64,000 nt of DNA. Origin: Vairimorpha necatrix (taxonomy: Eukaryota). The stretch spans positions 558,001-622,000 of the forward strand of contig CP142736.1 of the NCBI GenBank assembly GCA_036630325.1, written 5' to 3'. The position numbers and the translations under genes are program-made. The notes below the pieces were generated by a model. That model saw nothing but the letters and a program-made list of their open reading frames with translations. It did no database searches and had not been told where the DNA came from. This document shows, piece by piece, positions 1 through 64,000 of the stretch. Positions within the stretch are counted from its first letter, which is position 1. Each line of letters begins with the position of its first letter.

Positions 1-277
1 CAGTGACTGCTTTAAGTCTTACAGCAAATTAAAAGACATATTTGCAGAGCGTAAAACTGTTAATCATTCCATTGAATTTGTGAACAATATCAATAGCTGT
101 CATACTAACACTATTGAAGGAAATTGGTTTGGTATAAAAAATGAAACTTCAGTAAGACACAGAACAAGAACACTGATTTCTGGTTCACTAATAAGATTTA
201 TGTTAAGAAGAAATTTTAAAGGAGATGTATTTACAAATATTATTAAATTTATTTTTTCTTCCTTTTTCCCGTTTTGA
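1..277 (+). pseudogene. 3' fragment of a Merlin (ISXO2/IS1595-like) DDE transposase
   Basis: Reads SDCFKSY..TVNHSIEFV..HTNTIEGNW, the Merlin C-terminal motifs; cut by the window start. Confidence 0.8.
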
Positions 278-329
278 CTTTCCAAAAAAAGGGTGTTTTT
301 TTAAAAAAAATATTTATAGCCAAAAACGC

Positions 330-1086
330 TCATTGTGGGCCTTTTAGCCCGCACATGCAGCTGATATTTTGGCCTCGATTTGCTGGCACATTCTTATAGG
401 CTTTAGTGTTTTTCTCTGAGTATCCGTAACTACGGGTCGTATGGGCGTTGAACCCAGTTTCATCAAGGAAAACTAGGTTTTCAACAGAGTACCTACTAAT
501 TTCAGCTGCATAGATACTCCTTTTATTTAACTTGTCCAACGAATTACGTTCAACAGGAATTATTGAAACTCTTTTTCTTGTTATACCGAGTTTTTTTAGT
601 TTTTTCGATATTGAAGATATGGTCAAATTTACTCCTGTTCGTGTATATAACTCGAATGAAATTTCTTGTAAAGTCATATAATTAGCACAATCAACTATGT
701 TTTTTATAACACGCTCTGTGTTTGAAAGTATTTCGCTTTCACCCAACTGCGGAAGAGGGCTAACGGATTGATTGTGTTGTCTTCTTTAAAAGATGCAACG
801 GTTTTACGGTGTAAATCAACCATCCTCGATATTTCGGCAACGGATCGTTTTTCATCTTTTGATAACTCCAAAACTATGTTTCTTAATTCAGTAGTTATTG
901 TTTTACTTTCTTTTCTAACCATTAAGGGGCACAAAAAATTCAAATTTTTATGGGACTATAGAAATTCAAACATGGCACTATAGAAATTCAAACATGGGAA
1001 TATAGAAATTCAAACATGGGAATATAGAAATTCAAACATGGGAATATAGAAATTCAAACATGGCACAATAATGATCCAAACCCTTG
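330..1086 (-). mobile_element. Truncated, frameshifted Tc1/mariner (IS630-like) transposon
   Basis: HTH-like N-terminus from ATG 922 and VFLDETGF first-D motif (ORF 330-746); probable terminus CCCTTG|TA at 1081-1088; catalytic C-terminus missing. Confidence 0.75.
952..1063. repeat. Five tandem 22-bp repeats (tatagaaattcaaacatgg core) in the Tc1 subterminal region
   Basis: Directly visible. Confidence 0.9.
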
Positions 1087-2091
1087 TAATAATTTTTAGG
1101 TAACATCGACTGTGTTTTAAATTTTGAGTATATCAAAATCGACAACTAACATTATATTATTTTTTTTTGATATTTAGCGCGTCTTTATTATAAAAAAATA
1201 ACATAAAGCCAAGAATTATGAGATTAAAGATATCAAATCTCTTGTTTTAAAAAGAGTCTTGAAGTGTCATTCTAGAATATAAAAGATCATGGAATTTTGA
1301 AAGTGATGAAGAAAGACGAGAGACAGCGAGTCTAATCATTTTTACTCACAAAGAGAGGCATATGAAGACTGAAATAGGAACATAAGAAGAAAAAGAAGCT
1401 TTATAAAATATGAATTTGAGGTATAGTTAGAAATTTTACAAGAATCAATTGTGAAGTTTTTTGAATTTATATTTGATTTGAATAATTTAATTAGAATTCA
1501 GATTATCTAATCCTATGTACACACATCTGAACCATCGCTTCTTTGTCTTTTATTCTTTAAAAATATTAAATAAACGAAAACATACAAGAAACATTGAATA
1601 TGTGTTGTACGTTACAAAAAATACCATACGTATAGTTACAACATAAGAGGTTCATTAAAATTTTCCTTTAAAATATTACAGATTTAAAGAGCAGAATAAA
1701 TATCTGCAATTTGTTGTGTCAACTAACACAATAATTTCTTTAAATAGAATTAAGGATATATACAGACAATATCAACTAGGTGGTGGAATATGTTTTTTAT
1801 AACATAACTTAATTTTCTTTTGTTATCATTATAAAAAACATAACTTGTCATATTTGTCTTTCTAAATTTAAATAAAAAAATTTTCTTTTATTTAATAAAT
1901 TTGTTTCATTGTTTATATTTGTGTGCGATATTGTTTAAGTTCAATTGTAAAATTGTTTAAGTTTTTTGCAATATTGTTTATGTTTTATTTGTAATAATTT
2001 TTTATTTTTATTTGGAAAATTTTTTAAGTTTGTTGATTAAAAAGTTATTTAAACAAACAAATAAAACTATAAATAAAGAAAAAAATTGAAC

Positions 2092-3300
2092 GGTTAAGTT
2101 CTCGACTTACCCCCCCCCCTAAAAAAAATAAAAAAAAATAAAAAAAGGGGGAAAAAATAAAAAAAAGAGGAAAAAATAAAAAAAAATAAAAAAAAGGGGA
2201 AAAAATAAAAAAATAAATTATTTGACCCATAATGAGAATTAAAGAATTTAGTAAACTCATCTATAAAAAAAATGAGTTAATGAAATCTTTAATTGCAAAA
2301 AAACATTTTGAGGGTCCCTATGTGCAATAAATGCAATATACCAATGACTCAAAATCGGACCAACACTGAAAACTATCGTTGTTATTCAAGACGTGATGGT
2401 AAAAAATGTTCTAACAAAGGAACCATAATGAAACAAAGCGTTTTTAAGAACTCAAAATTGCCTATTGAGGATCTTTTAATATTGCTTTGCAAATGGGTAA
2501 AGGGTTCAAGTAATTTGGCCGCCACGTTAGAACTTGATATAGGTAAATGTACGGTATCAAGATGGTTTACGCGTTTTAATAACGCCGTGTACGTCTGCTA
2601 TTCAACATATATAAACAATCAAACGATTGGCGGCGTCGGTTGTATTGTTGAAATTGATGAAACTTTAATTGTAAAAAGTAAAAACCATGCGGGAAGTGTT
2701 CTTCAATATCAAGTATGGGCAGTTGGAGGCGTTGTGGGATGGGATGCGAATTCTTTTTTCTTGAAATCGTAGAAAATAGAACAAGAGCTACTCTGGTTGA
2801 ATTAATCACAAGAAAAATTGCTCCGGGGACCACAATTGTGACAGATTGTTGGCGCGGCCATAGTGATATTCAAACAATCTGTGTAGAATATGAATATCTA
2901 CATTTTACTGTGAATCACAGCCAAAATTTTGTTGATAATATAACTGGTGCGCATACTCAGACTATAGAGGGAATGTGGTCAGTTACTAAAAGAGAACTAA
3001 GAAAAAGCGGAACTAGTCATGAGACTATTATGAATCTTGTAAGAAAGATTTTCATTAATAGATTCAAATTAATATGTCGTGAAAATCTATTAGATAAAAT
3101 GTTAGAATTTTTTGAAATAGGTAATTTTAGTATTGTAGCATATGATATTATTCCTGAAATAGATTTTACAATTGTTGAATAATTTTTTTTTGTTTTTTTT
3201 TAGGGGTGGGGAGGGTTAAGTCGAGAATTAAACGTTTTTTTATTTTTCCCCCTTTTTTAATTTTTTTTAGGGGTGGGGGGGGCAAGTCGAGAACTTAACC
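2092..3300 (+). mobile_element. Merlin DNA transposon with frameshifted transposase (about 2232-3182)
   Basis: TIR ggttaagttctcgactt(a/g)cccccc; 8-bp TSD aattgaac/aatcgaac; motifs VEIDET, TDCWRG, HTQTIEGMW; empty site aatttaac in the paralog at about 44801. Confidence 0.92.
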
Positions 3301-3314
3301 AATCGAACCCCTAT

Positions 3315-5124
3315 ATGTTTTTCTTGAACTTGCTTATTCTTTTCATTAAAACAATATGACCATTTACTGCTGTCATTGCTGAAGGAACATGCGAACAAAT
3401 ACCTGAAGAAAATTGCAAGGCTGTAGGTAGACGAGGGGTTGTAGCTAATTCTACAAATATCAATGCCATGGTAAACTTATTGAATAAAATGAACATTGAA
3501 AAGGCCTATGTATTTGGGTGGGAAGATTGCCCAGAGACCATGGTATTGTATTCTAATGGAGCTCTTGTCCCATACATCAAAGACAGAATTAGAAGTAAAT
3601 ACGCAATGTGCATAGGAGATTGTCCATGTAGACCTAAAATACTAGGCGAATCTACTAAAGAATGTTGTGCTATTAAGGAAGAGAGACCTAAATCATGTTG
3701 CGAAACAAAGAATATAGAATCCAAGACCTGTTGTAGTACAGATAAAAGAGCCGAAAGTCTATGCTCGTGCAATCAGATGCTAGTCAACAAATCTGGTTTT
3801 ACAATGAAAAGCCAACCTCACGTGTCGTGTTGTAATACGCAAGAAACAACATCATTCTGTAACATTAAAGATCATGAAGGTAAAATGGCAGAATCCAAAA
3901 AGTGTTTTCTAACTCAAGAATCAGCGCCCCGTCAATTTGAAAGATATAAAGGTTCATGTTGTTACATTGACCAGAGATCGTGCTGTAAACAGACACGGCC
4001 GAGAGCTTGCACCAATGATCGTAAAAATAATTGTAGGTGTCATTTAAATAAAAGGCCGTGCTGCAGTTATGATTATAAATATCCTTGTTTTAAAACAAAA
4101 AAATGTTGTATGGATAAAAAGTCATACAATAGAAAGTACCATAAGCGACTCCCTCGTGATAATCGCTCATTTTGCTATACTACAAGATCATGTTGTGATA
4201 ATGAACACTACGAAGAATCTCATTGATCAAGACAAGAAAGCGAGTCTTCTTCGGACATTTATATTTAGAGCTCGGAAGAATATTGTAACGTGAAAGAAAA
4301 TAATTGCTTAGTACCTCCTACTATCGAACATAATGAATATTTTCAAGAATTATTTTATGCCGATGAAGAAAGAAAAAATAAAACGACGACAATAAAATCA
4401 AAATCTTTCGAATTTAAGTCAGTCGAAGATGGAAATATTTCTACAGTAAAAAATGAACACACATACACATATTGTGACACGGGCTGTCTTTCCAGCTGCT
4501 CGGTGTGTCTAAAAATGAGTTTTTACTTAACTGTTTAGTATTTTGTCGCTCTCTCATAACTCGGTGAAGGGCTGAAAATTCGCTCTTTTATGTTTGAATT
4601 TTAATTAATGTCAAAGTTGTCAAGAATTGGAGGGAAAAGCATTCTCTTAAGTAACTTTTCATATTATGGCATTTAAGATAAAAACATAGACTTTCTGGTT
4701 GGTCTTTTGTTTGGCGGCGATGACGTATTTGTTTACGTCGCTGACCCGGCTCTAATTGAGATTTGATAGCCGAATGATTTTAGTTTAGAAGTTTGTTTTG
4801 ATTTCGAGAGCCTCGGGAAGGTTGTCGTGTGACACATATCAACACACAAAAAAAGAAATATTCATTGACAAATGTGATGGTAAACTGTTGAAAATTTCTA
4901 GAAAATTATATGATTCATCCATACTCTATCAAATTACTAGTAAACTCAGTTTCAAGCATAGTATGCCCGTGTGTCTATATATCACTGACGATGATTTATT
5001 ATTTGTGATGATAAATCATAAGATGTATCACGTAGACATTTTTGGTAGAAAGTTAGTACTTGAAGAAGTATGTAGTAAAGACAGGGAAGTGCTTCAATTA
5101 CACCTCATATGATTTAGAAATTAA
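3315..5124 (+). pseudogene. Pseudogene copy of the EnP1-like spore wall protein
   Basis: Highly similar to 44815-46212; AGA>TGA at codon 15, GGA>TGA at 4224-4226, solo LTR at 4473-4834. Confidence 0.88.
4473..4834. mobile_element. Solo LTR
   Basis: TG..CA ends (tgtgacacg...cgtgtgaca), 5-bp TSD catat, absent from the intact paralog. Confidence 0.85.
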
Positions 5125-6769
5125 ATAAATACTTAGTGCAACATATTTTCTCAATACACAAAAAACCACTTTTCTTTAACACTTCTTATTTTTCTAATAA
5201 AATTACTATTTAAAATAGTGACTCAAAAAGTTTATATTTGCCTCTTATAATAATGGGTCTTTGTAACAAACTCATGTCGTTTACAAGCGTGAAATATGCA
5301 TTATATATTTTTTATGAAAATCATTATTAATGAAGTTTATTTCTAATTGATAATTACTCAAACATAATAATACTAATCTACACAAAAACTTCATTTAGCT
5401 TATTTTTACTAAAATTTACGTTAATCATCTTCATTTTTCTTTCTTGGCTTATATACTTTTAAAATCATTCTTTTGTTGTAAAGGGTCTCCGTATTATAAG
5501 ACGTAAAATTTTATTGGTTTAGAAGGATTTAGAAATGGTATTTTTTTAATCATCAAATTGTATTTTGTTATTGACGATTCGTTATGTACAGTACCTTTGC
5601 AATTAAATTTTTAGTTATATCGCATTGAATGGGTCCTGCGATATATTTATTGATATATTTCGTAGAGACTAGGGCATACAACATATCATGAGACTTAAAA
5701 GCATCGGCATTGGGGTATAGTTTTTTGTACTTACAAATTGGGATATGAAACATTTAAATTTATTCCACCTTTAGATCATATTTACTATAAGTCGCATCTT
5801 TATCGGACCAACAAACTCTAATTAAACCTTCTATTTTTATACAAACTTATTTTTGTGGCTATAAAGTCAATTGTGGCATAATATTTTCTATATATCTATT
5901 TCTACTATATTACACAAATAATGTTTGTCGTAGGAGCTCTTGGGATCCTTATGTTTGACATTTCTTAATATTTAAAACTTTTATATTTTACCCCTAAGCA
6001 ACATGGAAAGAAGAAAGATAAAAATAAATAAACAATTAAATATCGACATGGCGACAATAGCAAAAGCTATTAGTGATTTAGTGGAGATAGAGTAGAAGAC
6101 ATTGAGATGTGGCTAAAGAAAGTGAACATCTCGTCACAGGCTGCAGAATTATAAGAGAACGTTATTTTGGGGTTGATCATATATAAACTGACTGGAATTG
6201 CCCAAACGTACTTAATATCTCTGACAAATGAAAACATTGCCAATATCACCTTTATAAGTTTAATAATGAATTTAAAAAACGGTTTGGTAATCAAACTAAC
6301 ACAGACGAGATTTTGGTCGTTTTCTAGCCTTTAAAACGGTAAATTATACGAAGAATATGTAGTACTGCTTAAAGAAGCTACTACATTGTTCGAAAGAGAA
6401 TTCATATTACGAAAATCACTAATAAGGATGACTATCTCAATGTCACCGCAGGAACTTAAAACCTTGTTATTTTAATACTTATTTTGCGCTTCAGATTGGA
6501 ATCACTTTGTCCAACAAGCGGAGGAGGCGGCCTGGATGGCTTTCCCTGAGAGAATTAATAATAGAATAGAATCTACTGGAGTTAAGACGGCTTATCAGAA
6601 AAGATCAAAGACTCAGAAGACTCAAGGAAAAGGGCTTTTCTGCATTATCCACATGCAGGGAAATCATAAAACAGAGAATTTCTACGTTGTTAAGCAATTG
6701 GAAGAAAACGGATGGAAGAAAGGAAAATCGGCTAATGTGTTGGAAGAAATAAACAACGAAGAAAGAAAC

Positions 6770-7043
6770 TGATATGATCCGGAGTATTATCTCCGTTTTT
6801 TAAATACATTTCTAAAATATCTGTATTGTATTTATATTTATTTATGTTTAATCTGTTTTATTGTTATTCTTCATGCTCGGTGTTTCTAACTATTTCGGAC
6901 TATTTATATTTAGTTATGAAACATAGCGTTTCATGTCCGATCGTTAGAGATCGCCGCCCTTGACTATTCGTTCGGAGCAGTGTTTTACTGATTAAAGTTT
7001 TAACACAGTAAAACACAGATGTCATGGTTTTGAGGACATGACA
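6770..7043. mobile_element. Solo LTR inside Gypsy A gag
   Basis: tgatatg...catgaca ends; 5-bp TSD gaaac. Confidence 0.82.
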
Positions 7044-8874
7044 GAAACATCGACGAAGACAGTAAAGATTTTAACATCTACTTATCGAATTCACTTAGTT
7101 TCAAAAGAAACCCTTTCTTTATATATTCTACTCTTCAAAGGCTGCTTCTCATCTGACACTCATTGATACAGGAGCCGATATCTCACTGATAAACATTAAC
7201 CAGATATCAGATAAAAATATGATAACATCTACAAGTGCGAAATTTAGTTCGCCCTTTGCTCTTTCATCAATATAATAGGTGAATTTAAGGACCTTAGATT
7301 AAGAGTGTTCGATGAAGAATTTATATCTCCCCATTGGTTTGTAAAGGACTACCTTACTATTCTATCCTCGGAACTGATATTATAATAAAATATCCACGTT
7401 TAGTTCAAAAAATTCTAAGACATTTCTTCCCTTCAACAAGAATAAATAGTATTCCATCGGAGCCGGAGACTAGTGCAGAAACTAAAACATATTTTCCAGA
7501 AGGAAATATTAGATCTAACACTAGTCGTATAAGTGAGAATATGGGCCAACCAATCACTTCCGAAATTCGTCTTAAAGAGAACGAAATAATTACTAAATTT
7601 TCAGGATGCTTTGAAGAACCCATAGCGCCAGAACCCATCAAATGGGCAACATTACACTTTCTAGACACAGGATATCATCCTCCAATAACCACAAAGAACT
7701 ATATAATCCGTATACATTATGAACAAGAAATTAGCGAAGACATTCAAAAGAATTTACAATTGGGAGTTTTAAGAGAATCTAATAGCCCATGATGTTTAAG
7801 ACTCGTCCCGGTTCAAAAGCCCGATAAATCGTTAAGACTATGCATTGACTTCCGAGCTCTAAACAAAATAACGATAAGAGACAAATATCCACTTCCTCAA
7901 ATTGATGAAATACTAGACAGATTGGCTGGAGCAAGGATATTTTTTACCCTAGATGCAACATTTGGGTACTACCAGATAGGCATGAACGAATCAGATAAAC
8001 AGAAAACGGCATTTGCATGGAAGGGCGGACTATATGAATACAACAGAATGCCTTTCGGGTTATGTAGTGCCCCCGCTACATTCCAAAAAGCTATAGATAG
8101 ACTTATCGGAAATCCGTGCAACGACTTTGTTATTCCCTATCTTACGATATAATCATTTTCTCAAAGAATGAAAAGGAACACGGGAAACATCTTTTAATTG
8201 TGTTAAATAAATTAAAGGAAACAGGTATAGTTTTAAAGAAACCAAAATGCATATTTTTCGAGACGAGATTAAAATACTAGGGAGTATTATTTCAAGGGGT
8301 TACTTAAAACCCGACCCTAAAAATATTAAGACAATCCAAAAATACCCCTTTCCAGAGAACCTTAAAAGCTTACGGTCATTCTTGGGGTTAGTTAATTACT
8401 GTTGGGAATATGTAACATCCTATGCCGAGTTAACAGGGCCATTTTTTAACCTTCATAAGGGAGAAACAAAAAATAGTGTAAAAAGAGTACACTGGTCAGA
8501 AGATTTACAGATAAAGTTTTCCAAGCTAAAGCAAGCCTTGCAGGCGAAATAAAATTGACACAACCAGACTTTAAAAAAATTTATAAAATCACAGATGCTT
8601 CTAAAATTGGAATTGGTGCTGTCCTTGCACAAACTGACAGTAATGGTGTAGAGGATGCGATCTCATTATATAGTAAAAGATTCGATAATTGCCAAGTGAA
8701 CTACTCAGTTACAGACAAAGAACTTCTGGCTGTAGTTAAAGGCATTAATAACTATAGACATTACCTCTTAGGTAAAGAATTTACATTAAAACGGACCATA
8801 AAGCACTTACATATTTATGGGGTTAAATTGCGATGTTACCCCCTACCCCTAAAAAAATATAAAAAAAGGGAAAA

Positions 8875-10067
8875 GGATCAAGTCCATTATATGCCCAGAA
8901 AAAACTTAAGTCCATTATGTGCCCAGAGTTTGTAGTTGAGTCCATTATATGCCCAAATCTTTATAAATCGATAATTTTAAAGACAAATATCTAAAACGAA
9001 AAATATAATGAATAATTTTAATCATGTTTTGCTGCCAACAAAACTGCTAGACTTCCCAACAAATTTTCTACGAACTCATTCTTAAACATGACCTCTTCCA
9101 AAAATCCCGGTAATTGGCTTTTCTTTATCCCACACATTGCCTTAATTTTTCCTTTTATTCTGTTCCATAATGACTCGACTGTCTGTGTGTTAACTCCAGT
9201 CTTAGGATGCACAAAATAAAATTTATGGTTGACCATCTCATGATTAAACCCGGAGTATATTTTGAATTGTAACATAAGCAGCCCAGCTGTCGGAATAAAT
9301 AGTTGTGCCGGGCATGCATACATCGGTGATTATTGGATATAAATTATTTCTTGTTCTATTAGAAATTTTTTTTTAACTGAATCTTGCAGGGCTGATGCTT
9401 GTATCAACGATTCCGAATACCCATACCTGCCCACTTAGCCATCTACCGCGATTATATTTTGTTTTGTGCACAAACGGGCTTTCTTCAATTTGGCATATTT
9501 TGCCTGGACCACCTAGTCTAATATGGTTCTCAACAAAATATTTGCCCACAAGAGTTCTTAATTCTCAAAATATCTTTTTGATCAATATTTTTTGAATGCA
9601 AAAGTCATTAGCTATATCCATAAACTGTTTGTCTGCTGCCCAAAGATAAATGACAGTAAAAACATCGATTATAGGCATTCTAAAATCCTTAAAAAAGGAA
9701 CCATGTCTAATGCTTAAAGTGATGCTATACTTCGGAAACAACTTATTTTTGCATGTCCAACAGCGACCATCTACAGTTTCTTTTGGTCTTTCAACCATTT
9801 TCAATCCACAACCGCAACAAGAAATTTCATTGAGAAGCATTTCCCCCCTGTAGGTATTGTATGTGCTTCTCTACACTCATTTGTTGGAATATCATATTAG
9901 TTTTCGAAGTCAGAAAGTTCTCTTCGACTCATTAAAGGGTTAGCAACTTGCTTTTGAAAATTCAAAAAATTGATAAAAAACTTAAGTCCATTATATGACC
10001 AGAGTTTTGGATCAAGTCCATTATATGCCCAAAATTTCTAATCCTGGGCATATAATGGACTTGATCC
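8875..10067 (-). mobile_element. Merlin transposon, second family (transposase pseudogene 9018-9932)
   Basis: TIR ggatcaagtccattatatgccca plus internal repeats of it; motifs QVWVFGIVD, NTQTVESLW; no clear TSD. Confidence 0.82.
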
Positions 10068-10737
10068 AAAATTATGCCCCTAAAATGAACATAAAGAATT
10101 TTAGAAAATTAATATATAAAAAAGAGGAATTATTTTTATTAATTCTTGAAAAAAATAAATTAAAGGTACCTGTTACGGGATGATGATCTAGTTACTGAGA
10201 TTATCCTGAAATTACTTTATTGTAGATACTTACCCAAAGTATCTACTGTTATCATCATCATCATATATATAAAAGAATTTTATTTAATTTTTTACCCCTA
10301 AAACTCAAAAAAAGAGAAAATTTAAAATGGTAAAATTTTTGTTTTAAAACAAAATTAAATGTTTTCATTGTATTTTATAGACATTTTTAGACCGGATACA
10401 CTTTTTAATTATTACTTTTAACTTATTTTCAATTTTGAAAAAAATATTGATTTCTCCTTTTTAATTCCTCCGTCCAAAAACAAAAAAAAATCAACAAAAT
10501 TCAAAATGTCAAAATGGACTGCTTAAGAATTGAGAATTATTTAAATTAATGTAGAATTATTAATTTTAAAACCAATTGTAATGTCAATTATAAACTTAAT
10601 AATTCATTTGTTCTTTCAAAAATTATCTTTACTCCTTTTAAATTCTTTAATCAAAATGGAAAATCATAGATCAAAAAAAAAAATAAAAATAACAATTGTA
10701 ATAATTTGATTTACAGATATTTTAAATTTTAATATCA

Positions 10738-13700
10738 TGTGGTATTAATTGCCACATTATTATTTTTATTCTTATTTTCCCTCCAAGTGAATTTTCTTGA
10801 AAATATTTTACTATAAATATTTTCTCTTTATTTTACAAAAAAAAAGGAATGAACGGGAATAAGAATCACATGAATAACTACGGGAGGTCACAAAGAGACC
10901 TACCCCCTCACAAGAGAACAGCTAACTACCCACATGGAAGTAGCCACAATAAATTTACTTTAAATAAAACCAATTCAGGTGCAGGGAGAAGCATTCTCGA
11001 ATGCTATTTACATTATGGCCATCTCCCTGGTGGAAACACCACAATGAATTCATTAAGTGTTAGAGAGTCACTTACAATAAAAAAAAAAAATCAAGTTCTA
11101 TTAAGTGAAGTTAATGTTCCAAAGGAAAGTGTAACCTTTGAGAAGAAAGTAATTGGAACATCAATTACCATCCAAGAAAAAATCTATAAAATCCAAGACA
11201 TTAAAAGAGATTGCAACTTTAAACATATGGAGAAATTTGAAGCATTGGCCAATGCCAATGAATGGACAGATGAACAGATGGGTATTATTTACCATTCGCT
11301 AATCGACGATGATAGTATTGAAGATAGTTTTACTAGAAATAGCTACAAGAAACTGAGAGAAGAGTTAATGGCGATAATTTATCCTAAAAGCGATGCCAGG
11401 TTAGTATTGTTAAAATTAGAAACCATAAAACAGGTTGAGTATAAACATATAGTCGACTATTATAATGAAGTGTCGAGTATTATTGAATTATATGTAATTA
11501 TGAATGGCGTAAAAAAGAAGAGTCTGAAAACAGACTCAATGAAGCGTTTAATAGAGGACTAGGAAATTTTACTGCGATTGAAGTTTATAAACAACGATTA
11601 GACAACCGCCCAGCCATTGAAGTAGCTAGATATCTACGAGGTCTGGAAGAAAACATTATTTTGCAGGGAATGCTAGCCAACATGAGTGTAAGACCCAATG
11701 ACATCAGGAGAAATTTTCATAGTAATCAAGAAGTCTCAAACAAAATGATTAAGAATAACAAATGGTGCTCTATACACCAGATCAAAACTCATAACACAAG
11801 AGATTGTTTCTTAAGATCGAAAGAAATTAAACAGAAGAATGTAGAGAGCGAAAGAAAATCTTTTTTTTTATTAATGAAACTAAAATCACCGGATCAAGGA
11901 AACTTGAACTTGAAGCCACTATTGCTGGCAGTCTAGAAGTGTTCACACTAGATAATGGATCAGATGAGAATTTCATCACAGAAAAGCAGGCGTTAAACTT
12001 AAACATGAAGCAGGAAGAGACTAAACCAATTCAGGTTTCATTTGGGAATGTCGAGGTGAAAGTAACATCAAAACTAGTAAGAGAAACCATAACCATTGAC
12101 AAAGATGACTATATTGTTGAATTTTATGTTTTAAAAAATTTACCAGTAAAGCTTATTATGGGCCTCAAATTTTTTGAAAGCAATAACTGCATAATCAATT
12201 TTGGTAAAAGAACGTTGACTATTAAAAATAAGGTGATCAAGTTATTAGGTTGTGATAAAACAATTGATGAGATATTAGATAAGCGCTTAAGTGAAAAAAT
12301 TTGCTTCGTGACACAGGTTGCGAAAGAGCTCTTAAATAAAAAAATTAAGGATTATATGCTAAACAATTCTAACTTTAAAAGTATGCAGTCAGAACCTGCT
12401 ACATTTACCATAAAAAATTCTATGAAAGTAATTCAGTCACAAGGATATTGTGTACCAAATAAATATTACGAACAAGGAAAGGCCGAGATTTATAGATTAC
12501 TTAGAGAGGATATAATCGAATTAAGCAACTCCCCCTTTTCTAGCCCAGCCTTTTTCCTTAAGAAAAAAAACAACGATCTCAGATTAGTAGTAGATTATAA
12601 AAAAATTAATGAACATATTGAAGATGATCCGTGGATATTACCTAAAAAGGACGACTGTTTAAGAATAATGGGTGAAAACAACTATTTCAGTCAACTCGAT
12701 CTTCAAAACGGGTTTAACCAAATTCAGATAAGTAATGAAAGCAAAAAATATACGTCATTTATGTTATTGGGACGGCAGTATCAATATAAAAGAATTCCGT
12801 TTGGAATAAAACCAGGTCCTAAAATATTTCAGCGCTATATTTCGGAGATATTAAGTGATACATCCAATTGTTTTGTTTACATAGATGATATAGTTATCTA
12901 TACTAAATCAAAAGAAGAACACTTTAAGATTTTAGGAAGCGTATTAGACAAGCTACATGATTAAAGCGTAAAGATAAATTTTGATAAGTGCAAGTTTTTT
13001 CAAGAAGAAATTAATGTTTTAGGTTATAGAATAGATAAGAATGGAATTTATCCAAATCTTAAAAGTTTAGAAAATAAAATATTTTCAAAAGAGATATCTA
13101 CCAGAAAAGATGTACAGAAGTTAATGGGTGTTATAAATTGGTACAGGAAGTTCGTACCAAATTTATCAACAAGAATTCATGAGATTAGTAATTTGTTAAA
13201 GTTAAATAACAAAAAGATTCGCTTAAACGAAAAATTAAAAATAATAATCAATGACGTCATAAAGGATATAACAAATGGGGCTAGATTATCTTTCCCGGAT
13301 GATACCGAAAAATTTATATTGCAATGTGATGCCTCAGATTTGGGGATTGGTGCAGTCTTGAAACAAAATGATAGAGTGATAGGATATTATTCAAAGAAGC
13401 TCAATGGGTCTGAACTAAATTACACCATTGTTGAAAAGGAATACTTATCAATAGTCCTAGCTTCAATACATTTTAAAAACATTATTCAAGGTTGTTATAC
13501 GGAGATACACACCGATAGTAGGAATTGTATACATAATAATCAAAAGAAAACATCAAGGTTGGAAAGATGGAAATTATTAATGAATGAATTTAATCATAAA
13601 ATAGTCCATATGGACGGAGATAGAAACGTAATAGCCGATAGCTTATCTCGATGCTTATACATCGAAGACTCAAACATTAAAAATAAATATGATAATTTAA

Positions 13701-15008
13701 TTAATGAATTTTCTGTAAAAACCCACACCGGAAAGATGAAGGTTGATGAAAGTAACAGAGTAATTATAAAGCAAAATAAGATGCGGTATTTATTATAACA
13801 GATACATAAATTATCCGGACATAGAGGAATTACCACCACGTATAACAATTTAAAAAATTATGTGAATATAAGAAACATGGTTAAATTAATAAAAGATGTA
13901 ACTAAAAGTTGTGGAATGTGTTACCGACTTAAGAAGATCAGATATAAGCACAATATAGAAAATAAAATCGTTTCAGAACAAAAATTTGAGAGAATTTCAA
14001 TGGTTATCTTTGGTCCATTTAACGTTTCTGATTATAAAAATGATTGTGTGAAACAGACAGGACATATATTATCTATAATTGATATATATTCAAGGTTTAC
14101 TAAGTTATATTTCTTTGAGAGGATCAAAGCATCAGATGTAATACAATGTTTAAATAAATGGAAAGATGAATATAAGAAACCAAAATACATTATTTCCGAC
14201 AACGGAAAGCAGTTTGATAACACCGCAGTAAATAACTACTGTAAAGAGAACAACATAAAACAAATACTTGTTCCAGAGTATACGCCCAGTAGCAATGGAG
14301 TCTCTGAAAGGCTAAATAGTACAATAGCCTTTATAATGGCTTTGAACAAGTTTAAACATATATTAGATGTAGTTAAAAGAGCAGAGGATGTAATAAATAT
14401 AAACTATAACAGGACGATAGGAACATCTCCAATATCAGTAGTCTCCAAGAAGAACTTCTATGATCCATTCAACAATACAGGAGAAGTTAAAACCAAGTTA
14501 CATCATAAGACATTTAGTAGGAAGTACACTATAGGAGAAGAAGTATATAAACGTAATTTTAACTCGAGCAAGTTTGACTCTAAGTATGAATTAAATCCAA
14601 GGAAAATAATGAAAGTAGGAACTAAGGGATTTTGGATAAAGCTGGACGGAGACATTGGGTGGACACACATAAAGAATGTAAAGTCTGCTGGAGGAGGTAG
14701 TATGTGGTATTAATTGCCACATTATTATTTTTATTCTTATTTTCCCTCCAAGTGAATTTTCTTGAAAATATTTTACTATAAATATTTTCTCTTTATTTTA
14801 CAACAAAAAAGGAATGAACGGGAATAAGAATCACATGAATAACTACGGGAGGTCACAAAGAGACCTACCCCCTCACAAGAGGACAGCTAACTACCCACAT
14901 GGGAGTAGCCACAATAAATTTACTTTAAATAAAATTAATTCAGGTGCAAGGAGAAGCATTCTCGAATGCTATTTACATTATGGCCATCTCCCTGGTGGAA
15001 ACACCACA
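10738..15008 (+). mobile_element. Ty3/Gypsy element C, full length, 306-bp LTRs (10738-11043, 14703-15008)
   Basis: Near-identical LTRs, TSD tatca; LDNGSD protease, YIDD RT, CDAS RNase H, SDNG integrase; few disruptions. Confidence 0.93.
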
Positions 15009-15312
15009 TATCACCAAATAACTCTGCTTTTGAAATTTATATTATAATTTCTGTTTCTATGTTATAAGAATTATGTTTTTCATTTCAGAAATGGAAATCA
15101 AAATGTCAAAACAAACAAATACTATAAAATTGATAATAAACATTAATAACAATATCAATGAGTTTTATAACTAATTGAAAATCAATTTCAAAAAAAATAT
15201 TATTTAATGTAGATTATTAATTCTAAAAATCAAAACTTCTTCTTTTTGTTTTCTTCCTTCCCAAAATGGAACTTCAAAAACTATAAATAATTTTTTTTTC
15301 TTTGCCCCCATT

Positions 15313-18300
15313 ATGTTTACGAAAAATCAAACAAAAAATGATTCAAGTGAACAACCCAAAGCAACTAACACTATCTCTCAGGAGATAAGTAGAAATACTG
15401 AAAACAACGATGTTGTTTTTTATGAAGCCAATACATCTGTAAATAGCACTAAAAATAAAAAAACAAATGCTGAAGAAACAAAAAAAAGGAATTTTATATT
15501 CAGTTTCTCTAGCGAAAACAAAACAGCCCAAGAAACAGAAAAAACAATCATGAGAATTAATAACACTAATATGGATGCTTTGACGGAGATTTTAGATGTA
15601 GCTTGCAGAATCAGTACTAGAAACCATGCCGAACATTATTGTGGAGATCTGAAAGAAGAATGTGGCTTTTGTGGTGCATTACATTTTGCAGGAGAAGCAA
15701 GCAGCAATGGATTATACAAAAGCTGCTGTCATTTTGGGAAAGTCAAATTACAAAGAACAAGAGACTTCCCCAATGACATTAAGAATTTATTTATAGGAAA
15801 AGACAAAAATGCAAAGAACTTTAAAGAAAATATTAGATCCTACAATGCTGCTCTTTCTTTTGCTTCTCTTGGTGTTCAAATAGAAACTGTATCCAATGGA
15901 CCATATGTATTTAAGATACATGGACAAGTGTATCATAACACTTATAATGTAAATAATATGGACTCTAATACACCAAAGAAATATGCCCAATTATATGTAG
16001 TGGATAGTGATATGGCCAATGCTCAAAGAATGATGAATCTATCTAACAGAAATTGTGATATTAATATCATGAGCAAATTAGATGGATTCATAAGATCAGT
16101 AAACCCAAATTCCGATGCATACAAAAATATGTCTGAAGTAATTAAGGAGCAAAAGGAGTTGGGAAATGAAGTTTAAGACATTTCTATGGTCTTTAAAAAG
16201 AATTTAGAAAGATATCAGAGAAGGTATAATGCTCCCTCTACAAGTGAGATCGCAATAATTTTCACTGATCCAAATGGAGAACCACCATTTGAAAGGGACA
16301 TCAAAGTATATAGCAAGGGTCTTAATTCAGATAATTTACACTTTGATATTTTAAGTCCACATTTAGATCCAATGACATATACTTTGTTCTATCCACATGG
16401 CGAAGCTGGATGGAACGCAAATTTGAGGTTGGAGTCTTATCTAGGAGAGGCACGGATGATATCTTTACTACAATATAAAGTAACACAGATATCTATATGG
16501 AAAGATAAGTTCAATCCTTTACTTTATGGAGGAAAGTTATTTCAACAATGGATTGTAGATTCATATCTACAAGTTGAAGCAAATAACTTAAACTTCATAA
16601 AGTTAAATCAGAAGAAGTTGAGAGTAGATCTTTGCAAAGGCTTAGTAGATTATGTAAATAATGGATCAGAAAGTTCTACCAAGCCCGTGATCTTACCATC
16701 AAGTTTCCAAGGATCTCCGAAAAATATGAGAGAGATATCATGATGCAGTGTCAATTAAAAGAAGTTTCGGCAAGCCCGATCTTTTTATTACTATGACTTG
16801 CAATCCAAACTGGAAGGAGATAAAGGAAAATCTTTTTGAAGGACAAACAGCAGTTGATAGACCAGATTTGGTAGCAAAGGTCTTCAACATGAAATTAAAA
16901 AGTATGATGGAGGAGATTTTGTCGGGGAGAGTAATTGGGGAAGTCGTAGCCCATGTCTACTCTATTGAGTTTCAGAAACGTGGACTTCTTCATGCTCAGA
17001 TACTAATAATGTTAAAGGACAAGATTCGGGATGAAAATAAGATCGATAAATACGTAAGTGCAGAGATACCATCGCCTATGGAAAATGAGATATTACACAA
17101 TTGTGTAACAAAACACATGATTCATGCCCCATGTGGACTAAATAACTTGACAAGTCCATGCATGGAAAATGGTGTCTGCACTAGGGAATATAATTACGAA
17201 ACAAAGATTAATAATGACGGATATCCTGAGTACCGAAGAATAAGAGGGACTGAGTACAGTGTAAGGGGCCGCATTGTTACTAATGCTAACGTGGTCCCTT
17301 ATAATGCTTATCTACTTAAAAAATACAATTGTCATATTAATGTAGAAGTTTGTACTTCTATTAAGTCAGTTAAGTATATTTACAGGGGATTTGATTGTGC
17401 TGAAATGAGAATAACAGACAACAATAAAATTGATCATTTTGTGAATTCCAGAAATGTCTCAGCACCAGAGGATACCTGGAGATTAATGGAATACAAGATG
17501 CATGGAAGATCTCATAAGATCCATAGACTTCCTGTGCATCTTTCACAAGAACAATTGATCACTTTCGAAGAAGACAGAGAAGAGGCAGCTGTTAGATTGT
17601 TTGATCTTAAACAGACTCCTCTTTTAGCCTACTTCAAATTGAATGAAGTTGATGAAGGAGCACATCAATTTTCGTATAGTGAGAAACCCTTTATACATAT
17701 AAAAGGGGAGAATGAATTAGGAGAAAGAATAAGTATAGTAAGATAATTACTAGACTTTATTCTGTATCTCCAATAGAGAAGGAAAGATTTAGCCTCAGAG
17801 TCCTATTGATCAATGTAAAGGGGGCTAAATCATATGAGGATTTGAGAACTGTAAATGGTGTAGTTTACAGTTCTTTCGAAAAAGCGGTGGAAGAAAGAGG
17901 ACTTCTTCAAGATGACAAAGAATGGGAAAGGGCTTTGGATGAGGCAGTAGCAACCGAATCCCCAGCAATAATAAGAGCATTGTTTGGATATATTTGTGCT
18001 TTTAATAAGCCAAAAAATACCAAAGAACTCTTTGATAAGTATCTTGGAGATATGTTTGAAGATTTAGAACAGAATAGTAGAGACGAAGTTATTAGTAGAT
18101 TAAAAGATATAGTTAATGGTCATGGATGGAGCTTAAATGCTCTGGGTTTAGATGAGATGATTAACTATATCGAGAAAGAAAGAAAAGTCTCTGGCATTGA
18201 ACATGATCTAGATCAGATGATATCCTCTTTAAACGAAAAACAGAGAATGCATTTTTTACAATAACAGATAGTATAGATAAAAGAGGAAATTTATTCTTTT

Positions 18301-19572
18301 TAAATGGACCAGCAGGATCAGGAAAGACCTATCTATACAATGTCCTGATCGAATATCTAAATAAGAATAAAAAAATCTTCAATACAGATGGCCACTACAG
18401 GAATTGCTGCATATCTATTAAAGGACGGAAGAACAATGCATAGTTGTATGAAACTTCCTGTTCCTTTGACAGAGACCAGCGTATCTAGATTGAAAAGGAA
18501 TACTCCTGAAGCAGAGAGAATAATAAAGGCCTCTTTATTGCTAATAGATGAAGTTTCAATGATGTCGAAACATGCATTAAACCAATAGATGAGGTGCTTA
18601 AAAGACTCTGCAATAATAATGATATCTTTTGAGGGAAGACCCTATTATTGGGTGGTGATTTTAGACAAACATCAACCATTGTAATTAAGGGTACCCCAAA
18701 TGATGTCATCGAGAACTCACTAATTAGTTCAAAACTTTGGCTACACGTCTGTGTACTGAAGCTAGAAACCAATATGAGATCTCTTAATCAAGTGGAGTTT
18801 AATAAGTAATTTTTAGATATAGGCGAGGGACAGAATAGAGATAGTGAAGGATATGTGGAGATACCCAAGAAGTATCTTGAAGAAGGGGACATAGTCGATA
18901 GCATTTTTGGAACAATCAAAATTGAAGCAGGTGATGATTCTTTGTTTGATAAGATTATCTTAACAAGCAAAAATGAACATGCCGATGAATTGAATACAAA
19001 AGTGCTAAACCCCCTCAAAGGATCTTCTAGGGTATATGTGAGTTCTGATGCTATAGAATCAGAGGATATCGACGAACAACTGAGATTTCCTCTTGAGTTC
19101 TTGAATATGCAGCAACCATCAGGACTACCTCCACATAAATCAGTACTGAAGATAGGGGCAATAGTGATATTATTGAGAAACATTGATCCTAAGAATGGAT
19201 TATTAAATGGGACCAGATTGAAGATAAAAAGTCTCAGAGATAATTACATCTTGGTGGAGATAATTACAGGAAGGAGAAGGGGCACCTTTACTGTTATATA
19301 AAGATAGACATGATGCCAAGTGACGCTCTTCTTCCGTTTGTACTTAAAAGAAGACAGTTTCCTGCGGTATTGTCATATGCGATGACAATACATAAAGCAC
19401 AGGGACAGTCTTCTGACAAAGTGGGAGTGTTTTGCCTGAAGATGTATTTTCTCATGGTCAATTATACGTAGCTTTGTCAAGAGTAAAGAAGAGTGAAAAC
19501 TTGAGAGTCAAGTTGGGGGGAAACAGGGGGCAATGTCAAAAATGTAGTTCTACGTGAACTAATTGGCCCATA
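15313..19572 (+). pseudogene. Helitron Rep/PIF1-like helicase, frameshifted
   Basis: PDLFITMTCNPNW, EFQKRGLLHAQIL (decayed HUH), KYIY, GPAGSGKT, IDEVSM, GDFRQ, TIHKAQGQS. Confidence 0.93.
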
Positions 19573-19782
19573 AGAGCCAAGAGATAGAGAAATGCGCCGT
19601 GAGCGTACAAGAACTATGCCATTTTTTTTTCAATAAAAACAAGATAAAAGATGGTAAAAAGCGCTGTGAGCGTACAGAAACTACGCCATTTTTTTAAGGA
19701 ATAATTATAATGTGATAAAATTAAAACATGTACCCATGCAAACACAAACAACCCGTTCTCAGAACGGGTGTGCATACGCTAG

Positions 19783-19900
19783 TCATATATATTGTTGATA
19801 ATTTTAAATATTTTATATGTAACCCCTAATTTTTATGGAGAATAACAATAAACAAATTAATATATATAAAAGAATTTTATTTAATTTTTCGCCCCTCTTT
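19783..19900 (+). mobile_element. 5' end of a second, head-to-tail Helitron copy, interrupted by a 70-bp solo-LTR-like insert (19793-19862)
   Basis: tcatatatat[insert]tatataaaagaattttatttaattttt matches the 10261 terminus; 3' extent unclear. Confidence 0.6.
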
Positions 19901-22900
19901 TTTGTCAATTTTAAATTCCCACACTATATATTTTAGGCTTTCTACATTATTTAAATATCAAATATAGATTTATTGCTTTAATTTGACTATTCTAAGTGTG
20001 TAAGTTATTAGTTAATACTTTTTAATTTTGATTATTATTTTTGTTAAATTCAGTTACAAAATATCGTCAGAATAGTTTTTTAGAATTTATTTGACCCTTC
20101 CGCGAAAAATTGTAAAAACATTTAACCAATAATGATTTTAAAGATTAGGGTCAAAAATTGAGCTTAGAAGTTCCCAAAATTATTTCAATATGACTCATAA
20201 GTGTTTTTAACTTAACTTTACTCCTTATATGTTACTAAAAAGTATTTTTGAAAACGATGTCTTCATCCTATCAAATTCAATCATCCCAAAATAGAAACTT
20301 AAACAAAATTCACCGAGGACCGACATATTATAAAACAAAACATTCAAATCCTGTTTTCAAAACGGGAAAGCATACGCTTGTATTTATTATTGTTGAAAAG
20401 AGTAAATGAGTCTGAACGAAATTGCATATTTATTTAAAAATTTTATCTTTTATATTGTGTTTGAAACAATGGTTTGTGATAACCATGTTGGTTTGGTCAA
20501 ACTTGTGTTAAAACAGTTTGGTATATGATTACAACCAATGATTGGTAACTAGAGTTACATCAATTATAAATAATAAATAAATATTTTACCCATCTAAAAA
20601 ATATTATGAAAAGGAAGGAGAAACTTTATTTAACAAATGGCGACAACGAAGATGACATGGAACCAGTCGAGAAGCAAACGACTAGGAATACAGTAGAGAT
20701 TGTAGAAAAACAGTTAGCTTCAATGAAAATTAACATCAGGGGTACATACAACTTCAGAAAATTTGATGGTAAAAGAAAGAAGCAGAAGAGTTCTTACTAC
20801 AATTTAAACCATTTGAGAATCTTGGACTGAAGAAGAATATTTTAGTTTTGTAGAAACTAATCTCACTGGAAAAGCTCGACTCTGGTTTGAAGGCTCAAGA
20901 TATAATGTGTTTGAAAGTGTAGTTGAATTTGAACAACATTTCTTAGAATACTTCAGCCCCGAAGAAGTTTCTGGCAACAGCAAATTGTTGAACATACTAC
21001 TACATAAGAAGTTGAGAGAATGTAACAACGAGATATTATGGTTAGAAATTTACTCAATACACAAAACATTACTATACCACTAAAAGATGTTATTAATACG
21101 GTAGTTATGAATATACCAGTTGGGAATGCAAATCGATACATGGATTGTAAGAGTTGGATGGCAGTTTTGAAATTGGCAGTTAAGATAGATTCTGAGAATG
21201 AGAGTAAAGAACAATCTAAGATGCAAATTAGCAAGAATAAATCGGAAGATGCGAGAAGTAGTTTTCAAAAGAAATTGATTAGCTGTTATAATTGCAAAGG
21301 TCAACATTATAGAAGTAATTGTCCAGAACTATTAAAGAATAAATCGAATAATAAAATACAAACCAATACGAGTGACAGAAATGATTATAAGAAGTGTTCA
21401 GACAAGAAACTGATGACATTAACATGTAGTAGTAAAGCAGCCAATGTCCCTAGATTTTTGGTGAAAATTGGCGGAGGAAAAGTACCGGCACTACTAGACT
21501 ATGGAGCCGACATTAATTACATTAGTTGCGACCCGGTGAAGATGTATAATATCCCAATAGATATAGAAAATAGAATTTCGGTCAATTTAGCAACTAGAAA
21601 GGATAGCTCGGTAGGCATGTTTAAAGATGTATTGCGTGATAAAAATAACATGCACGCTTACGACACAGAATTTGCGGTAATGGAAGATCTTAATGAAAAT
21701 ATACTCATCGGTAGTATAACAAGTAGACATTTAGGTTTTATAGTTCATTGGGAAGAAAATGAACATTGAAATCTTTAATGATGGAACAAGGCTTAAATTG
21801 GAAACAGAAGAGTACAGTTTAAAATCAGTAATAAGGAGGAAATACCCATGGAAATAAAAGCATTAGAATGTAAGTTTGGTGAACATGAAGAAGTCAATAA
21901 AAATATTAAGTGCTTTTTGTATAAATATATGAAAGAATCCGGTAATAAGGAGAAAACCCTACCTTTTAGACATGATATTAAACTTAAAGATCACAGTAAA
22001 ACTATATGTTGTAAACCATATAGAAGAAATCCGCAACAGAATCTCATTATTAAAATAAAATAGATGAGATGTTACAGAATGGATTAATACGAAAGAGCAC
22101 GAGTAATTATGTTTTCTCTGTAGTGCTTGCACCTAAAAAAGACGGAGGTATGAGAATGTGTATTGACTATAGAAAGATGAATGAAAACACAATCAGTACG
22201 CCATGCCCGATCCCCCACATGGATGAAGCAATAGATGCTATTCAAGGGACAGATATGTACTCCACTTTAGATTTGGAGATGGGTTACACTCAGATCGAAA
22301 TGAACCCAAGAGATATTTATAAAACTGCATTTATTGTAAAGCAAGGCGTATATGGATAGACTAAGATGCCATTTGGCTTAGTCAATGTCCCTTTTACGTT
22401 TCAGAAGATTATGAATTGATACTTAAAGATATATTTTGGAGGAAAGTAGTTGTTTACCTTGATGATATTTTAATATTCTCAAGAGGGAAAGACAAACATG
22501 TCGACGATGTGAGAGAAGTCCTGGAAATTTTGTCAAAATTTGGACTCAGACTTAACATGAAAAAATGTGCATTCGCAGTGAGTAAATTTGGTTTTTTAGG
22601 ACACACTGTAGAGAATGGAGAACTTAAAATTAAATCGGACCAATTGGATAAGGTTAACCCCCTAGAAAATCCAAAGATCGTCAGCGACTTAAGAAAACTT
22701 TTAGGATTTATAGTATATTTTAAACGATTTATCCCATCATATACCATGAAGACTATGCCGTTATTAAAAAGGTTAAAGAAAGGTAATTTTATATTTGGAG
22801 ACGAAGAAAAAAAGCTCTAGAGCTCCTGAAACAAGAAATATTAAATGCCGAACCTTTACTTTTACCAGATATGAATAAGACATTTTATTTATATACTGAT

Positions 22901-25757
22901 GCCTTGGACATTGGAATTGCGGGAGTACTCACACAATTTACAGATACGGGAAAAGAAATGCCTATAACGTGGATAGGTAGAACGCAAAATAGCGCTGAAA
23001 TTAATTACACTACAACCGAGAAAGAGTGTTTAGCTATTGTATGGTCTATTGAAAAACTTAAAGTATATTTGTCTAACGATTTTATCATCAGGACAGATCA
23101 TAGTTCAGCGATATGGTTAATGAAACAGAAAACACCCATAGGGAGATTGGCAAGATGTATAATAAAACTGCAAAATTATAAATATGAAATCGAACATATC
23201 AAAGGTTTAGGTATTGTCTTGCTGATGTACTTTCACGTGGTGTATTAGAAAATTGCCAATTAAGAAAGTGTCAAACGGTGGTTAAAAATGAAGATAGAAT
23301 AAATATTGAAGAAGACAATGAAACAATAGCAAAACTTATACAGAGAGCACACTTAGAGCTTGGCCATGGAGGTTTGGATTTTACTATAATGTACATCAGA
23401 AATATTGCGAGTGTACCAAATATAAGAAACAGAGTAGTTGAATATATTCGATTTTGTGAGACTTGTAGAAGATTTAGAGACAATACGTTGCAAAACAATA
23501 TTAGACGTGTGGAAATAAAAAGTCCGTATCATATGATTGGGTTAGATATAGTTGGTCCTTTACCCACAACAGGCAGTGCAAATAAATTTATTCTGGTAGG
23601 AACAGACTACCTAACTAAATGGGCAGAAGTGAGAGCTTTAAAAAGAAAAGATGCGGAATCTGTAGCAAAATTTATTTATGAAGATTTTTTATGGAGACAT
23701 GGACCTCCTGAAGTAATATTGACTGATCAAGGACTTGAGTTTAACAATAAAATCATAAAGAAACTGTGTATAATGATAAATACTAGGAAGTCGTTTACAA
23801 GCGCCTACCATCCAAGATGTAATGGACAAACGGAGAGACTAAACGTACCCTTATTGCAAGGCTGGCTAAGATATGTAATGGAAGATGGTCAGAGTGGGAT
23901 ATGTTCCTATCAGTTGCGCTATACGCATATGGGATAATACCACTAATAAAATTCAAGAGCAGTCCTTTTAGATTGTTATATGGGAGAGAGCCTAACGATA
24001 TAACTACGGAGAAAGAAGATGGTGGAGCAGTATTTATAAAAGAAAACGATACACTTAAGAAGATTGAGTTGTTACGATAAAAGTTACACGAAAAGTGATA
24101 GAAGATAGAAATAGAGACATACAACGCGCGAATGATAGAGTTAAAGGCAAAAATATTTAAGTAGGAGATGCGGTTATGAAGAAAAAGGAACCATTTGAAA
24201 AGCTGAATAAGCTTGATTATAAATGGACAGGACCTTATCTGATAAGAAGAAAGTTTGACTCTGGTGGTTTTGAGATCGAGAACATGTATGGAAAACTATT
24301 TTGGTATAATGAAAAAGACTTACAACTAATTGAGAATTCAGATCCCACGGATTGGGAGAGTTTAAAGAAAGGGAGCATGTTACAGGATGATAATCTAGTT
24401 GCTGAGATTATCCTGTAATTACTTTATTGTAGATACTTACCAAAAGTATCTACTGTAAAATATTTACTATAAATAATAAATAAATATTTTACCCATCTAA
24501 AAATATTATGAAAATGAAGGAGAAACTTTATTTAACAGTACCAATGTGCAATAAGTACATGACACCCATGACCAAAATTAGAAATAATTTGGACAAATAA
24601 TGTTGTTACTTACGACGAAGTTGGAGAAAATGCTCAAACAAAGGTAACATTTACAAAGAAAGTATTTTTAAAAGTTCTAGATTAGATATAGAAGATCTTT
24701 TAATTTTGCTGTGTGAATGGGTCAAAGGTGTAAGCAATGTTTCGGCTACTATCGAATTGGATGTAGGTAGTAGTACCGTATCTCGCTGCTTTACGCGTTT
24801 TAATAACGCTGTATTCTTATCCTATTTCAACTACCTTCAAAACAAAACTATAGGAGGTTTAAATTGCGTAGTTAAAATAGATGAGACATTGCTTGTTAAA
24901 AGTAAAAACCATAACGGTAGAATCCTTCAATTCCACGTTTGGGCCGTTGGTGGAGTCGTACGAGGAGACAGCAATTCTTTTTTACAAAATTGTTGAAAAT
25001 CGACCAAGAACTACTCGTGTCGATTTAATAAAACGAAAAATCGCACCTGGATCTACAATTATTACTGATTGTTGGCGAGGTTATGAGGGGATTTCGGAAC
25101 TATGTCCTGATTATAACTATTTACATTTAACTGTAAACCATAGCCAAAATTTTGTAAATCCAACAACAGGCGCCCACACCCAAACAATTGAGGGATATGG
25201 TCTGTAATTAAAAGAGAATTGCGCAAAGAAGGAACAAGCCATGGTTCTTTAATGAATCTCATTCGAAAACTTTATAAAGCTCGTTTTAAGTTAATTTATA
25301 GAAAATCACTACTTGAAAGAATGTTATGCTTTTTTGAAGTTCAAAAAATATGGTTTTTAAATTACGATTTAGCCCCTGAATTTGATTTTGAATTAATTGA
25401 ATAAATTTTAGTTTTGTCTTTTTTTATTTTTTCCCCCTTTTTTAGGGGGGGATAACATCGCAACTTAACCTTTATGGGAGTCAAAAAATCCTACAAGCAG
25501 TATCCTAAGATGGTCAATGATGTTACAAGAATATAAATTTGACGTTGAATATTTAAAGGGCGAGGACAATATGCGGATGGTTGCAGTAGAATATTTAGCA
25601 AGGAACTAAGAATTGCAAGTATCACTAAAGACTTTTCAAGAGAAGAAAAGGAAAAGATACTTAAAGCCTATCACATGAAACGGGACATGGATCCATCAAT
25701 AACATGAAATTTACGATCAAGGAAAAATACTATTGAAAAGGAATTTATAAAGATATC

Positions 25758-27431
25758 CGGTAACCGTAAATTCGCCTACAGGCGAATTTACGGTTTTCCG
25801 CCAAAAATTAAAATTTGCATGTTTTTTCGCCAAAAAAATACCAAAAAAAATGATTGGCATTAATAAAAAATAAAAGATTTGAAAAGTTTATTATAATTTA
25901 AATTAAAATTTGTTTGTTATTTAAAAAGCATTTATAATTAAAATAGGTTTATTAAATTTACTTATTCGCATTTGAAATTCACGTGTTGCAGTAAAGCATC
26001 CATGTACTCTTCACGAGAATAATGTTTAAAATTTTTAATGATTATTCTAATTTTTTCAGCTTCAAATAATCCCTTTATAACGTTTTGGATTATATATATC
26101 CATTTCTTTACAATCGAGTATTCTTGAAATAAAAAGAGCGATATGGGGATTTCTTGTCTCCATCCTCTTGTTTATGGTTCTATTCCAGCTTTCTGCATTG
26201 TACAAAGTCCGGGAATTTCATTTTTTACCCTATCAAATACATTCCAAAAATTTATATTGGCGACAGCTCTCCCACCATTATCTTCTCTTGTTACATGGGA
26301 AACTAAATAATTATTTTCAAAGTATAACTGAAAGTTAGCTGTGGTTGTAATTGAATTATCTTGTATAAATTTCTTAATATCTTTATAAAAAACCGGAACA
26401 TCTCGTATTGGCACAAAAGCTAATCGAAGAATCTTTTTGAATACTAGATTATAGTTAGAATCGTTTTTAAACTTTTCTATGTCCCCCATTGCCCCGACTC
26501 TTTTATAGGCTGCCTGCCCAAGATGAAACAAGCATCCATTACAGTTTGCTCCAGGGAAAGATATTCGTAATGCATTGACCAATCCTCTCTCTCAAAATCA
26601 GTCACAAAGTTCTCAACATTCATAGTAACTAATTCCTTGCATTTATCGAAGCTCTAGAATATGACCTTTCACTTTTTCCATTGAGTAGAATATAAATGTA
26701 TGGAAAACTTTTGCCAAATATATGGCCATGAAAGACAAAAATTTGGTAAAATCCTTGAGGAGAAGATTTAAACGTTCCATCGACAACGAACGTGTCTATT
26801 TTTTCAATCATACTTTTTTTGAATTCTGAAAAAAATATTATAAATCTATCATTATCTTGCATACCACTATCAAATCTAAGAAAACGATTTTTTTTAGAAT
26901 ATACTTGCAAGACTTCGGGTATATCCATAATGCAACCAGTTATAAATCCGAGTCTTGAATTTCTTGTTCGTTTGAATGTATCTCTTAAATATTCTATGGA
27001 AGGCATTTTAGTAATATCTAAGCTGGTTGACAATGCTTGGAGTTGTTTTTTTTATTATTTCTAGGGAGTTTTCATTACTTGTAACAACTTGTTCTTTTTT
27101 TTTGATAGTTCTTTTAAACATGCATTTCTCAGGTACTGGTTCATGTGAATGAATAACTTTTTTAACGATTTCGTTTTGTTCATTCATTGTAATGGCACCT
27201 CTCTAAGACCTATTACTGCCCTTCCATCGCCTAGTGCCGTCCTTATTGTAGTCTAAAGTGTATATCTGATCTTCATAGATAAGATTCTGCCCCCACGTTG
27301 ACCTTTAAAAATTTCAAAGTTGTCGTTCATTTTTTTAAGGGTAGATTTTCGGCGGAAAAAGAAAAAATTTATGGGCAAAATTTTTGGCGAAAACAACCAT
27401 TTTTAAACTTTTGGCGAATTTACGGGCACCC
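25758..27431 (-). mobile_element. Mutator-like (MULE) transposon 1
   Basis: TIR core ccgtaaattcgcc; transposase from ATG 27330 with VVDGTFK and NGCLFHLGQA; flanked by an 80-bp direct repeat. Confidence 0.88.
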
Positions 27432-30312
27432 AAACGGGACATGGATCCATCAATAACATGAAATTTACAATCAAGCATAAATTCTATTGGAAAGGAATTT
27501 ATAAAGATATCGAAAAGCTGGTCTCAGGGAGTGTTATTTGCTTGAAATCTAGAAAGAAAAAAAGAAACACAAAACATAGGGTAATCGAAACTAGCAATCA
27601 CAACGAGCTTTGGGAGTTGACTTGATAGGGCGAATTTCTATACAATAACGCCATTCATTTCATCATAGTAGCGATCGACCATTACAGCAAATGGATAGAG
27701 ACAAAACATTTAAAAAACAAGGAAGCCAAAACCATTAGAGACACTATTGAAGAACTAATAATTATAAAAACTTGGTACTTCGAAACAATTTTGTCGGATT
27801 GCGGACTAGAGTTTAAGAACAAGCAAATAAATGATCTCAATGTTAAATATGGGTTTGAATGGAAATACTTATCACCCGAACACCATAATACATTAGGATG
27901 TGTGGAGAGAATAAACCAGACACTTTGGATAAATATAAAAAACTTACCAACTACGGAAAACCCTTTGGAGAAGTGCATTAGAAAAAGCAACGCTCGCCGA
28001 GAATTTATCCTTTAATAGGGCTATAAGAACTTCCCCATTCAATTTTAAATATGCAAGATCTCCTGAATTTGAGATTGATAAGATTTTTGAAAGGAATCTG
28101 TTATGTCCTTTCATAACATAATTTTATTTTATTTTATTTTCCCTTCAAGTTTTTAAAAAAATTATAAATAAAATTTTAAGAAAGGAGGGCATGATAAATT
28201 TAGAAAATAACTATTGTCGTTTGAGTTCAAAGGCTCCTACATATTTGACACGTTTGACATTTCTCAATATTTTATTATTTAAAACTTTTATATTTTACCC
28301 CCAAGCAAAATGGAAGGAAGAGAAGAAAAAACTAATAAACATTTTAATATCGACATGGCGACAGTGGCAAAAGCAATTAGTGAATTTAATGGCGATCGAG
28401 GCGAAGACATTGAAATGTGGTTAAAGAAGGTGGACATCTTGGCTCAGAGTACTGGACTTTCAGAGAACTCCATTTTAGGGTTAATCATAATTAAACTGAC
28501 AGGAGTTGCCCAGATATATTTGATATCTTTGACCAATGGGAACATTGCTAATATTACCTTAGGGAGTTTAATAATAAGTTTAAAAAAAACGGTTTGGTAC
28601 CCAAACGAATACAGATGAGATTCTTGATCATTTTTTAGCAATTAAATCAGTGAATTCTTACGAAGAATATTCAGAACTACTCAAAGAAGCCACCACTTTA
28701 TTCGAAAGAGACTGCATTGCACTTAAATCACTAATAAGGATGACTATATCTAAGTCTCCGCGGAAACTTAAAACATTGCTGTATCAATATTCATGCTGCA
28801 CTTCAAACTGGAATAACTTTGTCCAACAAGCGGAGGAGGCGGCCTGGATGGCTTTTCCCGAGAGAATCAACAATAGATTAGCCTCTACTGGAACTAAGAC
28901 ATCATATCAGAAAAGAGAAAGACTGCCTCAGAATATTCAAAGAAAAAAATTGTTCTGCATTATTCACAAGCATGGGACCACACAACAGATGATTGTTTTA
29001 TTGTTAAGCAATTGGAAGATAAAGGCTGGAGGAAAGGGAAATCAGCAAATGCGTTAGAAGAAATAAATAAAGCCGATAGCAACATTGACCAAGAAAATAA
29101 AGACTTCAACGTTTACACTTCTAATTCTCTTAGTTATGAAAGAAACCCTTTCTTTATATATTCCACCCTTTCAAAAGCTGCCCCTCACCTGACACTACTA
29201 GATACAGGTGCCGACATCTCTTTGATAAACATAAATCAAATATTAGATAAAAATAAAATAACATCAACAAGTGCTAAAATTAGATCGGCTTCGGGCTCTT
29301 TCATCAATATTATAGGTGAAATTAAGAACCTCAGATTGAGAGTATTCGATGAAGAAATTATATTCTCCCCGTTAGTATGTAAAGGGTTACCTGACTATTC
29401 TATTCTCGGAACTGATGTTATTATAAAATACCCACGCTTGGTCCAAAAAATTCTCCGAAAATTCTTACCTTCAACAAAAATAAATTGTATTCCATTAACG
29501 CAGGAGATTGGAACGAAAAGTAAAACGGACCTTACAGAAAGAAAGATTAGGTCTAATACTATTTGTAAAAGTGAGAATATGGGTCAACCAATCACTTCAG
29601 AAATTCGTCTTAAAGAGAACGAAATAATTACTAAATTTTCCGGATGCTTTGGAGAAACCATCGCACCTGAACCCATTTAAGGTGCAACATTGCATTTCAT
29701 TGACACAGGAGACCATCCTCCTATAAACCAAAAAAACTATCGAATCCCGATACATTATGAACAAGAAATTTCCGAAGACATTCGAAGGAAGCTACAATAG
29801 GGTGTTTTAAGAGAATTTCATAGCCCATGGTGTTCAAGACTCGTCCCTGTTCAAAAGCCTGATAAATCTTTAAGATTATGGATTGATTTTCGAGCTCTGA
29901 ATAAAATAACAATAAGAGATAAATACCCGTTACCCCGAATTGATGAAATACTAGACAGACTAGCTGGGCAAGGACGTTTTCGACCTTAGATGCAACATCT
30001 GGATACTACCAGATCGGTATAAATAAATCAGATAAACAGAAAACAACGTTTGCATGGAAGGGCGGGCTATATGAATATAACAGAATGCCTTTCGGATTAT
30101 GTAATGCTCCCGCTACTTTTCAAATTGCTATGGATAAACTTATCGGAAATCCATGTAATGATTTTGTTATCCCGTATCTAGACGATATAATCATATTCTC
30201 AAAAAACGAAAAAGAACATGGGAAACATCTTCTTATTGTTTTAGAGAAATTAAAAGAAACAGGAAGGCTGACCGATTTTTCGGCCTTAGGCCGAAAAATG
30301 GTCTTTCGGCCT

Positions 30313-30500
30313 AAAAAAAATAAATAAAAAAATAAATAAAAAAATAAATAAAAAAATAAAAAAATAAAAAAATAAAAAAATAAAAAAAAAAAAAAAAAAA
30401 AAAAAAAATAAAAAAATAAAAAAAAAAAAAAAAAAATAAATAAATAAAAATTAAATAAAAATAAATCAAAAAAAAATATTAATAATAATAAAAAAAAATT
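30313..30500. repeat. A-rich low-complexity tract in the MULE 2 subterminal region
   Basis: Runs of (aaaaaat)n and poly-A. Confidence 0.85.
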
Positions 30501-30673
30501 AATTGTTGTAACACATGAAACAAGTACTATCTTGTTTCAAACACCAGACAGTTTCAGTCATCGTAAACCAGTTATCTTCTATTATCTGTAACGTATGTTT
30601 CACTGAAACTATTTAAGAAAACTTATTCTAATAAATTATGCAATTTAATACAGACATGTCTTCGGGACTCAAC

Positions 30674-33600
30674 ATGGCGACAACGATCAAAGGACTAAGG
30701 CAGTTTGCAGGTGAACAAGATGAAGATGTTTACCTTTGGATCGACGAGATCCTATTTATCGCGCAAATTATGCAAAAAACCGAAGAAGAGACTTGTAAAA
30801 TGATTTTTTTACTGCTTAAAGGAGCAGCTCTAAGTTGGGCGTCAGAAACTATTGGAGGTCGCGCCAATCAAATCACATTAAACAATCTACTGGAAGAACT
30901 GAAAACACGATTCGGGGGACAGCAAAATACTAATATATCCCTAATTAGATTTCTAAATGGTAACCCACCTACATCGAGAACCGAATTTACAAAATTATTA
31001 CAGGACGCAACTGTACTCTTCAAAAAAAACTATATGAATATAGTACTGTTACCGGCTGTGTTGCACACACCAATAATCAGACTAAAACTGAAAGATGAAA
31101 CAAATCATAATGATCTGAAACATGATTGTTTCAGATCCGAAACTAAAACTATTTAAGAAATCTTAAATAGAATAGATATGCCAAATAAATATAGTTCTTC
31201 TTCTAATAAAAAGCCTTCTTCAATAACCAGCTCTCCTTCTGGTAACAAGTACCTCTTACGAAAGTCGTGATAAACAAATCACCGTGCCCACTAAAACCAT
31301 TATTACTTCAAGCAGCAGAAGTAGTCGAATCATGGGACCTCTTCGTGAAAAGAGCCGAGAACATCGCATGGATGTCCTTCCCGGATAAATGTCTTAATAG
31401 GGTTACATCGGAATATAGCTCCGATACGGCTGCCCCGACCAACAAAAGATATTGTGAATACCATGAGAGTAACACACACAATACTAAAGATTGCATGTAC
31501 CTAATTCAGCTGAAAAAACAAAAAGGCGGGTTCAAAAAAAACTCTTTTGATAAAAGAAAAAGAAATTCGTCCATAAATTCGATAATTGACAATGGACAAT
31601 CACCGATGACAGAAGAAGTTGAAGAAGATTCAATAAAAAGTTTTAACTTGTACTCGGTTTCTGAGCATACTTTTATATCCAATCCATTCTTCCATATATT
31701 CTTACTTAACTCAAAGCCAATCTGGTGTTTGGTTGACACAGGAGCCGATGTATCAATAATAAACGAATCCTGTATAGAAAAAATGGACTATATCACAACA
31801 AAAAACAGAGGAAATACTAGAATAAGGTCGGCATGTGGGACAGAAATAAAAATATTAAATCGAGCAAACGAAATCGTTTTAGATAAAAAGACGGGCGGTT
31901 CAATCCGCATTAGCCCATATATAGTAGCAAACGGTCCACCTTATATAATACTAGGTTTGGACGCAATTACTAAATATCCGGATCTCCTAATTAATACTAC
32001 ACGAAAACTAATGTCAAGACATAAGAGGACTAAAGAGCCCACTTGCCTTCATTCTCTCACAAGCGAACAGATAGCTTCAAAATACAGTGATATTTTTCAA
32101 ACGGAAATCTCTGAGTTAAACGTGTGTACTAAAGGTAAACACAGGATTGAAATATCGTCAAAGGTGCCTATTTGCTCAAAAGGAGGAAGAGTTCCACTAC
32201 ATTTATGTGAAGAAATTGACAAAGAAATAGAAAAAAATCTTAGGCTTAAAATTATAAGGAAAAGTAAAAGTCCGTGGCGAAGCCAAATTGTGGCAGTTCC
32301 TAAACCAGACGGAACATTACGGATGTGTATAGATTATCGTCCTTTAAACAAAATCACAGTAAAGGACAGATATCCAATTCCTCGAATTGACGAAATTGTC
32401 GACAATCTTGCAGGTGCGCTCATTTTTACCACGCTAGACGCAACTTCTGGTTACTATCAAGTTGAAGTAGATGAAAATGATAAAGAAAAGACTGCATTTT
32501 CCTGGAGAGGGGGACTATATGAATTCAATAGAATGCCCTTTGGTCTCTGTAATGCGCCAGCAACATTTCAGAGGATAATGGATGAAATCTTTGAAGATGA
32601 ACGATATAAGTTCGTTATGCCTTATCTTGATGATATCATAATATATTCCAGAAACGAAGAAGAACACGGACAACATGTGGACATAGTCATGAGGAAACTG
32701 AAGAGAGCTGGAATAAGCTTGAATAAAGCTAAATGTAAATTTATGAAAACAGAAATCAAAATCTTAGGAGTCATTATTGGACATAACACAGTTCGGCCAG
32801 ACCCTGCCAAAATAGAAGCTATTAAAAAGTTCCCATTGCCCGAGACAGTTACCAAATTACGATCATTTTTGGGCATAGTAAATTACTGCAGAGAGTTTAT
32901 AAGGGATTACGCAACCATGGCCCGTCCCTTATTTAAGCTTGTGGGTGGAGAAAAAAAGAATTCACAGAAGCAAATTGAATATACAGAAACAGAAAAGCTT
33001 GCATTTAAACAAATCAAAACGATTTTATCTTCTGCACTCGAACGACAACAGCCTGACGTGAACAGAAAATTTGTGTTAACAACAGACGCCTCTGATATCG
33101 CAATTGGAGCAATACTTTCTCAGGTTGACAATGATGGTAAAGAAAAAATGATTTCCGCATTTAGTAAGGAATTAGATAAGGCTCAACAAAATTATTCAGT
33201 AACGGACAAAGAACTCTTAGCATTAGTCAAAGGCATAGATAACTACAGACACTACTTGTTGGGAAAAGAATTCGTAGTGCGAACGGATCACAAAGCGTTG
33301 GCATATCTTTGGGAATCAAAAAAACCCAGCAGCCGTCTGCTAAGATGGTCATTAAAATTGCAAGAGTATTCCTTCAAAGTAGAATATATAAAAGGAGAAG
33401 ACAATATAGCCGACGCAATGAGCAGAATTAACATTAGTTCTCTGCGATCTAACAAAACATTAAGTGATACGACGCCAGAACTGAGACGAGAAATTATAAA
33501 AGAGTATCATTTATCGCTTGGACACGCATCTTCTGCCGCTATGAAGTATGTAATTACGAAAAGGTATAAATGGGAGGGGATGTTTAAAGAGATTGAAAAT

Positions 33601-34464
33601 TACATCAAAACATGTAGCATTTGTCTAAAAGCTGGAGGACCTCTAGTTAAAACTAAGAATAGGGTAATTTCTTCTTCACAGCCAAATGAATTATGGGAAG
33701 TAGATCTGCTTGGAAGAATTCCCTCAAGAACTGGGAATAAATTTATTTTCGTCGCCGTTGACCACTTTACAAAATGGATAGAAACCAAAGTATTATCTAA
33801 AAAAACTCCGGAAAATATAATTAAGTGCATCAAATCTCTTATCATAGGCAAACACGGAAATCCCCGTAGAATACTCTCTGACGTCGGTTTAGAATTTAAG
33901 AATAGCAAAACAAGCAATTTTGCCGCGAGCCATAACATAAAGTGGGAGTTCGCTTCTCCTGCTCACCATCAGACGGTGGGATGCGTGGAGAGAACAAACC
34001 AGACACTATGGAGGAAATTAAAAAAACTATCTAACTTCGGAAAGATAAAATGGGAAACTAAAGTGGCCGATGCCACACTGGCTGTAAATCTCTCTTATAA
34101 TCGGGCTATCAAAACAACACCGTTCATGTTTAAATACGGTTACGTACCAGTATTAGAAGTGGATCGCAAATGCGGCAAAGCCAATTTACCGATTGACAGG
34201 AGGGTACTTATCCGAGAACGAGACAAATATTTAAAAGCGTACGAAAAAGAAATAGAGCAAGGGAAAAGAGACATTAAGACAGAGTTACAAATTGATGATC
34301 CTGTGTTAATCTATAAAGAAGCTGTTTCAGATAAACTCAAGCCCGAGTGGACTCCCGGCTATAGAATAGTCAAGAAAGTTCCTCCGGATGCTTACATTGT
34401 GAAATCTAAAAATAAGCATTTCCGACTCAACAAAGCACACATCAAACTCAATACGGGTCTTTAA
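30674..34464 (+). pseudogene. Single-ORF gag-pol of Gypsy E, broken only by a solo LTR
   Basis: Removing 31047-31252 restores the frame; VDTGAD, YLDD, TDAS, HHCC and DDE integrase motifs. Confidence 0.9.
31047..31247. mobile_element. Solo LTR in Gypsy E gag
   Basis: tgttacc...ggtaaca ends; TSD agtac. Confidence 0.9.
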
Positions 34465-37400
34465 CTAAGCAAGGGGGTGTTGTAACACATGAAACAAGTA
34501 CTATCTTGTTTCAAACACCAGACAGTTTCAGTCATCGTAAACCAGTTATCTTCTATTATCTGTAACGTATGTTTCACTGAAACTATTTAAGAAAACTTAT
34601 TCTAATAAATTATGCAATTTAATACAGACATGTCTTCGGGACTCAACATAAATAATATAAAAAAACAATAAAACTAAACATAATAACTAATATTAATTTA
34701 ATAATGTAAAAGGGTATTCAAGAGTAGATGAAATTTGAAATAAATAATCAAGCGCGTCTATGGTTTCAAAATTGGATACAATATCATATATATATTTCTC
34801 TTATATATTTTTACACTTTTCATTTACTTTAAAGAACTTGTAATAAGCGCGTAGAATTTTTTGCCTGCTTTTCAAATGCTCCTCATGTAACCTTTCTCCA
34901 GAAACACCCAAATCCGGATTTGCTACAGTAAAAAGATTATCAAGCGATCTATGAAATCCTTCTAAACTATTCGTAGTTCTTGGTAACTTATGTAATACTC
35001 GGTTTTAAACATTCCAAAATAAAATCTCTTCTGCGTCAATGTCAATATAATTTTTAAATACAAATCCTAAAATTGTTTCATATCTCTTTCTATCACTCCT
35101 TGACATAAGCTTTTCTTTAATCAGACCAAAATAATTTAGAACCTCAATAGGTTTAACAAAACTTAACGCTAAAATCCTTCTTATATTCATTTTAAATTCG
35201 ATATCATTTTGATACAACGTGCTCACTTTCAACTCTTGCACTTTCCTATAAATAATCTGGGAAAAATGAAAATTGCACCCATAGAAAACTGCGGCAGGAA
35301 AAGCTGTTTTGAAAGCTTTTCTTGGTGCTAATTCAAAATCTAAATTAAAACATTTAGGGTTAAAATTTGGTGCTTTTTCCACTATAAAATCACATATTTT
35401 CTTATATGATGCCTCATTTTTTTTAACATTAGTATAAATACCAAAGGAATGTACTTAGTATTGATATACGCGACTAGAGTATAGAGTTGCTTGAACTTAG
35501 ATGGAGCAAACTTGAAAGTACCAATCATTAAAACAGTTTTAGTATTCTCAAGGTGAATTAAATTTTCTAGCGTGCAAAGAATCACGACTCTTTCCTTATC
35601 TTCTATCCCAGAATCAAATTGCACAAATAATTCGCCTGTAGGCAAATATTTAATTGAATTTGTGATATCGGTTTTATCGGGAGTTGAGTAACTATGCCTC
35701 CCGTTTCGCATTCTCTTAATTCTATCCCTAATACTAAAGATATCAGGTGTTTTTTTAAAGCTTCATTAGAATATTCTTTCAACGCGTCAAAAATTATAAT
35801 TCTTGACGCCTCAGCAGTTTCCTCTGCCCGTTTTAAGATTTGACCGTAGGAATATTCGAATTTATTTTTGTCGAAGTCTGGCTCGTGTTTGTGGGGGGTA
35901 ACGCTTAAAAAAACTACAATCTAAATTTGTATGAAGTTTTGAAGTGCAGTTTTCTGCTCTACATCTTCATATTATTTTTTCTTTTCCGTTATATCTGAAA
36001 TTATACGCATGTCCTGCATATAATATCTTTCTTCCTCCTCTTTTGGAACGAACTTCACACAGTTCTTCGTGGGATAAATTATCCATTGGGGTATTTTAAA
36101 ATAATTTTTTTTGGGCCGAAAGACCGATTTTTCGGCATAAGGCCGAAAAATCGGCTTGCCATAATCATATTCTCAAAAAACGAAAAAGAACATGGGAAAC
36201 ATCTTCTTATTGTTTTAGAGAAATTAAAAGAAACAGGAATAGTGCTAAAAAAATCAAAATGCACATTTTTTAAAGACGAAAGAAAAATACTAGGCAATAT
36301 TGTTTCAAGGGGATACTTAAAACCCGATCCCACGAAGATTGATACGATTCAAAAATACCCCTTTCCAGAGAACCTAAAAAGCTTACGGTCATTCTTGGGG
36401 CTAGTGAATTACTGCCGCGAATATGTAGCATCTTATGCAGAGTTAACAGGACCATTCTTTAGTCTTCTTAAGGGAGAAACGAAAAATAGTGTAAAAAGAG
36501 TACACTGGTCAGAAGATTTACAGATAAAGTTTCAAAGTTAAAGCAAGCTCTTGCCGGCAAGATAAAATTGAAACAACCAGACTTTAAGCTAATATTTATC
36601 TTAATCACAGACGCGTCTGAAATTGGATTGGTGCAGTCCTTGTACAAGCTGACGATAATGGTGTAGAAGAGGCCATCTCCTTATTTAGTAAAAAATTCGA
36701 CGATTGTCAAATGAATTACTCAATTACAGATAAAGAACTTCTGGCTGTCGTTAAAGGCATAAATAACTTTAGACATTACCTTTTGGGGAAAGAATTTACG
36801 TTAAGAACTGACCATAAAGCGCTAACGTACTTATGGGAATCAAAAAATCCTACAAGTCGGATCCTAAGATGGTCAATGATGTTACAAGAATATAAATTTG
36901 ACGTTGAATACATAAAGGGAGAAGACAATATTGCTGACGGCTGTAGTAGAATATTTAACAAGGAAATAAGAATTTCAAGCATCATTAAAGATTTTTCAAA
37001 AGAAGAAAAAAAGGAAATACTTAAAACATATCATATAGAAACTGGGCATGGATCTGTTAACAACATGAAATTCGCAATCAAAGGAAAATATTTCTGGGAA
37101 GACATATATAAAGACATCGAAAAGCTGGTTACTGAATGTGTTATCTGTTTAAAGAACGGAAATAAAATAAGAAATACAAAACACAGGGTAATCGAAACTA
37201 GTAACCATAATGAACTTTGGGAGGTTTATTTGATAGGACGGATTCCGTATAATGGCACTAATCATTTCATTTTAGTAGCAATCGACCACTACAGTAAATG
37301 GATAGAGACAAAACATTAAAAAATAAGGAAGCTGAAACCATTAGAGATTCTATTGAAGAACTAATAATTAAGAAACATGGTACTCCGAAAACAATTTTGT

Positions 37401-38684
37401 CGGATTGCGGACTCGAGTTTAAAAACAAACAAATAACGGTTTTAATTCAAAATATGGGTTTGAATGGAAATACTCATCGCCAGAACACCATAATACAGTG
37501 GGATGTGTTGAGAGAGTGAACCAAACACTTTGAAAAAATTTAAAAAAATTTACCAATTACGAAGAATCTTCATGGAGAAGCGCATTAGAAAAAGCATACA
37601 CGCTGTGAATGTTTCATTTAATAGAGCCATAGGAACTTCCCCATTTATTTTTAAATACGCGAGATCCCTGATTTTGAGATTGACAAGAAATTTGATAGGA
37701 AGCCCATAAAATTCCAAAGAATGTCTCTGACTAAGAAGAGAAATAAAAATTTTGCTAAATATAGAAAAAGCATAGAAAAGGGTACGATAACGGCCCCGTC
37801 AAATTTTTCAATTGGTGATAAAGTTCTTATATACAGAGAAAACAAAAATAATAAAATGAAAGCTAATTGGTTTCCTGGTTATGAAATAACGGATAGAATA
37901 CTACCGGATGGGTTTATGGTTAAAAATAACAAAAGTTTAATTAGAGTTAATAAAGCTCATATCAAACAAGACCTTTCTTTGGGGGGAGGGAGATGTCGTA
38001 GGAGCTCAAAGGCTTCTACATATTTGACACGTTTGATATTTCTCAATATTTTATTATTTAAAACTTTTATATTTTACCCCCAAGCAAAATGGAAGGAAGA
38101 GAAGAAAAAACTAATAAACATTTTAATATCGACAATTTTAAAATACCCTGATACCAGGTATTTCTAATTTGACAAGAAGAAAAAAGAAAGGACATTGGCG
38201 AAGCTGAAATTTCAATCAGGATAGACTTACCATAGTTGTGAATGAAGAGTTAAGAAATATTATTCTTTTACTTTAGGAAATAAATATGATCATGTAATAG
38301 TTTTAGAGAAGACACAGGATGAAAAAAGGTCAAGTTACTACTAAAGAACGATAAAAAAAACTAAAAATTAATTTTTTTTCAAAGCATACATCCAATATTT
38401 TTCGCTACAAAGGCGTTGGTGTATCTCCTTTTGGAACAAAGACTTGAATTACGATCACTAAAGATGCTAGAGAGGAATACGTGGGCAGACTCTAAGCGCA
38501 CTGGCCGAGAATATATTTGCTAAAGAAGTGGTATGTGTATGTGAATAGTAGTATATCAAAAGATTTTATAAGCATTTATCATATTAGTATTTGAAATTGA
38601 AATTCAAAATTTATAAGCGCTCCTAAATATAAGTGCTATCAACATCTAACATCTAGGAAAAATGCACAATTATATGAATTATTT

Positions 38685-39804
38685 GGTGCATCTTTAGTAA
38701 CGTGCCGGAAGGTAACACACCCCCCCCCCTTACAGACAAAAATTTAACAAAATTTTGAAAAAAAATAAGAAAACGATATAAAAATGCTTATTTAATTCAG
38801 TAGTTTAGATAAAAGATCAACAAAACCCTTATAGAAGTCTCCCATATCATCTTCTCGAAGCATAAATTTCCTATACATAAATTCATCGAGACATGTATCT
38901 ATCTACGACCGTTTTACTCCATGTTCTTTGGTCATTTCAGACTTAAGTTGAGACCATACGTTCTCAATATTATTTGTATGAATACCATCAGGAGATAAAA
39001 ACCTATAGAATGATTAACAACTTGATGACTTAGACATAAATTTTCTGCCACCCCAGGATAACTAGGATGACCATCGCTATGTAAAACCGAACCTACACAA
39101 ATTCTTCCCTCTAGAGCAGCAGTAAGGCACTCAATGGTTCTATTCTCTACCCTCGTAATATAGAAGTTTGAAGGATTTTGAGCATCTATTATGCCCAAAA
39201 TCCAAACGGTGTCCCTTATAAAGTCGTCCGAAGAGGTAGGAGATCTTATTTTACCCCTTCTGCATATAACAGACTCATCTACTTGAACGACTTGCCCGGG
39301 TCCTCCGATTATAATTCTATTCTTTAGCAAATCTTTATAGATCTTTCTGAGGCTGCTTTTTACGGCAGAGATTGTAGCTGTTGAAACGCCCAATCTTGCC
39401 ATCAACTGAAAGTAAGAATATCTGCATAATATTCCAAATACAAGGTCACAGAATGTATGAAGAGGAACCTTGCAGCCTTTATTCACAGCCAACCGCGCAC
39501 TGCATTTGTAGTTCGAACAGCGATATGCTACTCTTGTAACGATTTCCTCCTTGACAGGACCCAATCTCATGTTACATCCACATTTGGAACATGATTTTTG
39601 CTCCTTCAGCACTTCTAAGTCAATTAAAGCTTCTAAACAAGTGTCAACGTTATAAAAAAGCCTTTGTATATTCACAAGTTTAATTTTTGTGCTTTTCTTT
39701 AGTAACGTGCCGGAGTTTTCTAAATCGATGTTGTCCATTTTAGGGGTAAAAAAATATTTTTTAAAAAAACAAAATCCCGGCACGTTCGTTACTAAAGATG
39801 CACC
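38685..39804 (-). mobile_element. Merlin transposon
   Basis: Perfect TIR ggtgcatctttagtaacg; 8-bp TSD aattattt; VQVDES, SDGHPSY; frameshift near the C-terminus. Confidence 0.93.
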
Positions 39805-39859
39805 AATTATTTAAATATTTTTCAAAATTAAATAAAATTTTACAAATGTATTAAAATAG

Positions 39860-42800
39860 TGGAGCTTTGTATATTAGGTTGGTGTCTATATACTATATAA
39901 AAAAATAACCCTTTTGCTTGTTAACTCTTTCAACGTGGCAGCTGGTGCGGAACTGAAAATGAAAGGATTAACATTCAGAATTTTTAAGGCCAAGGCAGAC
40001 TTGGAATATTTGGAGTTACAGTTCAACCCCCATAACATTATCCAAGACAAGGCGAAGATATCAATTTTCCGGCGCTTCTCCGTTTTGCTGCCCCATTTTC
40101 TTGGGGGCAGCAAAACGGAGAAAAGCAAAAATTAATAATTTTTATTTTTTTTTAAAAAAAGCCCCAAAAATGACAAAAAGAAACTTTTATAATTTTTGAC
40201 ATCCTTTGTTTTCCAGTCTTGCCTCATGTAAAGACTACATGATAGAGACTGGAATTATTAATTTGATTAGACGAAGTGGTTCTTGTGATCATGTTGTTGC
40301 AAAGCTTACAATATTATTGGAAAGGGGAAAGGAAAGTTTAGTTTATAGGTGTATGAGACAACAATGCAGGGCAAAAAAAACAGCTTTTTACCTGGCATTA
40401 AATTATCATTTGAAATTTATCTTTTTGTTGTGTTCTTGGTCCTTTGTAACAGCAATTATAGATTTATTAAATGTTTAACGTGTGTGTCAAATGACACTAT
40501 TTTAAAAATAAAGCTTAAATTGAGGGAATATATTAGAAAGAAATTGGAAACCGATTGCAAAATCGGTGGATCGGGATTATAAGTTCAAGTTGATGAAACT
40601 GTACTGTGTAGAAGAGGAACTATTAGAGTTCCATCTAGAGCAGATGATGGAATTAAATATACTGTATGGATTTTGGAGTTAATAGAAGCTGTAGATAGAA
40701 AAAAATTTTGTATAGTACAAGTTCCGGATCGAAAGATAAATACTTTAACAAAGATAATAGGAGATATAGTCTTACCGGGATCAGTTCTTATTTCGGATGG
40801 CCATTCTAGTTATCCCGGTGTAGCAGCTAATCTAAAACTCAAACACATCATTGTAAATTATTCAATAGGATTTACTAATGAAGAAGGTTTTCATACTAAT
40901 AATATTGAGAATTTTTCGTCTGGTATGAAATCTGAAATGACTAAACAGCACGGAGTAAAACGTGTGAATATCGAATCTTGGCTCGAAGAATTTACTTTTA
41001 GAAAAAAAATTTTAAATAACGTATTCAAGAATGAGGAAATGGATGTTCTAATTGATTTTGTAAAATATATTTTTTTTTATTTTTGCTGCCCCATTTTTTT
41101 AGGGCAGCAAAACGGAGAAGCACCAATTTTCCTTATGATTTTTGAGAGGGAGGCCCAAATTCTACTTACACAAATAGAAAAATCTATAAATGTAATATGA
41201 AGCAACTAAAAGGGGAATTGAAAAAAATGACAGAAAAAATACACTTTTTAAATTACTAGAAGCTAGACAAAATTTAAATGAACCAGTGAGAGAATGACTA
41301 GCAAGAGTTATAACTATTGCTTATGATTCGGGCATTAGGAAGAAATCGCCAATTAAATACTTTTAAGGACATTTTATTATAGAAGGATTTGTAACATTTA
41401 GAAGCTACTTTTTCAACCAGTATCTATTCGAGGATTACTTAAATAAGATAGAATTATTAAGGAGGAGAGAATACTTAATGCAAAATTTAAAAATAAAAAA
41501 TCCATAGGGTTAGCATTAAGCAAAAAAGAATCAACAAATATGTTCCGGAAGAGAACAAAATATGTACTTAAAAATTATAATTAACAATCTACAAACACCA
41601 TTAGGAGAAGTCAAGACAACGGTAGTATGTATTGCGGGCGATAAAATATATGCAGTAGTAGATATTAGAAGTATTTGTAATTTAATTAGTTGGAAGCTGG
41701 TAGAAGAAAAGAGATTTCTTAACAACAAAATAAAAGTGACTACTAAAACTAATATCTTTGAACAAGAAAACACTTTAACAGAGTACGTAGAAATAACTGC
41801 ACCTTATATAACATCCAAATAACGACCAACTTCAACATTATGACCAATAATCAGTTCATCTTTTGATTGAACCCCTAAATTATGTAAATTAAAAAAATTG
41901 AGACATGAGATAGGTGAACTTGAGAAGAAGGGTTGTAAAGTATTTAAAGTAAACCATCAGAAGGTTCTAATAAACAATAAGGCACAATAAATACAAAAGA
42001 AGCAACCTGAGTCAATGTTAAAAAAATAAATATATCAAATGGGGCATAAAAGGTAACTGAAAAGCAATAACAAAGCTATTAAATTCAAGTTATATAAAAA
42101 GACAACCTAGCCATGATACAATCATGCCCCCAGTAAAAACCCCCCGATGAAAATATAGAATATCTGTTACAACAGATGGTTAAATAAAATCGTAGAGGAC
42201 AATAATTACTCGGTCCCAAAAATAAATGAAACTATCGATATGACACAGAGCAAAAAGATTTTCACAGTATTAAACCTAACGGATAAAATTTTTCCAAATT
42301 AAAATTGATCCTAAGGATAAATTTAAAACATCCCTTTATTTAAGAACAATTTGTATCAAAGTACTAAAATGCCATAAGGTTTTAAGAATTTACCTGCAAT
42401 TTTTCATAAGATAATGGACAACATCTTATGCGATATCATGAAAACTAAATTAAAGGCCTATATAGACGGCATAATTGTATATGGCGATTCCGAAAAAGAG
42501 CTGATCAGAGCTTTTTTGAAGTTCTTCAATAAGTTATAGAAAAAAAATGCTTTTTAAAAGTACAAAAAAAAACTTTTGCCATCTAAGATCAACGAGTCAA
42601 CTCAAAGACCAAAAAGAGAACATCAGAGTAAGATTTTAAATTTAAAAGAACCAAAAATAAGAAACCCCTACAAAAAAACTACGATTTGCTAATTACTATA
42701 AAAAATATATCGCACGGCTAGCAACAATTTCGCGACCATTATATGATGCACTTGATGGTCTTTAAAACAAAGATTAATTTTAAAGGAATGAAGAATGTGA

Positions 42801-43520
42801 GACGCATTTTGCAACATAAAACTATAGATAAATTCTGTCATAGCAACAAACGTAACAGACTTTACAAAACTTATTGTTCTTACAATAATTACTTCTAATA
42901 ACGGAATCAAGTGCGGCCTTTAAGAATTAAAAGTTGGTGAACTTATGCTAATGATTGGGGATAAAAAACTGCCCTAAGCAAATAAAATACCTATTAACTA
43001 TGAAAAATATCTAGCAATGGCTTGGGGATATAGCACTATAAACTATATCCTTGGACTTGGTTTTAAACTAATAATTAAATACACTGCCCACACAGTTCCT
43101 AAACTAAACATATATTTTATAATATGAAACTAGAACATAGGGTAACAACTTTAAAGCTTTGGTTCCCCGATACACTACAAGAAAGGCACAAAAATCATTG
43201 AGGCTGATGTATTAAATAGAACTTATGAACCGTCAAACCGAACTAACGATTTGAAGTGCTCAAAAGATGAGCTCATCGATTCTAAAGATACATAGTTTTA
43301 TTAAGTAAATAACACAAAAACAAAGAACTTATCGCCAGTCGAAGATAGGCCAGCGCTTCCTGAGGATGCATATAAAAAGCTTACAAACTATGGTGGAAGA
43401 GATACAATGCTTCATGCTATAAAAAGAAACTATCAATGGCCCAAATAAAACGAATCAATTGTTCAATATCTTAAACGTCGTAAACCTTGTCAATGTAATC
43501 AACAAAAGACACAAGGAGAA
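39860..43520 (+). mobile_element. Old, heavily decayed Gypsy remnant
   Basis: Fragments resembling gag, protease, RT (YIDG, GFKNLPAIFH) and integrase; boundaries approximate. Confidence 0.6.
40071..41124 (+). mobile_element. Merlin transposon
   Basis: TIR gg(c/t)gcttctccgttttgctgccc; TSD aattttcc; VQVDET, SDGHSSY, HTNNIEN. Confidence 0.93.
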
Positions 43521-43528
43521 AAAAAATT

Positions 43529-44107
43529 GGTACATTGCCGTTTGGAACCCGCATTGAAAATTTGAAAAGACCCTTTATACAAAAAGAAACCAAAATTTGA
43601 AAAACATATAAGTTTTTTTATATTGAAATAATATAAAGTTCATTTAAAAAAATTGAATAATTCATAAATGACGGTTGCCTTACTTGTTTTGTTTGCTGTA
43701 TAAATGCGGCTTTTCTACTTGAGGTAATGCAATATAATATATCATCATGTTCTATTGTGGTTACTGATCAATGGAGAACATATTTTGCTGTACAGACAAA
43801 TCGCGCCGATAAGCACAGGACTATGAACCACGTCATCAATTTCGTTTACTTATACGATCTCGAGACACAATACCAAACAATAAAGAATTTGTTTTCGTTT
43901 CAAGAGATATATTTAGTAAGAATGGAATTAATAGGACAACACTCTGAGTACCTTTTATAGTTCCTTTGTCTTATAAAATACCCCCAACCGATGTATCAAT
44001 AATCATCTTTTTTTTGATTTAAAATAAATTTTAAAGTCTCTTTATATAATTTTTTTTTATATTTACTTTTTTAAATTTAAAATGCAGGTTTCAGACGGTC
44101 ATGTACC
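43529..44107 (+). mobile_element. Internally deleted Merlin remnant
   Basis: Imperfect TIRs ggtacat.(g/a)ccgt.tg; VVTDQWRTY and HRTMNH..NFV motifs. Confidence 0.65.
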
Positions 44108-44814
44108 GATTAAAGTATATTTAGAGTTTCTACAATGTATGATTTTAATATCGAATCAATATTTGATTTTGTAGTACCTTTCTTATTTAATTTAATTTAA
44201 ATTCTAACTCGTATAATTATATTTACACAGATCTATAGCTATCATTTCTTTGTTTTAATTCTTTGAAAAATTAAAAAATAATGCGAAATAAACAATAAAC
44301 GTTCATTGTGTATTGTATGGTACAAAAATAACATACATATAGTTATAACAATGGAGATTCATCAGGAATTTATTCTTAAAATATCATAGACGTACAGAAC
44401 TCAATAATTAACTAAAATATCTGTTGTAAACTAGCACAATAATTTCTTTAAATAGAATTAAGGATAAATACCGACAATATCAACTTGGTGGCAGGCATCT
44501 TTTTTCATAACATCACTTATTTTACTTTTGTTATCATGTTAAAAAACATGACTTGTCATATTTGTCCTGTTAAATTTATATCTACATTATAATCTTTTGT
44601 ATTAATAAATTTGTTTCATTGTTTATGTTTGTGTGCGAAATTGTTTAAGTTCCATTGTAAAATTGTTTAAGTTTGTTTGCAATATTGTTTGAGTTTGTTT
44701 GTAATATTGTGAAATTGTTTGAGTTTATATGTAAAATTGTTTTAGTTTGTTGATTTAAAAGTTATTTAAACAAACAAATAAAACTATAAATAAAGAAAAA
44801 AATTTAACCTTAAT

Positions 44815-46212
44815 ATGTTTTTCGTGAACTTGCTCATTGTTTTCATTAAAACAATAAGACCATTTACTGCTGTCATTGCAGAAGGAACTTGCGAACAAAT
44901 ACCCGAAGATATTTGTAAGGCTGTAGGTAGACGAGGGGTTGTAGCTAATTCTACAAATATCAATGCCATGGTAAACTTATTGAATAAAATGAACATTGAA
45001 AAGGCCTATGTATTTGGGTGGGAAGATTGCCCAGAGACCATGGTATTGTATTCTAATGGAGCTCTTGTCCCATACATCAAAGACAGAATTAGAAGTAAAT
45101 ACGCAATGTGCATAGGAGATTGTCCATGTAGACCTAAAATACTAGGCGAATCTACTAAAGAATGTTGTGCTATTAAGGAAGAGAGACCTAAATCATGTTG
45201 CGAAACAAAGAATATAGAATCCAAGACCTGTTGTAGTACAGATAAAAGGGCCGAAAGTCTATGCTCATGCAATCAGATGCTAGTCAACAAATCTGGGTTT
45301 ACAATGAAAAGCCAACCTCACGTGTCGTGTTGTAATACGCAAGAAACAACATCATTCTGTATCATTAAAGATCATGAAGGTAAAATGACAGAATCCAAAA
45401 AGTGTTTTCTAACTCAAGAATCAGCGCCCCGTCAATTTGAAAGATATAAAGGTTCATGTTGTTACATTGACAAGAGATCGTGCTGTAAAAAGACACGACC
45501 GAGAGCTTGCACCAATGATCGTAAAAATAATTGTAGATGTCATTTAAATAAAAGACCGTGCTGCAGTTATGATTATAAACAGCATTGTTTTAAAACAAAA
45601 AGATGTTGTATTGATAAAAACTCATACAATGATAATAATCATAAGCTACGCCTTTGTAATAATGAACACTACGAAGAATCTCATGGATCAAGACAAGAAA
45701 ACGAGTCTTCTTCAGACATTTATATTCAGAGCTCTGAAGAATATTGTGACGTGAAAATAGATAATTGCTTAGTACCTCCTACTATCGAACATAATGAATA
45801 TTTTCAAGAATTTTTTTATGCCGATGAAGAAAGAAAAAATAAAACGACGACAATAAAATCAAAATCTTTTGAATTTAAGACAGTCGAAGATGGAAATATT
45901 TCTTTAGCAGAAAATGAACACACATATCAACACACAAAAAAAGAAATAGTAATTGACAAATGTGATGGTAAACTGTTGAACATTCCTAGAAAATTATATG
46001 ATCCATTCCTACTCTATCAAATTACTAGTAAACTCAGTTCCAAGCATCGTATGCCCGTGTGTCTATATATCACTGACGATGATTTATTATTTGTGATGAT
46101 AAATCATAAGATGTATCACGTTGACATAACATGTAGAAAGTTAGTACTTGAAGAAGTATGTAATAAAGATAAGGAAATGCTTCAATTGCATCTCATAAGA
46201 TTTAGAAATTAA
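44815..46212 (+). CDS. Secreted Cys-rich spore wall/endospore protein, EnP1 (SWP30)-like
   Basis: Hydrophobic N-terminus; CEQIPEDICKAVGRRGVVA..GWE..LYSNGALVPY..YAMCIGD resembles the Encephalitozoon EnP1 N-terminal domain as recalled; long CC-rich basic middle; AATAAA overlaps the stop. Confidence 0.8.
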   Translation: MFFVNLLIVFIKTIRPFTAVIAEGTCEQIPEDICKAVGRRGVVANSTNINAMVNLLNKMNIEKAYVFGWEDCPETMVLYSNGALVPYIKDRIRSKYAMCIGDCPCRPKILGESTKECCAIKEERPKSCCETKNIESKTCCSTDKRAESLCSCNQMLVNKSGFTMKSQPHVSCCNTQETTSFCIIKDHEGKMTESKKCFLTQESAPRQFERYKGSCCYIDKRSCCKKTRPRACTNDRKNNCRCHLNKRPCCSYDYKQHCFKTKRCCIDKNSYNDNNHKLRLCNNEHYEESHGSRQENESSSDIYIQSSEEYCDVKIDNCLVPPTIEHNEYFQEFFYADEERKNKTTTIKSKSFEFKTVEDGNISLAENEHTYQHTKKEIVIDKCDGKLLNIPRKLYDPFLLYQITSKLSSKHRMPVCLYITDDDLLFVMINHKMYHVDITCRKLVLEEVCNKDKEMLQLHLIRFRN

Positions 46213-49200
46213 ATAAATACTTAGTGTAAAATTTTTCTTAATATACAAAAAACACTTTTCTTTAACACTTCTTTTTTTTCTAATATATTACTATTTAAAG
46301 TAATAACTTAAAACGTTTGAATTTGAATCTATAATAATGGGTCTTTGTAAAGAACTCATGTCATTTACAAGCGTGAAAGATACATTATTTATTTTTTATG
46401 AAAATCATTATTAATAGAGTTTATTTCTAATTGATATTTGCTCGAACAAACACAATAATACTAATCTACATAAAAACTTCGTTTAGCATATTTTTACTAA
46501 AATTTATCTTAATCATATTTTTTTTTCATGGCTTATATACTTATAAAATCATTTTTTTGTTGTAAAAGGTCTACGTATTACTAGACTTAAAATTTAATGA
46601 GTTTAGAAAGATTTAGAAATGATATATTTATTTTAAATCATCAAATTGTATTTTGTAATTGACAATTCGTTATGTACGCTAATATATCAATTAAATTTAA
46701 ATTTTATGTTTTAATTCGTTTTGAATGAGTTCTACGATATATTTTATGATATATTTCGTAGAGACCAGGGCATACATCATATCATGAGACTTAAAAGCAT
46801 CGGAATTAGAGTATAGTTTTTTGTACTTACAAATTGGGATATAATACATTTGGATTCATTTCACCTTTAGATCATTATTACTATAAGTCACTTCTGTGTC
46901 AGATTAACAAACTCCGATTAAACTTTCTATTTTTATACAAACCCATTTTTGTGGCTATAAAGTCAATGATGGCATTATATTTTTTATATATCTACTTCTA
47001 CTATATTACACCAATAATGTTAAATGGTTTTTTTTGTGTTTTAAAACACACCAATTTTATAACTTTATAATTATTTTGTCATTAAGATTTAATCTAGTTG
47101 AGATTCTCAAACTGATTTTTCGAAGAGCATGTATTATATTTTTATACATCTTTATTCGAATTATGTTTTTGTAAAACTTAAATCCAATATATCATAAAGA
47201 CATTTTTTGGAATTTTTTTAACATTTCCACAAAAAAAAAAAACGAAAACATATTACTCATAAAAATGTGTGTAATTAGTATAAAACAATTGAACCTAAAA
47301 CATTTAGAAGATACTTCATTATAGGTATTAGGTTGCTATGATTTAATTTTCTATTTAAGTTTTGTTTAGATGTAATTTCTACTTTTTTAGAAACCATGAT
47401 CTTTCCTTTTTAAATTCACCCAGCACAGGTAGAAGTTTAAATAAAAAACAAGAAGAAGAACGAATCAAGCTGATAGCGTTATAAAAAAAAGAATGCATGC
47501 GCTAGTGTACTTTTAAAATATTAAGAAAAAACAATAATCAAAAATTAAAACAATAATACTCATATAAAAAAAATATAAAAGTAACAAATTGAAAATTTAT
47601 CCAGGATGTTTCAAATTTTTTAAAAGGATGCAAAGGTCTTATTGAAGATGATGAAAGTCGAGTTGTACAAAGGGAATTAAAATACTAGTAACGGGGGTGT
47701 CTTACACGATTATTGATTTTATATGATGAATAATGACTACTTTATTTTTGAAAGAACTTATAATATGAGAAAATGTATAAATGTTATATGTAAATATATA
47801 TTGGAAGTCCAACATACAGTGTTTATGTTTGTCTGAACAATACAATGTAAATTGATCCTGTTTCTAAAACAAATATTTTTTAAAAATAATCGAATCAGCT
47901 CTGTATGTCTGAAAAAATTTAGATAAAAAAGATATTGCAGTAATTTTTATTTCGGAAAGATTTTTAACTCGAACCACATAAATCTGAACTCAAATAGGAA
48001 GTTTAAGCATCCTATTAAATGCCTGAAACCGTTAGGGTGTTTAGACAAACAACTATGTACATTCTGTCATTGTTTCTCACTTCTTCGTATTTCAATGTAT
48101 TGATAAGTTACACAAAAGCCAAATATCTATAATATAATTATCGCCAATATAAAAATAATCCGGAAAAAATTATAATTTATAATATAAAAATCCATAGTTC
48201 AAATTCTACTATACTGTAACATATTGACGTATAAATTAAGAAGAGCACGAAGTTTACACATTTTATATGGCGTATAATAATTTCGCATAAATGAAATTAA
48301 TTATGGTTTAAAATGAAGTATTAGATTTTTTACGATAATAAAGACCTAAAAACATTTTGGATTGGTTTTAATCTAAATGAAAATAGAATCAGATTCTACT
48401 AGTGTTTTATTAGAAATCTTAAACTCAGTTGTAAGTTCTATATATCATACATTGCGACAAAAAGATTAACGATACAATGATTTCTTTACATATTGAAACC
48501 ATATTTAGTTGTCATTGTTATAGCAAAAATAAATAAAGCTTATAGAAAACGTATGAACTGTAAAATACGTAATATGTTATTGTTCAAACACCACAGTATA
48601 TATGCAATTGAACTAGAGCTAGAAGACTGCAGCGAGACATGATACAGACAAAATACATAAAATGAATTTGGAACCCAGAGAAAATTTAGATAATAAAGTA
48701 CGGAAGAATAAATAAGCCATTATAGCTTAATTCTATAGTTTTTTGGGTCGCTTTGCCAAAAACCTAAAGCCATGAGACAATTCTCAATTGTATATTTTTT
48801 TATTTCACTAATCTAATGCAAAAATTATTTTCATATTTTTAATTTATAATCGGAATCTATTTATTTTATATTTATACGATTGTTTTTGATAAAAAATTTT
48901 CTTTATTAAATCAAGAGTTTATTTCTAAAAAATTATTGTTTTCTTTTTTTAGACATAAAAATGCATTTTGTTAATATTTTCTAAATTTTTTGTTAGAGAC
49001 AATATATCTTGAGAGACACAAAGACGTTTGACAAATTCAGAAACATAATCTTAACAAGTTTTAATTAAAGTTTTTACTAAACGGGGGCTACTTGTAAATA
49101 TTGTTAATTACAGTCAAACTAAATAGATCCACAAGAGTTCAAATAATTGAATGTTATATTTAAGTTTTTAAATAGTTTTAAAACATATATATAAATGAGA

Positions 49201-50538
49201 AACTAAATATTTTAGAAATATATGTTTTTTTATATATTCTTGCTGTAGTATCCGATCAAATATTGACGAAACATATTTTTACAAGTAGAGATTTGTTTGC
49301 CTGCATAAGCTTTAAAAACATTTTAAAAGAAGGGTTGAGATATTACACTAAAATATTTAAAATTCCTGTAACAGCTACATCGATTTTCCATGTTAATATA
49401 CAGTTGCAACTCCTCCTCTAACTAAAGTTATATGTAAATGTTTTAAAAATCACCTATCAAAAAATATATTATTTTTTCCGCCGCGGCCAAATAAAGGGCC
49501 GGCCATGATGGTATGTTGCTTTATCATTTTTTTTGGTGTTTCATCGTTTCATATATTAATTTTGTGGCTCAATGTTTATATTAAGAAAATTTAATGATTT
49601 TGTTTGTATTTATCAAAAGCTGACAAAATAGACCTGTATAATTATATATTTTTGTAGGGCTACTGTCATATCATAATGACATATCACATAAAATAAATCT
49701 GTAAAACATCTTTCACTGACCGGCAAACGTCAAAAAAAAACTTTGAAAATATATTTATAATGTAAGATACAAACAATTAGTATTCTTGTTAAACAAATAG
49801 ACATCAAAAATAAAAGAAGTGCATGTAATCATACAGAAACAAGGCCAATGAAGCTATCAGTAAGTGAAGCAATAAAAATATATTTATAAGAACATATTTA
49901 CTTTATACTCTATAAATTAAGATACAATTATACGTGATGTATTTATTTGTATTATACATCACAAACTCATCATGGAAAAGGTTTAGAATATTATAATTAT
50001 GTGTAAATCGACGTCAAATTGTCATCCATCATCATATAGATGCCAAGTTACTTATTTATTTGTTGACCCAACAAATAAACAAAACAAATGTATATTGGAC
50101 AATATAATTTTACATCTGAGAATTAGATATTAAATCATTTAATTATCAGAATTATCATGATTTAAGATAAATTGTCAGTATAAGTTGTGTTATGTATAAT
50201 ACTGCAGTATCATGTAGATTCAACTCTTTATAAAGCACCATTTAGAATTCATGTTTTTTATACAATTTTTACACAATTATAAATGTTGCTAATCTCAGAT
50301 CACAATTTTGATCAGTGAATCAGTGATTAATCAATCATTTGCTGATTTATTAAAATAATTTTTTACCCTTGTAAAATTTTATTTCATCCAATCTGATATT
50401 ATATCATTTATTAAGTATTTTTAAACAATTATAGTTTTCATATTTTATATTATAAGAATTTGTATTAAGAAATATATTTATTTCTAATATTTTCATAAAT
50501 GCTGATTAAAATCAAATATATTGATTTTTAATACACAA

Positions 50539-51785
50539 CACCAGGTTGATTCTGCCTGACGTAGACGCTATTCCCTAAGATTAACCCATGCATGTTTTTG
50601 ATATGGAAAAATGGACTGCTTAGTAATACTCACTTTATTTAATGTATTAAATTAGTATAACTGCGTTAAAGTGTAGCATAAGACATATACAGTAAGAGTG
50701 AGACCTATCAGCTAGTTGTTAAGGTAATGGCTTAACAAGGCAATGACGGGTAACGGTATTACTTTGTAATATTCCGGAGAAGGAGCCTGAGAGACGGCTA
50801 CTAAGTCTAAGGATTGCAGCAGGGGCGAAACTTGACCTATGGATTTTATCTGAGGCAGTTATGGGAAGTAATATTCTATTGTTTCATATTGTAAAAGTAT
50901 ATGAGGTGATTAATTGGAGGGCAAATCAAGTGCCAGCAGCCGCGGTAATACTTGTTCCAAGAGTGTGTATGATGATTGATGCAGTTAAAAAGTCCGTAGT
51001 TTATATTTAAGAAGCAATATGAGGTGTACTGTATAGTTGGGAGAGAGATGAAATGTGACGACCCTGACTGGACGAACAGAAGCGAAAGCTGTACACTTGT
51101 ATGTATTTTTTGAACAAGGACGTAAGCTGGAGGAGCGAAGATGATTAGATACCATTGTAGTTCCAGCAGTAAACTATGCCGACGATGTGATATGATATTA
51201 ATTGTATTAGATGATAGAAATTTGAGTTTTTTGGCTCTGGGGATAGTATGATCGCAAGATTGAAAATTAAAGAAATTGACGGAAGAATACCACAAGGAGT
51301 GGATTGTGCGGCTTAATTTGACTCAACGCGAGGTAACTTACCAATATTTTATTATTCAGAGAAGATTTTTAATCTGAGAATGATAATAGTGGTGCATGGC
51401 CGTTTTCAATGGATGCTGTGAAGTTTTGATTAATTTCAACAAGACGTGAGACCCTTTTATTAATAGACAGACACAATCAGTGTAGGAAGGAAAGGATTAA
51501 AACAGGTCCGTTATGCCCTCAGACATTTTGGGCTGCACGCGCAATACAATAGATATATAATCTTTATGGGATAATATTTTGTAAGAGATATTTGAACTTG
51601 GAATTGCTAGTAAATTTTATTAAATAAGTAGAATTGAATGTGTCCCTGTTCTTTGTACACACCGCCCGTCGCTATCTAAGATGATATGTGTTGTGAAATT
51701 AGTGAAAACTACTTGAACAATATGTATTAGATCTGATATAAGTCGTAACATGGTTGCTGTTGGAGAACCATTAGCAGGATCATAA
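50539..51785 (+). rRNA. Microsporidian SSU (16S-like) rRNA
   Basis: caccaggttgattctgcctgac start, gtgccagcagccgcggtaa, gtacacaccgcccgtc, aagtcgtaaca; reduced length of about 1.25 kb. Confidence 0.98.
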
Positions 51786-51820
51786 TAAGTTAAATTTAAA
51801 TTAATTTTAATTATTAAATT
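51786..51820 (+). other. Very short AT-rich ITS
   Basis: About 35 nt between SSU end and LSU start; limits approximate. Confidence 0.75.
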
Positions 51821-53415
51821 TACCCACACATGGGATCAATAGGATACCATAACGATGAAGGTCGTAATAGAATACGAAAGTATATTATTTACCTAATTAA
51901 TATATTTATAATGTATTGATAACCCTTTGAACTTAAGCATATCATTAAAAGGAGGAAAAGAAACTAACTAGGATTTCTTTAGTAGCAGCGAGTGAACAAG
52001 AAATAACCCTCCATTGTAATCCTTAATTGGAGTTGTAAATGGTTTATTCTATTAATTATATTTATAGAGAATATTAAATTCGTTATTAATAGAATAGAAT
52101 AATGTACTTGAGTAGAGCTGCTTGGTAGTGCAGTTTGAATAAAGGTAGAATGAAATATCTAAGGTTAAATATAATGGTATACCGATAGAAAATAAGTACT
52201 GCGAAGGAACTTGTGAAAATGTGTGGAGTTTAGCCTTATTTTTAAGGACCCGTCTTGAAACACGGACCAAGGAGATTATAATTATAGCAAGATAAAAATT
52301 AAATTTTTTAATCTTTATTAACTTGATTAGTTATAATTATAAGACCCGAAACACAGTGAACTATACATGTTCTGGTTGAAGATAAGCAACAGTTTATTGG
52401 AAGACCATAATCATTCTGACGTGCAAATCGATGATTTAAGATGTGTATAGTGGCGAAAGACCAATCGAACTGTGTGGTAGCTGGTTCACAGCGAAATGTC
52501 TCTCAGGACAGCAGTTATTATTATATAGGACATAGATGTAGGACACTGTTATAGTTTTTTTACTATGAGAAATCTTTAATTCTATGGAATTATATAAATT
52601 AAATTTATATAATGAATCTATTGTATAACTAGTGGGCACATGATTGTAAGAATGATGTGCAAAAAGGGATGAACCTTATGAAACATTAAATATTCTAAAT
52701 AGTAGATATTATACCATAAATATGATGAATACATTGAGACAGTAGGGCGGTTGTTATGGAAGTAGAAATCCGCTAAGAAACGTGTTACAACGTACCTACC
52801 GAATGTATTATTGTATAAAATGGAAGAAGATTACTACTTTTATGAGATGTTTCTAATAAATATTTAGGTAGCTGTGCAATTTGTTTGTATTGAAGTATAT
52901 ATGTGAGTATATATAGAAGAAACAAATGAGCCGATCTTGGAGGCAGTAACAATATATTTGTATAGATATAGACTAGGGTTTTCAATTATTATTGAAGTGA
53001 ATCGGTGTTATTTATAAAAACAAAAAAGATTAATAATTCTTTATTAAATTATTATAAGGTAACTTGATAATGACAGTATATTTTAATAAATTTAAGATAA
53101 ATGAATTAAATTTTATTTTAACTATGGATTGTCATGATAAGAAATAGTTAATTATATATACTTGATAAAAATAAAATAATTTTAACCGTACCTATACCGC
53201 ATCAGGTGTCTTTGTATCATAACAAATATTTTAAATTAAAGTAAGTAAGGGAATTCGGCAAATTAGATCTGTAACTTTGGGATAAAGATTGGCTCTAGCA
53301 TGCTAGAACTTTTACTATGTAAGGAATCTGACTGTTTATTAAAAACATAGCTTTTTGTATTTACAAGAAGTGAATTCTGCCCAGTGCATTTATTGTTAAA
53401 GTTGTGTAAGCGAAT

Positions 53416-53468
<53 letters not shown>

Positions 53469-53567
53469 TTAATTGGTGACGCGCATGAATGGAGCAACGA
53501 GATTCCTACTGTCCCTACTTACAATTTTGTGAAACCACGAGACAAGGGAACGGGCTTGTTATTTATC

Positions 53568-53599
<32 letters not shown>

Positions 53600-54034
53600 T
53601 TAGTATGTTTTAATAAATATTCGGTATATTGTAGAGAGGTGGGAGAAGTATTGTGAAACCACTAGTATGTTTGAATATTTATTTATTAGAATATATGGGG
53701 AGTTTGGCTGGGGCGGTACAGCTGTTAAAAAGTAACACAGCTGTCCTAAGGTAGATGAATGATGGATGGTAACCATCAGTTTATTATAAGGGAATAAATC
53801 TGCTTTACTTTATGCATATGACTGTATTTAGTAGGGAAACCTTGGCCTAGCGATCCCAATTACATTCATTATGTATTGGGTGATTGAAAAGTTACCACAG
53901 GGATAACTGGCTTGTAGCAGGCAAGCGATCATAGCGACTCTGCTTTTTGATTCTTCGATGTCGTCTCTTCTGATCATCGTAGTGTATATGTTACGAAGTG
54001 TTGGATTGTTCACCCGGTAATGAGGAACGTGAGA

Positions 54035-54076
<42 letters not shown>

Positions 54077-54300
54077 TAAGTATTTTTGAGTGAACTTTGA
54101 TAGTACGAGAGGAACTCTAAGTGATGACCACTGGTAGTGCGATTAACTATTAAGTTATGTTGCTTAGCTACGTCGTTTCGATTAAGGCTGAAAGCCTCTT
54201 AAGCCTGAAGCGTAGCTCAAAGATATATTTAGGAGAATACTACTCTTTTAAGCAGAACTGTAAGAATGAAGGTGTATGCCGACATTTTGAGGTTACTGCT
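51821..54300 (+). rRNA. LSU rRNA with 5.8S-equivalent fused at its 5' end
   Basis: aacgatgaag (5.8S motif), gaacttaagcatatca, gacccgtcttgaaacacggacc, taactatgactctcttaaggtagccaaa, SRL agtacgagaggaac; ends approximate. Confidence 0.97.
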
Positions 54301-54597
54301 TTTTTTGTATGTATAGTAGGTGTTGTGTTGTATTGAGAGCGTACTTGATGTGGAGGGTGGGACTGATGTTTTTTAACTAGGTGCAGATCTCTAAGTCTTA
54401 CCAACCTTCGGCTGCTGGTTGGTAAGTAGGGTCAGCTATACTCTAGGGGTGGGAGACCCATTGCTGGTATGAAGAACACCGTTAACTTTCGAGTAATTCT
54501 TCATATTTTTAACCTGGGAGAGGTTGGGCATGATACTGAAGCTGTATTGTTCCGCTGAACTGAGTCGTGTTCTTAAATGGTGTATTGAACCAGGCGT

Positions 54598-54666
54598 ACC
54601 CTCCATAAGAGAGCGTCCACGTCGCGGAGGGTGGGACCGATGTTTTTTAACTAGGTGCAGATCTCT
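54598..54666 (+). ncRNA. HDV/CPEB3-like self-cleaving ribozyme (predicted)
   Basis: P1 accctcc/ggagggt, P2 agaga/tctct, P3 gcg/cgc, L3 tccacgt, P1.1 cc/gg, P4 acc..ggt, J4/2 gCaga (C54658). Confidence 0.85.
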
Positions 54667-55118
54667 AAGTCTTACCAACCTTCGGCTGCTGGTTGGTAAG
54701 TAGGGTCAGCTATACTCTAGGGGTGGGAGACCCATTGCTGGTGAGAAGGACACCGTTAACTTTCGAGTAATTCTTCATATTTTTAACCTGGGAGAGGTTG
54801 GGCATGATACTGAAGCTGTATTGTTCCGCTGAACTGAGTCGTGTTCTTAAATGGTGTATTGAACCAGGCGTTGTGTTTTCGTCAGGTCCGCGAAATATGT
54901 AGTCAGAGATGACTAAGGATCTGTTACCTACGGGAACAAATTTTTCTCCTACAAGCGAGGCCGTTGAGGTATGCTGGCGTGTAACCGCAATTATTGATGT
55001 TTTTCTGGTTGGTGGAGTTTTTGGTGGCTTGGTGGCTTTTCTTCGTTTTGCTGATTCTGTCTTTTTTACAATAAACAATTTCAATTTTATTTTTTAATTT
55101 TATTTTATTTTTTTTTTT
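54598..55118 (+). mobile_element. Ribozyme-headed SINE/SIDE-like element, copy 1
   Basis: Defined 5' end at the ribozyme, LINE-like 3' end, T-rich tail, flanked by a 102-bp repeat (54496-54597 / 55119-55220). Confidence 0.78.
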
Positions 55119-55221
55119 ATTCTTCATATTTTAAACCTGGGAGAGGTTGGACATGATACTGAAGCTGTATTGTTCCGCTGAACTGAGTCGTGTTCTTAAA
55201 TGGTGTATTGAACCAGGCGTT

Positions 55222-55290
55222 ACCCTCCATAAGAGAGCGTCCACGTCGCGGAGGGTGGGACCGATGTTTTTTAACTAGGTGCAGATCTCT
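55222..55290 (+). ncRNA. HDV/CPEB3-like ribozyme, second copy (predicted)
   Basis: Identical to 54598-54666; candidate catalytic C at 55282. Confidence 0.85.
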
Positions 55291-55721
55291 AAGTCTTACC
55301 AACCTTCGGCTGCTGGTTGGTAAGTAGGGTCAGCTATACTCTAGGGGTGGGAGACCCATTGCTGGTGAGAAGAACACCGTTAACTTTCGAGTAATTCTTC
55401 ATATTTTTAACCTGGGAGAGGTTGGGCATGATACTGAAGCTGTATTGTTCCGCTGAACTGAGTCGTGTTCTTAAATGGTGTATTGAACCAGGCGTTGTGT
55501 TTTCGTCAGGTCCGCGAAATATGTAGTCAGAGATGACTAAGGATCTGTTACCTACGGGAACAAATTTTTCTCCTACAAGCGAGGCCGTTGAGGTATGCTG
55601 GCGTGTAATCGCAATTATTGATGTTTTTCTGGTTGGTGGAGTTTTTGGTGGCTTGGTGGCTTTTCTTCGTTTTGCTGATTCTGTCTTTTTTACAATAAAC
55701 AATTTTATTTTTTTTTTTTTT
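55222..55721 (+). mobile_element. Ribozyme-headed SINE/SIDE-like element, copy 2
   Basis: Same 5' end as copy 1; 15-bp TSD attgaaccaggcgtt (55207-55221 / 55722-55736). Confidence 0.8.
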
Positions 55722-56099
55722 ATTGAACCAGGCGTTGTGTTTTCGTCAGGTCCGCGAAATATGTAGTCAGAGATGACTAAGGATCTGTTACCTACGGGAA
55801 CAAATTTTTCTTTACAAGCGAGGCCGTTGAGGTATGCTGGCGTGTAATCGCAATTATTGATGTTTTTCTGGTTGGTGGAGTTTTTGGTGGCTTGGTGGCT
55901 TTTCTTCGTTTTGCTGATTCTGTCTGTCAGGGGACAAGCCCAGGTGCATACTGAGACTTGCCCTGCCCAAGGAATGAATTGTGTTTTGACAGGGCTTTGG
56001 AGAGACCAACACATTAATTGAGAAATGACAGGGAAATATGAATGTGGTCCTCAGCAATAGCATATTCAAAAAGAATACCAATGAGTTATAGAAACAATA

Positions 56100-57794
56100 A
56101 TGAAGGGTAAAGCGCAACAAACCAGGAGCAAGCTCAGTAGAGCAAAAAGTGACCACTTTGGTGGTCCAAACAACAATTTAAATACAGAAATGTATTTAAA
56201 ACAACAAACTAAGCATGTATATGCTAATAAAAGTTTCCCAAGTGTTACTTTCAAAAATGATGGAGAAATGAAATATTTTCTCAAGAAAATCAAAATTCTT
56301 TCAGAAAGAATTAATAAAAACGATATTTTTGACACGTCAAAAAAAGAAAATAACAAAGATCTTCTTGATATTAAAAGATACATATCTAGCACTACTGAAT
56401 TAGTATTGATTCAGCAGACATATTTGGAGCTCTTCCATGATAAGCTAGAAAAACAAAATATCAAATTAAAAAATTTGAAAAAAAATAATCTGATGGATGA
56501 CAGTAATCAAATTACAGAATCAACAAAAAATAAAATTGAGATGATGATAGAGAATCACTCAAAAGAATGTGTAGAACAAAAGGATAATAACTCCGATGTT
56601 CCAAATGATACCAGTAGCGAAACCCTTCAGTTAGCTACTGGAAACAATGATATTTCTAAATTAGAAATCATCAATGAAGATGTTTTAATTAATGTCAAAA
56701 ATCTCCCATCTGCTGTCATAAATCTCGACACTGCTGTCAAAGTAGAAGAACAAGATAAATTGTCAGAAGATGGCAAAAGAAAATGTATAGATGTTTCAAA
56801 GGCATCTACAGATATTATAATTAATAAAAATATTAAACCAAAAGATGGTAAGCTAGATATAGCTTCCATTAACAAAAAAGCAGTAGTTAGACATCTGTCA
56901 ACTATCTCTGCTATTATAGCTGGTAAAAGAAAAGCTCCTAAGAATGGAGTCAAGCTTTTCCATATAAACGAAGACGGATGGACATCTGTCAAACACACAT
57001 TCAAGCCTAAAGTCCAGATAGACTTGAAGAAAAACAGAAGTGGTAAAACCACAGATAAAACCAACTTTAATAGATTTAAATCACTTAAAGTAGAAACTAG
57101 TGGCAATGTAAAAGTGCCTAAAAAGATTAATCATGAAGCTGTAAAGAGAAAAGATATCATTCCTAAAAGAGATCATGAAAAAAGAAGATTACTAAATCAG
57201 AAAATAAATTTTACAAAAAAAACGAAGGACAGAAAAAATGAGAAATGTCAACAAAAAAGAAGGCCAGTTTTACCAAAGAAAAACTGGGCCAAAGAGCTAA
57301 CTGAAGAAGCTCTTATGAAAATTATAAAGGATGGTAGAATTATTTCCAAATGTAAGTTTAGGCTAGCTCTTGCTTCTGGACTCGGATTGAAAGGGAAACC
57401 TCAATCTAGAGACGCTTGGGCAGCCTTAGCTGATGTGGAAAATAAAGATATACCACTTATAAAACAATTTAAAGACTCGGAAGTAGTACTTCTGATGATT
57501 AGAGAACACGTGTGCCAAAAGGTACTAAGCAAGATTAAAGAAAAGTTCGGAGGTTCTAATATCTGCGATGAAGTTAATTTCTTCATCGACTTTTTGTCTT
57601 TAACAAAAACAACTGTTCTAGGAGAGCTGCAAAGACTCTCTGGAACGCATAAAAATTTTGTACCGCTTGTAAAAGCATGTTGGTACATAACTAAAGAATT
57701 AAATAAAGAAAAGCCAAACCATGGTTCTTTCATTTATTTAGAAAATATGATGGGTGAGCCTGCCCGAGAATCTAAGGACTTTAACAATGAATAA
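56100..57794 (+). CDS. LINE ORF1 protein (basic, probable N-terminal coiled coil)
   Basis: 564-aa open frame before ORF2; paralog at 62618; no CCHC knuckle seen. Confidence 0.8.
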   Translation: MKGKAQQTRSKLSRAKSDHFGGPNNNLNTEMYLKQQTKHVYANKSFPSVTFKNDGEMKYFLKKIKILSERINKNDIFDTSKKENNKDLLDIKRYISSTTELVLIQQTYLELFHDKLEKQNIKLKNLKKNNLMDDSNQITESTKNKIEMMIENHSKECVEQKDNNSDVPNDTSSETLQLATGNNDISKLEIINEDVLINVKNLPSAVINLDTAVKVEEQDKLSEDGKRKCIDVSKASTDIIINKNIKPKDGKLDIASINKKAVVRHLSTISAIIAGKRKAPKNGVKLFHINEDGWTSVKHTFKPKVQIDLKKNRSGKTTDKTNFNRFKSLKVETSGNVKVPKKINHEAVKRKDIIPKRDHEKRRLLNQKINFTKKTKDRKNEKCQQKRRPVLPKKNWAKELTEEALMKIIKDGRIISKCKFRLALASGLGLKGKPQSRDAWAALADVENKDIPLIKQFKDSEVVLLMIREHVCQKVLSKIKEKFGGSNICDEVNFFIDFLSLTKTTVLGELQRLSGTHKNFVPLVKACWYITKELNKEKPNHGSFIYLENMMGEPARESKDFNNE

Positions 57795-60700
57795 AGTATC
57801 TTTGTTAAAGTCCTGTTATTATAGGAAATTATTTTCCTATAACAAGAGTGATATTTTCAAATCTCTAAATAAAAAAACGCATAATCCAATTGGATTTACT
57901 CAGATTAAAAATACTTTCCAAACGACAACGAGATTGAATAGTCTCAAATATTTTTCTATTAGAAAGAATATGTGGTGGAAGAAAGTACAAGAACAATATT
58001 GTATTGTCAAGATACAAAGAATTCCTTATGGAGTGAAAGATCTCCTCAAAGACTTATGTAAGAAGAACTCTCTTTTGGAGAATTCCATTATTACAGCAAG
58101 AAAGTATAGACGAAGAGACACGTCTTTTACAAAAATAATAGTTGAAAAACTATACGCAAATTTATTGATTAAGACAGTTAAAGCTAAAGGCTTTAAAGTT
58201 TTAAATGATAATAGAAAAAAACTAGAGAAATCTAGTAAAGTAAATAAAAAGACCAAAGAGAACATAAAACTCTTAAGTCTAAACATTAACCATCTCTCTA
58301 ACAAGAGAGAAGAACTCGAGTGGCTTCTAAAGAAGGAGGAACCAGAAATTATGTGTTTACAGGAAACTTGGAGACAATCTACAAGACCTTTAAAACTTGA
58401 AAAATACACTACAGTTGAAACACTTAGTAGTGGAAAAAATAAACCAGGATTAATAACTCTGGTTAGAAATAATGGAGCGATCAGATGTTCCAAAAAAGGA
58501 ACCGACTCAAACATTCTGCAAACTGTAGTTGAGTTTAGTTCAGCAGGCAAATGGATTAAGTATTTAGTCTTAAATGTCTACATACCACAAAACAAGGATC
58601 TCAAAAGGGAGACCTTGGCCAGATTATTTTCTCTTTTAGAAAAAGAGAATTTCAGAAATAACTATAGTGAGATCATAGTGATGGGAGATATGAATATGCA
58701 GAGTTCTAGTCTCAAGAAAAAACTAAAGGTAGTTGGTTTGCCAGTTACAATAAAATATAACAGCAACGATGGTACAAGGATTCTCAAAGATGGTAAAAGA
58801 TCTAAGAGAAAAATTGATACCATCTTTCGACTAAAAAGTAATGATAATGAGAAGATCATTATATCCAAGTCTTGGGTATTAAGTGATCACTTAGTGCTCA
58901 AAAGAAATATTAAACTTACTGTTGATAAGATCTCAGATCAACTAGTTTATGATAAGAAGATGCTGGAAAATCCAAAAGTGATTAAAAAGCTTAAAAAGAA
59001 GTTGTGTAATCAACAATTAAACATGAATAATCTTCCTGAGATTATTCAAAAAGTTTGTACATCTTTGAAGATTTACAAAAAGAGAGGAGGCCATACTGGA
59101 CTTACAATGAGATGGAGATATTTAAAAGTCTTCAAAGAAAAACGTCTAGCAGCAAGAGCTGTTATGAAAAATTATAATGAAATCAACTCAATTAGATTCG
59201 AATATCTCAAAAAGAGAGTAGACGAAACTAAAAAGTTGATTCGCAAAGATAGATCGAAACTTTGGGCTTTAAGAGGAATAAAGCTCTTTAAAAGTAACAG
59301 ATCCCGAGAATTCTGGCAATGGCTGAAAAATAGAAGTGTCTCCATTCGTTTGGATCAAGTGGCTCTAATTGACCACAATAAGATTCTTCAGACTTGCCGA
59401 GCAAAGAAGCTAGAAATAGCGAATAAATTTTACGCTGATTTGGCGTCAGAGAATGATATAGATGTCAATGTCTATGATAAAGTAGATCTTGTTGATCTTC
59501 CCCCAGAGATAACAGATGAAGAATTTCTATCCGCACTGAAGAAATGTGGAAATAACAAAGCAGCCGGTCCTGATGAGATTCCAACCGAGCTATACAAACA
59601 CTTACTGACTAGAGCAGTAGAAGATAAATTCTTTAAATTCATGCTACATGAATTTAATAAATATATTTGTGGAAATAGTCCTCCTGAATACTGGAGCATG
59701 GCAAACATGATTTGCCTTCACAAAAAAGGAGATGAGACAGATCTGAATAATTATAGGGGAATCTCCTTAATTAACACAATTAGTAAGATCTATCTCAAGA
59801 TAATAAATGACAGGTTAACTCAATTTGTCGAAGAACAAGATATACTCTCTAGATACCAAGCAGGATTCCGAGCAGGTGAAGAGTGTATGAATCAGATTAC
59901 ATCTCTACTAGAAATAGTGAGAAGAAGAGAATTCAGAGGCCTGAACACAATAATGTGTTTCATTGACTTTGAAAAAGCTTATGATAATGTAAGTCATGAC
60001 TTATTATTTGAGAAGCTTACAAAACTTAATATCCCATTGTATTTAATCAATACAATAAAGGGTATTTATAAATATACCACCATGCGTGTGAAAATTGGTG
60101 GTGACACGTCAAGTGGCTATAGCTACAGAAAAGGAGTGAGACAAGGGTGCCCTTGTTCTCCAATGCTGTTCAATATATTCATCAATGATACTTTTGACGG
60201 CATAGAAGGAGTTTTGATCCCAAGATCAAATACGAGAGTTCCGGGACTGATGTTCGCAGATGATATTGTTGTCTTCGGAAACAACATTGATGATCTTAAT
60301 AATAAGATCAATAGAATTTCTAATTGGGCGGTTAATAACAGAATGAGGATTAACTGCACAAAAAGCGGAATATTAGAATGGGCTGCTCATTCTAAAATAC
60401 AAGAATTCCGAAGTTTGTATTCTCTCAGTACAGACTTTGGTGTGATTGAGGAAGTCACTGAATACAGATATCTAGGTGTCTTAATTAAAAGAAACACGCT
60501 AGAAGAACACTTGGTCAAAGACGCAGCAATGCGTGGCAAGAAAGCCTTGGACGCCTTGATGCCCAAGTTGATGAATAATAGCATCAACCTTTACTTCAAG
60601 GCGATCTTAATCAAATGTGTACTAGTACCCACACTAATGTATGGTAGTGAACTGTGGGGAATGTCAAGTACAAGAGCAGGTAAGATTAACAGGATCTTAA

Positions 60701-61479
60701 GAAAATCTATCAGAATGATATTCAAAAGAGTATTAGTTCCACTAGATAGAGTAATGGACGAGTTCAGTATCGAACGAATTCATATACAAGCAGCTTTAAG
60801 TAGATTTAGAGCATACAACAAGTGGAAACACAATAAGACAATCATATCGGATATAATTGCAATAAATCCGAAAGAAAGAAAAACTACCTGGTGTTCAAGA
60901 ACACAAAGATGGTTAAAACGATTTGTCGGCAACGAATACGAATCAAGTGATAGTAAATTTATCACTTCAAAAATAATTGATGTACTAAGAAGTCGAAGAA
61001 CTCTAAATACTTCCTTAGCTGCATCAATAGCAAACCAATATGACATAAGAAATTCACAAATAAAATATGTCATGAACAAAATAAATAATAGAAAAATTAG
61101 AACATATACTAGATTGAGATGTAATCTAGTAAAGTGGTCCTCAGCAATAGCATATTCAAAAAGAATACCAATGAGTTATAGAAACGAATGCTTTTTGTGT
61201 GATGGACCACAAGAAAATTTAGAACACTTTCTGCTGGAGTGCGTCTGTTTAACTGACATTAGATCATCTTTTGAAAATAAACTGCCTCTACTGACTTGTT
61301 CAAAAACAAATATCCGAGATAAAACCAAGCAACTCCTTGGTAATAAAATCGGACTAAAAAATAACCCAGATAAGATAAAAGAACTTTGTTGCACTATAGA
61401 GTTCTTAGATAGAATGGTTGTCTCTAGAAGAATTATGATTAATAACAAACTGAAGGAGATAACGAAACAAAATAATTAA
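57787..61479 (+). CDS. LINE ORF2: APE endonuclease, reverse transcriptase, C-terminal CCHC
   Basis: LSLNIN, CLQET, GDMN, SDH; AGPDEIP, NYRGISL, QAGFR, FIDFEKAYD, GVRQG, FADD; CFLC..EHFLLEC. Confidence 0.96.
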   Translation: MNKVSLLKSCYYRKLFSYNKSDIFKSLNKKTHNPIGFTQIKNTFQTTTRLNSLKYFSIRKNMWWKKVQEQYCIVKIQRIPYGVKDLLKDLCKKNSLLENSIITARKYRRRDTSFTKIIVEKLYANLLIKTVKAKGFKVLNDNRKKLEKSSKVNKKTKENIKLLSLNINHLSNKREELEWLLKKEEPEIMCLQETWRQSTRPLKLEKYTTVETLSSGKNKPGLITLVRNNGAIRCSKKGTDSNILQTVVEFSSAGKWIKYLVLNVYIPQNKDLKRETLARLFSLLEKENFRNNYSEIIVMGDMNMQSSSLKKKLKVVGLPVTIKYNSNDGTRILKDGKRSKRKIDTIFRLKSNDNEKIIISKSWVLSDHLVLKRNIKLTVDKISDQLVYDKKMLENPKVIKKLKKKLCNQQLNMNNLPEIIQKVCTSLKIYKKRGGHTGLTMRWRYLKVFKEKRLAARAVMKNYNEINSIRFEYLKKRVDETKKLIRKDRSKLWALRGIKLFKSNRSREFWQWLKNRSVSIRLDQVALIDHNKILQTCRAKKLEIANKFYADLASENDIDVNVYDKVDLVDLPPEITDEEFLSALKKCGNNKAAGPDEIPTELYKHLLTRAVEDKFFKFMLHEFNKYICGNSPPEYWSMANMICLHKKGDETDLNNYRGISLINTISKIYLKIINDRLTQFVEEQDILSRYQAGFRAGEECMNQITSLLEIVRRREFRGLNTIMCFIDFEKAYDNVSHDLLFEKLTKLNIPLYLINTIKGIYKYTTMRVKIGGDTSSGYSYRKGVRQGCPCSPMLFNIFINDTFDGIEGVLIPRSNTRVPGLMFADDIVVFGNNIDDLNNKINRISNWAVNNRMRINCTKSGILEWAAHSKIQEFRSLYSLSTDFGVIEEVTEYRYLGVLIKRNTLEEHLVKDAAMRGKKALDALMPKLMNNSINLYFKAILIKCVLVPTLMYGSELWGMSSTRAGKINRILRKSIRMIFKRVLVPLDRVMDEFSIERIHIQAALSRFRAYNKWKHNKTIISDIIAINPKERKTTWCSRTQRWLKRFVGNEYESSDSKFITSKIIDVLRSRRTLNTSLAASIANQYDIRNSQIKYVMNKINNRKIRTYTRLRCNLVKWSSAIAYSKRIPMSYRNECFLCDGPQENLEHFLLECVCLTDIRSSFENKLPLLTCSKTNIRDKTKQLLGNKIGLKNNPDKIKELCCTIEFLDRMVVSRRIMINNKLKEITKQNN

Positions 61480-61886
61480 TATAGCTTAATTAAAAAAAAT
61501 GAAAATCTAGAATTAGAAGAAAGAAGTGTTATATTATTAACAAAAAGACTTATATTTAATTATATTTGACCTGGGAGAGGTCGGGCATGATACTGATGCT
61601 GTATTGTTCCGCTGAACTGAGTCGTGTTCTTAAATGGTGTATTGAGCCAGGCGTTTTCGTTTTTCATTAGACCCGTGAAAATGGGTCTCTAGTCATATTA
61701 TGACTAAGGATGTGTCCTATGGGAACAAACTTTTCTCCTACAAGCGAGGCCGTTAAGGTATGCTGGCGTGTAAACGCAATTATTGATGATTTTTTCTTTA
61801 TTAGTGGAGTTTTTGGTGGCTTGGAGGCTTTTCTTCGTTTTGCTGATTCTGTCTTTTTTACAATAAACAATTTTATTTTATTTTTT

Positions 61887-62600
61887 ATGAGTTATAGAAA
61901 CGAATGCTTTTTGTGTGATGGACCACAAGAAAATTTAGAACACTTTCTGCTGGAGTGCGTCTGTTTAACTGACATTAGATCATCTTTTGAAAATAAACTG
62001 CCTCTACTGACTTGTTCAAAAACAAATATCCGAGATAAAACCAAGCAACTCCTTGGTAATAAAATCGGACTAAAAAATAACCCAGATAAGATAAAAGAAC
62101 TTTGTTGCACTATAGAGTTCTTAGATAGAATGGTTGTCTCTAGAAGAATTATGATTAATAACAAACTGAAGGAGATAACGAAACAAAATAATTAATATAG
62201 CTTAATTAAAAAAAATGAAAATCTAGAATTAGAAGAAAGAAGTGTTATATTATTAACAAAAAGACTTATATTTAATTATATTTGACCTGGGAGAGGTCGG
62301 GCATGATACTGATGCTGTATTGTTCCGCTGAACTGAGTCGTGTTCTTAAATGGTGTATTGAGCCAGGCGTTTTCGTTTTTCATTAGACCCGTGAAAGTGG
62401 GTCTCTAGTCATATTATGACTAAGGATGTGTCCTATGGGAACAAACTTTTCTCCTACAAGCGAGGCCGTTAAGGTATGCTGGCGTGTAAACGCAATTATT
62501 GATGATTTTTTCTTTATTAGTGGAGTTTTTGGTGGCTTGGAGGCTTTTCTTCGTTTTGCTGATTCTGTCTTTTTTACAATAAACAATTTTATTTTTTTTT
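61887..62600 (+). mobile_element. Right part of a 5'-truncated LINE copy (left part 56044-56095) hosting the intact element
   Basis: Near-identical to 61171-61886. Confidence 0.88.
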
Positions 62601-62615
62601 TGTTGCACTATAGAG

Positions 62616-64000
62616 TAATGAAGGGTAAAGCGCAACAAACCAGGAGCAAGCTCAGTAGAGCAAAAAGTGACCACTTTGGTGGTCCAAACAACAATTTAGA
62701 TACAGAAAGGAATTTAAAACAACAAACTAAGCATGTATATGCTAATAAAAGTTTCCCAAGTGTTACTTTCAAAAATGATGGAGAAATGAAATATTTTCTC
62801 AAGAAAATCAAAATTCTCTCAGAAAGAATTAATAAAAACGATATTTTTGACACGTCAAAAAAAGAAAATAACAAAGATCTTCTTGATATTAAAAGATACA
62901 TATCTAGCACTACTGAATTAGTATTGATTCAGCAGACATATTTGGAGCTCTTCCATGATAAGCTAGAAAAACAAAATATCAAATTAAAAAATTTGAAAAA
63001 AAATAATCTGATGGATGACAGTAATCAAATTACAGAATCAACAAAAAATAAAATTGAGATGATGATAGAGAATCACTCAAAAGAATGTGTAGAACAAAAG
63101 GATAATAACTCCGATGTTCCAAATGATACCAGTAGCGAAACCCTTTAGTTAGCTACTGGAAAGAATGATGTTTCTAATTTAGAAATGTTAAATGAAGATA
63201 TTTTAATTAATGTCAAAAATCTCGAATCTGCCTCTAAAGTAGAAGAAGAAGATAGATTGTCAGAAGATGGCAAAAGAATGTGTTTAGAAACAATTGAAGT
63301 CTCTAAAGAAAGTAAAAATATAACTAATGAAGTTGTAAATACCAATAATGTTAAGCTCGATGTAGCTGACATAAATAAGAAAGCAGTAGATAATCATCTT
63401 AAAATTATCTCAGCAATAATATCTGGTAGAAGCAAAGCTCCAAAGAATGGAGTTAAGCTATACCAAATCAATAAAGATGGATGGAAGTCTGTCAGACATA
63501 CCTTTAAGCCAAAGATGCAATTTGGTCTTAATAAAAACTCTAGTATTAAACATACTAAATTAAAAGAACTTAATAGATTTACTTCTATTAAAGTAGAAAA
63601 CCTAGGGAAGTGTATTAAATTTCCCAAAAAGGAAAGCCTAACAATGTCACTAGGCGAGAAAAAAAATTCCATCAAAGAAAAGAAAAATTTAAGCCCCAAA
63701 ATGGCTAAGAAGGAATCCCAAGAGAAATCTGGCAAGAAAATAAACCCAGTTCAACCTCAGAAGAACTGGGCAAAAGGGCTTTCTAAAGAAGCTCTCATTA
63801 AAATTATTAGAGGTGGATGTCCTATATCCAAATGCAAATTTAAATTTGTATTGGTAGGAGGTCTGGGAGTATGGAAGGAGCACCAAGCTAGAGACGCTTG
63901 GGCTGCTCTACTCACTATTGAGAGAAAAGACATCCCACTCTTAAAGCAGTTTAGAGATGAAGAGTCTATTCTCTTGATGCTCAGAGAAGGTACCTGCGAA
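62616..64000 (+). mobile_element. Second LINE copy: ORF1 from 62618 with a CAG>TAG stop at 63146; runs off the window
   Basis: Near-identical to ORF1 up to about 63160, then diverged but in frame. Confidence 0.88.

Follow-up and report, generated by a model that had tools for sequence, protein, structure and literature searches.

How does a Mutator-like element (MULE) come to be bracketed by a direct repeat of 80 bp, when published MULE duplications measure 8–11 bp (PMC6446971, PMC5499845)? The question is raised by MULE 1, a decayed transposon in a 64,000-nucleotide stretch of the Vairimorpha necatrix genome (contig CP142736.1, positions 558,001 to 622,000; hereafter the window), and again by a second element, MULE 2. 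In window coordinates, the relevant features are:

25472..28096, + strand: host Ty3/gypsy retrotransposon remnant split by MULE 1, ~81–83% identical to 36831–37701
25678..25757, + strand: left 80-bp target-site duplication (gypsy integrase-region DNA), single in paralogues and in the run X2 empty allele
25758..27431, − strand: MULE 1, Mutator-type DNA transposon of family F1, 1,674 bp, decayed; its ends match the family termini
25758..25795, + strand: MULE 1 left terminal inverted repeat, containing a palindrome and lying on the 3' side of the transposase gene
25962..27330, − strand: MULE 1 transposase gene, decayed (frameshifts, stops)
27413..27431, − strand: MULE 1 right terminal inverted repeat, on the 5' side of the transposase gene
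27432..27511, + strand: right 80-bp target-site duplication, from the pair comparison
30187..30265, + strand: MULE 2 left 79-bp duplication
30266..36160, − strand: MULE 2 (family F2), with a nested LTR retrotransposon at 30504–34648
36161..36239, + strand: MULE 2 right 79-bp duplication, identical to the left copy

The flanking repeat is a target-site duplication

The original prediction described two 80-nt segments that match with five mismatches and abut MULE 1, and this is precisely what the sequence holds: 25678–25757 and 27432–27511 adjoin both element ends and differ at five positions (25715, 25722, 25724, 25729 and 25736 in the left unit). A BLAST search inside the window gave the pair an E value of 7e-28, and the window comparison detected no similarity past either edge. 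The unit occurs as one copy in a gypsy paralogue (37039–37118) and is single in 7/7 other gypsy relatives examined, while a contig from run X2 joins 25676 to 27432 and represents an empty allele with one unit. Insertion of the element created the repeat, which is a genuine target-site duplication. Because the unit starts with an AAA run, its length of 80 is indistinguishable from 79 plus one slipped A. MULE 1 itself is ~60 bp shorter than the youngest copies of F1, a family of about 14 near full-length copies in this genome, and is devoid of the second palindrome arm at its right (5') end.

The divergence between the two duplication copies tracks element age, ranging from 0% to 30% (rho 0.90, p = 8e-9, n = 23), and the repeats are therefore not an assembly artefact. 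That they arose by assembly errors, by switching between haplotypes of a polyploid or by insertion into tandem repeats already present is extremely improbable and already largely refuted, given that the trait is family-specific, that the target differs at every site and that the empty allele and the seven paralogues carry a single unit. In favour of an artefact, a single assembly was examined, a related species is reported to be tetraploid (PMC10759460), and none of the contigs examined covers the filled locus from end to end; the X1 contig at the left junction includes just 26 element letters. We also rejected an LTR- or LTDR-bearing element, in which the repeat would be part of the element, since the repeat differs per site and matches the local target.

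Duplication lengths across the genome

Among the 55 MULE copies with both ends in this genome, we counted 23 long duplications, 17 of 9 bp and 15 copies without duplication; no duplication length fell between 9 and 67 bp. Thirteen of the 15 gap-free long pairs measured exactly 79 bp, and 22 of the 23 long duplications had a copy of 78–80 bp. The length peak near 80 bp expected from a survey across MULE families is thus present in this genome and sharp, which supports the earlier argument for a mechanism rather than chance; a third family (F5) behaves likewise. Long duplications were found in three families, F1, F2 and F5, whereas the other two, F3 and F4, had 9 bp in 12/12 duplicated copies and a long one in 0/12. 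Lengths are bimodal, at 9 or 79 bp, and remain so within the window's own family F1, whose 14 copies comprise 7 long, 4 of 9 bp and 3 without duplication. Copies of the two classes are intermingled in F1, and the sisters L002 (79) and L005 (9) are 1% apart, indicating that target or context decides, not the element. F5 likewise makes both, usually with a 79-nt and sometimes with a 9-nt stagger. Young MULE copies showed no ladder of 69 or 89 bp, and cross-matching the 15 copies without duplication revealed no swapped partners.

MULE 1 and MULE 2 had been proposed to be independent, in line with their different termini, ~31% identical transposases and the different target at every site. Likewise, a general host repair defect, earlier thought unlikely in view of normal Merlin (8 bp) and LTR (5 bp) duplications, is disfavoured because F3 and F4 give 9 bp only and because 0/30 Merlin loci are bracketed by a 75–83-bp repeat. 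The window's Merlin-type element (2092–3300) carries an 8-bp and its LTR element (30504–34648) a 5-bp duplication, each with 1 mismatch, and exact 8-bp duplications occur at at least 10 of the 30 Merlin loci. In the PiggyBac comparison, ends were resolved at 1/8 loci only, that one being TTAA.

Several apparent long repeats were set aside. Merlin duplications of 32–38 nt are repeats within inverted repeats (checked at L172, L174 and L185); direct repeats of 41–63 nt, in nested insertions and at window positions 56041/61131, are short LTRs with TG...CA ends; and L132 and L127 have repeats of 101 and 127 nt that start where a contig ends and resemble overlaps from assembly. A metagenome scan yielded at least 14 distant loci at 21–31% identity, with no informative long duplication among the matches listed, and two viral-collection scans returned no relatives.

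Transposases and comparison with known systems

MULE 1's own transposase copy is decayed, and the domain test was made on L003, an intact F1 sister copy. Its 465-aa protein contains FLYWCH, MULE/DDE, CxxH and W motifs and matches PF10551 with an E value of 1.4e-12 (48 bits, cut-off 27.6), a threshold that all five families pass. Residues D186, D247, E382, C268-H271 and W364 are conserved (alignment A2), the W lying before the E, and the top five Foldseek matches of the F1 model belong to the ISCth4/IS256 family (E 1e-5 to 2e-4, TM ~0.35). Terminal inverted repeats are present, short and imperfect (~75 nt at 85–88% in young copies), and are shorter than the >100 bp typical of MULEs (PMC5499845). 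The 80 bp of MULE 1 falls outside the canonical range of 8–11 bp, and we therefore class the element as a variant that carries a MULE transposase rather than as a canonical MULE. F1, F2 and F5 fall on one tree side versus F3 and F4 (SH-aLRT 95 in the quick tree, 71/87 in the careful tree); monophyly of F1+F2+F5 was not established by the careful tree.

FLYWCH-type single-ORF MULEs (Phantom/Muta1-like) share PF10551, FLYWCH, a DDE domain with CxxH and W, and terminal inverted repeats, the subgroup being likened by features only; 9-bp duplications also occur here, but in a minority of copies, the dominant class being 79 bp. Muta1 is described as moving by cut-and-paste via flanking hairpins with concerted strand transfer (PMC5499845). 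ISCth4, whose likeness is the fold match to the F1 model, makes 8-bp duplications in vivo and in vitro and follows a copy-out/paste-in pathway (PMC7780238). Long target duplications are likewise made by other DDE elements, the bacterial IS1549 and IS1634, at 8–514 bp and with no mechanism proposed (PMC2266710). Their length is variable, however, and they belong to another superfamily in hosts that have no histones, whereas the MULEs considered here alternate between 9 bp and a length constant to within 1 bp. The Pfam and fold matches are to MULE/IS256 rather than to an IS1634-family transposase, and instead of the variable repeats of IS1634/IS1549 we found a length fixed at 78–80 bp. Cas1 integrases (casposons, CRISPR spacer integration) make fixed, ruler-set duplications of ~14–40 bp, longer than usual, but differ in having an unrelated fold, sequence-specific targets and duplications far shorter than 79 bp. 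Our literature searches turned up neither a fixed target duplication of ~79 bp nor a nucleosome-sized one.

A nucleosome as candidate ruler

In F1, F2 and F5 the two element ends become attached to opposite strands of the target with a stagger of 79 nt, which in F1 and F5 is sometimes 9 nt instead. From the sequences of this one genome we infer, with a probability of about one half, strand transfer into two adjacent gyres of one nucleosome, the ruler being one superhelical turn. The transpososome would join the first end at a sequence-preferred site, and the second active site would attack the opposite strand on the neighbouring gyre, 79 bp off along the DNA but in space at about the distance of the usual 9-bp partner. 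The 79 bp would then be unwound and copied by host strand-displacement synthesis or by a replication fork. Where the target is naked or linker DNA, this enzyme would produce 9 bp instead, and for the F3 and F4 transposases the gyre mode would be impossible or unused.

The other long-duplication families arrive at the same 79 with transposases only 24–31% identical to that of F1, which points to a shared external ruler, and the single-base precision and the empty interval between 9 and 67 bp count in favour of a nucleosome. All four core histones, named by sequence resemblance, are encoded in the genome. Ty1 integration hotspots lie ~70 bp apart around the nucleosome dyad; with both PFV and Ty1 the two ends enter one gyre and give 4–5-bp duplications, a difference from the MULEs considered here in that no cross-gyre joining is known. 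PFV exemplifies a DDE enzyme capturing nucleosomal DNA (PMC5481204), and cross-gyre correlated cleavage peaks at ~78 nt (PMC11201919). In an idealised nucleosome modelled at 10.2 bp/turn and 80 bp/gyre, the phosphates of a 79-nt stagger would be solvent-facing and 36 Å apart, against 34 Å for a 9-nt stagger in B-DNA. The geometric fit is rough and gauges distance alone, and the optimum shifts to 77 or 79–81 with the assumed twist. Counting against the gyre model, cross-gyre strands would run approximately at right angles to the strand arrangement of a straight or U-bent target, and known transpososomes bend their targets strongly, mariners preferring linkers (PMC5481204).

The rebuilt targets of 20 long sites offer modest further support. 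AA/TT dinucleotides, the best of four dinucleotide sets, are phased at 10.3–10.4 bp with a trough at the centre (16/20 sites), the strongest term among periods of 5–20 bp (family-wise p = 0.017), and this persists with cut sites masked (p = 0.027) and outside the duplication only (p = 0.019). Such a central trough is what an integer superhelical position should produce. At the 17 sites of 9 bp the phasing was not significant. By family, F5 alone is significant (F1 p = 0.22, F2 p = 0.84), a term at 11.5 bp with the opposite phase comes close in strength (z 3.4 vs −3.6), and the sign is wrong at MULE 1's own site. GC content was 32% in long and 28% in 9-bp targets, a difference that was not significant (p = 0.05–0.24).

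Bendable 10-bp phasing would be selected too if ~70 bp, that is seven helical turns (79 = 9 + 70), were looped out by an oligomer of the transposase or by a host protein other than a histone, with no nucleosome involved. We consider such a protein wrap rather doubtful. It would suit a trait limited to one tree side, and IstB of IS21 bends ~50 bp by 180 degrees (PMC5481204); however, three deeply diverged transposases agree to the base, the long-duplication transposases are single 460–475-aa proteins, no extra domain or helper gene was seen in F1, F2 or F5 elements, the 69/89 ladder is missing from young copies, and the phasing runs beyond the duplication. Its reach, 46–73 bp from the centre, is what a full octamer predicts and speaks against a sub-nucleosomal loop, a very unlikely source of the stagger, in which both ends would attack at DNA entry and exit of a tetrasome- or prenucleosome-like particle, e.g. 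behind a replication fork. Such particles hold ~70–80 bp, so the length fits, histones are present, and a U-shaped target could be better suited by them than by side-by-side gyres; they are, however, transient and less exact.

A matrix trained on 9-bp cut sites placed the true edges of the long duplications at rank 1 of 380 offsets. Taken per end, the cut joined to the element 5' end ranked 1 of 380 and the other cut 98 of 380 (paired p = 0.03), with corresponding ranks of 3 and 8 for F1, 1 and 315 for F2, and 3 and 204 for F5. This weakens the notion of a transposase signature at both cuts in every family, and the one-sidedness leaves direct attack at the second cut unsupported for F2 and F5. 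It would agree with transfer of one end only, the second junction being set by host strand displacement, nicking and ligation within limits imposed by a chromatin particle. Precedents may be seen in the unexplained long, variable duplications of IS1549 and IS1634 (PMC2266710) and in the asymmetric steps of the fold-level relative ISCth4 (PMC7780238). We nevertheless regard one-ended transfer as unlikely: repair end-points should scatter, whereas 13 of 15 gap-free pairs are 79 with both element ends intact, and F1 bears the signature at both cuts. A hidden 9-bp partner cut showed no signature (ranks 217–270 of 380), a negative of little weight, given that even the 9-bp class lacks a significant end-to-end match.

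Duplication length is treated as fixed by the spacing of transposase active sites and is used for element classification; a class fixed at 79 bp that alternates with 9 bp departs from this rule ninefold. Standard tools would miss this class, as a survey of Nosema MITEs, for example, capped duplications at 20 bp (PMC4405373). Each insertion duplicates 79 bp of host sequence, and an imprecise loss of the element leaves this extra sequence behind. Should a nucleosome prove to be the ruler, DDE enzymes would be engaging chromatin in a new way, accessible in vitro through the intact-frame copies of this genome, and the long repeats of other transposons, so far unexplained, could be approached from there. 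The chances are about even that a Mutator lineage integrates across nucleosome gyres, with a chromatin-set stagger switchable with the 9-bp mode and possibly common to uncharacterised JGI, Logan and other microsporidian relatives. Each 79-bp duplication would then be a fossil footprint of one superhelical turn, and together they would document where nucleosomes lay in a parasite not easily studied.

The duplication flanking MULE 1

The 80-nt flanking repeat of MULE 1 was verified with the five mismatches originally noted, and its edges lie exactly at the ends of the 1,674-bp element.

25678-25757, left 80-nt unit
25758-27431, MULE 1 (family F1); transposase gene on the minus strand, decayed
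27432-27511, right 80-nt unit
36831-37701, paralogue of the Ty3/gypsy remnant that hosts MULE 1, with the 80-bp unit singly

The unit is also single in 7/7 further gypsy relatives examined. A contig of sequencing run X2 follows 25522-25676 without a difference and then jumps to 27432, representing an empty site; since its right part (229 nt) carries 11 differences plus 2 gaps, it may stem from an allele that differs slightly. One X1 contig spans the left junction from 25419 to 25783, containing just 26 element letters. Given the single units and the empty site, the 80-bp repeat is a target-site duplication (TSD). At L113, an old F1 copy, the right junction is matched by a loose contig end of X2, so this insertion is present in X2, yet the MULE 1 insertion is missing there on at least one allele.

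A genome-wide peak at 79 bp

We combined DNA, pattern, Pfam and protein searches of the assembly (15.0 Mb, 12 contigs) into a census of five MULE families, whose counts are lower bounds. TSDs were scored for 55 copies with both termini placeable by overlap alignment of the flanks over 130 nt; F1 flanks were additionally compared ungapped to 600 nt, and longer repeats were sought by self-BLAST. Left out were L080 (a segmental duplicate of L076), copies with a single end found, L110 (79-nt repeat, left end deleted) and L113, whose left end is eroded and whose 76-nt repeat matches at 79%.

TSD classes per MULE family
Family: long / 9-bp / none
F1: 7 / 4 / 3
F2: 6 / 0 / 2
F5: 10 / 1 / 6
F3: 0 / 7 / 1
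F4: 0 / 5 / 3

Among 150 trials with mismatched flank pairs, one reached a score of at least 6 (maximum 8), whereas 21/23 long TSDs scored above 35 and two old copies 10.5 and 13. The anticipated length peak near 80 bp was borne out: 13 of the 15 gap-free long pairs measure 79 bp, one 80 (MULE 1) and one 78. The remaining long TSDs span 77-80 with indels; in one case a further insertion has truncated one side, and the alignment of the oldest spans 67/71. Long versus 9-bp TSDs separate F1/F2/F5 from F3/F4 (Fisher p 1e-6, the real units being three families versus two). In 15/55 copies (for example L003, L007, L111 and L057) both ends are present without a duplication, at similar rates in long-TSD (11/39) and 9-bp families (4/16); L111 and L057 have one end type repeated at both termini, as recombination between copies would produce. 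The F5 copies L103, L104 and L106, which share an internal deletion of about 1,160 bp and each have their own long duplication, are a non-autonomous sub-family transposed in the 79-bp mode. Copies of F1, F2 and F5 lie within about 150 bp inside one repeat (left flanks L107, L035 and L115), with the L107 and L035 junctions about 2 nt apart, a possible shared insertion hotspot.

An artefact as the source of the long duplications is barely credible, as divergence between TSD copies grows with element age. It correlates with how far each element stands from its closest relative (Spearman 0.90, p 8e-9, n=23): young copies show 0%, and copies that have diverged by 23% show about 30%. The trait is therefore old and persistent. 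The original prediction had also judged a general host repair defect unlikely, and Merlin elements are indeed normal, at least 10/30 loci having exact 8-bp TSDs; a bracketing 75-83-bp repeat was found at 0/30 Merlin loci, with ends resolved in part of them. Merlin-type transposases are very abundant genome-wide (150/150 scored candidates pass, out of 552 found). Nested LTR elements whose LTRs are very short (41-63 nt) also occur, some of these elements being about 700 bp long and non-coding.

Short-LTR nested elements
L109, 2191-5267
L107, 2072-5415
L116, 2456-3207
L115, 6150-6897
window, 56041-61185

Transposases and target choice

Near-identical proteins are annotated as 'MULE domain-containing protein' in a Vairimorpha microsporidian. 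L003, a sister of MULE 1, retains an intact frame of 465 aa with FLYWCH and MULE domains in a Pfam search and, by alignment, the triad D186/D247/E382 plus CxxH and W motifs; its predicted model (pLDDT 81) has ISCth4 transposase chains as top solved-structure matches. Relatives occur in JGI, Logan and microsporidian records, the TSD lengths here coming from one genome. F1 and F2 termini each have a ~30-nt internal palindrome (window 25765-25795; 30272-30305), at one end or both depending on the copy. F2 copies (window 30310-30503 and others) also carry an A-rich (AAAAAAAT)n tract that separates one terminus from the gene; this tract is variable, and element length ranges with it between about 1.55 and 1.8 kb.

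On the F1 tree, where most forks are unresolved, 79-bp and 9-bp copies intermingle, with L002 (79) and L005 (9) as sisters; a single family therefore makes both. F2 and F5 produce the same 79 despite transposase identities to F1 of 31% and 24%. Two trees place F1, F2 and F5 opposite F3 and F4 (support 95 in the quick, 71/87 in the careful analysis), a grouping that is suggestive only. With a weight matrix built on 34 half-sites taken from 9-bp insertions, the real edges of 20 long TSDs came first among 380 offsets; the reverse test also gave first rank, among 300. The cut-site signal is present at the element 5'-end cut in F1, F2 and F5 and at the opposite cut in F1 only. This one-sidedness fits a scheme in which the first strand transfer would pick its target by sequence and the second would be positioned by a ruler; it also fits a host-placed second junction. 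One-ended transfer followed by host processing, compatible with the single-end signal in F2 and F5, seems distinctly unlikely to us.

A nucleosome turn as candidate ruler

We give a probability of roughly 50% to one nucleosome turn serving as the ruler for the 79-bp stagger. One DNA turn on the histone core measures about 78 nt by correlated cleavage, according to the part of PMC11201919 consulted, and the genome encodes look-alikes of H3, H2A, H2B and H4. L161-L164 comprise three or four divergent H3-like genes, named by resemblance, one decayed and another probably a centromeric variant. Across 20 rebuilt long targets (score >35, L087 excluded), AA/TT shows a 10.3-10.4-bp phasing whose trough coincides with the TSD centre. 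As the best among four dinucleotide sets and three widths, this phasing gave p 0.0015 across ±73 bp; masking the cut sites gave 0.027, and restricting the analysis to DNA outside the TSD gave 0.019; over periods of 5-20 bp the family-wise p was 0.017 (16/20 sites). Taken alone, only F5 is significant, an opposite-phase 11.5-bp term is nearly as strong, and the MULE 1 site has a phase opposite to the trend. At 17 9-bp sites AA/TT phasing was not significant; one SS test gave p 0.049.

In an idealised superhelix model, a 5' stagger of 79 nt, if centred, would place both phosphates outward and 36 Å apart, close to the 34 Å of a 9-nt stagger, the best length moving by about 2 if 10.0 or 10.4 bp per turn is assumed. 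This fit covers distance and facing; strand direction would call for a flexible dimer. The TSD centre may coincide with the dyad, which would put the cuts close to superhelical positions ±4, or it may lie at any integer position up to about 30 bp from the dyad. The 79-bp spacing might instead be set by a protein wrap, which we regard as unlikely, or by a sub-nucleosomal loop, a highly improbable ruler.

For MULEs, the consulted parts of two papers state TSD lengths of 8-11 bp (PMC6446971) and 8-10 bp (PMC5499845). For IS1549 and IS1634, an excerpt of PMC2266710 describes long transposase-made repeats of 8 to 514 bp, without a model, and the literature searched yielded no others; those repeats vary in length, unlike the V. 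necatrix pairs. The portions consulted of microsporidian and fungal element papers (PMC10759460, PMC5751038, PMC7313128, PMC4405373) do not mention a long TSD, the search in PMC4405373 being limited to 2-20 bp. Neither a fixed TSD of 79-80 bp nor integration across gyres turned up in the literature searched, partly in excerpt; supplements, Repbase reports or subscription journals could mention them. Long TSDs are a real and old phenomenon, sharp in length and recurring in three families. MULE 1 works like a MULE and has a MULE transposase, but its TSD departs from the MULE criterion, and we therefore class it as a variant of MULE. The mechanism that we infer behind the 79-bp TSDs is directly testable.

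Follow-up and report, generated by a model that had tools for sequence, protein, structure and literature searches.

Two MULE transposons in Vairimorpha necatrix are flanked by 79- and 80-bp duplications that suggest a widely staggered target cut

What kind of transposition event leaves a perfect repeat of 79 bp on either side of a MULE transposon? The question arises at a locus within a 64-kb stretch of DNA (64,000 nucleotides, hereafter the window) that contains two such elements, MULE 1 and MULE 2. The host of both is a microsporidian parasite, Vairimorpha necatrix. A constant length of the target duplication (TSD) is taken to mark each DDE transposon superfamily, since that length is set by the target spacing of the two active sites. 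For MULEs this length is short: the original prediction gave 9–11 bp, and this holds, as the duplications measure 8–11 bp across the groups described in the available text of PMC6446971.

MULE 2 extends from 30266, where its first letters are GGCTGACCGATTTTTCGGCC, to 36160, where its last letters are ...GGCCGAAAAATCGGCTTGCC. A repeat search over 29000–37500 finds the 79 nt to its left (30187–30265) again to its right (36161–36239) with 100% identity, and in the junction alignment both copies adjoin the inverted termini (TIRs) to the base. Similarity between the copies stops at the left edge of the 79-mer (..gacgat/ATAATC.. versus ..cttgcc/ATAATC..) and also at its right edge (..CAGGAA/ggctga.. 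versus ..CAGGAA/tagtgc..). The duplicated segment is part of the reverse transcriptase (RT) region of the host Gypsy element. An uninterrupted Gypsy paralogue carries a single homologue of the 79-mer (8149–8225, + strand; 85.7% over 77 nt). Identical repeats, exact abutment on the TIRs and a target that is single in the related copy had all been claimed from the sequence at the outset, and all three are borne out. Removal of MULE 2 together with one 79-mer in silico leaves a single open Gypsy RT frame over the junction (..YLDDIIIFSKNEKEHGKHLLIVLEKLKETGIVLKKSKC..), and the excised host sequence is colinear with 7862–8584 of the paralogue over 726 nt at 85.0% identity. A third member of the repeat family (32635–32713, 65%) belongs to a Gypsy nested inside MULE 2, where it forms the homologous part of the RT. 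A perfect 79-mer repeat within 64 kb cannot be produced by chance. In an independent public sequencing run (X1), an 849-nt contig covers 29455–30293, from host RT across the left repeat into the TIR; the run contigs shown support only the left junction of MULE 2, and none of them spans the right junction or gives an empty site.

The host Gypsy that carries MULE 2 lies at 28215–38134 on the + strand. Its LTRs (28215–28355 and 37994–38134) form a 141-nt pair with 5 differences, and its RT/IN frame is restored by the in-silico excision. It has no matching 5-bp TSD (ACTAT versus ATTTT) and was therefore left out as a control. MULE 2 itself is a FLYWCH-MULE transposon of about 1.75 kb. A young nested Gypsy LTR retrotransposon (30504–34648, + strand; LTRs 30504–30674 and 34478–34648) makes up two thirds of the interval; it was absent from the original prediction, as was the dead transposase. 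The nested element has an identical 172-nt repeat with TG..CA ends, a PBS-like TGGCGAC, a polypurine tract, a gag-like ORF (30635–31156) and an open pol ORF of 1072 aa (31246–34464). The termini of MULE 2 are imperfect TIRs in which 51 of 57 aligned columns are identical. The left TIR (30266–30322, +) has a terminal palindrome, CCGATTTTTCGGCC / GGCCGAAAAATGG, with a DNA hairpin of -16.3 kcal/mol (z -5.5), and the right TIR (36104–36160, -) has a hairpin of -19 kcal/mol (z -5.5). The nested Gypsy inserted into an A-rich, minisatellite-like 3' region of self-matching repeats (30306–30503).

The transposase gene of MULE 2 (34696–36086, - strand) covers the whole length of 462-aa homologues but is broken by three frameshifts and three in-frame stops. 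Residues 1–461 of the family protein P0001 align to 36086–34708 in three frames, with the N-terminus of MULE 2 matching residues 1–112, and the pieces are 53–55% identical to P0001. LDFE and TTNSLEGFH are retained. The first catalytic D is lost (IGTF versus DGTF in homologues; IGTFK), so this copy is inactive. The piece at 35005–35454 (-) matches Pfam MULE with E 4.9e-4 and 20.9 bits, under the cut-off of 27.6. Atlas matches of the transposase are MULE clusters, and a word-indexed search of longer proteins with a 149-aa piece as query gave no match. This MULE 2 copy is now dead and later became a target of Gypsy insertion. The idea, prompted by perfect repeats beside a broken gene, that the element must have been defective already when it inserted was dropped, since zero differences over 79 bp still permit about 2% divergence per copy.

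MULE 1 belongs to a second FLYWCH-MULE family. It is 1674 bp long (25758–27431, - strand), with termini CGGTAACCGTAAATTCGCC and, as reverse complement, GGGTGCCCGTAAATTCGCC. Its left and right flanks (25678–25757 and 27432–27511) are copies of an 80-bp segment from a Gypsy integrase zinc-finger region, identical at 75 of 80 positions. The target is another Gypsy gene than that of MULE 2, and both lie within Gypsy pol genes. The TIRs share 16 of 19 terminal bases and subterminal motifs, in the same architecture as in MULE 2. Identity between the two transposases is 29–32% in tblastn matches and 28–29% in pairwise alignments; MULE 2 pieces as tblastn query find MULE 1 with E of 2e-15 and 1e-7. 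Residues 20–466 of P0004 align to 27283–25971. The gene is frameshifted, and its motifs are kept across the shifted frames (VVDGTFK, TDFE, NAESWNR). Since family and target differ and the repeats match at 75 of 80 positions, MULE 1 represents an older, separate event: the two insertions are independent, with duplications of nearly the same length. A contig of another run (X2) joins 25676 to 27432 with one 80-mer and no MULE, and has 11 mismatches on one side; by its sequence it may be a paralogue rather than an empty allele. As both transposase copies are broken, activity is not inferable from these copies.

Both elements belong to one FLYWCH-zinc-finger branch of the MULE/IS256 DDE superfamily, consisting of cut-and-paste transposons of about 1.7 kb. 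With a profile built from both MULEs, 5756 proteins are recovered at E<=1e-3. Full-length homologues have about 455–480 aa, and the DGT, D.E and N..E columns are invariant among 30 of them. The Pfam MULE (PF10551) cut-off is passed by P0001 (33.9 bits), P0004 (55.3), P0015 (47.2) and P0006 (50.0), and that of FLYWCH (PF04500) by P0001, P0004 and P0015; at E<=0.01 the family proteins match MULE and FLYWCH only. An AlphaFold model of P0001 (pLDDT 89.9) has chains of the ISCth4 transposase (6xg8, 6xgx) as its top PDB matches (E 1.5e-5 to 4.5e-3; prob 1.00 for the best). Sequence identity to ISCth4 is about 11–14%, and TM-scores are low (0.19–0.35) because domain orientations differ. The FLYWCH domain 2rpr is matched as well. 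Among solved relatives the best is IS256-type and not IS4/Tn5-type, which sets the transposase apart from the IS4-related family of IS1634 and IS1549. The elements share with the MULE superfamily its catalytic domain, DDE motifs, FLYWCH finger, TIRs and an RNase H-like fold related to IS256, and depart from it in a TSD of 79 and 80 bp instead of 8–11 bp.

Is the long duplication peculiar to these elements? A tblastn search with eight homologues finds exactly two MULE loci in the window, and both have it. The window has 20 direct-repeat pairs of 35–300 nt with an identity of 85% or more and a distance below 15 kb. Inverted termini just inside the repeats occur only in the two pairs that flank the MULEs, with 26/30 and 21/30 matches in one or the other; the other 18 pairs score 3–16/30. 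An internal control lies 2.4 kb from MULE 2: a Merlin-like element with an IS1595/Merlin-type domain (38685–39804; 38677–39812 with the TSD), flanked by a canonical 8-bp TSD, AATTATTT. An X2 contig skips 38677–39804 with 8 ambiguous letters, matching an empty site of this element. It follows from this neighbour that neither the host nor the assembly gives rise to duplications of about 80 bp as a rule. Comparison by eye of the four MULE cut sites, few as they are, revealed no shared target sequence or symmetry. Searches further afield gave no confirmed relatives: the TIR pattern matched no stretch of the metagenome contigs, and none of the pattern matches was confirmed for P0001 in metagenome (228), viral (1) or prokaryote genome contigs (124) or for alignment A5 in prokaryote genome contigs (154).

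Taken together, these two insertions, both in Gypsy DNA of one 64-kb window, indicate that this MULE lineage probably cuts its target with a stagger of about 80 bp. We know of no mechanism for an 80-nt stagger in any DDE transposase. Each 3' end of the element would be joined by the transposase to a different target strand, at positions 79–80 nt apart (a 5' stagger), where the corresponding stagger of other MULEs is 8–11 nt. Host repair would then fill two long single-stranded gaps and so leave a 79–80-bp direct duplication outside the TIRs. Each terminal palindrome may bind one transposase dimer. We infer that the stagger is fixed within the lineage and that a structural ruler determines it, although copies with 8–11-bp TSDs could exist elsewhere in the lineage. 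A widely staggered cut had been proposed originally, and the proposal gains support from the only other MULE in the window, which, in another family and at another target, has 80 bp and not 9–11. The accompanying remark that about 80 bp is close to one gyre of nucleosomal DNA also holds as regards spacing, as adjacent gyres bring positions about 80 bp apart next to each other according to the available text of 10.1101/240598 and 10.1101/2024.05.21.595243. This spacing is a plausible, if speculative, ruler. The preferred form would be a pair of sites brought together on neighbouring gyres of a nucleosome, or the edges of an ~80-bp histone particle; alternatively, the transpososome itself may wrap or loop the target DNA. 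In its most specific form, which we regard as possible but doubtful, the clade would target the nucleosome, with a two-fold symmetric transpososome sitting on the pseudo-dyad axis, opposite the dyad, and hitting both gyres at about SHL +4/-4. Opposite strands would be attacked, and each duplication of about 80 bp would record one superhelical turn.

Other origins of the repeats have to be weighed against a fixed wide stagger. They could be long but variable in the manner of IS1549 and IS1634 (8–514 bp), with no fixed ruler and with 79 and 80 alike by coincidence. Those insertion sequences demonstrate that DDE elements are able to produce long, copy-dependent direct repeats, for which the available text of PMC2266710 gives no known model, and two insertions are too few to define a distribution. 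Independent events in two families that end 1 bp apart would nonetheless be improbable under a broad distribution, and we consider this explanation unlikely. Quite unlikely, in our view, is a secondary origin from a normal stagger of 8–11 bp, either by unequal crossing-over between two insertions about 70–80 bp apart or by aberrant transposition with the ends of two copies. In the crossing-over version the same element would have inserted twice, on sister chromatids or homologues, with an exchange inside the element. By reasoning alone, such events could in principle yield flanking duplications with no diagnostic scar, and both MULEs lie in repeat-rich DNA. However, a rare double event would be needed twice, in two families and at two targets, with 79 and 80 bp as the outcome and both repeats adjoining the TIR ends to the base, and tblastn finds no second copy of either MULE nearby in the window.

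The location of both MULEs inside Gypsy pol genes could also point to a peculiarity of repair in the microsporidian or of Gypsy-targeted insertions, for example extensive resection and fill-in after a normal short-stagger insertion, or RT template switching during the copying of a MULE-bearing Gypsy. We judge this very improbable. A clean 8-bp TSD flanks the Merlin-like element of this window, and the nested Gypsy is flanked by one of 5 bp (flanking 5-mers TTAAT / TAAAT, 4 of 5 matching); resection does not yield duplications with ends fixed at the TIRs, and template switching would need full TIR-to-TIR copying and re-entry 79–80 nt back, twice. Mis-assembly around a repeated element is an extremely improbable source of the duplication. 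Window and run contigs do differ in homopolymer lengths, which indicates small errors or copy differences, but the repeats of MULE 1 differ at 5 of 80 positions and so represent two real loci, and the X1 contig runs through the left repeat into the TIR of MULE 2. An assembly error would not, moreover, set target copies exactly against both TIRs of two different elements.

If a stagger of about 80 bp is indeed the property of this MULE branch, it would break the rule of TSD length and would need a new geometry of target capture, with strand transfers 7–8 helical turns apart. In the literature covered (subscription journals and Repbase being outside its scope), no TSD above about 11 bp was found for any eukaryotic DDE transposon, MULEs included. 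Finders of transposable elements and MITEs with a TSD limit of about 20 bp would miss such elements or place their boundaries wrongly; a search in Nosema, for example, used a setting of 2–20 bp (PMC4405373). Should the nucleosome be the ruler, these would be the first DDE cut-and-paste transposons with a chromatin-templated, nucleosome-sized target duplication. MULEs would then serve as natural chromatin probes in microsporidia and provide a new model of integration machines that read nucleosomal DNA.

Among known systems, MULEs have their prokaryotic sister group in the IS256 family. TSDs in this family are short (8–9 bp), and a solved relative attacks closely spaced target phosphates. One of its members, ISCth4, is the best structural match of the modelled transposase, yet it has no FLYWCH domain. 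Target nicks far apart, as proposed here, occur in eukaryotic mobile elements of another kind, the non-LTR retrotransposons R9 of rotifers (126 bp) and Dualen-4b of Chlamydomonas (median about 900 bp), according to the available text of 10.1101/2022.05.23.493040; these rely on target-primed reverse transcription with separate nicks and no DDE transpososome, and their lengths are variable or site-specific. Closer in kind are IS1549 of Mycobacterium smegmatis and IS1634 of Mycoplasma mycoides, TIR-bounded DDE elements with long target repeats as here, to which the original prediction had rightly pointed. They are bacterial and IS4-related, and their direct repeats range from 8 to 514 bp depending on the copy, with no mechanistic model in the available text of PMC2266710, in contrast to 79 and 80 bp in the two copies described here. 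The canonical MULEs (MuDR of maize, Muta1 of Aedes aegypti, Hop, Jittery, TvMULE, Phantom and others) have in common with the present elements the Pfam MULE DDE domain, TIRs, cut-and-paste transposition and an N-terminal zinc finger of the WRKY/FLYWCH type, given as FLYWCH for TvMULE in the available text of PMC6446971. Unlike them, as far as that text describes them, the elements of V. necatrix combine a length of about 1.7 kb and a transposase of about 460 aa with a palindrome at each terminus and with TSDs of 79–80 bp, about eight times the length known for the MULE class.

The original prediction held that the Mutator-like element MULE 2 (30266–36160) is flanked by perfect 79-bp repeats placed directly against its terminal inverted repeats (TIRs), and it is borne out by 79/79 identity, exact abutment at both ends and a single copy in a paralogue. 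A repeat search finds 30187–30265 and 36161–36239 identical over 79 nt, and comparison of the flanks finds no further identity beyond them on either side. The termini of MULE 2 are imperfect inverted repeats (51 of 57 aligned columns identical), and each is itself palindromic, consisting of CCGATTTTTCGGCC, a 3–5-nt loop, and then GGCCGAAAAATSG. As single-stranded DNA, these palindromes fold far better than shuffled controls (z −5.5 at both ends). The flanking repeats are duplicated target sequence. MULE 2 lies in the reverse transcriptase (RT) region of an older host Gypsy (28215–38134), the LTRs of which differ at 5 of 141 positions. In-silico removal of MULE 2 and one repeat copy leaves a single continuous RT frame over the junction, and what remains aligns colinearly with a Gypsy paralogue at 7862–8584 (726 nt, 85.0%), where the 79-mer is single, at 8149–8225.

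The interval between the 79-nt repeats is composite. A nested Gypsy retrotransposon, probably a recent insertion, occupies 30504–34648; its two LTRs are identical, its pol ORF (1072 aa) is open, and both a PBS-like sequence and a polypurine tract are present. It is inserted in the A-rich 3' part of MULE 2, and its flanking 5-mers, TTAAT and TAAAT, match at 4 of 5 positions, with one base different. Contigs of X1 and X2, two public sequencing runs, skip a 206-nt stretch (31042–31247) between its gag-like and pol ORFs. Without the nested Gypsy, MULE 2 is about 1750 bp. Its transposase gene occupies 34696–36086 on the minus strand, where residues 1–461 of P0001, a full-length homologous protein of 462 aa, align in three different frames. 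Judged from the sequence, this transposase is complete-length but dead; it has three in-frame stops and three frameshifts, and another residue stands in place of the first catalytic aspartate (IGTFK, versus DGT invariant in 30 homologues). One of the frameshifts lies within a run of A residues that has one base fewer in X1 and X2 contigs, and with this shorter variant (35907) residues 1–112 of P0001 align in a single frame. Because the variant seen in both runs removes the frameshift, some of the damage may reflect an assembly error or a difference between copies. Homopolymer lengths at 35892, 35907 and 35974 differ between the window and the run contigs, thus the window may contain homopolymer errors or the contigs may come from other copies.

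There is one other MULE in the window. It is detected at about 26000–27300 on the minus strand by tblastn with pieces of MULE 2 (E 2e-15 and 1e-7), and eight full-length homologues used as tblastn queries match only these two loci within the window. MULE 1 (25758–27431, minus strand, 1674 bp) is from a different family; the transposases are 29–32% identical over the tblastn matches and 28–29% in pairwise alignments. MULE 1 keeps the DGTF, DFE, and NAESW motifs, spread over shifted frames. Its terminal architecture is that of MULE 2 (six bases, CCG, an A/T pentamer, CGCC or CGGCC), with an additional inverted second copy of the terminal motif at the left end. Its target is a different one, the zinc-finger region of a Gypsy integrase. 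The flanks, 25678–25757 and 27432–27511, form an 80-nt direct repeat that is identical at 75 of 80 positions, and the five differences mark these as two real, older copies, which an assembly duplication would not give. An X2 contig contains the Gypsy integrase region with a single 80-mer, no MULE and an open frame; with 11 mismatches on one side, this contig may come from a paralogue instead of the empty allele. An X2 contig joins 27418 to 25762, both inside the termini of MULE 1, with one extra A. This join is probably another family copy or an alignment effect of subterminal repeats; it could also be an end-to-end junction, from either an excised circle or a tandem copy. The proposal that the long duplication comes from a transposase lineage making widely staggered cuts is supported, and it is strengthened by MULE 1 with its 80-bp duplication in a different target.

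MULE 1 and MULE 2 are MULEs in all tested respects except duplication length, as follows from Pfam, atlas, and structure-match results. Searching with a profile of their N-terminal catalytic halves returns 5756 proteins at E ≤ 1e-3, 8 of them at E ≤ 1e-30, and full-length family members have about 455–480 aa. The origins of ten members were checked: Cucumispora dikerogammari, a microsporidian, contributes one, a named protein; JGI/IMG contributes two, and Logan assemblies the other seven. The full-length homologues P0001, P0004, and P0015 each score above the Pfam cut-offs for MULE and for FLYWCH; the window transposase piece alone has a MULE score below the cut-off. In a language-model atlas, the MULE 2 piece falls among MULE clusters, and the clusters near it point to rotifers, arthropods, and Ascomycota. 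For the AlphaFold model of P0001 (pLDDT 89.9), the best structural matches are ISCth4, a transposase of the IS256 family (E 1.5e-5, prob 1.00, with low TM-scores), and a FLYWCH domain.

The association of long direct repeats with inverted termini was compared across the window. Direct-repeat pairs of 35–300 nt with an identity of 85% or more and a separation below 15 kb were listed (n = 20), and the 30 nt immediately inside each copy were compared as inverted repeats. The two MULE pairs score 26/30 and 21/30, and the remaining 18 pairs 3–16/30. The long duplication is not general to this genome or assembly, because a Merlin-like element at 38685–39804 (38677–39812 with its target-site duplication, TSD), with an IS1595-type domain and TIRs of ~24–28 bp, has a canonical, perfect 8-bp TSD, AATTATTT. 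An X2 contig lacks this element and has exactly 8 ambiguous letters at the empty site; its absence there points either to an insertion polymorphism (presence/absence) or to a paralogue without the insertion.

The window is microsporidian, since Rfam finds microsporidian SSU (50539–51785) and LSU (51900–54234) rRNA. The rDNA unit lies within 50539–55925 in SSU-then-LSU order, followed by GC-richer 263-nt and 206-nt repeats, and its surroundings are transposon-rich. A Merlin/IS1595-like transposase fragment is present at 24881–25404. Word depth in X1 over 25068–25601 is very high, about 53,700, and the element there is therefore highly repeated in that run. A DNA transposase fragment at 330–785 has a Pfam DDE_3 match below the cut-off. 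Long ORFs at 44794–46212 (472 aa), 56085–57794 (569 aa) and 57751–61479 (1242 aa) are possible additional genes of mobile elements; for the first two, Pfam gives no match at E ≤ 0.01.

The simplest account of both duplications is 79–80-nt staggered joining and gap repair: a transposase branch would join the two element ends to target strands 79–80 nt apart, and repair of the long gaps would duplicate the intervening target DNA. As a lineage trait, this is drawn from two of two MULEs in one 64-kb window. Unequal crossing-over involving two neighbouring insertions is improbable, and so is aberrant transposition, as either needs two rare compound events in two families with lengths within 1 bp. 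Host repair or reverse transcription is a poor explanation too, since such scenarios do not leave an entire element, TIR to TIR, bounded by exact repeats, and the 8-bp TSD of the Merlin-like element speaks against any influence of the host. For MULE 1, the mismatches between its repeats exclude mis-assembly; for MULE 2 it is unlikely, as an 849-nt X1 contig continues from the host DNA across the left repeat and into the TIR; among the X1 and X2 contigs shown, none spans the right junction. Duplication of variable length, as in IS1634 (8–514 bp according to the accessible part of PMC2266710), is compatible with n = 2 and is a less favoured reading.

Because 79 and 80 bp are nearly identical lengths, the staggered joining suggests a ruler that sets duplication length. 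Nucleosome-gyre spacing would be a plausible explanation; about 80 bp is the distance of sites apposed on adjacent nucleosome gyres. In the accessible portions of the respective sources, T-box factors read ~80-bp dual-gyre motifs (10.1101/240598), and nucleosome supergrooves pair SHL 5.5 with −2.5 (10.1101/2024.05.21.595243). We infer that the SHL +4/−4 pair lies on the nucleosome two-fold axis, a position that would fit a transpososome with symmetry. Other candidate rulers are an ~80-bp sub-nucleosomal particle (cf. PMC4699385) and wrapping of the target DNA by the transpososome.

One study counted microsporidian MULEs but did not analyse their TSDs (PMC5751038), and a survey of Nosema MITEs limited the TSD to 2–20 bp (PMC4405373). 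No long-TSD eukaryotic DDE transposon was found in the literature outside Repbase and subscription journals, and no further copies or relatives were found in metagenome contigs (by TIR pattern and with P0001), viral contigs (with P0001) or prokaryote genome contigs (with P0001 and with an alignment). Known MULEs have TSDs of 8–11 bp in all groups surveyed in the accessible part of PMC6446971, where microsporidia are not mentioned, in contrast to the 80 and 79 bp of MULE 1 and MULE 2. Long eukaryotic TSDs are described for R9 (126 bp) and Dualen (10.1101/2022.05.23.493040), which are non-LTR retrotransposons, whereas MULE 1 and MULE 2 are DDE transposons.

Follow-up and report, generated by a model that had tools for sequence, protein, structure and literature searches.

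The window, a 64-kb stretch of the Vairimorpha necatrix genome, lies 358 kb inward from the right end of a 980-kb contig (C11; end at 979,666) and carries a microsporidian SSU rRNA gene (50539..51785, plus strand; Rfam RF02542, 1051.8 bits) followed on the same strand by an LSU rRNA gene (51900..54299; the Rfam model reaches 54234, and the sequence is common to all 18 rDNA units of the assembly up to 54299). Behind the LSU stand a run of T (54300-54306) and a short 3′ flank (54307..54334), the first ~19 nt of which are common to array-bearing units and missing in the empty unit on contig C10. The family copies that follow, LINEs and short elements alike, all lie on the plus strand, as a sequence-only reading of the window had stated. 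Comparison of copies delineates an older short-element copy (54335..54597; a decayed ribozyme head plus modules A2 and B) that served as target of the next insertion; its head lacks the 5′ strand of P1, is altered in L3 and gives no descriptor match. Short element 1 (54598..55118) comprises an HDV-like ribozyme fold at its exact 5′ end (54598..54666, located by descriptor scan), module A2 (54667-54769), modules B and C and a T-rich tail; it lacks a TSD on its right side, and the tail runs into an extra copy of module B (55119..55221, without TSD partner), a junction left either by nested insertion or by a template jump. Short element 2 is full length (55222..55721, with its descriptor-matched fold at 55222-55290) and is flanked by a clean TSD of 15-16 bp (55207-55221 / 55722-55736), beyond which the host copy that it interrupts resumes (module C, 3′-truncated; 55737..55925). 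Next come 115 bp from an unrelated repeat that is dispersed in the genome (55926..56040; 16 matches genome-wide, probably an LTR); the junction of this fragment with module C recurs at C6:552,664. This fragment contradicts the earlier claim that no unrelated transposable elements follow the LSU; LTR elements, DNA transposons and also a second LINE break up other arrays of the family.

The intact LINE (56096..61886, delimited by TSD, ORFs and comparison) sits, as had been proposed, inside a truncated copy of itself: the 5′ piece of the host (56041..56095, from the ORF2 3′ region) ends in the 15-bp left TSD (56081-56095), and the remainder (61887..62601) comprises the right TSD (61887-61901), the end of ORF2, the 3′ UTR and the tail. 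A 4-nt leader precedes ORF1 (56100-57794, 564 aa), which overlaps ORF2 (57787-61479, 1230 aa from the first ATG) by 8 nt, and a 3′ UTR and T-rich tail close the element. ORF2 consists of a ~157-aa N-terminal extension, APE and RT domains and a CCHC finger (Pfam: E 7.5e-38 for RVT_1 and E 9.8e-5 for Exo_endo_phos, the latter below the curated cut-off), and its top PDB match is L1 ORF2p (E 1e-31, residues 158-903). With APE and RT in ORF2, the element is an APE-type LINE (non-LTR retrotransposon), and the family displays the TSDs (12-17 bp), truncated copies and T-rich tails of variable length seen in LINEs. ORF1 has no match in Pfam or Atlas, an absence that is no evidence of novelty. An ORF2-derived 15-mer (62602..62616, equal to 61388-61402) separates the host tail from a second, older LINE variant that is broken and 85% identical overall (5′ part at 62617..64000, continuing to G000:C11:626,361; ORF1 open over 176 aa, RT frame of 515 aa). 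The sequence-only reading had described a 16-mer here; the match is 15 nt, or up to 18 nt with shared T's, and with no partner found after the 3′ end of that LINE it is not a demonstrated TSD.

The short element is ~500 nt long, and its 3′ end (modules B and C) is 88% identical to the LINE 3′ UTR over ~328 bp. At its head, a feature absent from the sequence-only reading, residues 54598..54666 can be folded into P1 (7 bp), P2 (5 bp), P3 (3 bp) with a 7-nt L3, P1.1, P4 and a C-A-G-A J4/2, an arrangement that matches the HDV-like pattern in its five helices and C-N-R-A junction and in which nucleotide 1 of P1 coincides with the TSD-defined end. A descriptor of the fold finds two matches in the window, both at TSD-defined 5′ ends, and 17 matches across 800 kb of loci, all in the short element, with none in 3000 dinucleotide shuffles; a relaxed version finds 20 of 20 matches in the family and none in 1.1 Mb of shuffled DNA. 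Since this descriptor was composed after the sequence was seen, the shuffle result speaks of rarity and not of activity. Across 14 heads the J4/2 C is unchanged in all 14 and 92.8% of cells are paired; the covariation score is matched by 85 of 500 shuffles and so is not significant; three pairs display two-sided change, which is equalled in 17 of 500 shuffles. Several heads carry pair-breaking changes. Rfam returned no HDV family match for the head at E up to 5, and its minimum free energy folding is unremarkable (z 0.40). On the strength of the helices and of their position, the short element appears to begin with an HDV-like ribozyme fold in the manner of SIDEs. We found no report of an HDV-like ribozyme in microsporidia, or of this element, in a literature search that lacked most subscription papers and supplements.

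Three joins between ribozyme and ATG raised the candidate that the ribozyme is the 5′ UTR of the LINE. The join on C7 arose from insertion of a LINE, with a TSD of 17 bp, into a short element, which rejects the candidate there, and those at C11:711,909 and C3:837,374 are without a TSD of their own; no TSD-flanked ribozyme-LINE unit was found, and among 48 head matches no LINE has the ribozyme head as its own leader. The seven TSD-flanked LINE heads all begin 0-4 nt before the ATG, without ribozyme. The LINE that donated the head may be lost or too divergent to recognize. A 5S-derived head, as in SINE3, was rejected: the match to the box C region of the host 5S gene spans 9 nt, and the likeness of A2 is not significant, being reached by 71 of 1000 shuffles (the 13 host 5S genes themselves lie away from the SSU-LSU units). 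Searches for a Pol III head in the short element gave 0 hits with ARAGORN and none in Rfam, and a run of six T occupies its nucleotides 46-51.

The 18 rDNA units of the assembly are dispersed, and 17 of them are followed directly 3′ by same-strand nested arrays of family DNA; in these 17 it begins no more than ~80 bp past the LSU end and continues into LINE ORF sequence, C10 being the only array-free unit. The LSU 3′ halves (1,500 bp) are free of any insertion in all 18. Arrays reach up to ~35 kb in length, and the 35-kb same-strand zone behind the LSUs amounts to 2.1% of the genome. The RT search gave 106 matches. The 32 that reach 75% identity or more across 100 aa or more, which represent 30 copies, all lie on the same strand and less than 23 kb from an LSU end. 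A distance of 45 kb from an LSU takes in 45 of the 48 head matches (with 40 of 45 candidates scored) and 64 of the 66 tails, and no family copy was met on the rDNA promoter side in the stretches read. Mapping of copies upholds the association of the young family with rDNA; the targets lie partly in unrelated DNA. Three orphan short elements occur in the genome.

Within arrays, 9 of 13 intact TSD-flanked insertions fall in the proximal tenth, a set that omits distal heads without TSD and rests on array lengths corrected by hand (foreign transposable elements taken out). Uniform self-insertion reached this figure in 0 of ~1,500 simulated runs in each of three event orders; anchored simulations also under-fit the proximal bias, and LINE heads alone do not discriminate between the models. 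RT identity, referred to the window's own copy, drops with distance (rho -0.50, p 0.004, n 30; rho -0.59 with two short extra fragments), and the nearest-neighbour identity of 3′ ends displays no trend (rho -0.12, p 0.34). Old long distal LINEs are mostly free of interruptions by young copies.

TSDs were identified at 13 of the 29 short heads and at 7 of the 19 LINE heads. Their sites are many, include unrelated DNA and are densest close to the LSU end. The first base after the tail is A in 54, G in 10 and C in 2 of 66 cases (A expected 53%; p ~1e-6), and 64 tails give 50 distinct 3′ flanks. Family sequence follows at least 44 of the 66 tails, many of which run into internal family positions without a left TSD; of the 24 tails mapped to the short element, 8 are followed by the 3′ edge of the ribozyme, to which reading by eye adds 3. 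Both short elements of the window (54598 and 55222) do follow the end of a module B, as had been noted, but the B|C site follows only 2 of 66 tails, ruling it out as a single fixed target motif. Two LINEs with 15-16-bp TSDs are inserted in non-family DNA, at 1.3 and 1.7 kb from an LSU on its 3′ side; LINE-free copies of that DNA exist elsewhere. In other cases a short element has landed in a LINE ORF or a LINE in the ribozyme, the inserted RNA having no homology to its target.

We consider it probable, though well short of certain, that a young APE-RT LINE targets the Pol I 3′ flank by position and carries an R2-SIDE-like passenger. A young subfamily of this Nosematid microsporidian would insert by target-primed reverse transcription into the first few kb 3′ of the rDNA, always in the rRNA sense and with a loose preference for a target that starts with a purine, mostly A, possibly through tethering to the Pol I machinery or to rDNA chromatin. 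New copies would nest in earlier ones within this zone and push the old ones outward; because the zone is already occupied by earlier copies, self-nesting would be mostly a consequence of position and not a signal. The sequence-only reading had the family use its own sequence behind the rDNA as a haven: the confinement to the rDNA 3′ side and the frequent self-landing bear out the place, but own sequence is probably not the signal, given the clean-TSD copies that lie in unrelated DNA at 1.3-1.7 kb past an LSU, together with the excess of proximal crowding. The short element would be a non-autonomous passenger, with the LINE 3′ UTR as its handle for the LINE enzyme, and a ribozyme at nucleotide 1 would cleave it free from Pol I read-through RNA, as for R2 SIDEs. 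The LINE probably has an internal promoter of its own, since it lacks the ribozyme and starts 0-4 nt before the ATG. Precedents for parts of this mechanism are described, in the portions of the sources available, for R2/R1 SIDEs (PMC3414825) and Dictyostelium TRE3 (PMC5911963).

The same arrays could have arisen if an old copy behind an ancestral rDNA unit was duplicated along with it and the RNP homes on family sequence, for instance through RNA-DNA pairing that would fix the orientation, the rDNA being incidental and gene conversion spreading the proximal copies. The frequency of family sequence after tails fits this account, as do the tails that enter internal family positions without a left TSD, as homology-joined insertions would, and the sole seedless unit is the empty one. 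The rDNA units also have 4.4 kb of upstream sequence in common and at least seven share the distal flank; twin units have identical junctions, and some sister copies self-nest away from rDNA. Several units have the same upstream and distal sequence and the same junctions, so the seeds were copied together with the rDNA and the 17 arrays are not independent. Against self-recognition stand the TSD-flanked insertions in unrelated DNA near an LSU, the short elements in LINE ORFs and LINEs in ribozymes that lack RNA homology, the rejection of uniform self-insertion by simulation, and the old distal LINEs left mostly uninterrupted; we hold it to be unlikely, while giving it serious weight. Untargeted insertion followed by selective retention in gene-poor, silenced DNA behind the rDNA would account for the unrelated LTR and DNA transposons that the arrays also gather and for the existence of a few orphan copies. 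It is hard to reconcile with the strict orientation of the family (unrelated elements within arrays lie in both orientations), with the lack of promoter-side copies in the stretches read, and with a genome that is TE-rich outside the arrays, where the sister clade survives at dispersed sites; we regard it as improbable.

Telomeric or subtelomeric arrays, suggested by the sequence-only reading and comparable to the HeT-A/TART kind, have in their favour that the right end of C11 is without telomere repeat in the assembly and that Encephalitozoon and Ordospora carry their rDNA in a subtelomeric position (PMC12449221, in the part of that source available). Here every one of the 18 units is interstitial, with ~149 kb as the shortest distance to a contig end, and the window array stops at G000:C11:626,610, ~4.6 kb beyond the window, with the contig continuing to its end. 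Of 19 contig ends examined, 17 bear simple TAGG/TTAGG repeats and none family DNA; the proposed search for TERT yielded a Telomerase_RBD match (63.6 bits) in a 925-aa frame; and TSDs denote internal insertion. A telomeric structure is refuted unless all 17 arrays are mis-joined in the assembly, and we accord it practically no credence. An assembly artefact from collapsed repeats, conceivable where very similar repeats adjoin near-identical rDNA and the arrays are known from the assembly alone, is very improbable in view of 17 arrays of differing make-up, 50 distinct junctions and clean TSDs; the family's words are present at fractions of 0.60 and 0.48 in two public runs, one of which may be the source sample (the public runs listed with such words are DNA, at contig level only, with no RNA run among them). 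A last variant accepts the targeting and takes the head to be inactive or incidental, the short element having its own promoter. The non-significant covariation, the lack of an Rfam match, the pair-breaking changes in several heads and a donor LINE not found among the 48 head matches would agree with it, against the fit of five helices and the C-N-R-A junction with P1 starting at the TSD-defined end; an own Pol III promoter in particular is opposed by the six-T run and by the lack of a tRNA or 5S head. This variant, too, seems rather unlikely to us.

R1 and R2, the best-known rDNA-specific LINEs, recognize a fixed sequence inside the gene. In V. necatrix the 3′ halves (1,500 bp) of all 18 LSU genes hold no insertion, the targets being variable and outside the gene, and the autonomous LINE, unlike R2, is without HDV-like ribozyme, as its seven TSD-flanked heads display. 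The short element resembles SIDEs in having an HDV-like fold at its exact 5′ end and a 3′ end common with its partner LINE. R2/R1 SIDEs, as far as the available part of PMC3414825 describes them, occupy fixed sites inside 28S; the present element occupies a zone 3′ of the LSU and combines a predicted ribozyme and a T-rich tail with a ribozyme-less partner LINE and no head donor found. The position-specific elements reviewed in the accessible portion of PMC5911963 have Pol III genes as their anchors. TRE3 as described there is alike in its ORF1 and APE-RT-zinc-finger ORF2 and in its same-orientation, position-specific insertion downstream of a stable-RNA gene over a distance window; it differs in using tRNA genes, a 40-150-bp window and an oligo(A) tail, in contrast to a putative Pol I anchor, a wider and looser window and nested arrays here. 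L1Tc/NARTc and the SIDERs of trypanosomatids (PMC4035085, available part) likewise pair an APE LINE with short derivatives and a ~70-80-nt HDV-like ribozyme head that frees them from co-transcripts, but their autonomous LINE carries the ribozyme head as well, and they have no link with rDNA. HeT-A/TART/TAHRE, GilM/GilT and Zepp form one-family, same-direction arrays (PMC10088271, available part), whereas ours are interstitial in a genome with telomerase and simple repeats.

In Hamiltosporidium tvaerminnensis and Gurleya vavrai, specific LINEs lie mainly 3′ of interstitial rRNA operons, between tail-to-tail operons (PMC12449221); the available part of that account describes co-location only, without TSDs, orientation, nesting, short element or ribozyme, and the likeness noted here is one of location. 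Position-specific targeting of the Pol I flank would offer a mechanism for this co-location. A broader extension, which we put forward tentatively and think doubtful as a whole, is a targeting of Pol I units that parallels the targeting of tRNA genes: a LINE tethered to the termination/read-through zone could support a ribozyme-headed passenger whose ribozyme 3′ edge would be an insertion hot spot, leaderless LINEs landing there would gain a processed 5′ end, and the arrays could help to move or multiply rDNA units; the LINEs between tail-to-tail operons in other microsporidia would make an old phylum-wide strategy possible. If true, a LINE choosing its position behind Pol I units would unite the R1/R2 and position-specific themes, and with 18 separately assembled rDNA units its target rule can be counted.

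In a quick RT tree, for which near-identical array copies were thinned beforehand and whose relatives are unnamed or loosely named, a dispersed sister clade (14 rows, support 100) lies away from rDNA. Vairimorpha ceranae 'endonuclease-reverse transcriptase' proteins (clusters P0001 and P0002), known from proteins alone, are 67% identical in the RT region, agree in ORF2 layout and length, and fall in one clade with both subfamilies found here. A metagenome scan gave only distant relatives among the matches listed (23-39% identity), which is uninformative on close relatives, and 80 such distant loci held no rDNA, short-element or HDV matches. The sister clade is ~25% identical to the young subfamily in ORF1 and the ORF2 N-terminus and 57% in the endonuclease, and it offers a natural control for the targeting determinant. 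Some sister-clade copies self-nest away from rDNA, and self-nesting is also a habit of Zepp.

The microsporidian SSU rRNA gene (50539-51785) and the LSU rRNA gene (51900-54234), both on the plus strand and both recognized by Rfam, are followed by a T run, a decayed short element (54335-54597) and an array of same-strand, nested copies of a young LINE and its ~500-nt companion. Short element 1 (54598-55118) is separated by an extra B module from short element 2 (55222-55721, TSD of 15-16 bp), after which the remainder of the interrupted copy resumes. A 115-bp foreign fragment (55926-56040; unrelated to the family, 16 matches genome-wide) precedes the intact LINE (56096-61886), which is flanked by a 15-bp TSD and interrupts a 5'-truncated copy of the same LINE; a further LINE, older and broken, begins at 62617. 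The sequence-only reading had this layout right, save for the foreign fragment and for short element 1 and the second LINE, which both lack their own TSD pair. Its impression that the array lacks unrelated TEs is set aside by that fragment, and the purity is local to the window, since unrelated TEs break up other arrays of the family. Window 1-44000 carries what appear from translations to be dense Ty3/gypsy-like, Helitron-like and Merlin/Tc1-like remnants, with no match there to the rDNA-linked family; a Cys-rich 472-aa frame upstream of the rDNA (44794-46212; second ORF copy at 3360-4226) has no Pfam match.

Mapping the copies across the assembly and comparing the arrays at other rDNA units, as had been proposed, revealed strict confinement of the young family. 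RT matches number 106 genome-wide; the 32 with 75% identity or more across 100 or more residues represent 30 copies, all of which lie behind rDNA on the same strand, at most 23 kb from an LSU end (35-kb zones on that strand make up 2.1% of the genome). Short-element heads behave similarly, with 45 of 48 matches within 45 kb of rDNA and three orphans (40 of 45 candidates scored). Family DNA starts on the rRNA strand within ~80 bp of the LSU end in 17 of 18 units, followed by LINE sequence, and is absent behind the LSU of the C10 unit. Directly after the LSU (window 54307-54370 and the equivalent place in 16 other units), 30-70 bp carry a decayed ribozyme head in four variants that recur; gene conversion may have fixed them, or they may serve as rRNA 3' spacer.

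A telomeric or subtelomeric array, the other suggestion of the sequence-only reading, is ruled out. The window sits inside a 979,666-bp contig (G000:C11:558,001-622,000), and beyond position 64000, where a look for telomere repeats or further array had been suggested, the array stops at G000:C11:626,610 and ordinary DNA follows. All 18 rDNA units are internal, the nearest ~149 kb from a contig end. Of 24 contig ends, 19 were retrieved: mixed TAGG/TTAGG repeats cap 17 of them but not the other two, among which is the right end of C11, and the last 3 kb of all 19 are free of family DNA. The suggested TERT search found a Telomerase_RBD domain in a 925-aa frame. Dispersed, non-subtelomeric rDNA is described for a Vairimorpha species in part of one report (PMC10759460), whereas Encephalitozoon rDNA, unlike the internal units here, is subtelomeric according to a passage of another (PMC12449221). 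The telomere tracts (loci L197-L215, contig ends) combine TAGG and TTAGG units irregularly instead of repeating a pure 5-mer, which suggests telomerase template slippage; the relevant passages of both sources mention the 5-mer alone for a Vairimorpha species (PMC10759460, PMC12449221).

The units appear to share ancestry. Because the 4.4 kb before the SSU (window 46200-50600) is common to several of them at 92-98%, they look like segmental duplications, and since distal flanks (common to at least 7 arrays) and the junctions of some unit pairs are also shared, the 17 array-bearing units are not 17 independent events. The 64 tails nonetheless have 50 distinct 3' flanks between them, and most insertions therefore occurred unit by unit. 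The shared distal flank (L031:8700-10000, L032:1-4000) holds an old SINE-like stretch whose head looks tRNA-like to the eye, together with an old tail of the family and a remnant that we take to be piggyBac-like; it recurs at the rDNA-less site C3:784-787 kb, perhaps a unit that has lost its rDNA. A ~510-bp tandem repeat (L076:6631-7132, L072, L105) is present in arrays on contig C5, and single copies lie within a LINE and at window 19878-20381.

Either self-homology or position could guide insertion. Among the 29 short heads, 13 have a paired TSD, as do 7 of the 19 LINE heads, with lengths of 12-17 bp after discounting tail T's. In 66 cases the base next to the T tail could be read: 54 are A, 10 are G and 2 are C (p ~1e-6 versus 53% A), a bias consistent with a loose preference on the part of the endonuclease or with microhomology to the TTTTA unit of the tail. 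Of the sequences that follow the 66 tails, 24 come from the short element and 20 from the LINE; the other 22 are unmapped, some being short family fragments. The B|C site at the end of module B, where the sequence-only reading placed both short elements, accounts for 2 of the 66; the 3' edge of the ribozyme accounts for eight mapped tails and three more assigned by eye, a number that includes duplicates. Clean TSDs also flank two LINEs that lie outside family DNA, one in a Merlin-like transposon 1.7 kb behind an LSU and one in an old SINE-like stretch at 1.3 kb. Nine of 13 intact, TSD-flanked insertions fall in the proximal tenth of their array's family DNA. Uniform self-insertion was simulated with three event orders, and for each of them none of ~1,500 runs reached that figure. 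Among the short heads, 22 of 27 lie within 2 kb, more proximal than the same model predicts (P 0.001). LINE heads did not discriminate between the simulated models, and anchored models likewise under-fit. RT identity to the window copy drops with distance (rho -0.50), and nearest-neighbour identity of 3' ends shows no such fall (rho -0.12). We favour position over self-homology as the cue: the rDNA-linked nesting described earlier is upheld and sharpened to what is probably position-specific targeting with a passenger headed by a putative ribozyme. Some single TSDs enclose two elements, with tails running into internal family positions (e.g. C1:485-496 kb), and both template jumps and homology-joined nesting fit these.

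The passenger's 5' end (54598-54666, 55222-55290) is predicted to form an HDV-like fold, with P1 of 7 bp, J1/2 of 3 nt, P2 of 5 bp, P3 of 3 bp, P4, a C-A-G-A junction and a 7-nt L3 whose CC lies opposite GG as P1.1. Our descriptor, written with the sequence in view, matched twice in 64 kb (both short-element heads), 17 times in 800 kb of loci (all short element) and in 0 of 3000 shuffles; all 20 matches to a relaxed version lie in the family. Nucleotide 1 of P1 is the first base set by the TSD, a purine in 14 of 14 heads with a pyrimidine opposite in 13, and purine-pyrimidine first pairs are tolerated in HDV-like ribozymes. The junction C is invariant across the 14 heads, among which covariation does not exceed that of shuffles. 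The HDV ribozyme is outlined in part of PMC3774820 as a five-helix double pseudoknot with an L3 U-G pair and a catalytic C. The short-element head has no match in Rfam and is unlikely to be a Pol III head. Downstream come a middle module of no known origin (A2) and 328 bp at the 3' end that share 88% identity with the LINE 3' UTR. A shorter variant (L066:5500-5726, minus strand; G000:C4:835.7 kb) joins the fold straight to a LINE-type 3' UTR without A2, and may represent a second type of element or have arisen by deletion.

The copies themselves show the hallmarks of TPRT, the confinement, the orientation, the nesting and the fold; a likely route by which they arise can be proposed. Since both subfamilies start at ATG whatever the flank, LINE RNA would be transcribed from an internal promoter; its ribonucleoprotein would be attracted to the zone 3' of the Pol I unit, nick the template strand ahead of a purine and insert, so that arrays would grow from their proximal end. 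RNA of proximal short elements may come from Pol I read-through, the putative ribozyme releasing its 5' end, and the LINE enzyme would grip the 3' end common to both. The family as sketched works like R2/R1 SIDEs and like TRE3, as portrayed in parts of PMC3414825 and PMC5911963, but it belongs to neither, because its site lies outside the LSU, its LINE has no ribozyme and its anchor is not a Pol III gene. For two other microsporidia, a section of PMC12449221 places LINEs mainly between tail-to-tail rRNA operons and gives no mechanism, and Nosema MITEs are the only microsporidian entry in the portion of a TE-in-rDNA review consulted (PMC10946416). In the openly accessible literature searched, at the level of main texts, neither this element nor any HDV-like ribozyme from a microsporidian is described.

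LINE ORF2 carries APE, RT and a C-terminal CX2CX8HX4C motif, and no known domain was found in ORF1; the closest named RT relatives are annotated in Vairimorpha ceranae (67%) and Nosema granulosis (49%), which places the host among the Nosematids. A sister clade in the same genome (~60-70% aa to the family) is dispersed, T-tailed and mostly broken or frameshifted; like the family it is leaderless, starting with an A-run and ATG, and its ~5.6-kb copies (L108, L106, L103 and others) are 94-96% identical to each other. Some sit within or beside pieces of themselves (e.g. G000:C11:343-349 kb). Two arrays also house a second LINE type (L049:1056-4439, i.e. G000:C6:721,056-724,439, and G000:C12:539,182-541,189), which is GC-richer, A-tailed, 34-37% identical in amino acids to the family RT and groups with Smittium proteins.

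What the first reader, a model, noticed from the sequence alone, without database searches (positions are those of the whole stretch)
54598..55721. HDV-like ribozyme-headed non-autonomous retroelement immediately downstream of the rDNA
Seen: two ~500-nt elements start at the same base (54598, 55222). Their first 69 nt form a full HDV nested double pseudoknot: P1 ACCCUCC/GGAGGGU, P2 AGAGA/UCUCU, P3 GCG/CGC, L3 UCCACGU, P1.1 CC/GG, P4, J4/2 GCAGA. The predicted cleavage site coincides with the element 5' junction, and the 3' ~340 nt match the neighbouring LINE 3' UTR. Known: the CPEB3 ribozyme has GCG-UUCACGU-CGC at P3/L3, and R2 elements and their SIDEs use such ribozymes to exit Pol I co-transcripts. 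Inference: a SINE/SIDE-like parasite released from rDNA read-through RNA and mobilised by an APE-type LINE, located after rather than inside the LSU. I am not aware of this being described in microsporidia.
Basis: partly seen in the sequence, partly recalled or inferred. Interest (0 to 1): 0.92.

Follow-up and report, generated by a model that had tools for sequence, protein, structure and literature searches.

The report
Ribozyme-headed SINE-like retroelement beside microsporidian rDNA
Just downstream of a microsporidian ribosomal RNA gene lie copies of a short parasitic element that starts with a likely self-cutting (HDV-like) RNA and ends with the tail of a neighbouring LINE, a new variant of a known retroelement trick.

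Summary
Identical 69-nt segments at 54598-54666 and 55222-55290 fit the HDV-like nested double pseudoknot: P1 7 bp, P2 5 bp, P3 3 bp, P1.1 2 bp, L3 TCCACGT and J4/2 GCAGA with C54658. A structure-only descriptor is not significant (9 hits in 12 shuffles). Adding the L3 and J4/2 sequence constraints gave 0 hits in 1360 shuffles. Rfam gives only a sub-threshold partial CPEB3-ribozyme hit, 13.3 bits against a cut-off of 35.

Element positions 181-499 are 88% identical to the 3' UTR of the adjacent APE+RT LINE, and both end in the same T-rich tail.

In the window each ribozyme is preceded by internal element sequence (position 274 or 275), not by a foreign flank. Contigs of public runs, however, show several different upstream sequences joined at element positions 1-3, including the rDNA spacer.

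Most likely this is a LINE-dependent SINE-like element whose RNA 5' end is set by ribozyme self-cleavage. Cleavage itself, transcription and Pol I read-through are all untested. The A1-U closing pair departs from the canonical G-U wobble. The LINE has no ribozyme of its own, so the element is not a SIDE. I rate it a new variant of a known kind.

The parts
50539..54234 (+). rDNA unit upstream of the elements: SSU rRNA 50539-51785 and LSU rRNA 51900-54234, on the same strand as all the elements
   Evidence: Rfam at gathering threshold: SSU_rRNA_microsporidia 1051.8 bits, LSU_rRNA_eukarya 1335 bits
54235..54351 (+). Spacer of 117 nt between the LSU 3' end and the first, 5'-truncated element copy
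   Evidence: Contigs of runs X2 and X4 carry the same spacer motif, but it continues 16 nt further into a full ribozyme start
54352..54597 (+). Partial copy: element positions 29-274, 98.4% identical. It lacks the first 28 nt of the ribozyme
   Evidence: blastn of the element against the window
54598..54666 (+). Candidate HDV-like ribozyme, copy 1. Predicted cleavage is 5' of A54598 and the -1 base is T. The candidate catalytic C is 54658
   Evidence: partial CPEB3 match at 54603-54627
54598..55118 (+). Full element copy 1, about 520 nt. Ribozyme at positions 1-69; 10-bp hairpin at about 74-103; unique part to 180; LINE 3' UTR-like part at 181-499; T-rich tail
55119..55221 (+). Partial copy (element positions 173-275, 98.1% identical) that follows the T-rich tail of copy 1 and abuts the second ribozyme
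   Evidence: Three X1 contigs show the same T-run followed by position 173
55222..55290 (+). Candidate HDV-like ribozyme, copy 2. Identical to copy 1 over the 41-mer tested, and 100% identical over 55221-55520
55222..55720 (+). Full element copy 2 with a shorter T-rich tail
   Evidence: positions 1-507, 98.6% identical
55721..55925 (+). Third, 5'- and 3'-truncated copy: element positions 260-465
   Evidence: 98.5% over 206 nt
56098..61887 (+). Partner LINE. ORF1 56100-57794; ORF2 57754-61479 with APE and RT domains; 3' UTR 61561-61887 with a T-rich tail
   Evidence: Pfam RVT_1 E 7.8e-38 and Exo_endo_phos E 9.8e-5. Relatives carry PF03372 and PF00078; the best named one is a Nosema granulosis LINE-1-like RT. 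Also
61887..62601 (+). 5'-truncated copy of the same LINE (99.7% identical) placed head-to-tail after the first LINE's tail. Its 3' UTR is 62277-62601

Best explanation
This is a non-autonomous, LINE-dependent retroelement of about 520 nt. It is SINE-like but has no Pol III head.

Its first 69 nt form an HDV-like self-cleaving ribozyme. Its last ~320 nt plus T-rich tail copy the 3' UTR of the adjacent L1-like APE+RT LINE.

Proposed mechanism:
1. The element is transcribed as part of a longer RNA from whatever promoter lies upstream. At this locus that is most simply read-through from the LSU rRNA gene, which ends 118-364 nt upstream on the same strand. This step is inferred.
2. The ribozyme cuts between U(-1) and A(+1). 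This gives the element RNA an exact 5' end whatever the upstream sequence. The fold is shown; catalysis is inferred.
3. The LINE protein recognises the shared 3' UTR and tail in trans and copies the RNA by target-primed reverse transcription, often into existing T-rich tails. That builds head-to-tail arrays. The homology and the arrays are shown; the mechanism is inferred.
4. On reaching the RNA 5' end, the reverse transcriptase often jumps to another template. This gives varied upstream junctions but a constant first base. The junctions are shown, and the same behaviour is visible at the LINE's own 5' ends.
For: Fold:
- All helices and conserved loop positions are at the stated coordinates.
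- These are the only two sites in 128 kb of both strands that meet my descriptor with P2 of at least 5 bp.
- With L3 and J4/2 sequence constraints added there were 0 hits in 1360 shuffles. The P3+L3+P1.1+P1 level alone occurred in 7 of 1360.
- The plain MFE fold forms P1, P3 and P4 unprompted.
- The only Rfam family that touches the 121-nt stretch is an HDV-class ribozyme, CPEB3, aligned over the top of P1, P3, L3 and P3'.
- The -1 base is U, the most active base in the HDV ribozyme (PMC1874588 abstract and passages).
- P1 of 7 bp, P2 of 5 bp and a weak P4 lie within the range described for R2 ribozymes (PMC3774820, section 16 and passages).

5' end. Contigs of runs X1, X2 and X4 join different upstream sequences at element positions 1-3:
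- rDNA spacer to position 1 (X2), and to a 6-bp-P1 variant (X4).
- Position ~330 to position 1 (X2).
- An unrelated 13-mer to position 2 (X1).
- Position 415 to position 2 (X1).
- Position 232 plus AA to position 3 (X1).
- In addition, 274|1 and 275|1 in the window.

LINE dependence:
- 88% identity over ~320 nt, 95% over the first 94 nt, and the same tail.
- Two compensatory pairs between element and LINE UTRs.
- 5'-truncated copies directly after T-tails at positions 31, 111 and 173.
- The LINE 5' ends carry short fragments of the LINE's own ORF2, consistent with template jumps.

Not Pol III:
- No tRNA, 5S or 7SL match.
- A run of six T lies inside the head.
Against: - Rfam is far below threshold: 13.3 bits against 35, a local hit only, and no hit to the other HDV-class models.
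- The helices alone occur by chance about 0.75 times per shuffled window.
- I chose the sequence constraints after seeing the candidate.
- The 183-nt head is not unusually stable: z = -0.83, and 39 of 200 shuffles fold as well.
- The closing pair of P1 is A-U, whereas the HDV ribozyme needs the G1:U37 wobble and changing either base lowers activity (PMC1874588 passage). Against this, active L1Tc/SIDER ribozymes start with C1 (PMC4035085 passages).
- P4 has only three clear pairs.
- There is no covariation. The two copies are identical, no variant letters reached 10% in 54598-54666, and no relatives were found in three collections.
- In the window both ribozymes are preceded by element position 274/275. 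An uncleaved dimer RNA was therefore probably copied at least once.
- No RNA data exist.
- The junction evidence rests on single short contigs of repeats, and 33 further loose ends were not shown.
Confidence: 0.68

Rival explanations
1. The 5' end is set by an internal promoter, and the HDV-like fold is an inactive relic or a chance resemblance. The element would still be a LINE-dependent retroelement, but its discrete 5' end would come from a downstream (internal) promoter that starts transcription at position 1.
For: - A1-U replaces the G1:U wobble.
- Rfam is sub-threshold.
- The helices alone are common by chance.
- There is no covariation.
- In L1Tc the same first 77 nt act as both internal promoter and ribozyme (PMC3383444, abstract in the search listing). 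A promoter role therefore cannot be excluded.
Against: - The full motif with L3 and J4/2 constraints occurred in 0 of 1360 shuffles.
- Its predicted cut falls exactly on the preferred 5' end, one position in about 520.
- No tRNA-like head or other small-RNA match, and a T6 run at positions 45-50, argue against Pol III.
- Upstream sequences differ between copies, so no upstream promoter is shared.
Confidence: 0.15
2. This is a host spacer feature rather than a mobile element. The ribozyme would belong to the rDNA 3' external spacer and serve pre-rRNA 3' processing or Pol I termination. The repeats would be ordinary spacer sub-repeats made by DNA-level duplication that once captured a LINE tail.
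For: - A ribozyme-first copy sits at the same spacer site in X2 and X4 contigs.
- All copies in the window lie in one array, in rDNA orientation.
- The two units are 100% identical over 300 nt, which fits unequal crossing-over.
Against: - T-rich tails of different length follow each copy.
- 5'-truncated copies come directly after tails.
- Many junction types and 701 laid contigs at very high summed depth in X1.
- An X1 flank after the tail resembles neither LINE nor element.
- The LINE itself forms the same head-to-tail arrays.
- The window's spacer-proximal copy has lost the first 28 nt of the ribozyme.
Confidence: 0.1
3. This is a tandem ribozyme unit with a circular-RNA life style, like a retrozyme. 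The 274-nt unit (positions 1-274) would be excised at both ends by successive ribozymes, circularised, and copied by rolling-circle reverse transcription. That would explain the 274|1 junctions.
For: - The 274|1 and 275|1 junctions occur twice, and the partial copies that precede them differ from the full copies at 2-4 positions.
- Ribozyme products carry the 5'-OH and 2',3'-cyclic phosphate ends that tRNA ligases can join. This is general knowledge, recalled. PMC7761336 was seen only as an abstract in the search listing.
Against: - There is never more than one full ribozyme per unit in the window.
- Other junction partners exist: spacer, position 330, position 415.
- Every unit carries the LINE tail, which a 274-nt circle would lack.
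Confidence: 0.05

Closest known systems
R2 retrotransposon 5' ribozyme and R2 SIDEs (Eickbush and Eickbush; PMC3774820 section 16 and passages read; PMC3414825 abstract only, from the search listing)
   Same: An HDV-like ribozyme at the element 5' end frees the element RNA from an rRNA co-transcript. Non-autonomous derivatives use the LINE protein through a shared 3' end. 5' junctions vary when the cut is at the element's first base.
   Different: R2 is a restriction-like-endonuclease LINE inserted inside the 28S gene, and its SIDEs are internal deletions that keep R2's own ribozyme. Here the partner is an APE+RT L1-like LINE with no ribozyme. The head is unrelated to the LINE, and the site lies after the LSU gene.
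L1Tc/NARTc, ingi/RIME and SIDER elements of trypanosomatids (PMC4035085 passages; PMC3185411 and PMC3383444 abstracts only)
   Same: An APE-type LINE family with short non-autonomous partners that begin with an HDV-like ribozyme. The +1 base is not G (C1) and cleavage still occurs. SIDER2 elements carry two ribozyme signatures.
   Different: There the ribozyme (Pr77) is shared by the LINE and its short partners. Here only the short element has it. The host lineage is also different (Microsporidia) and the element is linked to rDNA.
Stringent LINE/SINE pairs that share a 3' tail (for example eel UnaL2/UnaSINE1; recalled, not read here)
   Same: A chimeric short element whose 3' region is copied from the partner LINE's 3' UTR and tail. 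This presumably allows recognition in trans.
   Different: Classical SINE heads are Pol III genes (tRNA, 7SL, 5S) with internal promoters. This head is a ribozyme fold with a T6 run and no tRNA-like gene.
Mammalian CPEB3 ribozyme (Rfam RF00622)
   Same: The P3-L3-P3' core differs from the Rfam consensus at one base of 13, as aligned.
   Different: CPEB3 is an intronic, single-copy mammalian ribozyme. The match here is local only, 13.3 bits against a gathering score of 35. The similarity may be convergence on a constrained active site, as PMC3774820 argues for R2 and HDV.

Membership tests
HDV-like self-cleaving ribozymes | Nested double-pseudoknot order: P1-J1/2-P2-P3-L3-P3'-P1'-P1.1-P4-J4/2-P2' | tested here: met
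   My own descriptor finds exactly 54598 and 55222. P1, P3 and P4 also appear in the MFE fold. The helices alone are not rare by chance: 9 hits in 12 shuffles.
HDV-like self-cleaving ribozymes | A P1 of about 7 bp whose 3' strand directly follows P3/L3. This fixes the cleavage site (PMC3774820 passage) | tested here: met
   ACCCTCC/GGAGGGT form seven Watson-Crick pairs, and the 3' strand starts right after P3'. The predicted cut falls at the preferred 5' end seen in contigs.
HDV-like self-cleaving ribozymes | Active-site sequence: L3 with U..C.CG, a two-pair P1.1, and a catalytic C plus a constrained A in J4/2 | tested here: met
   L3 is TCCACGT, P1.1 is CC/GG, and J4/2 is GCAGA next to P2'. 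There were 0 hits in 1360 shuffles with these constraints. The core matches the Rfam CPEB3 consensus. The exact consensus I used is partly recalled.
HDV-like self-cleaving ribozymes | G1:U wobble closing P1 at the cleavage site | tested here: not met
   The pair is A54598-T54632, a Watson-Crick pair. HDV needs the wobble (PMC1874588), yet active L1Tc/SIDER ribozymes have C1 (PMC4035085). One X1 contig reads G before position 2, so a G1 variant may exist.
HDV-like self-cleaving ribozymes | Score at or above the gathering threshold of an Rfam HDV-class covariance model | tested here: not met
   CPEB3 scores 13.3 bits against 35, local to model positions 17-42 of 78. No other HDV-class model scored at E up to 10. 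Rfam models do not encode the pseudoknots and are lineage-specific.
HDV-like self-cleaving ribozymes | Site-specific, divalent-ion-dependent self-cleavage that leaves a 5'-OH | not testable with these tools
LINE-dependent non-autonomous retroelement (SINE in the broad sense) | 3' end shared with a partner LINE | tested here: met
   88% identity over ~320 nt plus the same T-rich tail. Two compensatory pairs.
LINE-dependent non-autonomous retroelement (SINE in the broad sense) | Many copies with 5' truncations and differing flanks | tested here: met
   The window holds 2 full and 3 partial copies. X1 has 701 contigs laid, with T-tail/truncation junctions at positions 31, 111 and 173 and several different flanks. 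No whole genome is held, so no census was possible.
Classical SINE | A head derived from a Pol III gene with an internal promoter | tested here: not met
   No tRNA. No 5S, 7SL or tRNA match in Rfam at E up to 10. A T6 run lies at element positions 45-50.
SIDE (short internally deleted element of its LINE) | Both the 5' and 3' ends derive from the parent LINE | tested here: not met
   Element positions 1-180 have no match in the LINE. Homology between the two LINE 5' ends begins 2 nt before the ORF1 ATG, with no ribozyme there.
R2-type rDNA-specific elements | Insertion at a fixed site inside the LSU gene | tested here: not met
   The LSU ends at 54234, and the elements start 118 nt or more downstream.

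The most novel reading that the evidence does not exclude
Every rDNA unit of this microsporidian lineage carries, at a fixed site about 130 nt past the LSU 3' end, a master copy of a chimeric element. Its ribozyme head comes neither from a Pol III gene nor from its partner LINE.

Pol I read-through would be its only promoter. The ribozyme would then both launch the parasite and cut the pre-rRNA 3' spacer, so it might have been co-opted for rRNA 3'-end formation or termination. The recurring 274/275|1 junctions would arise when the reverse transcriptase jumps from the cleaved 5' end onto the 3' end of the upstream cleavage product.
Probability: 0.2. Interest if true: 0.8.

Novelty: new variant of a known kind. 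Interest (0 to 1): 0.6.

Why it matters
Ribozyme-defined 5' ends are known for several LINE families and for their deletion derivatives. Here a ribozyme appears to have been joined to a foreign LINE tail to make a SINE-like parasite without a Pol III promoter. That would be a third way to build a SINE head.

It would also be the first self-cleaving ribozyme candidate I could find reported for Microsporidia. These are highly reduced parasites whose RNA processing and transposon biology are poorly known. The searches behind that statement were made, and the review read lists only MITEs for microsporidian rDNA.

The position after the LSU gene makes Pol I read-through and 3' spacer processing in microsporidia directly testable.

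Tried and rejected
- **Whole genome:** none is held for this window, so no genome-wide census of copies was possible.
- **RNA evidence:** no RNA holder was listed among the 11 runs, so expression and 5' ends could not be examined.
- **Metagenome scan:** I searched for the P2/P3/L3 core with a free P1' (after the machine was busy). It returned 97 stretches. All that I inspected (the 25 with the best P1 pairing and the 10 with the lowest G+C) are GC-rich unrelated sequences, none with the element's P1'. L056 has two hits in an unrelated repeat with no P1 partner.
- **Exact 25-mer:** absent from genome contigs and viral contigs.
- **Rfam on a 121-nt slice:** laxer filters gave no further HDV-class hit.
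- **Ribozyme at the LINE 5' ends or elsewhere in the window:** none. The only other loose-descriptor hits, at 40171 and 16493 on the minus strand, are AT-rich with a 4-bp P2.
- **Hammerhead or other ribozyme ending at position 274/275:** no Rfam hit at E up to 10 in 54200-56200, and no CUGANGA core by eye.
- **Apparent similarity of the spacer motif at 54335-54351 to the ribozyme P2/P3 region:** rejected as homology. X2 and X4 contigs show the same spacer motif continuing into unrelated sequence before the ribozyme.
- **Flank strings from contigs:** they have no meaningful match in the window.
- **Run coverage:** X3 (bat gut) covers only the LINE-UTR-like part, from 54768 on. X4 covers 54550-54707 and 54845-54996.
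- **Literature:** Webb et al. 2009 (PMC3159031) is not held, so the original search descriptor is recalled, not read. Supplementary figures of PMC3774820 and PMC4035085, which hold ribozyme structures, could not be seen.
Full report
**Context**

The window carries a microsporidian rDNA unit on the + strand: SSU 50539-51785 and LSU 51900-54234 (Rfam gathering hits). From 54352 to the window end, everything is a head-to-tail array of retroelement sequence on the same strand.

The autonomous member is a LINE at 56098-61887. ORF1 spans 56100-57794 and has no Pfam hit. ORF2 spans 57754-61479 and has RVT_1 (E 7.8e-38) and a weaker Exo_endo_phos match (E 9.8e-5, just under Pfam's cut-off). Its relatives carry both domains. 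The best named relative is a partial 'LINE-1 reverse transcriptase like protein' of Nosema granulosis at 51% identity, and the closest unnamed proteins reach 60%.

A 5'-truncated copy of the LINE follows at 61887-62601. A second, 87%-identical LINE starts at 62616.

**The observation**

- P1: ACCCTCC 54598-54604 with GGAGGGT 54626-54632.
- J1/2: ATA.
- P2: AGAGA 54608-54612 with TCTCT 54662-54666.
- P3: GCG with CGC.
- L3: TCCACGT 54616-54622.
- P1.1: C54617-C54618 with G54633-G54634.
- P4: a short stem within 54635-54656 with three clear pairs.
- J4/2: GCAGA, with C54658.

The second copy, at 55222, is identical over the 41-mer tested and over 300 nt.

Element positions 181-499 match the LINE 3' UTR at 61561-61887 (88.2%) and 62277-62601 (87.8%). 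The first 94 nt of that match are about 95% identical, and all copies end in the same T-rich tail of variable length. An alignment of the two element tails and the two LINE UTRs shows two compensatory pairs. With only two lineages this is weak evidence, but it fits a conserved RNA structure.

**Is the fold more than chance?**

A purely structural descriptor used P1 of 7 bp, P3 of 3 bp, P1.1 of 2 bp, P2 of at least 5 bp and one C in J4/2. It hits only 54598 and 55222 in both strands of the window. It also hits 9 times in 12 dinucleotide shuffles. The helices alone therefore prove nothing.

I then added the active-site sequence features: L3 of the form T[CT]C.CG, and J4/2 of the form C.[AG]A abutting P2'. 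In 1360 shuffles:
- P3+L3+P1.1 occurred in 222.
- Adding a 7-bp P1 left 7.
- The full motif occurred in 0.

These constraints follow the HDV/CPEB3 pattern, but I fixed them after seeing the candidate and partly from memory, so the figure is indicative only.

Other measures:
- Rfam gives only a local, sub-threshold CPEB3-ribozyme match over the top of P1, P3, L3 and P3': 13.3 bits, gathering score 35, E 5.4 on 2 kb and 0.32 on 121 nt. It is the only family of 4227 to touch the stretch.
- The MFE fold forms P1, P3 and P4 unprompted, but the 183-nt head is not unusually stable (z = -0.83).

**Anatomy of the locus, and a correction**

The array reads as follows:
- Spacer, 54235-54351.
- Element positions 29-274, at 54352-54597.
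- Full element, 54598-55118.
- Element positions 173-275, at 55119-55221.
- Full element, 55222-55720.
- Element positions 260-465, at 55721-55925.
- 115 nt of unique sequence.
- The LINE.

So in the window each ribozyme is preceded by element-internal sequence, not by a foreign flank. The two junctions differ by one T (274|1 and 275|1). The window alone therefore does not show that position 1 is an element terminus. It could simply be the boundary of an internal duplication.

**Independent 5' ends**

I laid the contigs of four public DNA runs on 54540-55080. This gave several further junctions at element positions 1-3:
- In X2, the rDNA spacer motif continues 16 nt beyond the window's version and runs into position 1, with T at -1.
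- In X4, the same spacer runs into a variant start that still gives a 6-bp P1 with one G-U.
- In X2, element position ~330 joins position 1 with a 3-nt overlap.
- In X1, an unrelated 13-mer joins position 2. The base before it is G, so a G1 variant is possible.
- In X1, position 415 joins position 2.
- In X1, position 232 plus AA joins position 3.

Truncated copies that directly follow T-rich tails start at positions 31, 111 and 173.

Because the upstream partners differ, no shared upstream promoter can set this end. The end coincides with the cut that the fold predicts. PMC3774820 states that in HDV-like ribozymes the cut is fixed by the P1 strand lying directly after L3/P3.

Caveats. These are single short contigs of a repeat. 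Joints with short sides are error-prone. 33 further loose ends were not shown. Depth cannot be read as copy number.

**Template jumping**

Homology between the two LINE 5' ends starts 2 nt before the ORF1 ATG, at 56098 and 62616. Each is preceded by a short fragment of the LINE's own ORF2 3' region: 56041-56098 equals 61131-61189, and 62602-62615 equals 61388-61401.

This is what a reverse transcriptase leaves when it jumps to another RNA on reaching a template's 5' end. The same behaviour accounts for the element-to-element junctions. The near-identical 274/275 acceptor could instead mean that an uncleaved dimer RNA was copied, or that the enzyme jumped onto the 3' end of the upstream cleavage product. 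I cannot tell these apart.

**Mechanism**

I consider the following most likely, at about 0.68:
1. The element is co-transcribed from upstream. Here that is plausibly Pol I read-through, since the first copy starts 118 nt after the LSU and the first intact ribozyme 364 nt after it.
2. The ribozyme cuts 5' of A54598.
3. The LINE protein uses the shared 3' UTR and tail for target-primed reverse transcription, mostly into existing T-rich tails.

What is shown: the fold, the LINE homology, the arrays, and the clustered 5' junctions. What is inferred: catalysis, transcription, the polymerase, and recognition in trans.

Arguments against Pol III are the T6 run at positions 45-50 and the absence of any tRNA, 5S or 7SL match.

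**Weak points**
- The closing pair is A1-U, whereas HDV needs the G1:U37 wobble (PMC1874588 passage).
- The -1 U is the optimal base in that same study, and the active L1Tc/SIDER ribozymes start with C1 (PMC4035085 passages). The wobble is therefore not universal in the family.
- P4 is minimal, which lies within the R2 range (PMC3774820 section 16).
- There is no covariation, and no relatives were found.

**Comparison with known systems**

The element works like the R2 ribozyme with its SIDEs and like L1Tc with NARTc and SIDER. It is not a member of either:
- Its head is absent from the partner LINE.
- The partner is an APE-type L1-like LINE rather than R2.
- The site lies after, not inside, the LSU gene.

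It resembles stringent LINE/SINE pairs in its borrowed 3' end but lacks a Pol III head. The near-identity of the P3-L3 core to CPEB3 may be convergence on a constrained active site, as PMC3774820 argues for R2 and HDV.

**Novelty**

I found no paper on HDV-like or other self-cleaving ribozymes in microsporidia:
- Searches returned two papers each, judged incidental from their titles and abstracts in the listing (not opened).
- One search returned 3 papers.
- The rDNA/transposon review PMC10946416 lists only Nosema bombycis MITEs for microsporidian rDNA (passages).

I rate this a new variant of a known kind, with interest about 0.6. It would be higher if a Pol I-driven, rDNA-anchored master copy or a host role in 3' spacer processing were shown.

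Noticed in passing
window 56041-56098 and 62602-62615: Both full-length LINE copies are preceded by short fragments of the LINE's own ORF2 3' region (equal to 61131-61189 and 61388-61401). These look like footprints of reverse-transcriptase template jumps at the RNA 5' end. Homology between the two LINE 5' ends begins only 2 nt before the ORF1 ATG, so the LINE has almost no 5' UTR.
   Followed up: partly
window 55926-56040: A 115-nt stretch lies between the 3'-truncated third element copy (which ends at position 465, without a tail) and the LINE's 5' extra fragment. It has no other copy in the window and no Rfam hit above noise. Its origin is unknown.
   Followed up: no
window 54335-54351, compared with X2 and X4 contigs: The window's spacer-proximal copy lacks 16 nt of spacer plus the first 28 nt of the ribozyme that contigs of two other runs have at the same site. 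This is either a deletion in this strain or rDNA unit, or an assembly collapse.
   Followed up: partly
X1 contig end at window 54599: A 13-letter flank resembles element positions 58-69 (the J4/2 and P2' part) with two changes and is followed by G and then position 2. It may be a tandem ribozyme variant with G at +1 and a different J4/2. Only 13 letters were visible.
   Followed up: no
window 61480-61560 and the tails at 55066-55118, 55690-55720, 61860-61888, 62576-62601: The LINE and the element end in T-rich tails of variable length on the sense strand, not in poly(A), and an AATAAA lies just before each tail. New copies sit directly after older tails, which suggests the tail itself is the preferred target.
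   Followed up: partly
window 30319-30456, minus strand: A T/A-rich short-period tandem repeat matches the element's tail at 84-89% identity. It may be another target-like tract or just simple sequence.
   Followed up: no
window 54710-55084 and 55334-56014, minus strand: Open frames of 124 and 226 aa (table 11, alternative start codons) run antisense through the element copies. They are probably spurious and were not searched.
   Followed up: no
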